A DNA stretch of 63,986 nt, the filler included, from Catajapyx aquilonaris (Eukaryota), in NCBI GenBank assembly GCA_000934665.2. It is 3 parts of 3 records of this genome, joined end to end, with 100 filler letters (N's around TTAATTAATTAA, not from the genome) between each part and the next. Parts side by side here need not be neighbours in the genome. Positions count along the whole stretch, not along the records: positions 1 to 21,335 come from JYFJ02006079.1; 2 more parts are not named here. One strand, written 5' to 3'. Within the stretch, counting starts at the first letter, position 1. Every line of letters starts with the position of its first letter. Shown here in pieces: positions 1 to 63,986 of this stretch. Under the pieces are notes generated by a model that made no database searches, was not told where the DNA came from, and worked only from the letters and a program-made list of their open reading frames with translations. The position numbers and the translations under genes were made by a program.

Positions 1-356
1 TCAATCAACTGGTACTCAAAACTTATTAAATGCATCTTTATAATGTCACTTCATATAATTTATTAATCGAAACGTAATTAAACTACCATTGCTAATGTCA
101 AGCTAATGTGCTGCGGGTCGATGAATCCGGACATGACTGTACGTTATGCAGAACCGGGTGATATTTTCCAAAGGGAAAAATGGCCGACTGACTTTTGCAT
201 TGCAGACCTTTTCCCTTCCAAAACTTTGCCAAAATCCCACCTGGATTGAAAGAATTAGTGCCGAAATTAGGGTGAGTCGGTCTGGAAAAGATTGGGCGGC
301 AGTTTATTTCCACATTTCATCCGCACAGAGTGTCCACAACAAGAGTGAAGCCAAAG

Positions 357-2599
357 ATGAGTCCTTCGGTGTGCTGCATCGACACTTGTCCCAACCACAG
401 TTGTTCGGGAGAGGTCGACCAAGGCCTGCCCCCGTCGTTCTTCCCCTTCCCGACATGCCCCCACCTGATGCGGGTATGGATGAAGGCCATCCTGGACCCG
501 CTGAACTCCAGGGTCTGCTCCGACCACTTTGCCACCACCGACATTGAGCTGGACACCTGCGGGCGTAGTAAGCTGAAGGAAGGCGCGGTCCCCGTCTTCA
601 TACTTCGGGCAGGTACTTTGGTTTGAATTAACAGTCGATTCCGGATGTAACAGACTGGGGCGCAGTCCGCAGTGTAACTGAGGTCTGTTATAGCCGAGGC
701 TGTTATATCCAGATTCAACTTTTGAGGCCGAGGCAAGCCGATAGTGATGTTTCAACTGCGGTTACTTTTAAGTGATGGATACTGAAACTCCAGCAACTCC
801 CAGCAGTCCTTCACCGGCAAAGGAAACTACAAAATCAAGGGATTCTCTAAAGCAACGGTCGAAGCCAGTCGCTCTCGGCAAAGTTGAAAAGAGGAAAGAA
901 GCGACTGAACCCTCAGCAGAAACATACCGGTATATCAAATTAATAATGATATGTACTAACAGTTGCGTAACGTTTGAGGATGAATCTTACATTAATTATG
1001 TGTCGATTGTATTACAGGAATGACAATGATGCACATGAGTTGGAAAGTGATGATTCAGCAACGTTGGATTCACCTCTGGCAGAAGTAGATGATGAGCCAG
1101 GCAATGATGAAGACCAAGTTGTGCATGAAGCGAGCCGAGTGTCAGCCGTGAGCAATGCGGATGAAATGCCTTGGTTGTGCAGGAAATGTAAGCAGGGTTT
1201 CACCACAAGTTTAGACCTCAAGAGACATGTGTACATAACCCACCATGTGATTGTGTTTCCATGTGAGGGTTGCAAGAAGCAGTTTCAGAGCGAACAGACG
1301 TTACAGGCTCACAAGAAGTTCTGCGGAAAGGGTCAGGGAATTGCGGCGCCAAAGGCCAAACGAAGCAAGCAGTTAGTTGATTCAAATCATGCAGATGCTA
1401 CAAGGAAAGTTCAGGTTGCGAGTACCAATGGGACTCATCAAATTGGCCAGCGTGCTAAGATAGCTGGAGAAACACACCGAGATGTACCTTCAGATAAGAT
1501 CAAATTCAGCGTAGAGGCGAAGAATTCGGTCAACATCAAAGCTGACCAGAAGAAAATTGTACCTTCCTGTCCGAAGCAAACACCAGTTTTCCAGTGTGAA
1601 ATGTGTGGAAAACAGCTCCAGTCCAGTTCAAGCTTCAAGAACCATGTACAACGTGCTTGCCCGATGCTGGACTCTGTGGCCAAAATGAATTCTAAGCACA
1701 AATGCGAAACGTGCGGTGAAGGCTTCAGTAGCAAGAAGAAACTGGCGAATCATTCCTGGGTGCACTACAAGATGTTCAAGTGCCAGATATGTGAGAAAAG
1801 GTTTTTTTATAAGATCCGATTCTTTAAGCATCTTCAGACTCACCTGGATCGGAAGACACACAATGCGGAGGAGATATTGGCGTGTGAAACATGCGGTAAG
1901 TCATTCCAGACTGATAAGTCGCTGCAGAAGCATCGTGGAGTGCACAACTACAAGCCGTACTCATGCGAGACGTGTGGGAAGAAATATGAAGTCGCCAAGG
2001 CATTTGAGGCACATTGCGCATCACACATGGAGCAGTACGTGTGTGACACCTGCGGGAAGATATGCCGCAATAAGGCTGCACTGCAGATGCACCACCGCAT
2101 TTGCCACAATAATGAACGGCCTCATGTGTGTGATATATGCGGCAAGTCATTCGTTGTAAGAAGTAATCTTGCTATCCATCACAAGAGGCATGTAGGAGAT
2201 AAGCGTCACTTGTGTTTAGTGTGCGACAAGGCGTTTTACACAAGGACTTCGCTGAAGACCCACCAGATGCTGCACACTGGGGAGAGACCATGGAAGTGCG
2301 AGACGTGTGGGAAGGGGTTTAGAGTCCGGCAATCTCTGACCATCCATGTGAAAACACACGTGCAGAAGTCACACCAATGTGGCATTTGCGGGGACCAGTT
2401 TGCCACAAAGGAAATGCTGGACTCGCATCAGAGAGTTCACGATAAGATCAAGAAGACTCCAGAGCCTTTTACATGCAAGTGTGGGAGAGGTTTTGATAAA
2501 GCGAGTAGCCTGAAGCACCATCAGTCTCATCACCTGAAGGGCGGCACACCTGTAAAATCCACCGCATCGATTAAGCGGCATCGCACCAAGAGGACGTAA
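357..2599 (+). CDS. THAP-domain / multi-C2H2 zinc-finger transcription factor (exons 357-612, 773-929, 1018-2599)
   Basis: Exon 1 encodes a THAP signature (CCIDTC...FFPFP...W...VCSDHF...LKEGAVP). GT-AG introns 613-772 and 930-1017 join in frame to ORF 974..2599, which has about 13 C2H2/C2HC fingers with HTGERP-type linkers. Confidence 0.88.
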
Positions 2600-2923
2600 G
2601 ATTGCGTCAGGTCAGGTAAGACACTTAGGACTCAGTACTGTCTTGCCTTGCGTGAACGGACACATACAGGTGAAAAACCTTTTGCTTTCAGCGCTTGCGG
2701 AAAGGCCTTCAACAACCCACAGCCGTTGAAATTCCATGTAATGATACATACTGGAGAGAAGCCGTTCAAATGCTGCTTGTGCGGGCAGGGATTCTGCAGC
2801 CTCCAATCCCTGGCTCTTCATCGCATCTTGTGCAAAGAGAAACATGATGAAGGCCTTACCAGTGATATGTCCGCAGTGACGGACAGTCCAAAGAAGGAAA
2901 GCAGCATGAATAATGTGGAGTGA
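2600..2923 (+). pseudogene. In-frame decayed zinc-finger tail beyond the TAA stop of the THAP-ZF gene
   Basis: Same frame as 974..2599 and open after TAA 2597-2599: DCVRSGKT..LALRERTHTGEKPFAFSACGKAF..HVMIHTGEKPFKCCLCGQGF..HRILC. Two of the three fingers have lost zinc ligands. Confidence 0.7.
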
Positions 2924-3578
2924 CGTCAGGTGAAGTAACGTTCATGCAAAGGATATCCCTCTTCTCTTCAGTGTAGAAGTAAAGATGTCTGGAGAATAAA
3001 CGTACTGGTAGAATTACAGATGGGCTTCGTGATCCATTGTTTATGCCCCCTGAATATTGTTGAGCATGTTGGCAAAAACCCATGCCAAACGTATAACATG
3101 TACTGCTAAATGCAAATTCTGGTGTGTCTGACAGTATTTTGCGATTATTAATTTCAAAATGTTCGCAGCAATATCCTGAAAGGGAGATAAGTTGTCAGCA
3201 TAGTTTAAGGAATAAAACAATGTCCTCATTATTTTTCCTAGACTGACTCACTTTTTTATGTACAGTATTTACAGTGTTTATTTTTTATAGTACTTATTTT
3301 TACAGTACTGGTATTTCTTTTATCTTAAACAGTATAATATACAGCATTTAATTTACCTTACAGACTGCACAGGATTTATTTTTACTGTCAAATTTGGCCT
3401 CCTCCTAACACCATTGTTGCAATTGATAATCATTCGTTCTAAAGTCCAGATAATCCTAATTAAGGTTTTTGAATCACATTTTGTTTATTTACCCCACCAC
3501 TCCACTTTTTGGGGGGTTGCAGGGCTACCTCATACCCTACCTCTACTGGGGAAGGGCAAGTACAATCTCATTTATCCT

Positions 3579-4080
3579 TCAATCAACTGGCTCTCAAAAC
3601 TTATTAAATGCACCTTTATAATATCACACTTCATGTAATTAATAATTACCCTGGTCCCTGGATGAAGGCCTTACCAGTAACATGTCTGCAGTGACGTACA
3701 GTCCAAAGAAGGAAAGCAACACGAATAATGTGGAGTGACGTACATTCATGCGAAGAAAATCACACTTCACTTCAGTGTGGAAGTCATATAATTATCTTGA
3801 GACATGTAGCAATACAGAAGGGCTTCGTACGAGTTATGCCCTGCATTGTTGAGTGTGTTGACACTTCCTCAAAATCCACAAAGTCTCATACACATATAGT
3901 AATTACATGTACTGCATGATGTATGCTTAAAGAAAACTGCTGCATCCAACAGTAATTTCAAAATGATTGCAGCAATAAAATCCTGAATTGGAGATAATAC
4001 GTGCTGTCTGCAAATTTAATTAATAATCAAATAATGACCTCTTTATTATTTTTTCTAGAGTGACTCGCCTTTTTATTGAT
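3579..4080 (+). pseudogene. Internally deleted tandem duplicate of the THAP-ZF locus
   Basis: 3579-3645 resembles 1-67 (tcaatcaactgg..caaaacttattaaatgca). 3661-4080 resembles 2846-3260 (gatgaaggccttaccagt..agtccaaagaaggaaagca..aataatgtggagtgacgt). Confidence 0.75.
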
Positions 4081-4640
4081 TTACAGGATTTAATGTACCT
4101 TACAGTATTATGTACTGTACATTATTTTGTGCATATTTACAGTATTTATTTTTGCAGTATTTACAGTAGGCCATTTTTTGCAGTGTGAACAGTATTTATT
4201 ATTATGGTATTTAGTTTATTTTTTCAATATATACAGTGGGCGGATTATTTATTCATGTACAGTATTTACATGATTTAATTTGCCCTACCGTATTTACAGC
4301 ATTTAATTTACCCTACAGTAATTGCAATAGGCTACTTAATTTACCCTGCAGTATTTTACGGCCATTGCAGCATTTATTATTATGGTATTTACAGTAACTT
4401 ATTTGTTATGGTATTTACAGTAACTTATTTGTTATGGTATTGACAGGATTAATAATTTCAGCATTTACAGTAGGCCTATTTATTATACAGCATTTAATTT
4501 ACCTTACAGTATTTATTTCACGGTAATTACATCATTATTGCGGTAATTATATCCTTTATTATTGTGGTATTTACATGTAATTTATTTTTACGGTGTATAG
4601 TTTCTTACAGTATTTACCTGACAGTATTTATTTTTACGGT
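4080..4640. repeat. Degenerate AT-rich minisatellite (tttacagtattt-like units)
   Basis: Recurrent tttacagtattta / tttacagcattta motifs; a related array is at about 3255-3390. Confidence 0.7.
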
Positions 4641-4694
4641 ATTCATTTTTTAAACCCAACTCATGTGAATCACCCAAGATTCGAATTCGCGCGC

Positions 4695-4870
4695 AGCAGG
4701 GTTGCCAATCACCCCAACAGATGGCAGCCCTTTTTTTTGCGCCAAACCGGCCAATCGCAGCGACACGTAACAATCGCCAATGACGTCACCCAATTCCGTC
4801 ATCGCGATTCGCCGAAACGTCACTGCAACCGTGACGTCACGGGCAACACCCACACCTTTCGACCAATCAG
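4695..4870 (+). promoter_or_regulatory. Putative OGDH proximal promoter with CRE and CCAAT motifs
   Basis: CpG-rich patch with perfect TGACGTCA at 4781-4788 and 4832-4839 and several CCAAT boxes, upstream of candidate non-coding-exon donors (gtaagt 5027, gtgaga 5274) and a strong acceptor at 6686. Confidence 0.45.
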
Positions 4871-6882
4871 CCGCTTCCTCCGAACCTGAGGGGCTTCTCT
4901 GAACTCACAACATTCAATTCGCACCCAAATTAATCCTCTAATTAATCACTGTTAATAAGCTAACTATTTTTAAACCTGTTGTAATGTACATGTAATTAGT
5001 ATGCAGTGGTGTAATATAAGTAGAGTGTAAGTATTGCCAGCCGCCACTTTCGTCCGTATCGTGTCGCTACGATCGCCTCTTTTTTTTTCATTAGCGTAAT
5101 TAATTATTTTTTTTCCCCTCCCTCCCTCCCCCCCTCTCATTACGGCACACCCAGGCAGGCAGGGTCCCCCAGCAGAGCCGTTCCTTTTTCGAGTCCGCAT
5201 CCCTCGGGAGAACTAGGAGCGGTCGGCAGCCGTAGGGGGAAACACTCCGCATGGCCTAAAGAAGATTCCTCTGGTGAGAAACACACACACAAGAAAATCA
5301 CACACAGGAAAATCGAACGTGGGACACTTTAATTTGAAGTTTGGCGCCACTAAAATTTTGTGCGTTAAAAATTTGGCATTTTAACATTTTTTTGAGGAAG
5401 TGAAAGTGAATGTTCCTTTTTTTATACGTGTTGGGGGTTGGACCGTTACTTGCTGTAATTAGGTTACGCAGAGGCCGCAGTACGTAACGGCCAGCACATG
5501 TGGAACATTATTGGAACAATTGCGGTACCGGTACACTGAAAAACTGAAATTTGAATTGCGGTGCACCGAAACATATTGGAATTAAGTGCACCAGTTGTTG
5601 GCTTGTCAGATATTACCGGTAATTAATAACTATGCCCTGCGCACATACTTGGTACAATGATAATGAGCTTGACCCACTGTGCATGGATTATAATTAATAT
5701 AAATTAATATGTAGGCCGTTGCACCAAATATGATCAGCAGTATTGATTGAACTTGTACTTAATAATTTCCCCGCAATTAGTGGTACTGAGACTTGCGGCT
5801 GGTTATATTGCAAGGACACAGGGTAATTAGACTTTGTGATTTGGGCTATAAAATGCCTTGTGGTGTTTGCTATATATGGACAGGGTTTTATCATTTCCAA
5901 CTGTAAATGTGTTTACTAGGGTATGTTTCGAAGTGGCTTTTCTTAATTAGTGTATTGTGCAATCAGTGGTATAATTAACCGCAATTGATACGAAATATTG
6001 ATTGCAAAAGTAGAATATGTGCTGGCCGGTGCAACTCTGAATTTATTTTTCCTGCGTAATACGTTAGCGTTTGTTCATGTAACGGCAGAGATGTACACAC
6101 AGCTGGACCATGTCGGCATGTACGACTTCATTGCATGCGTACAATTATGCATTCAACATGAAGCGCACGTTATGATATTTACACCGATGCAGATCGGAGT
6201 TGGCTTCCAATATTGTTATGCAAAATAGTACAGCTGTTTTGATCTCTGATGTTATTGCCCCATATCTTGATTTCATATTCCGCTTACGTGTAATAAACAT
6301 TGTTGTAATTACCAGTCTTTAAAAATCAGTTCGCAACTCTGATCGAAGCTGTAAGGCCATTGAAATACTAATTGGTTTTTTAAATACGAAATTAATTTCC
6401 CCAGGTCATACCAGTAGTAAACATTGTTGTAATTTCCGTTCTTTAAAAGTAAGTTCGCTAGTTGTAAGATCGCATGGTGTACAATGTAAGCGTCAGTGGT
6501 ACTGAAATAGTGATTGCGATTTTTGATAAAAATTACTTCCCTCAGGTCGTACCAGTAATAAATATTAACTGTGGTCAGTATTTGCAAGGTTACTTTGCAT
6601 AACTAGTTTTTGTTTGTGTTTTTGGCTTGAAATAATGGATTTTACATGCTATTTTTTTTCTCTCTCTTTCTCTTTCTCTCACTCAGCCTGCTCAACTTGG
6701 CCACCTGCCACGACTTTTTTGGGGGAAGAGAGAAGACCTTGCTGTGACACTAGTGCAAAAATAAATCCCAGTCCACACTCCCCTACCCTTGGAAAGTTCA
6801 GTCCCCACTGCCCCACATCAATACCCAACAACGCTAAAACAGCAACAAGAAGAAGTAGTAACATACAAAAACACATTTAAAA

Positions 6883-9800
6883 ATGCATCGTATGAGGACA
6901 GCTGTGACCAACTTCCTTCCCTTGGTACCGCTGGTTCCGCAGTCAGCCCCGCGCAAGTTCGCGACCTGGCTGCTGAAGGCAAACCCTCCGAGGGCCAGTT
7001 CGGCAGTGCTGACCACCGGGAGTGTGAGAAAATACAATGCTCCGGTTGCCGCCGACCCTTTCCTCAATGGCAGCTCCTCTACGTACGTCGAGGAGATGTA
7101 CAATTCGTGGCTGGCCGACCCTAAGAGCGTGCATGCCGTGAGTAACCTTAAGACTTTAGTGGCACCGACACGTGCGATATTTATGTTGCTGCATCGCAAT
7201 CAAGAAATTTGGCGATTGCACATATCTACAGAGTTTACCTTGCTGCATTGCAATCGAGAAATTCAACAATAAATTAGTTGCCGATGCGATTGGGCTGCAC
7301 AAATAGGATAAATCACAGCTGATGAAACTTCCTGCCGATTTTTTTACCAACTTATCTCTTTTACGGCCATTTGCGATTCAATTTAATCAGTAGTTAGAGT
7401 CGTACTCGATGGCCTTTTAAAAGTCCGGTATCAATACAAGACTATTGTGAAGGATGGCTTCCTCCCATTGATCCGGAGGTGAAATATTTATAGATAGAAT
7501 GGCAGGGTTGCCGTTTGGGAGACTGGGTTACGTAATAGATCATCATCAGTACCGTTTTTCTGGATGGCAGAATCCAGTACGTCAATTTGGTGATTCAGTG
7601 CCCCGAATCTTGCATAAGAGCTGACAACATTGCGTGTGCTAAACATTGGTAGTAATTTCGCTACCGGCGGTTGTAATCTTGTAACATGGAGAGGACCCAG
7701 ATTGCGGATAAATTTCCCTTGAGAGCGTTATCACTGATTGTGCTTCCACGTTTACATAGCACATGTTACAACTGTCTCGAACTGTCAACCTTGGATGCGG
7801 TACTGCCAGTTGAGATGATTGCCGTACCCAAGGATGACCTTGTAAGGTGTCATAAAAGACATATATTGTTTTCTGTGAGCTGAATTAAGTGCCTGGAGGC
7901 GTAGAGATAGAAAGGAAAAGGCCTCCCAACTTTCATCTCCCTCTTGGCTTGGTTTATTGCTCTCCATCTAGGTCACTGGGTTTTCGAAAATCACCGCCAC
8001 ACGTCTGGGGGTTAGGTAATGCAATGGAGGGCAGGTAAAAATTCTGGAGGGCGTGGTGGGAAGTGCAATTAGGAAACATGCGAGGCATGCGATGCATACC
8101 CTTGGAAAATAAAGGTCAGAATATTTCACATCGCAAGAGCAATCTTGAAATATTTGCAGCTGATGAGGTCTTTGACTCTAATGATGTATGCACCTGCTGC
8201 AGTGACAGTGCATAAGACAATTGCGGTAACGAGCCCAGTGTGACGCAGTTGACCCCTAAAAATGCACACCGAAGCATTCGACATGAAAGTGGTGGCACAC
8301 CTGGTGCAAAGGGCAGCTTCTATTATAACCTCTGGGGCTTGCATGTATCTTTATTCATGGCATGTTGCGACATTCAAGGATGTATGGCCCTCTCCGCACA
8401 CAAGTTCAGCCCATATGACGTACGAAGGGCGTTCATCTTGCGGGTAGGATTGCACACCCGTGGATATTCATGCGCTCACATGTTGCCGCGTGTAGATATG
8501 TTACGGAGATGGAAAAACACATGCGAACTCAAACACTTGAGCATAACAATAATGTCATCGCTGTAAAATTAAAAACCTGCTGTGTGGTGAAATTACAACT
8601 TTTAAGGAAGCTGAAAATATCGTTTAATTTTAAAGGTACATAGATTAACTCATGATCTATGTGGTACCTTTAAAATTAAATCATTATGACTTCTACGTGG
8701 TGCCTTTCAAATTAAACGATATGGACTTAAATCTACGTACCTTTTAAATTAAACAGGTTTTTTAGGCCTCCTGGAGAGTTGTCATTTCACCACAGCTGGT
8801 TTTTATTTTACAGCGACTATCTTCAAAAAGATATGTTGGGAATGCCATTTTATTACATTACAAAGCATGTAATAACGCAATTGCTGAACAAATAGGTTAT
8901 TATGTGCATTCGCTTCCAAGCACCTAGTTCTTAAGAACATTGTTGGCACGTTGCCTGAATTTTAAATAGCTTCTTCCAAACAGTTGGCAAGGGATTGTTG
9001 AGTTCCGGATGTGCCAAATAATAGGTGCCGAGGAAGGATCTGGACCGCCTTTTTTTTCTTCTTCTTTCAACGCACGTGATGTACGTCATAATATGCTGCA
9101 ATGTGTGGTGTGATGGAGCACATTCATGGCACACATTGCTGATATGATTAGATCGACAATGATAACTTAAAGTGTGCGGAGGAGTCCCCATAAATTGTTA
9201 GGGGGGGCGGTCACCCTTATTCGAAGGTCAAGTTTTCTTCCTGTCTTCCTTTTGAGCAAGTTGCGCATGAGAACTTTCATGTCAGATTTTCAAAGTCATG
9301 CGATGGGATTGACTAGACGAACTGGGGGATTGCTTGGAGGGGGAAAGTCCGCCTGTATCTGGCGTATCCCGGACCCATTAATGGTTTTTTCGATGTCTGG
9401 ATGCTCGACACCGAAACAATGATAACACGACCCTTTCAAGGCGGATGTGTCTCATCTGGCCGAGTGTAAATATACACTTAGTGGATTTCCCCATACACAA
9501 TCGTAGTAAATCGCCTTGTTTTATCTAACGGCTTATACGTTTTATCGTCTGATGCCCAGAAATTTCTAGTTATAATTTTCCTTATGATAGGCCATAAAAC
9601 AATGACCCCATTGTGGTTGAGTCAATCGGATGATATTGTTTACTGTACCAGGTCACCTTTACATGGATGTTAATTTTGTAAACAAACATGCAAATGCGGA
9701 CTATACACTCCTGATGTTTATTAGGTTGGCGAATAACTTGTTAAGCAAGTTTAGTAGGCAAACATGATGGCTTAGCAAATACTTATAGACTTGCTTTAAG

Positions 9801-12800
9801 TGAACTTTGCTGAATTCGATTGATTAGATGCGGATGTGCATAGAGTGTTAATAAGTGCCTTATTTGCTTACGATTCATTTTCGTTATGACGTGAAATTTT
9901 GTCCTGTGAAGGAGTTGCACCCAGACATGGTGCATATAACCTTTTTATGTTTTCCGAGTGAGAAGCGTACGAACTGCATTAATTAAGACGGGGGGGAAAG
10001 ACACTTTCCGGTGGTTTTCCCAAAGAGCTCACAAAACTGCTTTATCCGGTTTGTCGACCTGAAAGTTGCTTTCCCTACTAACGAGCCCCAATAATACGTG
10101 GATTTATTCACAGAATGGTTTATATGCTGTCAGGAGTAAAGTCCAACGTTAACGAACAAAATTACTTGGCCCCTAATTACTAATATATTTCTACATAGGT
10201 ATATGTTAATATACTCGTACAAGTCTCATAAATATTACAATGTGTTATTTCTTCTAAGTAGTGGGACTTGCTGTCATAATGGTCATAATGCAGTCCAAGA
10301 TGTGTTGAAGTTTAGAGAGAAGTGGGTACAGTAATTTACAGCTTTTTCCCTCCAAAAATCACATGCGAAAGTACGCTAAGAACGTTTTTACCCTGCTAAA
10401 ATTAGCTTACATACCTGTGCATCGTATAATCAGTCAAATAAGGTAATTAGTGTTCTTGTTAACTGGCAATTTGTCACTACTTGATTGGTCTGATTCCATC
10501 TTGTTTTCCTTTTCAAGTCCTGGGATTCATACTTCCGCAACACAGCAGCTGGGAAGTCCTCAGCCGAGTCCTACCAGCGGCCACCCTCGCTGGCCCTGCC
10601 TGGACGGAATGAAGTTCCCATCACTTCCCTCATCCCAGCGATGGGAGGAATGTCTGCCTTGGGGTCAGGTCACATCGACGAGAAGGTCATTGACGACCAT
10701 TTGGCCGTGCAGGCAATCATACGCTCGTACCAGGTAAGGGCTCTTCGAGAGCTGCCGAGGAGAGTGACGAAATGGAAGCGTTGATTTCAAGTTGTATGCA
10801 AAAAACAAGATATTATACAGAGCAATCACCTCCCAGGGTTAAGCACTTTTTAAAATAGATTCCAGGAGATATTTTTTTGTGTCATGTAGTTGGGTAAGTA
10901 AAAAAGTTCTGTGGAGCTTGAATGGTATTCGTGATTCAGTGGTTGTGTACAGTAGGATTTGTTAGGTTTGTGCCATGTTCTATATAAATTGTTGTGTCAG
11001 CACAATGGGAAGTCGAGTTATCTTCGGATTGGGAGAATATGCAGTTAATATTGTAAGAACAATAGGAAGGATTAAAATAAACGTGACATAGCGATCCCAG
11101 AGGGTCCTAATGTGCAGGATTAACTTTAATATTTGTGACAATGATTTGAATTTAGGCTGGATTTTACGTAGTAATGCTTTTTAGTTTAGATTTAAGTTAA
11201 TTTGGTTTTTACAATCTATGCAGATTCTTCAATTTTTCTCCCCCATATGATGCACTTCAAGCAGGGAGGAAATATTGCGATATTTTTATGATTCAAGAAT
11301 TCTGTTGTGTGGAACCGTATTGTTGGCGATTGAATTAAAAGGGCTTAAGTTTGTCAAACAAACCCTTCTAAGGACAAGGGACAAATCCGGGGAGTGTGTA
11401 GCACAAGTGTGGATTTTTTTTTCTTCAAATGCAGTGATCTTTTATACTTATGCATATGCATTGCGGCACACAAGTTGAATCATTGTCATTCATGACGTTT
11501 AATAATGCCACGTTTTGTACTAGTAACACTGTTGCCATCCTAACGAAGTTCTAATTGAATAACCTATTTGTCGATTTCATTAGCCATAAATTGCTCCTGT
11601 GCCGCTGCATAATTATGTACGAGAGATTTGCTGATTTGGGAGTGTTCTTTTTGTGTTTGGGTAGACCTGTTTGAAGTGCCGTGTAAAAAAAATGTTAAGC
11701 ACGTGAGGGATCAGGATCACTTTCAAAGAGCAAACGAGGGATTTCCGAACCGTTCTAAGCTTCCATTTTTTGCATGGCTATAATTTTTAACAATGGACAT
11801 AATTTTCCACTAGGGGATTGAAATGTTTTTTATTATGCTCATGAATCTTGATGACTCATGATGGCTGCTTTTCTCCCTTCCCATTTTATTGGAAAAAATA
11901 GTTTCATCTTGATTTTATATCATCTCTGTTGTGGTGTCTTTGCATGTTGATGTACACACTTTTGGCAAGAGTTGTGCATCACTTCTTTTTTAAAAAAAAT
12001 TACGGTGTTAATATCAGCTGGCTGCATTCGAAAAAAACTTGAACGGCTTCGGCTAAATTCTCTTTGGCCTGTTGCACCATCTTTTTACGTAATGATACAA
12101 TTAAGATGGTTTGTCCCATTAAGTTTCATTGGTTCGTTATTCATGCTCGTGATAACTGTTACTGGTCGCATTTGTCTCGAAATATATTCATTTTGTAATA
12201 TTAACGATGTGGTTCATGCTCATCCTTTCCACTATTACGATTCATGTATAAGAAGGTAACTTATGAAGTTATGATTCACTTGGCAATACTAACTGTAGTA
12301 CGTTTTCATCCATTCACTGTTACGACTCATGCATAAGAAGGTAATGTGAAAGTCAAGGGCATTAAAAAGTACCAGTGCTAAGTTACTTGTACGAAGCAAA
12401 TGTAATCTGAATGACGGCTCTCATTTTAAAAATATTACGAATACATGTAACTTAACGGTTTGTTACGGTCGAAAATGATTAATTTATGAAAATGAATAGT
12501 ATTTTTAAAGACCGATACAGTTATCCGCATGGATTGCTTGAGGCGACTGCAGCCTGTACCTACAGCTTATACCCACCCTTATAGTCTGTTTAAGTAAGCA
12601 GTTCAGAAATATTCAGAGAAACGAAAGACCCCCCCCAAAAAAAAGAAAGTTCCGTGTACACATTGTGCGTGCCTCATGCAGGCTCGAGGCCACCACGTTG
12701 CTGCCCTTGACCCGCTACTGATCACGTACGCTGACCTGCACGAGACCTTCTACGAACGCAGCGGGACTCCCCCCGAATTGGTAGTGAGGAACTACATGCT

Positions 12801-15800
12801 TGGTAAGGGGCTGATCGAGATACCCAGAATCTCCTCAAACCCCTCCGATGAAGGTAACCCTGTCCTACTCCTCACCTTTCCTTGCTCAAGTAAAACATTA
12901 AGGCCCCCGTTGCACCGCTCCAGGTATATCAAAAGCAGTGCGTTGCTCCTTGTTAGGCCGTGTGTACATGCGAGCATTTTGATGAGCAATGTGCATCGCT
13001 GAGTGATGAAATCGAGTGTTATGTTCGCTCCGAATAATATTGAAACCAGTCTGATGAAACGAATTGCTCACATGTAAACGCGAGCCTTATTCATTGTTAA
13101 GTGTCAACAATTTATGACAAGAAAATATGGCTTTTGCGTCCTGCAAGCAGTGCAACGTGGTCTTACTTTTCATTTACCATGATTTACCCTCTTTGTCATA
13201 CCATTACCCTGCATAAAATTGCGGTCAGATCCTCTTTTCAACATCGGCATTAGCACAAAATTTATTTTAGCCTCTTCTGGCATAACCTGCATGTGGTTAC
13301 GAGCATTTTCAGACGGTGAAACCGACTACGGTAGAACCCCGATTATCCAACCTCGGATTATCCTCCTCCCCCTCGGTGTATCTGACCATCTCGCTCCAGC
13401 AGTAAATCAATATTTTCTCATCAAATACTGTAATGTTGGCCTTATAAGCATTTATTTTGTATTGTCTTACAATGCGGAAAACTAACGACAATCTGACGTC
13501 ATCATTTTGATCTCATGCAACAATAGGAGTCAACAATGCTCTTTTTGTTGACACTGTTCGCTCATATTGTTGTGTGACGATGACGTCAGATCGTCGTTTC
13601 GCTTTCCGCACTGTAGTTAAATTTTAAGCAGTAGAGTGTGTACCTAAAAGATAAATGCTTCACTTTTTCTTAGAAAACCATGATATTGTACATGATTTCA
13701 TGCTGTTAATTTGTTGCTTTTGCTCTTCGGATTATTATCGGTCCTTTTTTGTTATCCGACTCATAAGTCGGGGTTTTACTGTATTTAAATTTCCGGATGA
13801 TTTGTTGAGAAGCGGATCTGCCTCGTACTCTTCTAGATACTGTTAAGGCATAGTTTAGGGCATGTCATTTTCTATGTTTTTGCCGCCGCTTCTTGGCCTA
13901 TTTCCGACACACTCGCAAAACGAGGTAAGGCGCATGTGCATGCTTCTTTTTTTTTCTCTCTCAGTTCCTCAATGTGCTTTTTGGTTGTGGCTGTTTTTTT
14001 GTTTTGTTTTCTTGTCCGTCGCTTTCTGGATTACTTCCTCAGCAGAAACGGAAAAAAAATAAATTTAACAGGCAGAGATTAGAATCGGAGGTGATTGAGA
14101 TGTATACGAAATGATCTGGAGAGAATGGCCACCAGCACTTGTAAATAACGGTTTTTTGCGGACTTGTTGCCTTATTACCCCCCACCTTTTTCCACACTGA
14201 CGATCTCCCGTGGCACCTCCTCCCCCTGCATTACTTGCAGATTCGAGGGCATCACATAGCAGACTTGGATCCTCTGGGCATTCAAGCTGCTGACTTGGAC
14301 TCCAGAACTCCTCCCGAATTGCTTTATGATTATTATTCCTTTGGTAAGGGTCTACACGTCCTGCCAATCTCTTTTTCTCTCTGTACTTCTCTCTCTCTTT
14401 TTAAGTTCACTTCTTCGTTGTTCCGACGTCTCGCTGTGAATTTGTTGTCAGAATACTGCAGGCCCTGATTTGATAATAATTTTCCCTCTTTAAATTTCTT
14501 CCGATTTCGATTTCTGTCCAGTGTGTGATGCCTTTATTTCTGATGTGTTGTGTACAGTTTCTCCTTTTTGGTGTTTGGATGCGATTGGGTTACGCTCTTG
14601 TTGCGTTGGTTCCAGTGTTGCCAAATATTTTCAGACGGGGGCGGAGGACAAGTAGGTAGTTTCTCGCTAGTTCCTTTCATCCATATGTGTTTTGGTTCCA
14701 TAGTGACCTGTTTTAACTCTACACAACCCATCTCTTCGTTCGCCTTTTTAATTGTCTTTAGTTTCGTAACATCACATATGTTGCCACTATTTTTTGTGCT
14801 AAGTTGGTGACACATGCTTTGAGGGCTATTTTTCGTGCATGTATTAGGCTAATTTGTTAAATGCCAGGTAGGTTGTGTAAGCTGCTTTGTTGTTTTCGAT
14901 GCGGAAACAACAAACGACATCCTCGTTCACATTTCATATTTGTATGAAAAGTTGCATTTAATATTCACATTAATTATAACCGGATTCTCTTCGCAACTGG
15001 TGCGAACTGCTAATATATGTACCGCCGCACTGCAAAATTATAGCGAAATCGAAGTTTGTTGTTTCTTGCATTGCCATGGTTAACGTTTGAGTTCTTCCTC
15101 TACACTATCATAAAATCATCTTATCTCACAATAATTATAGAGCAACATCTGTTGCTAAAAGCTTGTAACTTTTGAGTCACCGATTCCGTAGAATGTACGA
15201 ACCTTCTAACTTATATGTCTCTTTGTTTTTGCCTTGTGGGGGCCGTCGATAATTAATGGGGGTGTGGGGATGTGAAACGCAGAGGAGAAGGACATGGAGC
15301 GGGTTTTCAAGCTTCCGTCGACCACCTACATTGGCGGGAAGGAGAAGAACCTGACCCTGCGCGAGATCCTTCGTCGCCTGGAGAACGCCTACTGCCGACA
15401 CATTGGTGTGGAGTTCATGTTCATCAACTCCTTGGAGCAGTGCAACTGGATCCGCCAAAAGATCGAGACACCCGGCATAATGGAGTTTGATGTGGAGCAG
15501 AAGCGGCTGTTGCTTGCTCGTCTCACGAGGGCCACCGGATTCGAGGCCTTCCTGGCCCGCAAGTGGTCCTCTGAGAAGCGGTTTGGTCTGGAAGGCTGCG
15601 AGATCCTGATCCCGGCTATGAAGCAGGTGATTGACAAGTCGACAGACCTCGGGGTGGAGTCCATCGTAATGGGGATGCCTCACAGAGGAAGGCTTAACGT
15701 GCTGGCCAACGTATGCCGCAAGCCCCTCGAGCAGATGTTCACCCAATTCTCGGCGCTGGAGGCTGAGGACGACGTGAGTTGGAATTGTTCTCAAATCGCT

Positions 15801-18703
15801 TGGCATATGTCAGATTAGGCTTTAATTTTGTTGTGACTTACGCACTCTCTCTCTCTCTCGTTGCAAAATGTAGGGCTCTGGTGATGTGAAGTACCATTTG
15901 GGCACTTACATCGAGCGTCTGAATCGTGTGACGAACAAGAACATCCGACTGGCTGTCGTGGCTAATCCTTCCCATTTGGAGGCCTGTGATCCAGTGGTGC
16001 AGGGGAAGACCAGGGCGGAACAGTTCTACCGGGGCGATTCGGAGGGAAAGAAGGTGATGTCCATGCTTCTGCACGGAGACGCCGCTTTCTCCGGCCAAGG
16101 GGTGGTCTTCGAGACCTTCCATCTGTCGGACCTGCCCGACTACACCACACGGGGAACTGTGCATATTGTGGTTAACAACCAAATTGGTTTCACAACTGAT
16201 CCCAGGCACTCGAGATCGTCTGCGTACTGCACAGGTATGGTAGCCTCGTGTCTGAAGGTTTGCAAATGTAACCGCAACTGTTGTCCTCCCCAGACGTGGC
16301 TCGAGTGGTGAATGCACCAATTTTCCACGTGAATGCGGATGACGCCGAGGCTGTGATGCACGTGTGTAACGTGGCTGCTGAGTGGAGGTCCACTTTCCAC
16401 AAGGACGTCATCATTGATCTGGTAATTGTTTGGTTCTGCATGTGTATGGATTAAAGCCACATTTACATGTGAGCGATTAGATCGGCAATGTTGCAACGAT
16501 CTCATTGCCGATTGTTTGGGGTAAAAATGTAGTGTTGACACGATTGTTACGTTCGCTCAGCTATGTCATCGCTGACCAAATTGCTCACATGTAAACGGGG
16601 CTTAAAACTTTCATTTGTACCTAAGAAGGTCACGTTTTGTTTCCCAGGTGTGCTACCGGCGCAACGGTCACAATGAGATCGACGAGCCCATGTTCACCCA
16701 GCCACTCATGTACCGCAAGATCCGCCAGATGGAGCCAGGTCTGGAAAAGTACGCTGAGAAACTGATCAACGAGGGAGTGGTGACGCAGGATGAGGTGAAG
16801 GACGTGAAGGAGAAGTACGAGAAGATCTGCGAGGAGGCCTACAAGAACGCGGCCCAGCAGACCCACATCAAGTTCAAGGACTGGCTGGACTCTCCGTGGT
16901 CCGGATTCTTCGAGGGCAAGGATCCCCTGAAGGTCTCACCCACCGGAATCAAGGAGGACACTATGGTGCACATTGGGAAGCGTTTCTCGTCGCCGCCGCC
17001 TAACGCAGCCGAGTTCAAAATCCACAAGGGTAAGCACACGTAAGTGAAGTTGTGGGGCATGTGCATTGAGATTGTTTTTCGGCAGGTCTGATGCGTATTC
17101 TGAAGTCTCGCATGGAGATGGTGGATGCCCGTACTGTGGACTGGGCACTCGGAGAAGCCCTGGCATTCGGATCCCTGCTGAAGGACGGCATCCATGTGCG
17201 TCTGAGTGGACAGGACGTGGAAAGAGGGACATTCAGCCACAGGCATCACGTGCTCCACCACCAGGACGTGGACAAGGCAACCTACAGGCCTCTTTGCCAC
17301 CTCTACCCAGACCAGGCTCCGTACACCGTCTGCAACAGCTCCCTCTCTGAATTTGGAGTGCTCGGTTAGTACCTCGGAAGCGTGTGATTCGTATGGGAAC
17401 TGATCAACCGCCGCTTGCAGGTTTTGAACTGGGCTACTCCATGACGAATCCGAACGCTCTGGTCCTCTGGGAGGCTCAGTTCGGGGACTTCAACAACACG
17501 GCTCAGTGCATCATTGACCAGTTCATTTCATCCGGTCAGGCCAAGTGGGTCAGACAGTCAGGTCTCGTCATGCTGCTGCCTCACGGGATGGAAGGAATGG
17601 TTGGTGTCACCCTTAACAATTTTCCAGGCTCCGTTTTAATTTCACTTTCAATTTTGTAGGGTCCAGAGCACTCCAGCGCTCGTCTGGAGAGGTTCCTGCA
17701 GATGTCATCTGACGATCCCGATTACTTCCCACCGGAGAGTGCGGAATTTGCTGTCAGGCAACTGCATGATATCAATTGGATTGTAAGTCATTGACTATTA
17801 CAATGCGACTAACACATACAGCCATGTTTACATATGAGAGATTTGATCAGCAATGTGCTGCGATGAGCGATGCAAAATGCGATTGTTACTTTCGCCACAA
17901 ACAATTTGATTCACCGCTTGTTTGGGGCGAATAACGTTTTGCTCCCAAACAATTGATTTCATCGCTCATCCCTGCACATCACTTTTGAAACGCGGCCTAA
18001 AGGTTGTGATGTCATGTGTTATTCTGAAGCTATTGACACAGTTACTAGCTAACTTATTGCGTCATTGCAGGTGGCCAACTGCTCAACCCCAGGAAACTAC
18101 TTCCACATCATGCGCCGCCAGATCGCTCTCCCTTTCCGCAAGCCCTTGGTGCTGATGACCCCGAAATCGCTCCTTCGTCACCCGGAGGCCCGCTCCAGCT
18201 TCGATGAGATGGTCGAGGGCACCGAATTCCAGCGGTTGATCCCATCCACCCACACGAAGCCCGACAAGGTGAAGAAGGTGATATTCTGCTCCGGCCGCGT
18301 CTATTACGATATCAGGAAGGCGAGGACGGACCGCAAGTTGGAGGACGACATTGCCATCATGAGGCTTGAGCAGATCTGCCCCTTCCCATACGATCTGATC
18401 AAGCAGGAGGTGGCCAAGTACCCGGGAGCCAGGCTCCAGTGGGTGCAGGAGGAGCACAAGAACATGGGAGCCTGGAGCTACGTCCAGCCCAGGTTCCACA
18501 CATGCCTCAGCGGGGAGAGGCCTGTTTCGTAAGTCTGGAATTTTCATTCACAAATGACATGTGGGACATTACGTAGACGTGTTACGTTATGCAACCATTT
18601 CAGATATGCTGGACGAATGGCGGCTGCGTCTCCGGCAACCGGTAGCAAACATCTCCACCTGAGGGAGGTGCAGCAGATGCTGGATGACGCCATGGCCATC
18701 TGA
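6883..18703 (+). CDS. OGDH: 2-oxoglutarate dehydrogenase E1 component, mitochondrial (Nc73EF-like)
   Basis: Exons 6883-7137, 10518-10733, [12682-12802 or 14241-14343], 15283-15773, 15874-16234, 16294-16421, 16648-17029, 17086-17364, 17421-17599, 17660-17782, 18071-18528, 18604-18703, all GT-AG and phase-consistent. Motifs [40 protein letters not shown] (TPP), [29 protein letters not shown]. Confidence 0.97.
8559..8815. mobile_element. Palindromic MITE in OGDH intron
   Basis: cgctgtaaaattaaaaacc..tgtggtgaaat.acaact mirrored by agttgtcatttcaccacagc..ggtttttattttacagcg. Confidence 0.65.
12682..12802 (+). CDS. OGDH: OGDH alternative exon A ([40 protein letters not shown])
   Basis: cag|GCTCGA...CTTG|gtaagg; 121 nt, phase 0 in, phase 1 out; paralogous to exon B. 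Confidence 0.88.
13470..13613. mobile_element. Hairpin MITE with TA flanks between OGDH exons A and B
   Basis: TA|caatgcggaaaactaacgacaatctgacgtcatc ... gatgacgtcagatcgtcgtttcgctttccgcactg|TA. Confidence 0.7.
14241..14343 (+). CDS. OGDH: OGDH alternative exon B ([34 protein letters not shown])
   Basis: ttgcag|ATTCGA...TTTG|gtaagg; 103 nt, phase 0 in, phase 1 out. Confidence 0.92.
16455..16602. mobile_element. PIF/Harbinger-like MITE (related copies at 12956-13086 and ~17820-17997)
   Basis: TAA|agccacatttacatgtgagc ... gctcacatgtaaacggggct|TAA; termini and the gatc.gcaatgt core recur in two other OGDH introns. Confidence 0.7.
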
Positions 18704-21335
18704 ATTTAGCGGAGCAAGAACCACAATTTCACGGCCATTTGCACCTAGCCCCTCTCTAGCTCTTCGTGGCGATTTCAAATCAATCGTGCAGAGTAACGCA
18801 GATATCAAAGAAAGCAGCAAAGCGAATTATCTTTTTACGAGAGATGTCGCCAAGTATTTTTCTTAGGAGTTCTTTTTTTTTTTTTTTTTTGGTCACCCCT
18901 CCGATTCTATTAGTCGGCTACATTAAAATAACATCAAATCGATTCTGAGGTGAAACTTAATTGCTCTAGTTGTAAAGTAGATGTACAGAATATTTATATT
19001 CCCCTCTCTATCCCCCCAATTCCTCTTGTTTTACCCATCAATCTTTATTGTCCAGGGTTGACAGTTTACACAACTCTATTAAATCGGCAGTACTTAAAAT
19101 GTCACTTGCGCACTAATCACGGAACTTAAAAAGCTGTGCCTTTTTCTCTCTTCCTGTGTTTTTATTTATCCCAAGCTGTCAACCCGCAATTGTTGCAGTA
19201 TTGATCATGTAAAATGGCATAGTAAGTAAAAAAAAAACTGCACTAGTTAACAAAAAAGGAAAGAAACACGATGCTTATACCTGTTGAAAAATTCTTTTCG
19301 TCCCCAGTGATCCCAACTAGTTTCAATCAGGCCAATTAACCAGGAAAGTGGAAGAATATTGTTGATGAGAGATTATCCGGATTTTTATTTTCGTGAAGGA
19401 TTTAAAAGAAACTGAACTTGTGTGATGGAAGCACGACAGTAAAGTGTACTTGGTATTATAACCTGTGTTGATTATTTCCCCCCCCCCCTGGTTCCCTGCG
19501 CAATTTCGTATAACCGCACTTGGAAGGTTGTCACTTATTCCGTAGATGGGAAAGCGTATTTACCAAAATGCTTGGAGTAGCACGGAAAAGTGTGTATGAT
19601 GCATAATAGAGCGTATCACAAGGGGTCCTGATTACCACTGTGCAAAATAATATCGGAAGCAAAATTGATTTGTTGGTGTAGTTGTAAAAATATGGGTTTG
19701 AATTATTTTTTTTGTTTGAAATATTTTGCTCTCAAAAACATCTCCCGGGAGGACATTAATAATTACAGTTGTGTCACTGTCCCACATAATTAAGTAAAAG
19801 TGACATTTAATGCTCGTTGCAGTATGTGGCAACCCATCAAGAGTGGGGTACCCACATGACCATGAAAATTTAATTATCAGTTTTAGTGAGTAATTTGCGA
19901 CACTAGAAAATGGGAGTAATTTTACATAAATTTAGGTAAATAATTTCGAGGAAATTATTATTATTAATACTGGTACCATCAGCAACGGTCTCTAAGAAGA
20001 TTCTGTGATTTTGTTCACTGAAGAGAGTGTCTAATTAACCATAATTTAGTGCCATAAATGTAACATTTGTTACAGCTTAAATATCAGCGCTTTTACAAGT
20101 ACAGTGTGCACTCATTCCAACAAAAAAATATCAAAGTAAGATCCAATTTAGAAAAAAAAATGTCAGTATTTTCTCAAAACAAACGATTATGATCAGCTCC
20201 ATATATTTTTATGCCACAATATTATTCTTATTGTTTGCATTATAAGATTCTCTTCAATATGCCGTGTCCCCCTATAAAAATGGCCAACTGGCCAGCTAAT
20301 GGGGTAAAATAAATAAATAAATAAAAAACAAGAAGACTGATTATTTTTAACTAGCAATTCAATGTCACTGTCTTCTCTGAGTTAGCTAATTATTATGGGA
20401 GGCAGTCTTGCAGAGGAAAATGAGGTAATATTTTTGACCTCAATATATTTTTTATGATATTATACTTAGGCATTATATATTATATATTATATTTCACTTT
20501 GAGTATTTCATCCTGGAAAGCAACATGCTGTACATTCATTTTATTTGCTTTTTGGGATAGGATAGGGACGGAAGGAAGCGGCTGTGGCCTGTTTTTTATA
20601 CCATAGGAATTTTCATACCACGTGAATTTTTATACCACGGATATTTTTATGCCACGTGAATTTTTATAACAGGGAAATTTTTATACCACAATTTTTTTAA
20701 ATAACACATGAAAAGAAATCATAACAGGGTTTTTTTTTGTTTTTGGCACACGAATATTTTTTAAGAATATACTGAAACACAAATTATCACATTCTTTTAC
20801 TTATTAACACACTAACTAATAAGGCTTAAAAATGTAACCTAAATCAAATATTTTATGGTGATTGTTGAATTCTGTGGCTCCCTTTCTTTACAATAAGTAC
20901 ATGCTGGAGAGAGTGCCAGTATCGAAGTAGCGCAGTGGTCTAGTGGTTAAGACTCTCTCTTCGTAACCTGAAGGTTGAAGGATCGGATCCTGAAAGGAAG
21001 ACGTCGTTTCTTTTTATCGCTATGGACCTTTCCCGCTGTTACTTCATCTCTCATTTCATATTTATTTCTCTTTGAAGTGCATCTGGTAAATTTGCTAGAC
21101 CCTTCCAACACACACACACTCTCGTTGCACCAGAGCGTGGTTCTGAGGTAGCGCATCAGACTCTCAATCGGGAGATGTGGGTTCAAATCCCTTGTCTCCT
21201 TGGTTGAGAGTCAGAAAAAAAATTTTGCAGCCGACATCTCTGGCCAAGATGGCGACTGTTCCTTCGCAGTTTCCCCAACACTTCTTCAGAGGTGTCGGAG
21301 GAGCAGCGAAGAGGGGGGGGGGGAGGAGGGAGGGG

Positions 21336-21435
21336 NNNNNNNNNNNNNNNNNNNNNNNNNNNNNNNNNNNNNNNNNNNNTTAATTAATTAANNNNNNNNN
21401 NNNNNNNNNNNNNNNNNNNNNNNNNNNNNNNNNNN
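21336..21435. other. Assembly gap with TTAATTAATTAA spacer
   Basis: 44 N + TTAATTAATTAA + 44 N; identical construct at 42807-42906. Confidence 0.97.
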
Positions 21436-23582
21436 TAAATTGCGATGCCAAGAGTGACGCTATGCACCTTGACAAACACTGCGGAAATCATGTGACTTGT
21501 GTTCAAAAAATGGTATTCATCAGCCTGATTGGATATAATAAGGTACCTTCAATTATTATCCGCCAGGCTGATGAATACAGGGGTATCGCTGCCGGGTAAT
21601 CTGAAGGGGGTTCTAGGACTACAAAAGTGAGGTATTAATAGGTTTTTAAATGAACTACTGTACACATCACTGCTTTAAATTATGTTCAATCAAAATAATG
21701 AATCTTCAGAAAAAAAAGTCTAATATTTCTTTCTTTGCAATGATTTTTACTGACTTATTTATTTTACTATGTTTTTAACAATGCACGGATAATCGAGAGT
21801 ACAGTGCATTAGAGCGTAACATGCAGTGAAAGAGGTTTTTTTTGGTCCCGTATTAATCAGTCCGTTCCGCTGTCTTATCCGTGGTCCGTTCCTTTTTCCC
21901 ACAAGCGTCAGTCCGAACACGCCCGACATCACAAAAATGGCCGCCAGATGGCTTGGCATAAAACATTAATTTAAAAACTTTAATATCGCCCCGTTTTAAA
22001 AATAATCCCGATTAGGCTGGATGGTGTTGATATTTAAGTTGTTAACGAGTCGAAGTCGTTTGGTGGTCATCGACCCGAACAGTCCCCCCCGGTGACGGAT
22101 CATATAAAAAAAAAAGAAAGAAAAAAAAAGGAACAGGGATCCGCCGCTCCCCCTTTGTCGTGTGTGGTGATCCTTTGACAGTTTTTGTTCCCCTTCGGCC
22201 CCCGTCCGTCCGTTGGACCCACGGAGGGTGCGGTACCGCTGCTTCCCATTTAGTCCGTCTCTCTCTGGCTGGGGGTGTCCTGAAGGATGAGGGAGAAGAA
22301 GGGATCCATGGTGAGTTGGAGGGGGAAGGGCGACGACGGTTTTTATTGGGACGGACTAGGCCTAGGGGCGCTTCCGGTCTACGTTCCAAAAAAAAAGTGG
22401 GGAATTAATTGCAATTAATTAATATTACATGGGTTAAGTCCCACTGCTAGTTGGCAGTGCAAGTGCATTACACTGGTGTACTGATAAGTTAAAAGTAACT
22501 ATGGGACGAAAATTCCACCCATTGTATTTACATTCGTCTAGCAATATTATACAGTGACGGGCATTAGCAGCTGCCGTGGTAACCAGACCTGGACAAACAA
22601 ACAAACAAACAAGAAACAAACGTTGCCTTTTATATATAGTACTACTAGCAGCGGAACTGGTTCTTTGCACGGCCGTAATAATAATAATAATAATAACTAC
22701 CAACTACAACAACAATAAATTAAATATTATATTAATTAATGTATTGTAATATTAATTAATATTTACTTATTAATATTATTAATTAACATTTAGTTATACT
22801 GTTAATTAATATTTACTTATACTGTTAATTAATATTTAGTTATTAATATTAATATACCACAGTAGTAGTAATAATAATGATAGTAATGCAGATCCAAAGT
22901 CCTGGTAACCAGATGTGGACAAACAAACAAGCACGCTTTTTGCCATTTATAATCTTGTATAGTGTTAATGACAAAAGTCTGATGCCGACACATGTTGCGG
23001 ATGGAGGAATTTGTGTAATGGCAATTTATGTGTAGGAATGGGGCAGTACTTGAACGGGAGGAATGTGAGGAACGGGAGGAATTTGTTGTGGTTCAAGTGG
23101 GGGCTCTCGGAATGCGGTGCACAAATTTTTGGTGGTTATCATATGTATTGCGGCCACGGGAACCAGAAAAACAAGGGTGCGTAACATTGTTTCTTGTCTT
23201 TCAGAGGTTGGAAGGAGGAAGCGTAACTTTGATATGAGCTGCTTGCTTTTGCATTTTATCTGCCGTTCTGCTCAGTGCTCTTTGCAATTTTACCAATTAC
23301 TTGAAGAGCATCAATAATTAGCTATGACATTGGCATAATTAAACGCCTGTCCAGAGAATCACCCACACACACACGCCAAACACACAAGTGAATGAGTGTG
23401 CGTCTTGGGTTTTGATCTATTTTTTTCTGTTTTGTTTATAAATTGTTTTCATTTTTCCCCCCATTTTTTTCCACTTTTCTTTTTCTGACAAAGAAAATAC
23501 TTTCTCCCTGTTGCTGAGCCTGTGGCCTTAGCCCTTTATACTGAGTGAGAGTGGTGTTGGCGGGGGCAAGAAAAAAAATATA

Positions 23583-26150
23583 ATGTCCAGCGACTCGGTG
23601 CGAACGGTAGGCTACATTACCTTTGCACCCTAAGTTTTCTCTCTCTCGCCAGCCCTTTCACTCGCATCTTTTTCTCTTCGCATATTTAAATTGCCTTTTT
23701 TTTATATAATTTTTGGAAGAGGGCCTTCTACAATTTCCCTTCACATTCTTTTTGCAGCGTTATTGTGGAATGCCTTTCTTAATTTTTTTATATTAGAATG
23801 GGATTGGTCTTAATTTTTTGATCGCAAGTCACACTCGTAGTCTTCGTATTGATGTGTTTTTACATGGTGAGTCAGAAGTCCTTGCCCGACACTTGACCCA
23901 CTGGCAGTTTCAGTTTGTGGTTATATAATTCGTAATCTTGAAGCTGATAAGGTCAAATTCCGCTAGTAAAATGTGCAAGTCCTGCGGAGATTAACCATAC
24001 GGAAGGATAAAAATATCACGTCCATAATTTCATAGCCGAGCAGATTCATTTTTTCCGACGCCTAATGCTTGTTCATTAGTAGGCATGTAATTTATCGTTA
24101 AATTAACTTGGGAAAATACGTACCATGATTTTAAAAGGTGTCGCAAGAATTTTTGACTGGCCACTTGTATACACTGAGAGATTGAAAGGGTTGGATTTTT
24201 TTCTTAACTCTGCTTCCTGCATTATTTACCATGCTTATGTCTGGCTCCCTTGGCATAAGAAAGCATAATTAACCAATTAAGAAAATGCTGTGAGACACTT
24301 AATGATCACACACTTTTCATTTAGAGGACTGCTACGCTGTGTATTGACGACTGTTGTTCTCAGTTTTCCAGCCTGGAGACTCCAGGATACGTTGGTTTTG
24401 CGAATCTCCCGAATCAAGTTCATCGCAAGTCGGTCAAGAAAGGATTTGAGTTCACCCTCATGGTTGTTGGTACGTTAATTTTTCAGGCGGAAAGTAGCGT
24501 TGTTATTGGCCCTTTGAATGTTTTTTTTTTTTCCAGGTGAGTCTGGACTAGGAAAGTCGACGTTGGTGAACAGCCTTTTCCTGACTGATTTGTATCCCGA
24601 GAGAGTCATTCCTGAGGCAAAAGGTTAGTTTCGTTGAAGCTTCGTTATCACATGGCCAGTATCGCAAAAACTTTCTGCAGTTGACATGTTTTTTGTCCAT
24701 ATTTTTGTATTGAGTAGATGGATGGTAATTGTTCCAAAAAAATTTCAGATAAGGTGAAGCAAACTGTGAAGTTAGATGCTTCAACAGTTGAAATTGAAGA
24801 GAGGGGAGTGAAGCTGCGATTGACGGTGGTCGACACTCCAGGGTTTGGGGATGCTATTGACAACGTCGACTGGTGAGTATCGCTGTAAACTTATTCGCAG
24901 CATGGTCGTATGTATATTGGTTTAACTTACGAACGTCACCTGCCGTTAATTTCCGACAGTTTCAAGTCCATAATAACATACATAGATGAGCAGTTTGAGC
25001 GTTTTCTTCGCGACGAGAGTGGACTCAACCGAAGAAACATTGTGGACAATCGAGTCCATTGTTGCTTCTACTTCATATCGCCATTTGGCCATGGGTAAGC
25101 GTTTTAAAAATTATTTGCACTTTTACAACAGTTGACCAATCTCGGATCGTAAAAACATTTCCTGAACGTACAGGTTGAAGCCACTGGACGTGGAGTTCAT
25201 GAAGCAGCTTCACAACAAAGTCAACATTGTCCCCGTGATAGCCAAGGCGGACGTGCTTACCAAAAAGGAAATGGCCAAGCTGAAGAAGAGGGTGAGCATG
25301 CCATACATTCACTTCATAGAACGTAACGGTAACTAAAAGTATTGGACGAATGTACCTATTCATGTCTCGATGCTTCTCCGAGGAAATGCAGACCTGTTCG
25401 GCTGCCAAGAATTGTTCAGGATTTAATTTCCAAACATGGATGTACACAAGTAATTCCGGCCCAGTAAGTCTCACAGCATCTCTCGTGTTAACCGCAGATC
25501 CTGGAGGAAATAGAGGAGCATGGAATCAAGATCTACCCGTTACCCGATTGCGATAGCGACGAGGATGAGGATTACAAGGAGCAGGTCCGCCAGCTGAAGG
25601 AGGCCGTCCCTTTCGCGGTGTGCGGTGCCAACACGGTGATTGAGGTCAAGGGCAGGAAGGTTCGAGGCCGGTTGTACCCTTGGGGAGTCGTGGAGGTTGA
25701 GAATCCAGAGCACTGCGACTTCATCAAGCTCCGGACCATGCTTATGTGAGTATCTGTGAATCAAATCGAGCTACTTGCAATATCTAAGCATAATTTTCTC
25801 CGTACAGAACCCACATGCAGGATCTACAGGAAGTAACGCAAGAAGTTCACTACGAGAGCTTCCGATCAGAGCGACTGGCCAAAGGGGTTCCGCCCGTCTA
25901 CAGAAAGTCTTCCGCACAGTAAGCCTATTATTTCTGTGGCTTTTGCCTCAGTTTGATGCTAATTCGATCTTAATTTTGCAGAAGCCAGCCACCGGCGGCC
26001 ACGGAAGGGTCCGAGAAGGACCGGATCCTGCAAGAGAAGGAAGCCGAGCTGCGTCGCATGCAGGAGATGCTGGCCAAGATGCAGGCGCAGATGCAACAGC
26101 AGGGCGGCCCAGGAAAGCCGCCTCCGCCACCACAACCGAACCAACATTAA
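23583..26150 (+). CDS. Sep1: Septin, SEPT2 group (Drosophila Sep1-like)
   Basis: Exons 23583-23606 (candidate first exon), 24364-24469, 24537-24623, 24749-24872, 24960-25094, 25174-25291, 25498-25745, 25808-25918, 25982-26150. Motifs [43 protein letters not shown] (P-loop), DTPGFG, AKAD, GRLYPWG, C-terminal [13 protein letters not shown] coil. Confidence 0.95.
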
Positions 26151-27014
26151 CTACTTTCCAAAGGACGTGGAAGGGCCTTGTTTGAAAGGAAACGGCTCTC
26201 TTGGTGGCAAATAGTCAGGGTGACAAAAGGCATATCTACCCCTCAAAAAATACTGAAGACTGCACGTCTTCCAATTGCTAGGTGTGACGAAAGTAACGAC
26301 TTTTGCTACACCCGATTTAATTCTGTTACTTACACCAGATAAAATTGCAAAAGCAGGTCGTACGATCTCATTATGATGTTCCGGAAGCCAATTTTTTCTA
26401 TTGGTTTTCTTACCAATTTTTGCGACGATCTGCTTTTTCCGCGACGTTCTCAAACGGCTCGGGGTATGACCAAGCAAGCATAATCAACACGGACTTAAAT
26501 GTATCTTGCACCGTATTATTGCGTATAGATATTTGCTAATCTCATTAGTGACAAACCAATCAAATTATTGCTCAAATTGGACCTATTATTTTGCCGATAT
26601 TTTTTCAGAGCGGGGGGGCGAAGAATCGTGCCTTTTCTCTTTGCCAAATAGCCGACGGAAACCAATTTTCTCACCAGTTTATACTTCTTCCTACTTAACG
26701 CTTCATGTTGTACGTGTGCATTGTAATAGTCATGAAGTACGGAGAGGAATTACTTGGGGAAGGGAGCAATAAAATGGCCTTTGCATGTAATTTGTTTTTT
26801 AAATGGTGACGTATTAATTGGAGGGGAGGGATGCCAAACATTATTGTGACAATCTTTTTTATTCCAAACCCCAGCCAACCTTATTAGTGCATTCATCTTG
26901 AGTATTAAGTTCCGCAATTTTTAAAATGAACTTCCACTCCTATGTTCCTGCTTTGCGTGAAATAAATTTAAAAAAAAGTGACATACATTAACTAATTTGT
27001 TTTTTAAATAGCGG

Positions 27015-28406
27015 TTACACCTTTTCGGTGCTGACGACTGATTCCTCGGTGACTTCCCATGGCTTTGCGTCCTTCTCTAGTCGGTTGTAGTCTGGGAAGT
27101 AACGGGGAGGCTCCTGCAGGGATATCCCGCCGTCTTCCATCGCTTCGAGGAAAGACTTGATCTGAAAGTACGTGCCATTATTTGCAATTGGCGCATGGTA
27201 TGTGCTGAGGGGTTAGTTACTTGATATTCTAGTGTATGACGGACTTTGGACTTCACTTGGACTTCAGTCAGATTTCAACGACTTCAGTCAGACATCCCTT
27301 GCATTTCAAGGACTTCAGTAGGATTTCAGCCTGATGACACTGGGATTTGAAAGACTTCAGTCTGATAACACTGGCATTTCAACGACTTCAGCCGGATTTC
27401 AAAGAGTTCAGGCTGATAACACCGGGATTTCAACGAATTCAGCCGGATAACACTGGCATTTCAAAGACTTCAGCCAGATTTCAAAGGGTTCAGTCTGATA
27501 ACACTGGCATTTCAACGACTTCAGTCTGATAACACTGGCATTTCAAAGAGTTCAGTCTGATAACACTGGCATTTCAACGACTTCAGTCGGACATGAAGAA
27601 TGTCACCTGGACTTCAGTCGGACTTCACGAACATTTTTGCCCGCACTTCAGTCTTGGTGTATGGACTTCACAAGTGACCAGCCCCTGGTTAAGTGCGGAT
27701 GTTTCTCACCTTGCTGCTGGTTGTGTCCTTGCTGTACTCGCAGTACATCTCGGTGATCCCGCTCTCCAGGCATCGCTGGGCCAATACCCGCCCAACGTTA
27801 AGGCAAGCTGACACGTCATTGGTGCTGTCGGAAAGAAGCGCTTAATAACATTTCCCTCGTCTCAGGGACACGCGATGATCCGAACCTGTGCAGCTGCTTC
27901 TTGATGCACCACTCCTTGGTGGATGCGGACACCACTTCCTTCCCGCTGAAGTGCTTCACGCACCCAGTGGTGTGCTGGTTGGACCTCTCCAGGTACAGCC
28001 TGTGCCAGTGGTTCCTTCCCGGGGATTCCAACCAGTAGCCTTCCGGCTTCATAGCGATCCTCATGCGCTCCAGGTTGCGAGGGTTGCGGTTGTGCACGTA
28101 GGGTCCTATCAGGCCGCTGTTTGGCCCCGAGTAGGGGTCACCAGAGCCTGAACTGCACAAGCATCGGCTGGACACAACATGCCCTGGAAATATAATATTC
28201 AACATGAACAATCACGTGGCATTTACAAATAATTACTGTACGCATTGTTGACACTCATTGTCATGCCGAATTCATTCAAAATGTGCTAACAGTACAGTAC
28301 CCTTCATATTTTTTCAATCGTTAAATAAATCTGATCACTTACCAGCGAAGAAATCCAAATTTTTTGAGCTTTTTGGACATAACATCAACCGCATGGTGGT
28401 CGCCAT
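27015..28406 (-). CDS. MRPL18: Mitochondrial ribosomal protein L18 (uL18m)
   Basis: Exons 28406-28343, 28183-27886, 27824-27710, 27161-27015, phase-consistent. NRNPRNLERMRIA, VVSASTKEW, VGRVLAQRCLESGI, GGISLQEP match uL18m. Confidence 0.93.
27250..27650. repeat. 31-bp minisatellite in MRPL18 intron 3
   Basis: Unit tctgataacactggcatttcaacgacttcag, interspersed with ~20-bp truncated variants. Confidence 0.9.
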
Positions 28407-28597
28407 CTTTAATCAGTGTCACCAGACGATTTAGCAACTAGTATTAGATGCTGAATATTAATTTTACTTAAGTTTTTCCTGACGGTTGGTTATATTTTTA
28501 ACAATTTTATAGGTGCATATGAGCATTAAAAAGTGCTAATCTGTCCAAACTGATCTAGTTTATTTAAAATTATTTGAACCTGGCAACACTTTCTAAA
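28407..28597. promoter_or_regulatory. Bidirectional promoter shared by MRPL18 and MRM1
   Basis: Only 191 bp separate the divergent ATGs (28406 minus, 28598 plus); both sit in YY1-like AA(G/A)ATGGCG motifs. Confidence 0.75.
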
Positions 28598-30213
28598 ATG
28601 GCGGTTCACATGATGGTAAGAAAACGTGTTTTTTCTTTGCAAAATTATTTTTGCACTCATTTGGCGCGATTTCTGTTCGTGAAAGGCACTTAATTTTACT
28701 TGCCCACAATTTGCGAACTCATATTTAAAATAATTGTATTGTACTGTTTGTTAATTTGCAAACCATCTCAAATGTAAAAACATTTTTCGCAAACTCTCCT
28801 TGACATGTCCATGTACTTTATTTATTATTATATTATTATATTATATTTATGTACATTAATTATTATATTATATTCATGTATATTATATTATATTATTGTA
28901 TATTAATTATATTATATTATTGTATATTAATTATATTATATTATTGTATATTAATTATATTATATTATTGTATATTTTTTATATTATTAATCTTACATAA
29001 TTATTATACTATTATTTCTTAAACTTCCTGCAATTTTACAGAGACATTTCTTGAGCGCAACGGCAATTTTGAAGCGATTCCACTCGACAAGCAGGCCTTA
29101 CAAATGGAGCAAAAACAGGTTCAAATATGGTTCAGCATCTGAAGCAGAAGCTGCGAGTGACCAGTCTGAAGCGGCTGATTCAGCACCGAGTGATGACCAC
29201 TTCACACTTCCTTCAGGTCGGCTCAGGGCAGGTGAGAGGAGTTACTTCAGCTCAAAGTTTGTCCAGAAGTACAAGTCAAAGCGACAAGGGCAGTTTGGTA
29301 TGGAAGACAGGGATGATTACATGCAACCGAAGAGCGGAGTAACCGGCGAAATACTTTACGGTGTACATCCCGTGGCTGCTGCGTTGTTAGCAAAAAGACG
29401 GCAGATCCACTGCATTTATTACAAGCCATCGGACAGTCCCTCGCTGAATCAGATCCTGGAAATGGGCTCCAGTAGTGGTAGCCTAATGCGTCAGGTGGAT
29501 CGGAGGGACTTGGAGAGATTCACCGGGAAGAGCATGGTGCATCAGGGCGTGTGCGCTGATGTGTCCGCGCTTCCTTCCGAGTCCGTGTCTAATTGCGACG
29601 TAAACGGGGTCGACATACTTATGGTTCTGGCGGGAATACACGATCCGATGAACTTCGGTGCGGCGTTGAGGTCCGCACTTTTCTTTGGAATCCGGAACAT
29701 TCTGATTTCCAAAACGGGAAGGTATTGAGCTTTTACAATGCTGTACGACCTGTATTATTATAGTACGATTCATTCGCTAGCTGTCGGATGTCTCCAGTCG
29801 TCAGCAAGGCCAGCTCGGGTGCTCTGGAGTTTATGGACGTATGGCATGCGGATGATGTTCCTGCCTTTCTGCAAAGGATGAAAGGATGTGGATGGGACGT
29901 CCTGGGAACTGCTGCTAGCGACGGAAACGTGTCATCAATCAACATTTGGGATTATCAGCCGAGCTCAAATTCGCCATTGGTGCTCGTAATCGGTGAGCAA
30001 CTTGCAATCTAAAGCGTTGAACACTAAATAATTTCATTCAACATTACAGGCAATGAAGGAAAGGGATTGGATGCAAACATTCTCGATTGCTGCACTGCGA
30101 TACTGACAATCCCACCCCACGGCACATTACCTGCCGGTATGGATTCGCTAAATGTTTCCGCCGCAGTCTCAATTTTCCTTCATTCGCTCCGTACGAAAAA
30201 GACCTCCCTTTAA
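28598..30213 (+). CDS. MRM1: Mitochondrial rRNA methyltransferase 1 (SpoU/TrmH family)
   Basis: Exons 28598-28615, 29042-29721, 29781-29992, 30050-30213. Motifs EILYGVHPV, HQGVC, GIHDPMNFGAALRSA, SPVVSKASSGALE, LVIGNEGKGL, DSLNVSAA. Confidence 0.92.
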
Positions 30214-31131
30214 AAAAAACGAAACAGCAGGTTAGTGTTAAAAAGATATTTATTGCTTAGTTATTAAACTATACATTGTTTTTGAGAGACACTCACAGTT
30301 TTTTTTTTTTTTGGTTTTGTACGAGTCTTTGCACTAATAGAGAAACTGCGTTAGGATAGCTAACAGATATCTCTACTAGTTGCAATTCTATATATATATA
30401 TTTGCATTTTACGTAATTAAATGTTGGGGATTATTTTTTTTTTGGGGGGGGGGGGTGCAATTTTACAGTGGGTAAAAAGGCAGTGAAAAAAATTTGTGAC
30501 TAGAAACTTCTTAAATACCACACAAAAAACACCTAATTGCTAGTGAATGTAAAAATTATCAAACAGGTCACATGCAGTGTTTAAGTTAAATTATGTTTGG
30601 TTAAATCCATGAAAAATTGCATAACGACTATTTGTGATGTTACTCGGCGGCGTCCTTTTTGGTGAAGCAATAAAAAAACCGAAGGCATGTTCACCGTTCA
30701 GAAATCAGTTGCGGAATTGCTCACTTACGAAACAGACAATAAAACAGTGCTCGTTATGGGCTTTAAAGTGTTCGTCCCGATATTTCGCAGTCGTGCAAAC
30801 CGACTATCTGTCACTTGAAGTTCTCGAGTTAATTTTGAACGACGGAACTAACCACTTTGCTGTTACACAAATTTTTCAATTTGCGTGACTGAGAAACAGA
30901 TGGGATTATTAGTTTTCAGGATGTTTAATTAGCATCAAGTAAGTACGGAGTCTTCTTGCAGACTTGACAGGCGTACTAAACGGCTTACATTCAGCTGTAA
31001 GCTCACTACGGCAAGAGGCTGTCCATAAATTGCGCCTGCTTTTATTTGTGGAATTTTGTCAGTAACGAGAAGAACTATTTTCCCACAATTAATTACGACA
31101 AATATGAACTTAGCCAATTAATTACCGGTGG

Positions 31132-31576
31132 CAGGGAGCATATACTACATAAGAGGCGCAAACTTCTGTCGGGCCATTGTTGTTCGCGTCTCTCTGTTTA
31201 TAGGGTGTTGCCAAGGCCGGCGGCCATCTTGACGTGTGTGGGATACCAACAAGGTATAAATAGGGTACAGGCAAAAATAAGGTCCGCCATCTTTGATGGT
31301 TTTGGCTGCCATGGCAACTACACTGCAAGAACACGCGCGAATTTGAATTCGATATTGGAAAATGGGTAAGTAAATTGTTATTGCCGTGTATTTCCATGGC
31401 AGCCAAAACTATCAAAGATGGCGGACCCCCGCGGACCTTGACTGCCTGCCTGTACCCTATTTATACCTCGTTGACATACCACACACTTCAAGAAGGCCGC
31501 CAGCCTTGGCAACGCGATAAACAGAGAGACGAAAAAAATCGAATGTTTGCGCCTCTTATGTAGTATATGCTCCCTG
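31132..31576. mobile_element. Foldback non-autonomous DNA transposon (P/Galileo-like) with ~200-bp arms
   Basis: Termini cagggagcatatactacataagaggcgcaaac / gtttgcgcctcttatgtagtatatgctccctg; flanked by ccggtgg (31125-31131) and ccagtgg (31577-31583), a 7-bp TSD with one mismatch. Confidence 0.8.
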
Positions 31577-32031
31577 CCAGTGGTTTTGCGTAATTAATGT
31601 ATCACCTGCTTGTCTAGTGAGCTCAACATAACGGTTTATGTTTTTAAAAACTGAATGCAGCACATGCAACGTACAGGGTGGCCTACTTGTGATAATTAGT
31701 TACTAATGAAGGGTTTCATTTTCTCACAGCTCCCACTATGGCCACTCTGAAGTGTACGCCTGATTACAATTGTGATAATGTGTGATTATTATCCACGAAA
31801 GAATTGGAGCCTATGTGCGATTACATGTGATTACAAGGCGACATCACGAGTGGCCTTATGTCAAACTCACGTCTGGCGGAAGTTAGATAATTGCAATGTC
31901 GTTGCAAACTCTTCCGCGTTATAATCCCAATCAGTCTCGTTAAAAAACCCAGGTTACCTGTGTTGAGTTATTTAAAGCCCGAAATTTCCATATGCCCTGC
32001 AATTATTACAAGTTGGGGGGGAAAAAGAGTG

Positions 32032-32705
32032 CTACAGCTCAACCAGCACGTCCTCTTTGATGACATCGGGTGATTGAGCGGCAGCAATCGCGGCCGCTCT
32101 GAGTTGCCTGTCCCTCATGATCCGGAGGCCCATCTCGCGGTGGAGCTCCTGGAAGGTCTTCTTCTGCCGAGGGGGGTTCCCAGACGAGGCGGGAGGTGCC
32201 GTCGAATTGACGAAGGGGTTGTGACGCTGCCGGGGCGGGGCAACCGGCAGCTCCGGACTCGCCTTACGCTGCTGCTGGACTCTCTCGGCTTCTGTCAGCC
32301 AAAAAAAAAACATTGTTCAGCAGGTGGTTAGGTTATTATTAAATTATCAATTATTAGTTATTGGTTATTAATTATGAGTTATTACCTAGCAGAACTATTA
32401 GTTATTAGTTTTTTTACTTATTTTTAATCATCAGTTATTATGAGTTACTGCCAAGTTATTAATTATCACTTATAAAATGGGTTGTTACTTATCAGTAATA
32501 AATATTAATAAATTAGGGGTTATAAAATTGGTTATAAAATTATATGAATAAATTATTTGTTAGAAAATTATATGAATAAATTATTTGTTAGAAAATTATA
32601 TGAATAAATTATTTGTTATAAAATTATATGAATAAATTATTGGTTATAAAATTATATGAATAAATTATTGGTTATAAAATTATATGAATAAATTATTGGT
32701 TATAA

Positions 32706-32750
<45 letters not shown>

Positions 32751-33764
32751 TCATACCCCGTTATCAGCCATCGGCTCTTTAGGGGGGACGTTTGTTTTGC
32801 CTGGAACTCTTTGCTTTTCATTTTACTGCGCTCTTTGGGATAGGATAGGGACGGAAGGAAGCGGCTGTGGCCTATTAATTACGGAAGCAACTCCGGAATT
32901 TTCCTGGAAGGACCGTGGGAAACCACAGAAAACCATGGTCAGAGTTGCCGGCCCCGGGATTCGAACCCAGGACCTCCCGATTAGCAGTCGGACGCCTTAT
33001 CCACTATGCCAACCTGCTTCGGTTGTTATAAAATTATATGAATAAATTATTGGTTATAAAATTAGTGTTAATAAATTATTGGTTGTAAAATTAGTGTTAA
33101 CAAATTATGGGTTATAAAATTAGAATCAATAAATTTTTGACTGTAAAATATTTAAATTAGTGTTATAAAATTATTAATTTATCGGTTATTAAATTAGTAA
33201 TAAATTATTAGTTATTAACTAATACATTGTTATTATTATGTTAGTTATTAAATTATTTTCAGTGCGTTGGACATTATTGCATCCGAACCCGTTACCTCCG
33301 ATCTCCTCAAGCTGCCTTTGAAGCTCGGCCACCATGAGCTTGAGGTAGTCGTAACTGGCGCAGGCCAACGCCTTCATCCAGCTCTCCATGGCCTCCTGGG
33401 AATCCGCTCCCATCACGTAGACCCGATTGGCCATCCCGTGAAACACGATCTTGAAGGAGAACTGCTCCTCGTCCTCCGCCAGCTCTGGAACCCCCCCCAA
33501 AGGAAAGGATATTAGGAGCCTGTCTGTCCCACACGCCCTCCGTCCGATGCGCAACCGACCTATGGTGCATCCCTCCAGGATGATGACCCCGACCGGCTCC
33601 TTGTCCCCCTTCCTCTCGAAGTAGAAGAGCAGGTTCCCCTTGAGGACGAACCACCTCTTCTGGTAGCTCTTGTTGACCTCCCCCCGCTTCATCAGCCAGC
33701 CGTCCTTGTCCACTGGTGTGGCCGAGGTGGCAAACGCAGCCAGGTTCTTCTCGTTGATCTTCAT
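32032..33764 (-). CDS. PHETA1: Sesquipedalian / IPIP27 PH-domain endocytic adaptor
   Basis: Exons 33764-33560, 33484-33296, 32291-32032. MKINEKNL..GWLMKRGEVNKSYQKRWFVLKGNLLFYF PH domain, WMKALACASYDYL, C-terminal F&H motif FQELHREMG. Invertebrate co-ortholog of PHETA1/2. Confidence 0.9.
32520..33200. repeat. ~29-bp AT-rich minisatellite in the sesquipedalian intron, split by a SINE
   Basis: Repeated aaaattatatgaataaattatt(t/g)gttat units on both sides of the SINE. Confidence 0.8.
32705..33023 (-). mobile_element. tRNA-derived SINE, family A, with (ATT)n tail
   Basis: Minus strand starts accgaagcaggTTGGCATAGTGG..GGTTCGAATCC (A and B boxes). Homologs at 58066-58415, 45573-45984 and a fragment at ~20545-20590. 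Confidence 0.88.
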
Positions 33765-35076
33765 CCTTTGCTGCTCCCTGCTCCGTACCCTACCAAAATC
33801 ATTATCAGTACATTGCTCAACCGCAGCAGTGTCCACTAGACGCTGCACCGTGTGTGTGTCGGTTGAGGGTCAGTACTTCCTCCCGTTGTTGTGTCCTCCA
33901 AGGCGGTGTGGCATCTGCACAATGCTCGTTACGCTCTTTTGCAGCCAGATAATGAGGCTTTTCAATTAGGAAGGAAACAATGCAATAAAAGAAAGAAACA
34001 AAAAAATAATAAAATTTACCACACCTCTTTCTGGTATCGACTGTCAGCTATCGACATCTGTTTTTATAAACAGTTGCGATCGCACGATCGATAGCATCAT
34101 GGTTAAAGCAGCTTAATTGGGAATAACTGTTACTATCAAATGTGGGGGGCGATTTTAAAGCAACTTTTGTGATGCTATATTCATAATTAGGCGCTGAACA
34201 GCTTCTAATTGAAGTGCCCGAGACTACGGCGCGGTGTTTCAACTAATTGCTGATCATATTTGGCTAGTTTGTGCTCATAAGCTAATGTGATGTAGCAGCT
34301 AGTTTTGCTGTAAGCTGCTTTCTTGTTGTTGTTTACTTATTGTTGTCACGTGCTTCGTTTGGGCTCCATATTTTTCATTATCGGCTTCGATTTTTATCAA
34401 TATTTTAATGCATGGTGATTGGTGGGTATTTATCGGGTTGGATTAACTCCAGTTGCGTGGTAACCATTGCGGTTTTACAGGAGATATTGTGGTAAGAAGA
34501 GTTGGATGCGTACAGCAGTTGTAATTAATTGGTAATTAGTATTTAAATTAATAAGTGCTTACATAATAAATGAGCATGTCACGTGTCAGCAACTTAATTA
34601 TTTTTGTTAATTATCGGTACAGTACTGTAAAATTGTATAAAATGTTCCATACAAACTTAGTGTTCTTAGCATATAGAACAAGATGAAGTTTCTACAGTAT
34701 ATATCTATAAAATTAATAAATAACATATTTTCAAAATCTATGTATGTAAGACAAAGTTTCTTCATTTTTTTTTGTTTGCCCACGGCAACGGGATTTTGTT
34801 GGTATAATTACCATGAAAACGGGCTGTGCGAAGAACGGGCTCCGCTGCTAGTATCTAAATAGATAAATGAGTTCTATTAATGATAGAAAGTCTGATAATA
34901 GAGCACAGTGTGTAGCAACATATTCATAATCAGATAAGCTAATCAGAGGTTTCAGGTTTTCCCAGGAGCCGCAATAACACTTCAGATTAAATCTGGGTTT
35001 TCCGGATAATAAGGTGCGTATATAAGCGACTGGAGACGATACGTAATTTTGCAGTACACCAGTACAAAGCCTGACG

Positions 35077-37753
35077 ATGAAGAATCCGATGCTGCTAGTT
35101 TGGCTGTGTTTGCTCGTGTCTTCAGTCACTTCGGCTGAATTTGAGAAGAGCGTGAGTGTGACGGTGACCTGGTCGGAAGAAGACGGGTATCAGATACACC
35201 AGAGCGGCGCTGTGCACTCGAAAGCAGCTGATATTTTGGTAGCATCTGCTACTTATAGCAATGCTATTAATGAAACTGGGTGAGGAATATTATATTTTAA
35301 ATTGTAACCAGAATATATTGAATGACAATGTAGCTTTGAGGATGAAAAGGAAATTAAAGTCCGTACTGCTTTTCAGATGGGGCAGAATAGAAATTAAAAC
35401 TTCAGACGATGCTATGGACTCGATGCAAGCGTACGCTGGAGGATTGGCCGAAGGATACCTGACGAAGGACATGATATACATGTTTTGGCAAAACATGGGG
35501 AAGGGCGAGTGTGAGAAATTAAAAGACACATGCGGCAGGATCAAAAGCTACATGAAAAAGAACACAGCCTGGGTCAAATCCATGGTGTCCCTCAAACGAT
35601 ACAAGGATCCATATTGGCATCAGGTGAGTCTCAAAGCAAGGAGCGAGATGTTTTCTACTGATCCTACAACATTTATGTGTATGTCTTTCAATACCTAAGA
35701 CCACGGGTCTGATCTCAGGTTATAAGATAAATTTTAAAAAATATCTTTAAATACTAGCACAAAAATTTGACTTTTTAGTCCCCCCTTACATTTAACTGAC
35801 GGTTACACCTAGCCGTCAGACCACGTAGTGTTCGTTATGCGGAAGTGTAATTTGTTCTCCCTTTGCAGGTTGGTTTATATTACGAGCAATTAGATGGCCT
35901 AAGGGCTGGATACCGAATGGCGGCTCAACAAGGCGAAGATTTGGAGGATTTGGACTTTTTGTAAGCATACGACAAAATTGTTTGAATCTCGACTTTATAA
36001 GCAGGGCATACATTAACATGTGCTTTAGACAAAGTAGATGTATGAGCATTATGATGTTGTAGCTAAGTGCTTTTTGACGATGTTTCAGATGGATGAACAT
36101 GCTGGGTGACTTGCTGGACCTGCAAGTTGCGTTTGCAAACAAAACTTCACTGGGGAGCCCAGAGCCTAGATTTGGTATGTGCAGCGGATTCATCAAAGTT
36201 TTACCTGACGCCAAGGATATATACTTTGGTCATGATGCTTGGTATTTGTAAGTATATTTTGTTACAGCCCTCACTCTGGTAATTAAATGAGAAAGTAAAT
36301 CACCTAATGTCACAACTGGATGTCATTACAGTTATCGATCCATGCTTCGAATGGTGAAGAAATACGAATGGTCCTTCCACGAAACCCCAGACAGAAACTC
36401 ATCTATTGTCGTAGGCAGGGCACAAAGCATGTCCTCGTACCCTGCAATGCTGTTTTCCATGGACGATTTCTACCTCGTGTCTTCTGGGTTGGCAGTGACT
36501 GAAACATCAATCAGCAACTACAACCAGTCACTTTGGAAATTGATCGTTCCAGTTGGAGGGGTGAGGTTCCTTTCTCAATAAGTCTTGTTACACCCCCATT
36601 ATAATAACGATAATAACGGGACAAATGACAGCTGATTTCAGGGGTGAGAGCCACAGCTGCGAACAGACTTGCTATGGACGGTCAGAGTTGGACTTACCTG
36701 TACGGAAGATACAATAGCGGCACTTACAATAATCAGTGGATGGTACTGGATTATAAGAAATTCAAGCCAGGGCAGACCAAGCTGAAGCCCGGGTTGCTGT
36801 ACGTCCTAGAACAAATGCCCGGACACATCGAAACTGGGGTAATTAATATTTTTTCATAATCACAGATTTAAATGATTGAATGTTAATACGAGTGTTTCAT
36901 TTGCAGGACCAAACAGCAGTACTTCAGAAGCAGGGGTATTGGCCAAGTTACAATGTGCCTTACTACGACTCCATCTTCCTAGTGAGCGATCAGGGTGTGA
37001 TGGTGTCGAAGTACGGGGACTTCTTCACTTACTCAGGTGCACCCAGAGCCCAGATATTTTCACGAGATCATTCTGGGGTCACGGACCTGACTGCGATGAC
37101 TCACATTATGCGATACAATAACTACTTGCATGACCCCTTGGCCACATGCAATTGCACTCCATCTCACAACGCAGTTAATGCCATTGCGGCCAGAGCTGAC
37201 TTGAATCCCAAAAATGGTTCTTACCCATTTGGAATACTTGCAAACCAGGCTCTGGGAGCCACTGACATGAAGGTAATTATTTCAAGGCTTTTCTGTGTCT
37301 GTTGTCGTTAGAAATACACACGTGTCCTATCAATGTAAATTCAACGCATCTGTCAACTACGCTAACCAAGGCACGATGGCCAATTCATATGAGTTCGCGT
37401 CGTATCAACGGCCAGGAAAAAACCTTCGTTATAATATTTTGTGCTATGATTGAGAGTTACGTTCATTATATTGCACCTGACTTTAAATTATCTGCATTTA
37501 CATATAATGTTAGATAAAAATGGCATCATGATGATTATTATTAATTTGCTAATGTATTTCTTTGTGCTCTTCCAATGTTAAGGTCACCAGCTCAGGACTG
37601 TTTGGACAGCTGGAATTTTTGGCTGGAGCAGGACCCACATTTGGCGACGTTCCTGAGTTTAGGTGGAGTCAGAGTGGATTTGACGATGAGCCGCATTATG
37701 GTCAGCCGGATCTGTGGAAGTTTGACCCAGTTCACGTTCAGTGGAGCCAGTGA
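35077..37753 (+). CDS. PLBD2: Phospholipase B-like 2 (lysosomal Ntn-hydrolase, lama-like)
   Basis: Exons 35077-35279, 35377-35623, 35869-35960, 36089-36247, 36332-36560, 36632-36838, 36907-37272, 37583-37753. Signal peptide, AYAGGLAEGYLT, PYWHQV, nucleophile Cys in GMCSGFIK, YNSGTYNNQWM, YWPSYNVPY, MRYNNY.HDP, HYGQPDLWKF. Confidence 0.93.
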
Positions 37754-39999
37754 TCAAAGTGAGTTACTCTCTTGTGGTGCTCTTGACGACAATTTAAAAC
37801 GTGGACCATTGATGGCGTAGGATTCCGAAGACCTCTTGCAAAAAGAAATATTGTGCCCAGGACCTCCGAGCAAGAATATTTTGTAGGTGTTTCTATGGAT
37901 ATGTCTGCAGTGGTTAGTGATTTTACTGGGTGCTTATTTTTAAGCAGTTACATTAACAATGGTAAGAACATAAAAATGAGTTGCTTATTGCAAAAAAATT
38001 GCCAGGCTACTTTTTACCTTTCTTTTCCTGGTCTCGTGAAATGTGTTTTTAAACGTAAATCAGAATCTATGTATGTAGGGGTTACGTAAGTCGGGGACTG
38101 ACGATCATAGAGTCTGTTTAGAAACGCACATTCAATCTGTGATATATATATTGATATTTGAAGTAAATGTACATGAAGTCATGACCCTTATGGAGAAATC
38201 CACGGGATTGTTACAATTCATCATTGCAATAAACGTAAGTATCCTGCAAGATACTTATGTGCTATTATCACATATGACTTGCTATTTATATTTTTAACCC
38301 TGTTATGTAGTGTAAGAAAATTATATGTTTTTCTGATTCACAGGTCGAAAAAAAATTCTGCTAATTAGCAAAGTAATTATTGCAAGTTATCTAATCATTA
38401 GCGTCGGAGCCGACATGCATGAATTTTTATGTGGATACTCATCACAATAATGGCGTGTAAGTTGACTGATTTAACGCAGTTCAATCCTTCGTTGCTTGTA
38501 CCAGCTGGCACCTAAATAATGAGAAGTGATAATCGCATGCAATCGCTGCGGGTAAAAAGTCACAGAATGTTTGTCTTTTTATGTAACATGTGTTTGTTCA
38601 AAACATTTTTTTTCTTTATTGCTTGAACTTCGGTAGTTTTTTTCTGAGTCAATTGCGTGGCAACAACTGACATTCAACATGAGTCAAGTTATCCAGTCTC
38701 TACAAACTCAAACTTTAGTTTCACGATGCAAACGTTGGAAAGCGGGGGGGGGAAAAAATTGACATTCGAATTTTCACAATGTTTGTATAGTCTGGATCCT
38801 TTTCATGAACAACATATAAACAACACATTTAAATTACAAATCAGATGAACTTCTCTCTTTTCTATTTATATAAAATAGACACTGGAAATATTTCTACAAA
38901 ATATGTACAGCACAGTATCGTTTTGACTGGAAGAGGACCGCCAGTAATGATGTCGGGATGATAATTGCTAAAATGAGCAATTATTATTGCCAGTAGCCTA
39001 CTCGTAACATTTTACCGCAAGAATCATGAGAATTTTTTTACTAGTAAGATGCTAATTATTCATAAGGTTTCTCTACGGAGCCCTTTAGTTCCAGTGTCAT
39101 CCTTTCCGACACCTTAATGAATATGCATCGGAAAGGAGTGAAATGCATTCAGAGACAACGAGAAAAAAAAAATGTCAAAGGAAGCTCCTAGACTAGAATT
39201 ATGATAATGTTGATATATATAATGCAATGATTTTCGCTCTCCTTTTTTTTTTTTTTTGATTGGGTTCATTATTCATTTTTTGAACACATTTTAGTTAGTG
39301 ATTATGGCAATGCAAATTTTGGCAGCACTGAACCTGAGATTGGCCGACCAACATGCCAATCGCAATTTGTCCAGTAACGTCATGGCTGTGACATTGTTTG
39401 CATGAAATGAAACCGGCGTTGTATAGCGGCTACAACCTCTTTTTAGCAACTTGGCTTGGAAAGAGAACTTATCTGAGCGTAAAGAGGGGGAGCTCGCTTG
39501 GTGAAAATGGGAACAACGCACACACACAAAAAAAAAGAACAATTAATCTCAAGTTGTGCTCGGTTTGGCGGCCGCAAATTATAGCTGACCGTTTGGAGTG
39601 GACAGGGGTGAGTTAAGACATAAGGGCATGAAGGTCAAGTGATAAAGGACAACCAGAGGGAAGGAGGTAAATGACCGACATGAAAACTACATTGTTTCAA
39701 AAAAGAAAAAAAACTAAATACGTTGACTAAATTTATCGAAACAAATTGAATTTTTTATCAACTACATCTCACATTGATTCGTGCATTGTCGAGCGCTAGG
39801 AATTCAACTGGCGCTTTTTTTAATAGCTACTTTTACATAGAAACTGAATTGTACAATTCGATGCTCATTTCGTTATATCAGGCGAGAGATAAAAATTAAT
39901 AGTTTAATAGGTTGAGACTAGTTTTTTATTATTATTTAAAAAATTGTGGCCAAAGTACATCTCGCCTGTTTATTGTTATTTCCAACTGTCTTCAGAAAG

Positions 40000-40390
40000 G
40001 CCTGTTGGAAATAATGACATTGGCCGGTTGGAAATAGTGACATTGTCCGGTTGGAAATAGTGACATTATCCGGTTGGAAATTGTGACATTGGCCGGTTGG
40101 AAATAGTGACATTATCCGGTTGGAAATAGTGACATTGGCCAGCTGGAAACAATGACATTATCCAGTTGGAAATAGTGACATTGGCCAGTTGGAAATAGTG
40201 ACATATGTAGTATACTATACTGACATATGTCTGGTTGTAAATAATGACATTGGCCGGTTGGAAATAATCACATCGGCCAGTTGGAAACAACGACATTATC
40301 CAGTTGGAAATTGTGCCATTGTCTGGTTGGAAATAATGACATTAGCCGGTTGGAAATATAATCACATCGGCCAGTTGGAAATAATCACAT
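40000..40390. repeat. 23-bp tandem repeat array
   Basis: Unit cattggccggttggaaatagtga, roughly 16 diverged copies. Confidence 0.9.
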
Positions 40391-40696
40391 ACACTTTTTG
40401 ACAGCCCCCCCTCCCCCATAAAGTACATCACATGAAGCGACCTGTTTAATACTTCTCGGTACACGCCCTCTTTGCGTTTTTTTAAGTGTTTAAAAAAATT
40501 GGCAAAACACCGAGGATGGACTTTGCATTGTTATAGTTAAATGGAATTACCTCTCACTAACAATACTGCATCAATATTTTTTTAATGATCATTGTTTTTT
40601 TAAACCCACCCTCGCTTGTTTTTAAAGCTCATTGTGTATCATCCTCATGAGTATTTTATTTCAAAATGTCTCCAATTAAATTTTTTTTTGACTTTT

Positions 40697-40889
40697 CTAG
40701 TACGGTATAGGATCGCGTATATAAGCCTGCTTTTTGTACTCGTACTTGACACACTTGCCCCACCATGACCTCTTGGAGCACACCTTCTCAGGCTTCAAGA
40801 CGAAACACTTGGTCTGCACAATGTTGAAGAAAAGCTTGCCCACCAGGTTGGAAGCAGCGGTGTTGGTCATCTTCAGACATGAACGGAAC
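40697..40889 (-). CDS. Last coding exon of a group III secretory phospholipase A2-like gene (5' exons not found)
   Basis: Poly-T acceptor tttgtttag|G then FRSCLKMTNTAASNLVGKLFFNIVQTKCFVLKPEKVCSKRSWWGKC...PY*, matching the F..CL....VG..FFN....CF C-terminus of group III sPLA2. Confidence 0.75.
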
Positions 40890-41112
40890 CTAAACAAAAA
40901 AAAAAAAGAGGAAACATTATAAAGTCTGTATACTTCAGATGAACGGTACGGTCGGTACGGTGTGCAAAATGGGGCATTGGCTTCGAGCAGTGTCTGGAAC
41001 GAAATGTTTTAACGGGTCTCTATGGGGTCAATGGAGGAAACTTGATGCTTCCTGTGGTTTCCCTTTTCCTGTTTTGAACAGCCTCTTTGTCCTTTTAACT
41101 TTGGGATGGGCG

Positions 41113-41995
41113 AAACAGTCGACATCAAAGGGACGCATCCCCATGGATATCCTCTGGATGTCCAAATGTCACTTGCCCTAGAGATCCTCGAGCCAACATG
41201 ACGTCATGTAGTCTCTATTACGGACTGTTTACGTATATCCTGGCCGCCATCTTGCGGTCATCTGGCTCTAGCCAATAGGAGTCGACCGTGACGTCAGAGC
41301 CGGCCGCCACAGGAAGAGAGTCACCAACTTCTGACGTCACATCGTCTCTGATTGGCTGGAGTAATTATGGAGTGTTTATGTATCCTGGCCGCCATCTTGC
41401 GTGACGTCACATCCGGTCATTTTTAGACTTTTAGACTCTTTCGAAGAAAAGTCTTATAGCACGGCTATGTCTGTCTGATACCTGTCCATAGGGCTGTGCG
41501 ATATTTCGATACATCGACTGTCGATACGATATTTTCCTAAGTTGCGATATCCGACGCTTGGCATATGCGATGTATCGAATATCGCGATTTTTCGATGTCG
41601 GTTTTCGATATTTTTCGATGTCGGTTCGATGTCAGTTTATCGATTATCGATATATCGACTTCGATTCGATATTTTTTGAGTATCGAAAGTTGATATGCAA
41701 TTTCGGATATCGCACAGCCCTACCTGTCCACAGACAGACAGACAGCCGTTCTATCTTCTGTAAGACGTTTTTCTTCGAAAAAGTCTCAGTCTTATAGCAC
41801 GGCTCTGTCTGATACCTGTCCACAGACAGACAGACAGACAGCCGTTCTATAAGACGTTTTTCTTCGAAAAAGTATAAAAGTCTTATAGCACGGCTCTCTC
41901 TGATACCTATCCACAGACAGACAGCCAGTCTATAAGATGTTTTTCTTCGAAAAAGTCTAAAAGTCTTACAGCACGGCTCTGTCTGATACCTGTCC

Positions 41996-42030
<35 letters not shown>

Positions 42031-42310
42031 GCCATTCTATAAGATGTTTTTCTTCGAAAAAGTCTAAAAGTCTAATAGCACGGCTCTGTCTGATACCTGA
42101 CCACAGACAGACTGACTGACTGACTGACTGACAGAGCTGTTCTATAAGACTTGTTTGTTCGAAAAAGTCTTAAAAATGGCCGGATGTGACGTCACGGTCG
42201 ACTCCGATTGACTCCTGCGCCTGAATCCGATATCCAGGAGATATCCAACCTGGATATCACTTGAGAATCCAACCTGGATATCCATGGGGCGTCCCCTGGA
42301 TGTCGAGCCT
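41113..42310. mobile_element. Composite non-autonomous DNA element with an internal ~90-bp tandem repeat
   Basis: Outer inverted repeats tcgacatc..gggacgc..cccatggatatcc; inner inverted repeats gtgacgtcacatccgg.catttt (~41401 / ~42192); tandem units aaaagtcttatagcacggctctgtctgatacctgtccacagacag. An inverted unit recurs at ~59480-59580. Confidence 0.7.
41489..41722. mobile_element. hAT-type MITE nested in the tandem array
   Basis: TIR tagggctgtgcgatat / atatcgcacagcccta; perfect 8-bp TSD cctgtcca (41481-41488, 41723-41730). Confidence 0.9.
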
Positions 42311-42806
42311 GATCAGTCTGATGTGCTATACCACATCCCTCACCCATATGACGCTGGACAGAGTCACAAACCAATTCTAGCGACTAATAATGCATGTAAA
42401 AAGCCAGGAAATCCTTTTCAACAATTCTAATGATAAGAAGCTTTTCATTTTGCAACATTTCGCCCCCAATTGTTCCTGAGGATTAGCGTCATTATCGGTT
42501 CTATGTGGAGAGAAAGCTTGACCCATAACCCCTCCCCCTTTCCTCCCCTATTTACAGCTGGAATCAAAGTAACTTCCCCTTCCATGGCACGTGCCCCTCA
42601 ACACTCGGAAAAAGAGACGGAGGAGGAGGAGGGAATGGAGGGGAGAAGAAATAGGGAGGGAAAAACTGGGGGGTTTTTTTCCCCCCCCTAGCAGCCAAAA
42701 GCACAAAGCAAATTGCCAAAGCAATCGATCTGGATTGATCAGCTCATTGTACAGGACAAAGGCGATTCCTTCTCCCCTCTCTTGGGCGACCACTCCTCAA
42801 AAATTT

Positions 42807-42906
42807 NNNNNNNNNNNNNNNNNNNNNNNNNNNNNNNNNNNNNNNNNNNNTTAATTAATTAANNNNNNNNNNNNNNNNNNNNNNNNNNNNNNNNNNNNNN
42901 NNNNNN
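42807..42906. other. Assembly gap with TTAATTAATTAA spacer
   Basis: 44 N + TTAATTAATTAA + 44 N. Confidence 0.97.
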
Positions 42907-43933
42907 GTTACTGAACACACTACAGTAACCGCAGTAGTGTGTTCAGTACCCTGCCAGTTTAGCCTTTTTCAGTGCAACCCGCAAGGCTAAAAACCCGTAT
43001 AACCAGGTTCAAATTTACCTTGACTCTTGCCAGCCCGCCCGACTTGATTCAAACTGATTGGACGTGATGTCACACCGGAGACAGCAATAAATAAATTGAT
43101 TACTGCCGTATTTATAATTGTTTTATCAAACCGACCGGGGTTGTCGCCACCTACGATTTTTACCCACCCCCTCGCACTCGCTTGACCCGTGACTCTGATA
43201 CACCCTGTATAGAGTAGTACCATTCTTTATGAATGGTACTGTACCTGTTTTATGCCGGTAATTGGTTCCAGCAGGCAGCAACATATCAGCGTAAAGCAAA
43301 CCAAAATTATAATGTAAGTAAATGAGATAGGTTCCAAAATTTGCAATTAATTGTCCCTCAGGCAGTATGCTAATATTGCTGTTTTTAATGAGGAATATTT
43401 GAAACATTCATTAACACACTTAATGGGATGTTCTAAGTTGAGGGTCAGCAGGTTCTGAGGGCTCCTTTCTCTTATACAGTACTTCAGTGCAAGTAAGGTA
43501 CAGTCAAACTTCTATAAGTCGAACTTCCCTAAGTCGAAGTTTTCTATAAGTCGAATAAAATGATGAGCTTAGTTGGTCACAATGTAAAAGAATAGGAAAT
43601 AAACTTCCTTAACTCGAAATTCCATAACTCGATGTGCTGGCAGGGCCTTACGATGGGATATCAATGTATTTTCTGTCCCCCTAAGTCGAAGTTCATGTTG
43701 GCGAGTACAGAAAATTAACTCATTTCCCAGCGGAAGGGTCAAGAGTAGGTCACATGTACAGGAAGGCTCAATTTCCTGATCTCCGTCTACCAGACATACC
43801 GAAAGAAGTGTTTGACTGGATTGTGACAATTGAATCCTTGAATTCTAAGAGTAGGCTAACTTCCATAACGGAGATTTTTTTACAACAAAACAATGTGGAA
43901 CATTGCAAGTTTGATAGTGACAGTTATTTTTAA

Positions 43934-44865
43934 AGGGACACTCCAGTCTGAAGACATGTTGATGTCTAAAAGTCAGGCAAAAAATCCTGACCCCAACGCA
44001 AAAATCCGTTTGTCTCAAAACAGAACCGTAAGGCCCGGAGAGAAGGTCAAAGTTGGCAGCATTCGTATCCCCCGCTTGCGGAGTGACGTCACGGGAGGCG
44101 TGTCATTCGCCGACTCGCCATAAGTGGCGCCTCACTCGGGTGGGTGGTGAAACGACGACCAGACAAATGCCTGGCGCGCTCGATTGAAAATGTATAAATG
44201 TTAATGCGGCGGATCCAACCATGGATCCAAGCGCAACAAAATACAATTTTTTTCCAACCTACTGGGTGGGGTTGGAACCGCCCGGAACTCGGAACCGGAA
44301 CCAGAAGCTGGAATTGGTAGGGGAGAAACCCGTGCCAGCTAGGCTCCACGTAGCCCGCTCCTTCCCCACTGGGGCCACTGCCAACCTCGGCGGGGCCCTC
44401 CACATCACCTGCGACAGCATTTGACGCATTTATTTACAGCTGCATTTACATATCAGCCGGTACTACCGGTACTTACCGGTACTAGTCTCCTCCGTGTGAC
44501 TACAACTAGCTCTCGACCGCCCGGGCGCCGCCATCTTGGGATTAATCATTAATGGACCTAATTAGCAGCTAAAAGTAGCAGCTAATTGTAGATGCGCATA
44601 CAATAACGCTTAGGTCCATCCCAAAGGTATGACTGCTTGATGTTTGACATCATCCTCAGCAGGCGGCGACACTCCCGAATAGGGAAAAACGCATTGAAAC
44701 TGCCATTCCCCGAGTGGCGGCTCTGCTTGGTTAGCAGACGGCGAGGATTTGACCCCACGACCCCGGTTACGGTTCTGTTTTGAGACAAACGGATTTTTGC
44801 GTTGGGAGTCAGGATTTTTTGCCTGATTTTTAGACATCAACTTGTCTTCAGACTGGAGTGTCCCT
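43934..44865. mobile_element. Kolobok-like non-autonomous DNA transposon
   Basis: TTAA|agggacactccagtctgaagaca... with ~95-bp near-perfect TIRs ...cagactggagtgtccct|TTAA. AG..CT termini with TTAA TSD fit Kolobok. Confidence 0.8.
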
Positions 44866-44929
44866 TTAAGGTTTGAAAACCTTTCGTCGCTGGATATGAA
44901 GGTAGGCTTCCTTATAGAATTCTGTGTAG

Positions 44930-45075
44930 TGAACACTTTGACCTGACTTGGGTTGCGAGACCGGGACAGTGCCACACACAGCTGGCCATGATTGTGAGAA
45001 GACAGGTTCATTCACGGAAATGCTAACATGCTGATCTGGCCCTCCGAGTTGTTGATCGTCATGGCATAGGCTAGG
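44930..45075 (-). mobile_element. Helitron/PIF1 helicase C-terminal remnant
   Basis: Minus strand LAYAMTINNSEGQ ... HGQLCVALSRSRNPSQVKV, a decayed AMTINKSQGQ / SHGQLYVALSR with a stop or frameshift between. Confidence 0.75.
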
Positions 45076-45261
45076 ATGACATTACATCAATGAACATAAG
45101 ACTTTTGGATCTGGATCTAGCAGGCTATGATTAAGGCTAGACTAATAATAATAGCTGATATGGGCATATTTGAGTGACGCGGCAACATGAGGGATGGAGT
45201 TGCCCTTTGTGTCGGTGATGCTGTATGGCTTTATGGTACCGCAACAATACTGTCATCTGTT

Positions 45262-45344
45262 GGGCGACACGGTGGCGGAGTGGTTAGCACCGCAGCCTTC
45301 CACCTCTAAGGTCCCGAGTTCGATCCCCAGATCAGACAGAGTAT

Positions 45345-45383
<39 letters not shown>

Positions 45384-46060
45384 GTTACCCCGTTTCAGGG
45401 CAGGGCCCTCTTGGGGGGTGATCAGACAGAGTATGCTTATATGGATAGAGTTTCGATGGGTTCTCTCCGTGTTTGCGTGGGTTTTTTCTCCCATGGGGTT
45501 TCTCGGTCAATTAAAAGATGGTCCCCTAAAAAGCCCAAGGAGGCTTATCACGGGGTATCCATTATCTCCACTTTATAATTGATATTAAGGAGGTTGGCCC
45601 AGCATTGCCTTTCAACCTCCGAGGATAGGGAAGGAAGGAAGCGGCTGTGGCCTATAATACTATCAGAGCTGCCAACCCTACCCCCAAAAAATGAGGGGGA
45701 GGGAATGACATAATGAGGGGGATTGGGCATCTGAGAGGGGGATTCTGTGTCCCATCGTTCGCTAAGACGCCATCTTGTTCAAGGTGCAACTCCTGTGGTA
45801 GGTAGCGGGTAGTCTGTCGCGATTGGCTGGATCTTTCTTCCGCAGAAGCGACCCAGGAATTATCCTAGAAAGACCGTGGAAAACCACAGAAAACCACGGT
45901 CAGGGTTGCCGGCCCCGGGATTCGAACCCAGGACCTCCCGATTAGCAGTCGGACGCCCTATCCACTATGCCAACCTGCTTCGGTCCATTATCTCCACTGT
46001 CATCTATCTATTGTGGCTCCGCCAGGCAGGGTTCGTCGCCCTGCAGGATATTTTTAGGTA
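45262..46060 (+). mobile_element. tRNA-headed SINE with V-domain-like core, carrying nested insertions
   Basis: GGTGGCGGAGTGG / GAGTTCGATCCC boxes; core gttctctccgtgtttgcgtgggtttt; inner TSDs atcagacagagta (45331, 45421) and ccattatctccact (45559, 45985). 3' end approximate. Confidence 0.7.
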
Positions 46061-47257
46061 ATGCGGAGCGGAAGCGGAACTGGGCAATTATTATGGGTTT
46101 CGTATCCGCAACATTTACAGTACCGTCCGTCTTGTGTCGCCGGAGGCCAATGAACGTTATTGTGGCTTTGCCAACCTCCAATCCCCTGCTGATCCCACCG
46201 CTGATATCTTGTTTGCTTGCTCGGGAGGTTCATGCGACGCCGCCAAATAAGTCACAAGGGTTTACTCTAAGCTATCAGCTGAAAATGATAATAAGAAATA
46301 AGTTGCTAGATCCTGATCCAAGATGGCGGCATAGTTAGAAAGTGGGGCTGAAAGTAGCAGCTTATATGACAGCTTTCTGAATATTCTGAGACTCAGACTG
46401 AATCAGTTGGCAGACCTGTATTGGCGGGAAAGGAAATAGGTGGCGGTTAGGACTTTTGGCAGGAAGGGAAAGTGGCGGTAAGGGCTTATATGGCAGTAAA
46501 GGGAATTGGCAGGAAGGACTTTCGGCGGTAAAGGGAATTGGCGCTGAGGAGTTTTGGCGGGAAAGGAAATTGGCGGTAAGGCAGGCGACCCCAGCCACTC
46601 CTCGCCCCGGCCTGATGAATTAGTGCCGTGACCAAAAAAGGTGGCGCAGCACTCACCATGGGCCCTTCTCCTTCTGGAGCGTTCCAGAGGCGAAAAAAAT
46701 AAGGCCATTATTATAGGGGGAATCCTCATACCCCTCTTTTCACAAACATTATCTAACTTGCATAGGATCAACTGTAAATCAGCCTCACTCTCCGCCAGAA
46801 GGGCAGAATCATCTGCATACAGCAAGTGACTAACTATCTAACTAACTCCTCACCAAACTGCACTCCTACACCTTCAATCATTGCTTCCCTTACATCTAAG
46901 TACAAGTTAAATAACCAGGGAGACATGACACAACCCTGCTTAACCCCAACACTAATGTTAAACCAGTCAGAGAAACACCCAAGAGTTCTAACACAAGCTC
47001 TACTCTCTTCATACAATGACTCTACAGCCTCCAACAGGCGACCATTCACTCCATAGAGACTCTGAACCTCCCACAAACCTTCCCTACTTACTGTGTCATA
47101 TGCTTTCTCTAAGTCTACAAAGGCAACATAAACCTTCTTGTTTACAGCTAAATACTTTTCTATCACGAGTTTCATACAGAATATCTGATCTACACAACTC
47201 TTACTCGACATAAACCCACTCGGAATATTGAGTATTCTCCGACTTGTGACCCTCTTA

Positions 47258-47584
47258 TTTATTTTATTTATTGTACCCCGTGTTCTATAGTGGGGTGGTA
47301 CACCACCATTTTTCCTCAATTTTCTAAGTTAACTTCACTCCGGTGTAGGGAAACAAGGACATTGGGTAAGGATAGGGATTTTTGGGGAGGGAACATGGGT
47401 GCAAGTGCATTGTCTGAAAAGGGGTCATGTATTGTTCCCCAGGAGGTTAGGTTGCCAGACACCTCCTTGGTGCAGGTTAGAGACCCTCCTGACGCAGGTG
47501 GAAGGAACTCCCAGGTGGGGATCGAACCTGGGACCTTCCACTCAGCAAGCCGAGATGTTACCATCTCGGCCACCACACCTCCCC
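47258..47584 (-). mobile_element. tRNA-derived SINE inserted in the LINE RT
   Basis: Minus head GGTGTGGTGGCCGAGATGG..GGTTCGATCCC, A-rich tail; TSD tgtgaccc(t/c)ctta at 47245-47257 and 47585-47597. Confidence 0.85.
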
Positions 47585-48633
47585 TGTGACCCCCTTAACT
47601 CTTTCTATCAAAACCTTAGCATACACTTTCCCTGGTACACTTAACAAACTAATGCCACGCTAATTCTTGCAGTCACACACATCTCCCTTACCCTTATAGA
47701 GGTACTATAATAGCATCCCTCCAATCCCTAGGAACTACACCATTATCAAAAGAAACCCTACATAAATTAGCCAAAAAAAGTAACTACATCATCCCCGCCA
47801 CACCTCACCATTTCCGAAGAAATACCATCAACCCCAGGGGATTTACCTAGTTTAAGTTCTAAAGCAGCAGCTGCAACTTCCTTCTTACTAATATCCCCAA
47901 TTAAGCTTACAGATACATCAACACTAGCCTTATCACTTGCTGACAGCACTTAAAATACACTCCCCAACGACCTTTCGCCTCTTCTCCATCCCACAGCATG
48001 TCAGCATGTCCCACAGCATGGCCCACTTCGGCGCCATCGAAAATATTAGCTGTGTTTCGTTTTCAGGCTTCCCCCTTGCATTACAGGTCCATGGTCCATC
48101 TGGTGCCTTGGACGTCACCCATTTCACCCAGGCGCATCGCAGGTCATGTGTGCACCGCCTTTTGTCCAGGTCAACCCAGCAGCAGGGTTGATTACATGTG
48201 TACTGCTATTGGCAGCTAATATTTTCGATGGCGCCGAAGTGGGACATTTTACACGTCACTGCTACGTCATCGCAAAATCACTGCTATTAATCGCCGTTAT
48301 AAAACGACACTTGAAGTTGGACCACCCTGTATTTCCTAATTCATAATTGCCAGCTTTATCACTGTTTTCATTACACTGGTCGTACGAGATGGCCAGGTGC
48401 ATTGTTCCCATCTTGGGAATATGCCTTGAGTGTAATGAATGAATGAATGAATCATTGTTTTTCCCACGTAAAGAAACCTTTATGCACCAAAAACCTCGCC
48501 GATATCAGATATAAAGTCCAGCTTCCTCAGATCCTTGAAAAAGGGATCAATTTTTGACTTTTTGACCACGTTTTGACCAAAGCATCTCATGAATTCTTGA
48601 GAACCAGGATTTTTCTAGAAAGGTGCTTTCTTA

Positions 48634-48755
48634 GGGCCAGTTAGGGCCAGTAACAAGAATTGCCATAGCAATCATTGTTGACCAACAATGATTGCTATGG
48701 CAATTCTTGTTATACCCGAGGTTCTAAGTTATACTGAGGCCGGTGCAACTGGCCC
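48634..48755. mobile_element. Harbinger-like MITE containing a perfect hairpin
   Basis: TTA|gggccagtt ... aactggccc|TTA; inside, perfect 30-bp arms 48651-48680 and 48683-48712. Confidence 0.7.
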
Positions 48756-49014
48756 TTACTAGCAGTTAAAGAACCAGAAAAACACATTTTGAACTTGAAC
48801 TTCACATAGAAATTCGCGATGTTCCCTTGCATGTTGTGTATACATTATCATATTATGACCATCTCTGTATCTCCTAAACTAGAGCCAATATTTCTCTTTA
48901 CATGTCATATCCTTATTCAGCACATTAAGATTATTCAGAATTGACCGCTTTTATCTCGGATAATTTTTCTTTGTTGACCAGTGTTATCTATCACTACAAA
49001 TTCAATCAAGGACT

Positions 49015-49355
49015 CTTTTTTTTTTTTCCATTACCCCACGGGGGGAGTTATACTACTCCTTAGGGGGGATGGGTTACCACCGTTGGGATTTGTTTGGAGC
49101 GAGTTTAAGAAGATCTTAATTTGTGTACTACAAGGGTGGGAGGGAGGGGATGTGCAAAGTGCAAGTGCAATGTCTCTAATCGTCATTTTGTGAACTCCCC
49201 CGGGTGGCTTAGTCTGTCGGAAATTGCCACCCAAAACGAAGCCAGAGATGGCCCAACTCTGCACGAAAGAAGGTGGGAACCCCGGGTGGGGATTGAACCC
49301 GGGACCTTAACTTCCGTGGGCGCGCGCGTTACCGCGGCGCCACTCCATCTCCCCG
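49015..49355 (-). mobile_element. tRNA-derived SINE, family B
   Basis: Perfect 13-bp TSD tcaatcaaggact (49002-49014, 49356-49368); poly-A tail; 5' half homologous to 52063-52383. Confidence 0.88.
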
Positions 49356-50238
49356 TCAATCAAGGACTTCTGACCTAATGACTTATTTTACCAAGTAAAC
49401 TGATGAATCCGTTTGTGAGGAAACACAGTATTAGACACATAAAGGCCCCTCTCTACACATAAATCCAATAAACTCACACCGTTTCCATTAACCCTAACAT
49501 CCCCATAACGACCCAACACTCCCTCATACCCTGGGCGAGAGACACCTACCCAAGAATTAAAATCCCCTGCAAGAATTATCCTGTCATTGTTGAGGATAAT
49601 ATGACAGCGATCCATGGCGGATAAGGACAGTTATTCGACATTAAGTGGTTGGCCTTCGCATCAGAAGTGGACTCTGCGCGGTGTGTGGGGTGCAACGAAA
49701 TAGGTTAAAAAAGTTCATGCCATTGAGTGGGTTTTAGGGCAGTGAAGAATAGAATAGAATAAGTTTATATACCCACTCGCCCTTGGGCATCTCGGGTAGA
49801 CCTATCTTACACTTTGTATACATACGTCTCAAACCACTATATTTTTAATATAATATCACTAAACTTACTTTTCGCCACTGCTAATGAAAAAAAAGTATAT
49901 AATTGGTGAATAGCATGAGGTGGCAATAAATCAAAATTTTGTTTGGTGGAAGTTTCGGGATTTGCGCCAATTTGTTTGCTCTAAGTGACATAAAAAAAAG
50001 GACACTCATATATTAAATGATGCAGAGTCCATAGTTCTTCACCAGTGCATAGTGTACAGGGGGTTTTAGGGCAGTGGTGCTAGATTTCAATATTCATTGA
50101 CTTGACATGGTGAGCAATGTCTCATGTGAATTGGAAGCCAAAGCATGCCACCGTTTCCTGCCAGTATTGAGAAGAAAGTTGTTATGGGGTGCAACATAAT
50201 TTATGCGGGTTCCCCGTTGAAATGAAGTAGAGTGGTAC

Positions 50239-50465
50239 AGAGGCGGACAAGCCAGGTTGAGAGGTTATGGGCTTCAACCTGGCGCCTGTTTAACGTATGA
50301 AAAACCGTGAGAAGATATCAACATATGCATATTTAATTCCACTTTATGGTAAAGAACTTGAAATTGTAAATGTTAGGTAAGCGAGAGTTTCACTTGAAGA
50401 ACCATTTATTTTAATCAGGCACTGGGTTGAAGCCCGTAACCTCAACCTGGCTTGTCCTCCTCTGT
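50239..50465. mobile_element. MITE with ~55-bp imperfect TIRs
   Basis: cagaggcggacaagccaggttgagaggttatgggcttcaacc mirrored by ggttgaagcccgtaacctcaacctggcttgtcctcctctg. Confidence 0.75.
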
Positions 50466-51688
50466 GCATATTGGTATATAATGTTGGTATCCCATGATTA
50501 CAATGTATTTTTGAAAACAGAAACATGTGCAGCAAAGGTAAAAGGAACTATCAAGACATGACATATTAAGACATTTTCGCCCTTTATGATGTCCTGTACA
50601 GGCGCGTAGGCAGAAAAATGTCGGGGGGCCCATTTCATAAGCACAAGGCTGAGGCCCAGGCGTTGGTAAATATGTTAACTTCTCTACTTTCCACTCAAGC
50701 AGTCTATGGTTCTAGGCCTGGTCAAGCGTCTGTGGTCTCAAAGATTAGAGAATAGAAGAGAGGCATATTCACTGTTCCTTGGGTGATCGACCTAATGCCG
50801 ATCGTTGCACGCTCTGTCGGCAGATTTCTAAGCTGATTTTGCCTTTGAGAGGGGCTTCCCGAATAAGCAGCTATTTTGGCCGAAGTGGAGGCACCTTTGT
50901 AGCTGCACCGTGCCCGAGAGGGAGGATCTTAACTGTCGCCGAAAAGCTGCGATTAACCACCGAAAATATGGAATAACTGCTAGTTTATTACTGTGCTGCA
51001 AAATTCCATTGTGTAGAAATTTAAATAAATTAGAACCAGCCTGATTTATAGTGCCTATTTACGAGCCTATTTTGACTGTTTTCAGGGCCTAAATGCCTAC
51101 CTATTTGAGGGTTTTTTAGAACCTAAAAATCCGTTCTCTAGTTATTATTAATACAATAACAGAAACAGTTCATATGTTGGAGAATAGCCAAAGATTGTCC
51201 CTTGCTGTCACATATGAAACCGTTTTGTTATTGACATGGCTCAAAAACTTCATTGTGCATTATTACTTATTGATTATCCCTCGTATTTTATTATATATTT
51301 ACAGATTGCAAGAAAAAAGTAACTAAATGTAACCCTCACTTAAAAACAGTTAACAAATAGTAACCTCTGAAAAAATTGTAAATGATAGTAACAGAGTGGC
51401 AGCTCTGCATAGGTTTCAGGTCAAGAGATTGAAATCAGTCATAGAAGTAGAATTCAAGATGACGCATGCTACAAGGCAAGCACAGTGATCTGACACCCTT
51501 AACCTGTTGAGGGCTAGATTTGTTTGTTTGTTATTTGTTTGTTTTTTTTCTTTTTTCGATGTACAGTAGAAGTGATATTAAAGAATAACAACATCGCGCC
51601 AAAATTAATCATTTTAATTCCTGGTGGTCCTTATGAATGTAAAATGATGGAAAAAATTCAATATCAGTTTACAGGGTTTTATTACTAA

Positions 51689-51819
51689 GGCCGGGTCGCA
51701 CCGGCTCCCGGAAAATTTGTCTGGCAGACAAAGGGTACTTTGTTATTCATTGTTGACAGAAAAGTAACCCGGCTCTTTGTCGGCCAAACAAATTTTCCGG
51801 GAGCCGGTGCAACCCGGCC
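51689..51819. mobile_element. PIF/Harbinger MITE
   Basis: TAA|ggccgggtcgcaccggctcccggaaaatttgt ... acaaattttccgggagccggtgcaacccggcc|TAA. Confidence 0.88.
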
Positions 51820-52062
51820 TAAGTATGTGAATTGCTACAGTGTGTGGCATAGGTTTAATGGGTTGATATTCAACTTACTGTGCTCTGGGTTCCCTCCTCT
51901 TCCCACCAGGACGTCTTCAGCTTCCCCGGCTGGAGGTGCTGGGGGGCCATCTGGAATGCCCACAAGAACAAACATTAGCACCTGGAAATGTCTTCGCACC
52001 ATTATTTCTTGTTAACTCCATTGCACTATCCACATGACACTGCACATTATTATTGAGCTCAA

Positions 52063-52383
52063 TCGGGGAGGCGGAGTGGTGCTGCGGTAACGTATGCGCC
52101 CACGGATGTTAAGGTCCCGGGTTCGATCCCAGCCCGGGGACACCCCCTTCATCTCGTGCAGTGTTCAGGGTCACCTCTGGCTTCGTCTCGGGTGGTATTT
52201 CCACAGACTAAACCACCCGGGGGAGTTCACTAAAAATGGCCACGTTTAAGACATCCCCTCCTGTCATCCTGCCCGTGGGCCCGGGCGCTACGTAAAAAGG
52301 CTCAAATGTACTTGATATAATAAATAAAGGTCCGTGCTGCATACCTCAGATGAGGTCAAGCACTACCCCGGATTATTATTATT
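52063..52383 (+). mobile_element. tRNA-derived SINE, family B, with (ATT)n tail
   Basis: GGTTCGATCCC B box; TSD attattattgagctcaa at 52046-52062 and 52384-52400. Confidence 0.88.
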
Positions 52384-52417
52384 ATTATTATTGAGCTCAA
52401 CCTTATGTACAGGGTGA

Positions 52418-52887
52418 TTCTTACTAGTCCAGCCAACGGCCGTCAGCATACTCCTTGAGCCAAAACCAGTTGAAAATGTCGGGGGGATAAATGTCCAGGG
52501 ACCAGTCCAGTGACCAGAAACCTTGGCCAGTGGTTGCCGAAGGAGCAGGATATGATCGGTGATATTCACTTCTGTGAAAGAGGTGACCTGCAAATCCCAA
52601 CAGTAGCAATTTTAACACTCATATCCTGCTCCTTCAGCAACCATTGACCAATGCTTCTGGTCAACAGTTGCTCCCTCAACATATCTCCCACAAGGGGGTA
52701 ACAACTCTCCAAAAAAGTGTACACCAGATCCTGGAACCGGGTGGTTCCAGGCTGGTACCAAGCTGGTTCCAGCGGGACCCTGTACACCGGTTCCACGAAG
52801 TTGTTACCCTCTTGATCTCCCCCCTACATTTTTGACTTGTTTTGGCCCAAGGAATACGCTGAGAGCCCTTGGCTGGACTAGTAAGAA
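52418..52887. mobile_element. Diverged foldback element with a 124-bp MITE (52691-52814) in its right arm
   Basis: Arms 52418-52555 and 52619-52887 are imperfect reverse complements. Insert has TIR caagggggtaacaact / agttgttaccctcttg and TSD atctccca / atctcccc. Confidence 0.75.
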
Positions 52888-53911
52888 AAGTTAATAGTTG
52901 GAGATGACCCATAAATCACCTTTTCTATATGACTCTTTTCATTTCCCCCCCAATATACCAGGCACTAATAAGCAACAAATATGTAAGGGAGATCGGGGTT
53001 CGGTTGTAACATCGCCAATAATAAACACGTTTAGAATGCCCTAAAGCTGAAACTTACACCTAGTACGTGTGTCACTATGATCTCTAAGCCAGGTGAAAAC
53101 TTTGGATACTCCTTTTTTCGTTCTTCTATATGCAAAAAAACGAAAATCAAGGTGTGTTCCCAACTTTTTTGAGTGGCAGTAACCAAGTGATTATGCAGAG
53201 GGTAGAGGTGCTATTGAATTGTCCGTGGTATCATGAGAAAGGTTCTTTTAGTGGGGTCACACTGACGTATTGATGACCAAATCATGTGCACAGTTGAAAA
53301 GTAGTAAGGATATCTACAAGACAACACACAATGGGGACGGTTGTAACAACTTCATTGGGGGTTAATTGTAACTTGGTATAGTTGGTAAAATCATGAGAGA
53401 AAGGTCATGTCTGTGAACAGATGTTACAGCTACATATCTCACAGGATATTGAGAGTAGAAATATTGTGCAATGAAGCTTCTTATAACCAGTTTGTCAAAA
53501 ATTTATATGACTGCATTTTTGCGATAGAGCGGACATGAAGCGACGATTATTTTTTTCGTTGAATACCGCATTTGATCACACCAATCGGATGCTCAACATT
53601 TGGTGGCTCATTTCAGTAGGATTCCACCAACTTAATAAGTTGACATTTGAGTAGTGGTTTGCACATTGGTATCAAAACAAGAGGGTTGTAGGCAGGTACT
53701 TGTGATCAGGTCTTGACTAAGGTCTGGGGACGGAAGTCTGTGGTTTTACTGGAGCTGTGGGGACCAGTTCCAATTGTGGGGACATTTGTCGGTCCCCACA
53801 GTCTCACACACGCGAAGTGTACCATTACAGTGGGGACATGTGTAAATTAGTGGGGACATGTCCCCACTATTTTCATTTGTAGGGTTTCCCAAAAGTCCAT
53901 TTTTCTCAGCC

Positions 53912-53992
53912 TAGGTTACTTAGGGTAGGGTAGGTTAGGTAGGGTAGGGTAGGTTAGGTTAGGTTAGGTTAGGTTTGGTTAGGTTAGGTTAG
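53912..53992 (+). repeat. Interstitial (TTAGG)n / (TAGGG)n array
   Basis: About 15 pentamer units; TTAGG is the common arthropod telomere motif. Confidence 0.85.
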
Positions 53993-55259
53993 ATCAGTTT
54001 ACACTCGCAGTGAAAAGTGATCAATGTCCGTCCCCACGCCTTAGTCAAGACAAGAGTGTGTGTGTGTGGGTGTTTGTGTTTATTATAAGGTGAATTAAAT
54101 TAAATTTAAGGAGATTAAATTCCTTCAAACAACTTTTGCTGATGTCACATTTAGCCTCAAAATGCCAAGAGTAGTCGGAAATAAATGCCATACCCAAGAA
54201 GTTTTTATTTCGAGGCAGCACAGACCTCTCCCAAATTGCAGTAGGCCTAAGTTTTTTAAATGCTGTCGATGGAGCCGTAATGGTAGATTGGATCCATTTC
54301 ACGATGGTTGATTTAGTTTCAGAAGCACGTAATTTCACATAAACGACACCTTACACGACTAAATAAGATTATTTTCAAATTTTCCCGCCATTTTGGAAAA
54401 TCGGCCGCCATCTTGGATCTAAGGGTTAAAAAAGATGGCGCTACGGGGGAAATCGGTCCTTGGTGTGTAGACAATATTCCTACAAAGTGGCTTGCCGTTA
54501 TAGTAATTTGCCGCTTTTTTACAGAATTTTTTACGTTTCTTGAAAACCGGCCGCCATCTTGGGTCCTAAGGGATGAAAAAGATGGCGCCACGGGCAAAAT
54601 CGCTTATTTTGGTCTTAACTACAATCCTGCAAAGCGGCTTGCTTTTATCACGATTTGCCGCTTTTTAATGGAATCTCGAACGTACCGCCCCCACTATGGG
54701 ATTCACAAGGAATGTGCATTAGGAAATACGAAAAGATGTGTCTGTGACAATCTTTGTTGCTGTAGAGAACTGGTAATTTTCTTTTCTTCCTGAGACCAAA
54801 TGCCCATTTAAATGGCCATCCGAAAAAAGTTTTTTTTAGCTGAATGGGCTGTTATGTGACTTTTCTTTAAATGCCTGTACCTATACACCCATAAGGAAGT
54901 GTGCTTTGCACTACAGTTCAGTTTTAAAATCTAGAATAGCGAGGTACCATGCTAGGGGGTAAGAAGGGAAGGAGAAAGGTCCATGCCTGGAGTGGTGGCC
55001 TTTCAAATAATTTCATATTTATCTTTAATATATTGTCTTCTGAGAGGATTTGCTACCATGGATTCCACAAATGAATGTAAAAAACATTGTTTGGAGGTTA
55101 GAGCAACATTTATCCGTTCTGCTTTTGTAGCAGCAATTGAGTCCTAATGTTCTCATTGGTTGTTTGTCATTATTTATTTCAATACTTTAGAATTATAATT
55201 TTTTTTCTCGTTTCTTATTGGGAAGATGTTCAGAAAATGCAACAGGAACTGACATTGCG

Positions 55260-57100
55260 TTACTCAATTCTCCAATATTCCAACAAACGCTCTAACTTCC
55301 TTCATGTGGGTGGCCATAGGAAAGCCAGCTACCCCCTCCACATTGGCTGGATCAGGGGCCACCCCTTCCGCAGAAATTCTATGGCCTAAACAAGTCACGT
55401 ATGCTTGGGCAAAAGCACATTTTTTGGGGTTGCGAGTCAAATTCACTTGATGGATCGCTTCAAGCACCATGGTTAGTCGTTGCTGGTGTTCCTCAAATGA
55501 CTGGTCATACAGTAGCAAGTCATCCAGGTATATCAAGCATGCTGTCCAACGTAGACGTCCCAGTACTTTTGCCATCAGCCGGCCAAAAGTGGCGGGTGCA
55601 TTGCAAAGCCCAAAAGTCATTCAGCAAAATTCGAACAATCCATCTCATGTTATACAAATGCTGTCTTCTCTCGGTCCATCTCCTCTACTTCCACCTGGTG
55701 ATAACCACTAACCAGGTCTAGCCTAGAAAGATATCTTACCCCATTGAGGTGACTCAGGGCATCGTCGATTCTCGGCATTGGGAAGACATCCTTCACTCTG
55801 CGCTTATTCAATTCGCGGTAATCGACACAGCAGTGCCATGATCCGTCTTTCTCCAGATGCCGAGAATAAATGCGTGCATTTCGCCAGTTAGGTATGAACC
55901 TCCTTCCTTTGACCTTCCTCCAACACCATTCCAACAGCAGTTCCTAATTCAGCTGCTTGGCATGGTTCCACCATACTCCAAATCACTTCTTCGCTATTGC
56001 TGGGTCATTCAGACATTTCTATCAAACAGCTCGCATTATTGACAACTGGTGATATGCTGCCTAGTGCCTGTCCTGCTCTCAGCACATGTGGGGCATCTGC
56101 TAAGTTGGCCACGCATACCTTGCAATTGCCTTCATGCAAAGTGGTCATCTATCGAGGAGACCAACACCCTTTCCCTGGCCCACTGCGCAACCAGGCATCA
56201 ACAATATCACCGTCAGGCTCATCTATCCCTACCAGCACTGCTGCTATCTCCCCTGGTGAGAGTGTAACTGACTCCACAACTAATGCAGGAATCGACATTT
56301 TCGCAACCACTGTCATCCATGCCTCTTTCCATGCTCTCTGCGATGGGTCGTCGGAGACCAGCACCTTCCCACCTTCGAATGCCAGGGTTACTCCCCACTC
56401 GGCCATCCATCATGTATATCATTGATTGCCATGTGAATAGTTGTCACTCGTGTCGCCCGGTGTGGCGGTGCTATTAGCGTATTAGGTGATATAAAATTAG
56501 AAAATAATTTTTTAACAATCACTTGGGTGTCACCCCCTTTGAGGGTGTCACCCGGTGCGGTCCGCACCCCCCGCACCTGCCTAGCGACGCCACTGCATCC
56601 CAGTCCCTGAACTGAAGCTGCAGTTCTTGCACTACGCTCTCTCGGACAGCACTACATGTTGCGCACAAATTCAGGATCGCCGTGACCTGCTTCGCACTTA
56701 TCTCCACCGAGATGCATGGCAGAGATGCGCCAAAGGTTGAGATCGTCACTTCCACCAAGGAACTGGATGGCTCCCTGTCAATATTTTGGAACCCCCTTCG
56801 GCTTGGTCTCAGTGAAAGATTCCGCCTTGCACCTTGGTTACTGGCATTCCTATCACAGAAACTTCGAATGGGGCCATATTTCCCATATTTAAAACACTGT
56901 GGTCCACTTCCTTCTCGGTGGCCTGCTCCTGGTTCACCCTCATTTCGATCAGGAATCTTGCAATGCGATTGCTTTCCCTTTTCGCCACTCGCCTGCCTGC
57001 ATCGTTGCTTCCCCCTCCTGGACTCGTCTGGCTCCTCCTCCTCTTCCGCCGTAGCCTGGAGTTCTGCTGATACCTTCAACAGTCTTCAACAGTGCAGGGC
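55260..57100 (-). mobile_element. Degenerate Ty3/Gypsy gag-pol remnant
   Basis: Decayed zinc knuckle CFKYGKYGPIRSFC, protease-like AILNLCATCS, RT CVDYRELN, FPMPRIDD, DLVSGYHQV, FGLCNAPATF, YLDDLL, KKCAF; order gag-PR-RT with many frameshifts. No LTR pair seen. Confidence 0.9.
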
Positions 57101-58065
57101 GATGAGTTTCATAGCAGAGGTTTGTCCCACCTACGAGGGCCATACTAAAATGATTTACAATTTATTTTATTTTTGCCACCAATACAGTGTCCGTACAGGT
57201 CAGTAGAGTCACACATTATAGATAGAATCCTCCTGGAGTCGAATGCACAGGAGTCATCGGTGTGATACCTCTCCGAGCCCTCCAGGAACAATTTTTTGGA
57301 GGTTCAGCGCACCCCCTCCTGGACAACTGCTTACAGTCAACAATGTTCTCGAAATTGAATCAGCAAAGGAGTTTTTTTCATGAATCTGAGCAGTTGAAAG
57401 TCACTGGCGGACAAGCCGGGATTCCCCACCACTGGATGCTTCATCGGACCCCAGGTGGTCTGTCCATCAACAAAATAGCCTGCCACTGGCTTCTGGAGCT
57501 GGCACCTCTCGCTGTGTCCCCTCTAGCCCCGTGACGTCCTCCTATCTGGTAATCTTCAGCCCTCACTTGCTTCTGGCTCAACCAATAGACTTTCCATGGG
57601 ATGATCCCTGCAGCACTCCTGATCTCAGCAGCGGCACACACTCTGCTGGTCACTATGCTCTGGCTGGTCTCACACTCAGACGCTCCAATGTCCCTTCTCG
57701 TCGGCTTCCCTTGGCCGTCGCGCGGCAACAGCACCTGGCTCCTCATTGTTGGCTATCTCCAACAGTGGGTTTGGTGTTGATGCGGTGGGAGTGGCGATCG
57801 CTTTCCAAAAGGATTTGTGGTGGGGTAGACATGCTGAGGTGCCCTTCCACCCCCATTGGCAAAAGCCCTCATCAAAATAGCCAACCTCTCATCCACTTCC
57901 CTCTTACGTGTTATGCGGATTTAAACAAGCTTTGAACAATACATAACATTTCTTTTTTGGATGATGTGCCTAGGAGTTGTTTTGAGTCAAACACAGGGCT
58001 CTATCTACATATCTATAAATGATGATGTTTGTGAGTTTGTTTGTCGGTGTGTTTGTTCGCTATAG

Positions 58066-58108
58066 TAGTAGTAATGATAATGATAATAATAATAATAATT
58101 ATTGTTAT

Positions 58109-58141
<33 letters not shown>

Positions 58142-58415
58142 TCATACCCCGTTATCAGCCGGCGGCTCTTTAGGGGGGAAATTTTTGTTTTGACTGGAAA
58201 TCTTTGTTTTCATTTTAATGTGGTCTTTGGGATAGGATAGGGACGGAAGGAAGCGGCTGTGGCCTGTTGTTACGGAAACGACCCCAGAAATTATCCTGGA
58301 AGGACCGTGGGAAACCACAGAAAACCACGGTCAGGGTCGCCGGCCCCAGGATTCGAACCCAGGACCTCCCGATTAGCAGGCGAACTCCATATCCACTGCA
58401 CCAACCTGCTTCAGT
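58066..58415 (-). mobile_element. tRNA-derived SINE, family A
   Basis: Close match to 32751-33023; perfect 14-bp TSD tttgttcgctatag (58052-58065, 58416-58429). Confidence 0.9.
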
Positions 58416-60624
58416 TTTGTTCGCTATAGAAATCCAAGGGAATGCCCCTACACAGCCTTAAACTAGCATACTGGGTGTTACTTTTTTCGAGGAATGCAAC
58501 GCCGCATGTTTCAGCTTCCGAAAATGAGCCTTACTCCCACAACACCTCCTCTCCTTGCACCATTATCCCACAACAATATCAAAAAACACTGTCTACTACT
58601 ATTTTTGTTTGAGGGCATCTCTATGGAAACTGGAACCCCTTCCTGTTTCTCAATGAAATGCCCCCAAAGAAGCGTTACACGTTTGTACAATCTCCTGCTG
58701 CCAAACACAAAGGAACTAAAAGGCAGCATGATGCAGACAGTCAACGCTAGTCCCATCTAGAACTTAAAGCAGCCAGACAAGCTGCACAGAAGCAACAACA
58801 CAACAATGGCTTTCCTACATACTAAGAAGTTGTGTCTAACAATAGACACCTGACTTTATAACATGTGCAATGGCTTTGGCTCTGGCATCATCAAGAATTG
58901 CTGCAATAATATTGAAGGGTATGGTGCAAGAAGGGGGTAAGTCATTGTTAATCGGCATTCATTTAATGGGTCGACTAGATTGATAAATTGCCAGATCGTT
59001 TGTTACAAGAACGGGAATCATCGCCCTGTGCAGGGTGACACCCTTCTGCCCTTCACAGGTAATGACAAACTTTGGCTTATTATTTTCAGTTAGCCTACTA
59101 CACAATGGCCCATAAGGCCAGTTTTAAGGCATATCGAGTGCATATAGAATGAAAATTTTATAAACAAATTTCCTAAAAATAATATATAAATATTGATATC
59201 CCAGCCACTACATACCTGGGCAAAGCCAGGTAACCTGCTAGTATTTAATAAAGGAATAGTAGGGTCTTCTCTAGCAATTTTCAAAAATTGAAAGGAAATG
59301 TAAATTCGCATGTCCATTTCAAAGAATTCCTTACAAAAGATGCAGATCGCACATGTAAGACATAGTCTATCTGGACATTGCCATTGCCCTCTCATCCACT
59401 GAAGTCCACAGCTCTCATTTCTTGACATTTAAATATTTGCAGCTATAAAATGGGTTGTTACACTTTCAGGGGATTTGAGACCTTTTCGAAGAATAAAAGT
59501 CTTATAGAACGGCTGTCTGTCTGACTCTGGACAGGTATCAGACAGACAGACAGAGCCCTGCTATAAGACTTTTTTCGAGCCCCCTGGCTGCCCCCTCCAC
59601 CCACCACCCCCTCTCCTTGACCGCACATTCCCCCCGACCGTCCCTTTCCCACTGATCTCCGAGTCCCCCCATCGCCCCCTCCCCCAGATCACCCTTTCCC
59701 CCCTCCCAGTCCTGTGACTGACGTTGGGGACAATAGCAGTAAATGTGAAAAAGTCTACTCTAATCACGCTCACGTGATTTGCCAATCTTGTTTTCTCATG
59801 AGCTCTCAAAATGTTCCATACAATATCCTGTTGAGGGGCTGTGTCCAGGTTATAGAAGAAATCACTTACTTATGCTATAAACAATGTGCATATTTCAAAA
59901 TAATGGGTACTAAACCATATCCAAAACTAGGGAATTGGGGGTATATTGTATGTATACTGCCATGCAGCATTCCCCCTCTGCAGTCAAAAATGTCCCAAGT
60001 TAGTGATAGGGATCAGTTAGTGAAGTTAGTGAGCCAAGTGAGGATAATTATATTGTAAACTGTTTGTCTGCTATAGCACCATAAAAATCAAAGTAAGGCA
60101 TTTTCAATTTACAACTTTTCATTGAACTCTTCGGATCATGGCATTTGCACCAAACTCACGCACATATTAGATATTGTTCTTACCTTTCTCCTTTGTAACC
60201 CGAGCCCTGGCCAGCTTCTTCGAACCAGGTTGGGTCGGGTATTTGGGTAAGCGCATGCCCCCAAGGCTGCCTCCTGGAATGCCCAAAAGAGAGTCATTAG
60301 CAACTGGAAATGTTGACACCAATACCAGTACTTCATTATATCCCTACTGCACTATTCACATGACATTTCTCATTACCGAGATCGGCGAGATGAATCATAA
60401 AGAAAATTTAGAAGTAACATTAGCAAGCAGAAAAACCACATTCATTGGTTGGTATGGAAGGGGGCAAACTTGTTATTGCAGAATTGAAATTTGGATACTG
60501 TGAGGTCACAAGCAAAGGTAATGCTTTCATAGAAAAGTTTGTCACTTTCTCACAGCCTTCCATTAGGCTAATCCCACAGGCCACAATATTATACAGTATA
60601 TCACGAGTCTTTCATTATTCTTAA

Positions 60625-61305
60625 CCCCTTCAGCCCCTGCTATACCCGCCATCGCCTAGTTTTCCACTTACGAGTACTCTGAAGATACGGACAAGATATT
60701 TTACACAGAATAACAGCTATACTTACCCGATCAGGGAAAACACTATGAATGTGTCTGGAACAATTATCCTCTTCTATATTTCCCTAAATTAATTTCCAAA
60801 AATTTCGCTGTAAAACCCGAAATTCAAGTACCTCCAGCCAACTACTTTGGTTGATTTAATTATGAAATACGTTAAAATTCACTGAATAACAATATTGATA
60901 ATAGTGCCAGAGGAATTTGCTGAAATCGTCGTACTTTAGGAAAAATAAATGAGTTCTTATTTCCGGCTTTCCTGTTACTTCCGAAATCTCCCACATTCAT
61001 TTATTTCTAGCCAAGTACGACGATTTCAGCAACTTCGACTGGCAAGGTTCTCGAGATTAATATTCCGTAAATTTAATGTATTTCATAATTAAATCATGGC
61101 AATAAAATGGCAATGTAGCTATACTCTGTGGCGATCCTTTTGGAAACTGGTTCCAAACACATACATAGCGTAGACCGTAGAGCATGAACGTGTAAGTATA
61201 GCTGAAGTTATTATTGGTAAAATATCTTATTTTTTATCTTCAGAGTACATGTAAGTTTAATAGAAACAAAATCTAGGCGATGGTGTATAGCTGGGGCCCA
61301 AAGGG
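60625..61305. mobile_element. piggyBac-like non-autonomous foldback element
   Basis: TTAA|ccccttcagcccctgctatac..ccatcgcctag mirrored by ctaggcgatggtgtatagctggggcccaaaggg|TTCA; further inverted segments inside (gctgaaatcgtcgtactt / aagtacgacgatttcagc). Confidence 0.72.
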
Positions 61306-61555
61306 TTCAACTATGTCCTGTTCTAAATGACTCTGTGGAGACTTCCAAATAGTGGGTTCTCAAAAGTACCATCCAATGTCAGGTTGAGGGGACTGCACAG
61401 TGTTGCGAACCATAAAAATCTTGGCCAAAACCTAGATTTTTGTCGGATTTTCTTGCAATATTGCATGGAGGGGTTCCATAAGTTGCTGATGTCAAATCAA
61501 ACATATTTAACCCAACATGGCACATCTAACCTGGCACGTACATGTAACATACGTG

Positions 61556-63227
61556 TACTTGCCCAACACCAATGAAGTTCACCTACCACGAAAATCACCT
61601 GCATATCGATGTTACAAATACGGATTACTTGAGAATGAATCATGTTTTACTCACACAACTTATATGCTAATGAGCCACATGGAAGTGCAATGTTGTGGCG
61701 AGATAACAATGCATTTGAGTATGACAGTATTTATTTAGTTTACCGGGGGCCATGGAGTTCGCCCAGAGCGCTAAACGCGCCACAAAGTTCACCCACTGTT
61801 AAATACAGCCTGATGCAGTTGTGCCAGATGGGAAAAAAAGCGCAGGTCTCTTGCCCTGCACCACAATGCCATTACTCATTGCACTCTGTGTCTGAAAATA
61901 ACAATCACAGGAGGTGGTAAGCCCATTCCTCCGTAGGTATGCAAGCATGCAAGGTGATATGGAAGAGCTCTGAAGAAGGAAAGTCTGCGTATGTGGTTGC
62001 ACAAAAAGGGCATGTGCCATGATCCATGGTAAGGGCCATCGCATCAAGTAACAAAACTACAAGAACCATCCAGAAAAACCTTATTGTGGACGTCACCAGG
62101 CAACAGCAGCAAGGAAAAACTGAGAGCTGAAAAAAATGTCGCAAAATCGGCGAAAGGAGCAGTGACCATCAATTTTAAAATGGTCAGAGGTGACCCAAAA
62201 GGTGGTCCCCACAACAACCTGTCGACTCTGCATCCATGACATGAAGATGAACTTTTATGCATAACTTCTAAAAGACTAACGGGGAATTCATGAAATGAGG
62301 ACCTGACCTCTTGACAATAGGGCAAGAAGAAACCACTCTTGATGGGACTGGAACAGGAAAAAGACTTGCTTGGGAGAAAGAATGGAAGCATTGGGCATAT
62401 CAGATGTGGAATTGATCAAGTTTCGAGATGAATTAGTCAGTGCAGGGACATCCATAATTGGGTATTGCAAACAAAGGAAGAGGCGTACCATCCCAATGTC
62501 TCACTAGAACCGTCAAACATGCACACAGCATTATGGTGTGGGGATGCATGGGTAGTGTCGGCCTTGGCAACTTTCACGGAATCAGTGGCACCATCGATAC
62601 AGCCATGTTTCAGGAGATTTTGAGAGACCATCCGCTGTGTGTGCCCTCAATAGCAACCTTACATCCGGATGTCAACATAATATTTCAACAGGACTTTGCA
62701 TCTTGCCAAAACAGCCGAAGCAGACAAGGGGATTGACATTCTACGTGGCCATGGAGCACCCTGGATCTCAATCCGATTAAGACAGACTGGAAAATCATGA
62801 AGAAGGTACTTCAGAGGAAACATCCATGCACCAAGGCATCCTTTGAGGGCCAAACTACGGGAGGTTTGGGACACCATCACTCTAGCCGAGTGCCAGAGCT
62901 CATTCAACACGTGTAGTGTTGTGTGGAGGCAATCATTGCTGCCCATGGCGATGTCACCTGCTTCTAGGCGAACTTTGTGGCGCGTTTAGCTCTATGGGCG
63001 AACTCCATGGCCCCCGGCGAGCGAAATAAATACTGTCCTATTCATCTTGTTCCACTGACAAATGCATTAATATCTCGCCCCAACATTGCTCTTCCATGTG
63101 GCTCATTAGCATATACGAGTAAGTTGTGTGATTAAAACATGATTCATTCTCAAGTAATTCGAATTTGTAACATCAACATGCAGGTGATTTTCGTGCTAGG
63201 CGAACTTCATTGGTATTGGGCATATAT
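61556..63227 (+). mobile_element. Tc1-family DNA transposon with long (~240-bp) TIRs, defective transposase
   Basis: TIRs ~61556-61793 and ~62967-63227; transposase remnants TVKH..SIMVWGCM, IFQQDFASC, WP...DLNPI, VWDTI, with stops and frameshifts. Confidence 0.9.
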
Positions 63228-63986
63228 ACATACGTACAGTACAGGGAGTACAGTCTTGTTCATAAAGAATGGAACGACTCATTCATTCATTCATCAGCTT
63301 TATTTATTTCATTAGGTCGGCTGCAGCAACTGCCACTTTGCCGACCTAGCACATCAAAACATCATAACAAAATTTCAATAAAATAATAATAATAATAAAT
63401 TTAACTTCAATGGAACGACTCTATGGACGAAATGTTGATCCTGATTATCCAGCATTATTCCCAACCTTATTCAACGAAACACTACGGCAGGGATATTCAA
63501 CTGGCAGACAGCATTGTGACCTTGACCCTTATGTACATGTTTTCACTTCCAAGAAATAACCCCTACTTGAACGGACCCACGTCAAGAAAGGGGTAGACTA
63601 CCATATGGGATCAATTTACTACTGGGAAAGGACGGAAACTATCAGCCGCATTTCCTTTTATCTCAATCTTGGTTCCACAAGTACATTGGGACTTGTCAGA
63701 GGTCTTGATGCTGATAGTCGCTAGTTTTCCAAGTGATAAGTACTTGTGTGGTGTGAGTCGAAAGGGTAGTTTGGGGCACCCATGAAGAATAGGTAGAAAG
63801 TGGATGCATAGGACAGGATCAAAAATAATAATTACCGAAGCTATATCACAAGACCATTTGGAAGCCTCCTTGCAAATTGTCACAACTTCGCATACACCAG
63901 ATTTCGCAAAGTTGGTTGTGGACAAAAAGTTCAAATCTTCTCGCTGAAGTGTTTTTTGTTTCTTCTCGGCCGGGGGGGGGGGGGGG

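Follow-up and report, generated by a model that had tools for sequence, protein, structure and literature searches.

In mammals, the choice between two exons sets whether OGDH, a rate-controlling step of the Krebs cycle, responds to calcium. An OGDH-type gene of Catajapyx aquilonaris, found in the window analysed here (the whole stretch of 63,986 nt), carries two homologous exons at that position, which raises the question of whether the two are alternatives to each other and, if so, whether their exchange acts as a calcium switch. The reading preferred here, with a probability of about 0.8, is that exons A and B are a mutually exclusive, frame-enforced pair of which one enters each mRNA, that B is used as well as A, and that the swap tunes allosteric control.

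The OGDH gene and its duplicated exon

The plus strand of the window from 6883 to 18703 carries an arthropod OGDH gene of the Nc73EF type (Table 1). Pfam searches with five exon translations recovered the domain set of OGDH E1, namely 2-oxogl_dehyd_N (PF16078, E = 6.5e-13), E1_dh (PF00676, on three exons with a best E of 7.9e-21), OxoGdeHyase_C (PF16870, E = 1.3e-42) and Transket_pyr (PF02779), the last reaching 23.2 bits on the partial exon examined, short of its cut-off of 27 bits. The translated gene is 79-84% identical to insect OGDH across 755-913 aligned residues. It belongs with OGDH and not with the paralogue DHTKD1: the close homologue Ischnura X3 scored 1456 bits against human OGDH (8i0k) versus 633 bits against DHTKD1 (6u3j).

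Table 1. Features of the OGDH gene, in window coordinates
Feature	Position	Strand	Details
OGDH exon 1	6883..7137	+	ATG at 6883, end in phase 0; Pfam 2-oxogl_dehyd_N, E 6.5e-13; covered by the X2 contig up to 7137, joint 7137>10518
OGDH exon 2	10518..10733	+	last residues ..AIIRSYQ, end in phase 0; donor to A or B; joints 7137>10518 and 10733>12682 in X2 and X4
Alternative exon A	12682..12802	+	YADLH type; 121 nt (40 codons and one further base); joined with exon 2 and with the 15283 exon in X2 (0 mismatches) and X4
Intron between exons A and B	12803..14240	+	1438 nt
Alternative exon B	14241..14343	+	canonical type with AADLD; 103 nt (34 codons and one further base)
Next constitutive exon	15283..15773	+	acceptor for either alternative exon; Pfam E1_dh; joint 12802>15283
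Remaining OGDH exons to the stop codon (about 8 more)	15874..18703	+	X2 contig joints, ORFs, Pfam E1_dh, Transket_pyr and OxoGdeHyase_C

Exon 2 closes in phase 0 at 10733 (..IRSYQ), and the exon at 15283 opens with two bases that finish a GAG codon. Exons A and B, lying between them, both consist of 3n+1 bases, beginning in phase 0 and ending in phase 1; A is bounded by ...catgcag upstream and gtaagggg downstream, and B by ...cttgcag and gtaagggt. Directly after the invariant ..IRSYQ, both segments start with xRGHHxAxLDPL, and their peptides share 20 of 37 residues in a BLASTP alignment that has a 6-residue gap (E = 4e-10), while exon A bears the signature YADLH ... VVRxYML and 6 residues more than B. 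Common blocks are found in the DNA as well, for instance ACTCC[C/T]CCCGAATTG. When both peptides were searched by tblastn against the whole window, A and B were the sole two significant copies and no third was detected, the next match (at 47568) having an E of 0.044. The two are adjacent, mutually homologous exons, as in a tandem exon duplication.

In-silico splicing with A alone or B alone left the frame open through the next exon, whereas inclusion of both led to a stop 17 codons into B and skipping of both to a stop after 23 codons. The two paralogous exons of 121 and 103 nt with frame-breaking phases that the initial annotation had proposed were borne out by the BLASTP match and by these splicing products, and the motifs that it had named (QAADLDS in B, YADLHE and 6 extra residues in A) were all present. 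Since both exons are 3n+1 and an early stop codon results, a transcript with both or with neither would yield no working product and is presumably a target of nonsense-mediated decay. Each OGDH mRNA would thus take either A or B, and the choice would exchange a segment of 34 or 40 residues right after ..IRSYQ.

Transcript evidence and intron features

Contigs of the runs X1, X2 and X4 bear on the use of the two exons. The runs were found via exon A words and hence hold A by choice, so that an A:B ratio is not readable from them, and all of them consist of contigs, which lose rare isoforms, and come without usable tissue labels. Run X2 belongs to the same species and was taken as RNA-derived because its contig is spliced, this being the only basis. 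A single X2 contig of 3587 nt, with 0 differences over the listed pieces, spans 7137>10518, 10733>12682, 12802>15283 and further introns and skips exon B. Because this contig joins 10733>12682 and 12802>15283, exon A is used, that is, spliced in, in C. aquilonaris; a lack of reads splicing into exon A, which the initial annotation had named as evidence against its own proposal, is contradicted by the first of these joints. Run X4, from a relative, has the same two joints, and run X1, consisting of RNA from a relative, shows the joint 12802>15283 together with a loose end beyond 10733 that looks like the start of an A-type exon. Run X3 provided a single 36-base piece on the other strand and was uninformative.

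No spliced exon-B joint occurs among the listed contigs of X2, X4 and X1, contigs being prone to drop rare isoforms, and no cover of exon B occurs among the listed X2 contigs, an absence that is meaningful only for the contig joining across B. One X1 contig lies over exon B (14236-14351) and extends 5 and 8 bases beyond the exon ends, as expected of unspliced RNA or DNA. That the spliced contigs in X2, X4 and X1 all contain A, and that the X2 contig joins across B, would also agree with exon B being a conserved-looking relic in this species and exon A being effectively constitutive, without regulated choice. This is considered highly improbable, as exon B has an intact frame and perfect AG and GT sites, the donor of B (TTG followed by gtaaggg) equals that of exon A, and the pyrimidine tract before B is better than that before A (0.70 vs 0.57), with a CTGAC branch-like site at -41. 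In addition, the B copy of the X1 relative shows 3 differences in 116 bases versus ~10-15% in the other X1 exons, B is the form carried by most insect gene models, and both the selection of the runs by exon A words and the loss of minor forms from contigs weaken the case for a relic. We infer that exon B is used in C. aquilonaris as well, in keeping with the mutually exclusive pair.

The intron between A and B contains a 20-nt inverted repeat (13484-13503/13579-13598) with 19/20 complementary positions, a value above that of 30/30 shuffles. Separately, repeat-like X2 contigs with loose ends were observed at 13327-13614 inside the same intron. A competing RNA pairing that would loop out exon A, with 10814-10833 immediately downstream of exon 2 and 14087-14106 upstream of exon B as its arms, was rejected as the mechanism of exclusivity: its 17/20 complementarity is no better than chance, a score of at least 17 being reached in 18 of 30 dinucleotide shuffles. 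Many insects have an optional cassette of ~21 residues after this exon; no homologue of it was detected in the window, where a tblastn search with eight segments that carry the cassette gave no match in 14344-15282. A candidate micro-exon at ~14635-14655 (cag followed by ACGGGGG...) was likewise discarded, for its 18-nt form lacks a GT donor and its 21-nt form is in frame but unsupported.

The calcium-switch reading

According to PMC7969005, which cites Armstrong 2014 and Denton 2016, vertebrate OGDH has the mutually exclusive exons 4a (LS1, Ca2+-insensitive) and 4b (S1, DADLD, Ca2+-sensitive). In vertebrates, the segment concerned carries Ca2+ site 1. The initial annotation had extended this to the window, with B giving a Ca2+-activated E1 and A a Ca2+-insensitive one, possibly divided between muscle and other tissues. 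The position is indeed that of the vertebrate pair, B retains A-D-L-D, of which the central Asp is described in the same paper as the motif's oldest element, and in A other residues stand at the first and last acidic positions (Y-A-D-L-H). However, the DADLD motif is present in neither window exon, B having AADLD and A having YADLH, and a D>A exchange at the first position, as found in B, abolishes the Ca2+ sensitivity of human E1 (PMC7969005). The effect of Ser at the first position is given as unknown in PMC7969005. Asp substitutions in DADLD were also described to lose Ca2+ sensitivity in PMC9177970.

Among 101 classified arthropod B-type segments, the first motif position is Ser in 100, Ala in one and Asp in none, so that the Ala of window B differs from the Ser of the great majority and the Asp of the vertebrate site is missing throughout. 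McCormack and Denton reportedly found in 1981 that the OGDH complex of insect flight muscle is not activated by Ca2+. A literature search on Ca2+ regulation of insect OGDH returned nothing relevant, and PMC3396849 and PMC11436768 address neither insects nor how the Ca2+ site is structured. The proposal of a Ca2+-responsive B and a non-responsive A was therefore not supported by the AADLD of B and the 0/101 count, and a mammal-like switch is considered unlikely.

As no vertebrate calcium motif occurs in the arthropod sequences collected, the choice would have been kept for a reason other than a copied mammalian switch, or by way of a modified site. In the preferred reading of a mutually exclusive pair, the A/B swap may tune how the enzyme responds to effectors controlling its Km for 2-oxoglutarate, and would not be a simple Ca2+ on/off switch of the mammalian kind.

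Comparison with arthropod and vertebrate exon pairs

The A-type exon was found in the centipede Strigamia maritima, in isoform X2 of Ischnura elegans and in others, and the B-type exon in Ischnura isoform X3 and 44 other matches. The two Ischnura isoforms, of 1030 and 1024 aa, are 6 residues apart, as are A and B in the window. A- and B-type exons like those of the window are likewise found in the insect OGDH/Nc73EF isoforms X2 vs X3 of Periplaneta americana and in isoform X4 of Apis mellifera, and the insect isoforms and the window have in common both the 6-residue length difference and the flanks, ..IRSYQ before the exon and E.DM.RVFKLP after it. According to cluster members, A and B isoforms of one gene exist in Periplaneta, Zootermopsis, Lycorma, Gryllus, Halyomorpha, Homalodisca, Cloeon, Hetaerina, Anabrus and Anopheles, which bears out the earlier statement that insect Nc73EF-type genes are alternatively spliced here.

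A profile built from 11 A exons matched 195 proteins at E <= 0.01, and among the 120 of these matches that were listed every named one came from an insect or the centipede, barring one fragment filed under a bacterium. In a tree built from 35 exon peptides, the 20 of type A were separated from the 15 of type B with 100/100 support, and both types were present in 12 species, the window included. Within the A type, the window, mayflies, damselflies and the centipede have RGHH, whereas neopteran insects have RGHL. Exon A is an old arthropod alternative and exon B the canonical form. The A/B choice is common to insects and already annotated as isoforms in many of them, and is thus a real but ordinary feature. 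The literature search found no paper describing the insect exon pair, and the choice is not taken up in the Drosophila OGDH paper PMC10323237. In a few gene models, A and B stand together in one protein, and these models look like read-through errors; correct versions of the several deposited models concerned carry A or B.

The window pair also resembles the vertebrate one, as the initial annotation had recognized in placing a mutually exclusive pair at the 4a/4b position. The B-type region is colinear with the human OGDH chain 8i0k_A, with SADLD over DADLD, and in both systems the pair occupies the same exon position of the same gene, right after ..YQ, with the non-canonical exon upstream, the canonical one downstream and all members 3n+1. 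In the PMC8373072 supplement, human 4b has 103 nt, the length of window B, and human 4a has 91 nt, so that the alternative exon is shorter than the canonical one in human and longer in the window (121 nt). The canonical motif is AADLD in window B but DADLD in vertebrate 4b. The intervening intron has 122 nt in human versus 1438 nt with a repeat-like insert in the window, and vertebrate exclusivity depends on branch points that lie far from their exon and close to the upstream donor, whereas window B has an ordinary branch-like site. The vertebrate mechanism does not apply here, because of the long intron, the AG-free stretch of only 103 nt before B and the predicted position of that site at -41.

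Compared by eye, window A and human 4a have no specific common motif outside the RGHH..LDPL half. It is tentatively suggested, though probably not the case, that arthropod A arose by a duplication in the arthropod lineage independent of vertebrate 4a, its signature YADLH ... PPE.VVRxYML being kept from centipede to insects, that its regulatory property is unrelated to Ca2+ (for example adenine nucleotide or NADH response, or partner binding) and that A, not B, is the main form in this species. If so, duplication of this OGDH exon and its turn to mutually exclusive use would have occurred two times. In PMC8373072, on substitutions derived from tandem exon duplication, the human event is dated to Bilateria via equivalent exons of the Pacific oyster, and OGDH is absent from the events listed there with Drosophila orthologues; PMC7969005 names Lottia and Amphimedon as invertebrates that have the motif yet lack the duplication. 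In the PMC8373072 catalogue, the OGDH pair is an ancient, conserved and frame-enforced substitution event, like the pair in the window. The OGDH exon duplication, already in print for vertebrates and traced to Bilateria, thereby gains a member in the mutually exclusive pair proposed here, and arthropods keep at the vertebrate 4a/4b spot an exon choice that appears equally old and strongly conserved.

Anatomy and reading frame of the OGDH exon pair

The window shows the short exons and GT..AG introns of eukaryotic DNA. Five exon translations of its OGDH gene matched Pfam families of OGDH domains, PF16078, PF00676 and PF16870 above the cut-offs and PF02779, represented by a partial exon only, slightly under it, and the large exons share 79-84% identity with insect OGDH proteins. 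The upstream alternative exon A, featuring the motif Y-A-D-L-H, and the downstream exon B, featuring A-A-D-L-D, are the sole two copies of such an exon within the window, and an alignment of their peptides (40 and 34 residues) has 20 identities in 37 positions and a single 6-residue gap (E = 4e-10).

Each exon has a length of 3n+1 bases. In-silico splicing of only A or only B left the frame open across the following exon, while joint inclusion introduced a stop 17 codons into B and skipping of both a stop after 23 codons. The initial annotation, which described a mutually exclusive pair whose joint inclusion or omission breaks the frame, was thus right in all details, including exon lengths, phases, frame outcome and motifs. 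This frame rule is what remains demonstrable for the exclusivity of the pair.

Features of the OGDH exon pair and other candidate genes in the window
Feature	Position	Strand	Remarks
OGDH exon 2	end 10733	+	phase 0, terminal ..AIIRSYQ
Exon A	12682-12802 (121 nt)	+	acceptor ..tgcag, donor TTG/gtaaggg
Exon B	14241-14343 (103 nt)	+	acceptor ..tgcag, donor TTG/gtaaggg
Next OGDH exon	start 15283	+	first two bases finish a GAG codon
Multi-C2H2 zinc-finger protein-like ORF	971-2599		by eye, ORF list
Septin-like ORF	24718-26150		by eye, ORF list
RNA methyltransferase-like ORF	28991-30200		by eye, ORF list
PH-domain protein-like ORF	33219-33869	-	by eye, ORF list
Phospholipase B-like ORF	35047-37300		by eye, ORF list

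Two pairs of 44-base N runs with similar flanking sequence (21336-21435 and 42807-42906) were read as assembly gaps; their coordinates are those of the filler joins between records.

Transcript evidence for exon A

Public runs were picked by seven sampled words from exon A alone, returning five, and the four placed on 6800-18800 (X1-X4) all consist of contigs. A 3587-nt contig of run X2, whose library type is not on record, showed no differences from the window in the listed pieces, had all its introns removed, 7137>10518, 10733>12682 and 12802>15283 among them, and contained exon A while skipping exon B. Both exon A joints recurred in X4, from a relative mostly less than 90% alike, and X1, an RNA library of a relative, contained the joint 12802>15283 together with a loose end past 10733 reading like the start of an A-type exon. 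These joints demonstrate that exon A is a real, spliced exon, counter to the refuting outcome named initially, in which no reads would splice into it.

Exon B was covered solely by one X1 contig (14236-14351, 3 differences), which overran the exon ends by 5 and 8 bases and is more consistent with unspliced RNA or DNA than with mRNA, and no exon B joint was among the 15 joints listed out of 27. As the runs were chosen by exon A words and contigs lose minor forms, the A:B ratio is not derivable from these runs, nor is B shown to be unused.

At 12718-12720 in exon A the window encodes Leu (CTG, ..DPLLI..), where the relatives in X1 and X4 have GGG (Gly), like most insects (..DPLGI..). The intron between A and B holds an inverted repeat at 13484-13598 (20-nt arms, 19/20 complementary, 75 nt apart, above 30/30 shuffles), and several repeat-like X2 contigs end within 13327-13614 with unrelated flanks at a depth of ~26. 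The region resembles a small repeat or mobile element.

Conservation of the two exon types in arthropods

Searching with exon A retrieved 8 proteins; one is the OGDH of the centipede Strigamia maritima, with 77% identity across the exon, and another the X2 isoform from the damselfly Ischnura elegans. Exon B, to which six intronic codons were added to satisfy the search minimum, retrieved 45, nearly all insect OGDH, including Ischnura isoform X3. These isoforms comprise 1030 and 1024 residues, and the 6-residue gap equals the A and B length difference in the window. The clusters of ten insect OGDH proteins at 90% identity held A- and B-type isoforms of one gene in cockroach, termite, planthopper, crickets, stink bug, leafhopper, mayfly and damselflies, with a more diverged A type in mosquitoes, in agreement with the alternative splicing initially stated for insects at this site.

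A profile of 11 A exons matched 195 proteins at E <= 0.01; among the 120 listed, all named ones belonged to insects (bees, ants, wasps, moths, thrips, whitefly and others) or to the centipede, except one 157-residue fragment. This fragment (P0143), filed as 'bacterium LRH843', carries an insect A-type OGDH exon and is most likely insect contamination in a bacterial assembly.

A maximum-likelihood tree of 35 exon peptides over 40 columns, which leaves the branching within each group unresolved, separated 20 A rows from 15 B rows with 100/100 support on the dividing branch; one of each occurs in 12 species, the window included. Given both types in relatives and this split, the duplication is older than the sampled insect orders, and the A type was already present in the ancestor that insects share with centipedes. 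In 11 diverse A sequences Y-A-D-L-H hardly varies, and V, R and M close to the end never do; the B peptides in the tree are almost identical among insect orders. Such strong conservation of each type speaks for a separate function of each form.

Several relatives' models depart from a simple pair. An optional cassette of ~21 residues (e.g. ..GKRPSTTYSQHLQQKVASMMEQ..), reminiscent of the 15-residue 'Insert' exon of mammalian OGDH, directly follows either exon in many insects (P0024, P0043, P0044, P0019, P0029, P0073, P0105, P0122, P0141), and no homologue of it was found in window 14344-15282. The lepidopteran models P0162, P0164 and P0171 hold three different tandem RGH..DPL exons consecutively at the A/B position, which suggests a three-member alternative cluster fused by annotators. 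Models of Ranatra, Periplaneta, Gryllus and Rhodnius and one unnamed MetaClust record, P0131, contain A and B in one protein (P0012, P0013, P0111, P0112, P0120, P0131, P0142) and, given the frame rule, are probably annotation errors.

The pair is already in many deposited insect gene models. A literature search found no paper on the insect pair, whose biology therefore seems unstudied. The window contributes a further species, A-carrying transcripts, and a canonical exon whose first motif position is Ala.

Calcium response and comparison with vertebrate exons 4a and 4b

The gene would most likely give two enzyme forms differing only in a 34- or 40-residue segment at the beginning of the ordered E1 core. 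Splice-site choice would decide between them, with double and null products being removed by the reading frame. As the vertebrate segment sets an allosteric response altering the Km for 2-oxoglutarate, the swap would most likely alter allosteric regulation.

The initially proposed switch between a Ca2+-responsive B form and a non-responsive A form was not supported. PMC7969005 describes Ala at the first motif position in several species, abolition of human E1 Ca2+ sensitivity by D>A there, and frequent SADLD in insects with an effect stated as unknown; Asp substitutions in DADLD likewise cost Ca2+ sensitivity (PMC9177970). Among 101 classified B-type segments, which include several isoforms per species and are not independent, the first position was Ser in 100, Ala in 1 and Asp in 0, with 15 further segments, mostly moth three-tandem-exon and fused models, unclassified. 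McCormack and Denton reportedly found in 1981 that the insect flight-muscle OGDH complex is not activated by Ca2+. Together with AADLD and YADLH in the window, these points make a mammal-like Ca2+ on/off switch unlikely in the arthropod pair, although Ser or Ala could be compensated.

The vertebrate pair is well studied. As described in PMC7969005, human 4a and 4b are mutually exclusive, 4b containing the DADLD essential for Ca2+ binding and 4a giving a Ca2+-insensitive enzyme, and a short intron with distant branch points imposes the exclusivity. PMC8373072 gives 91 nt for 4a, 103 nt for 4b and a spacing of 122 nt (supplementary table), and dates the event to Bilateria via equivalent Pacific oyster exons. 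Exon B has the length and phases of 4b, and a close B-type homologue is colinear with the solved human chain 8i0k_A, placing SADLD over DADLD; the window pair thus occupies the place of 4a/4b, as initially suggested.

The likeness is nevertheless incomplete. The alternative exon is the longer one in the window and the shorter one in human, and exon A, compared by eye with the printed 4a sequence, has no specific likeness outside the RGHH..LDPL half. A candidate competing RNA pairing of the Drosophila-cluster kind (10814-10833 with 14087-14106) was no better than chance. The A-B intron spans 1438 nt instead of 122 nt, and exon B is preceded by an AG-free stretch of 103 nt in which an ordinary branch-like site, CTGAC, lies at -41, unlike the distant vertebrate branch points, so the vertebrate steric mechanism would not be expected here.
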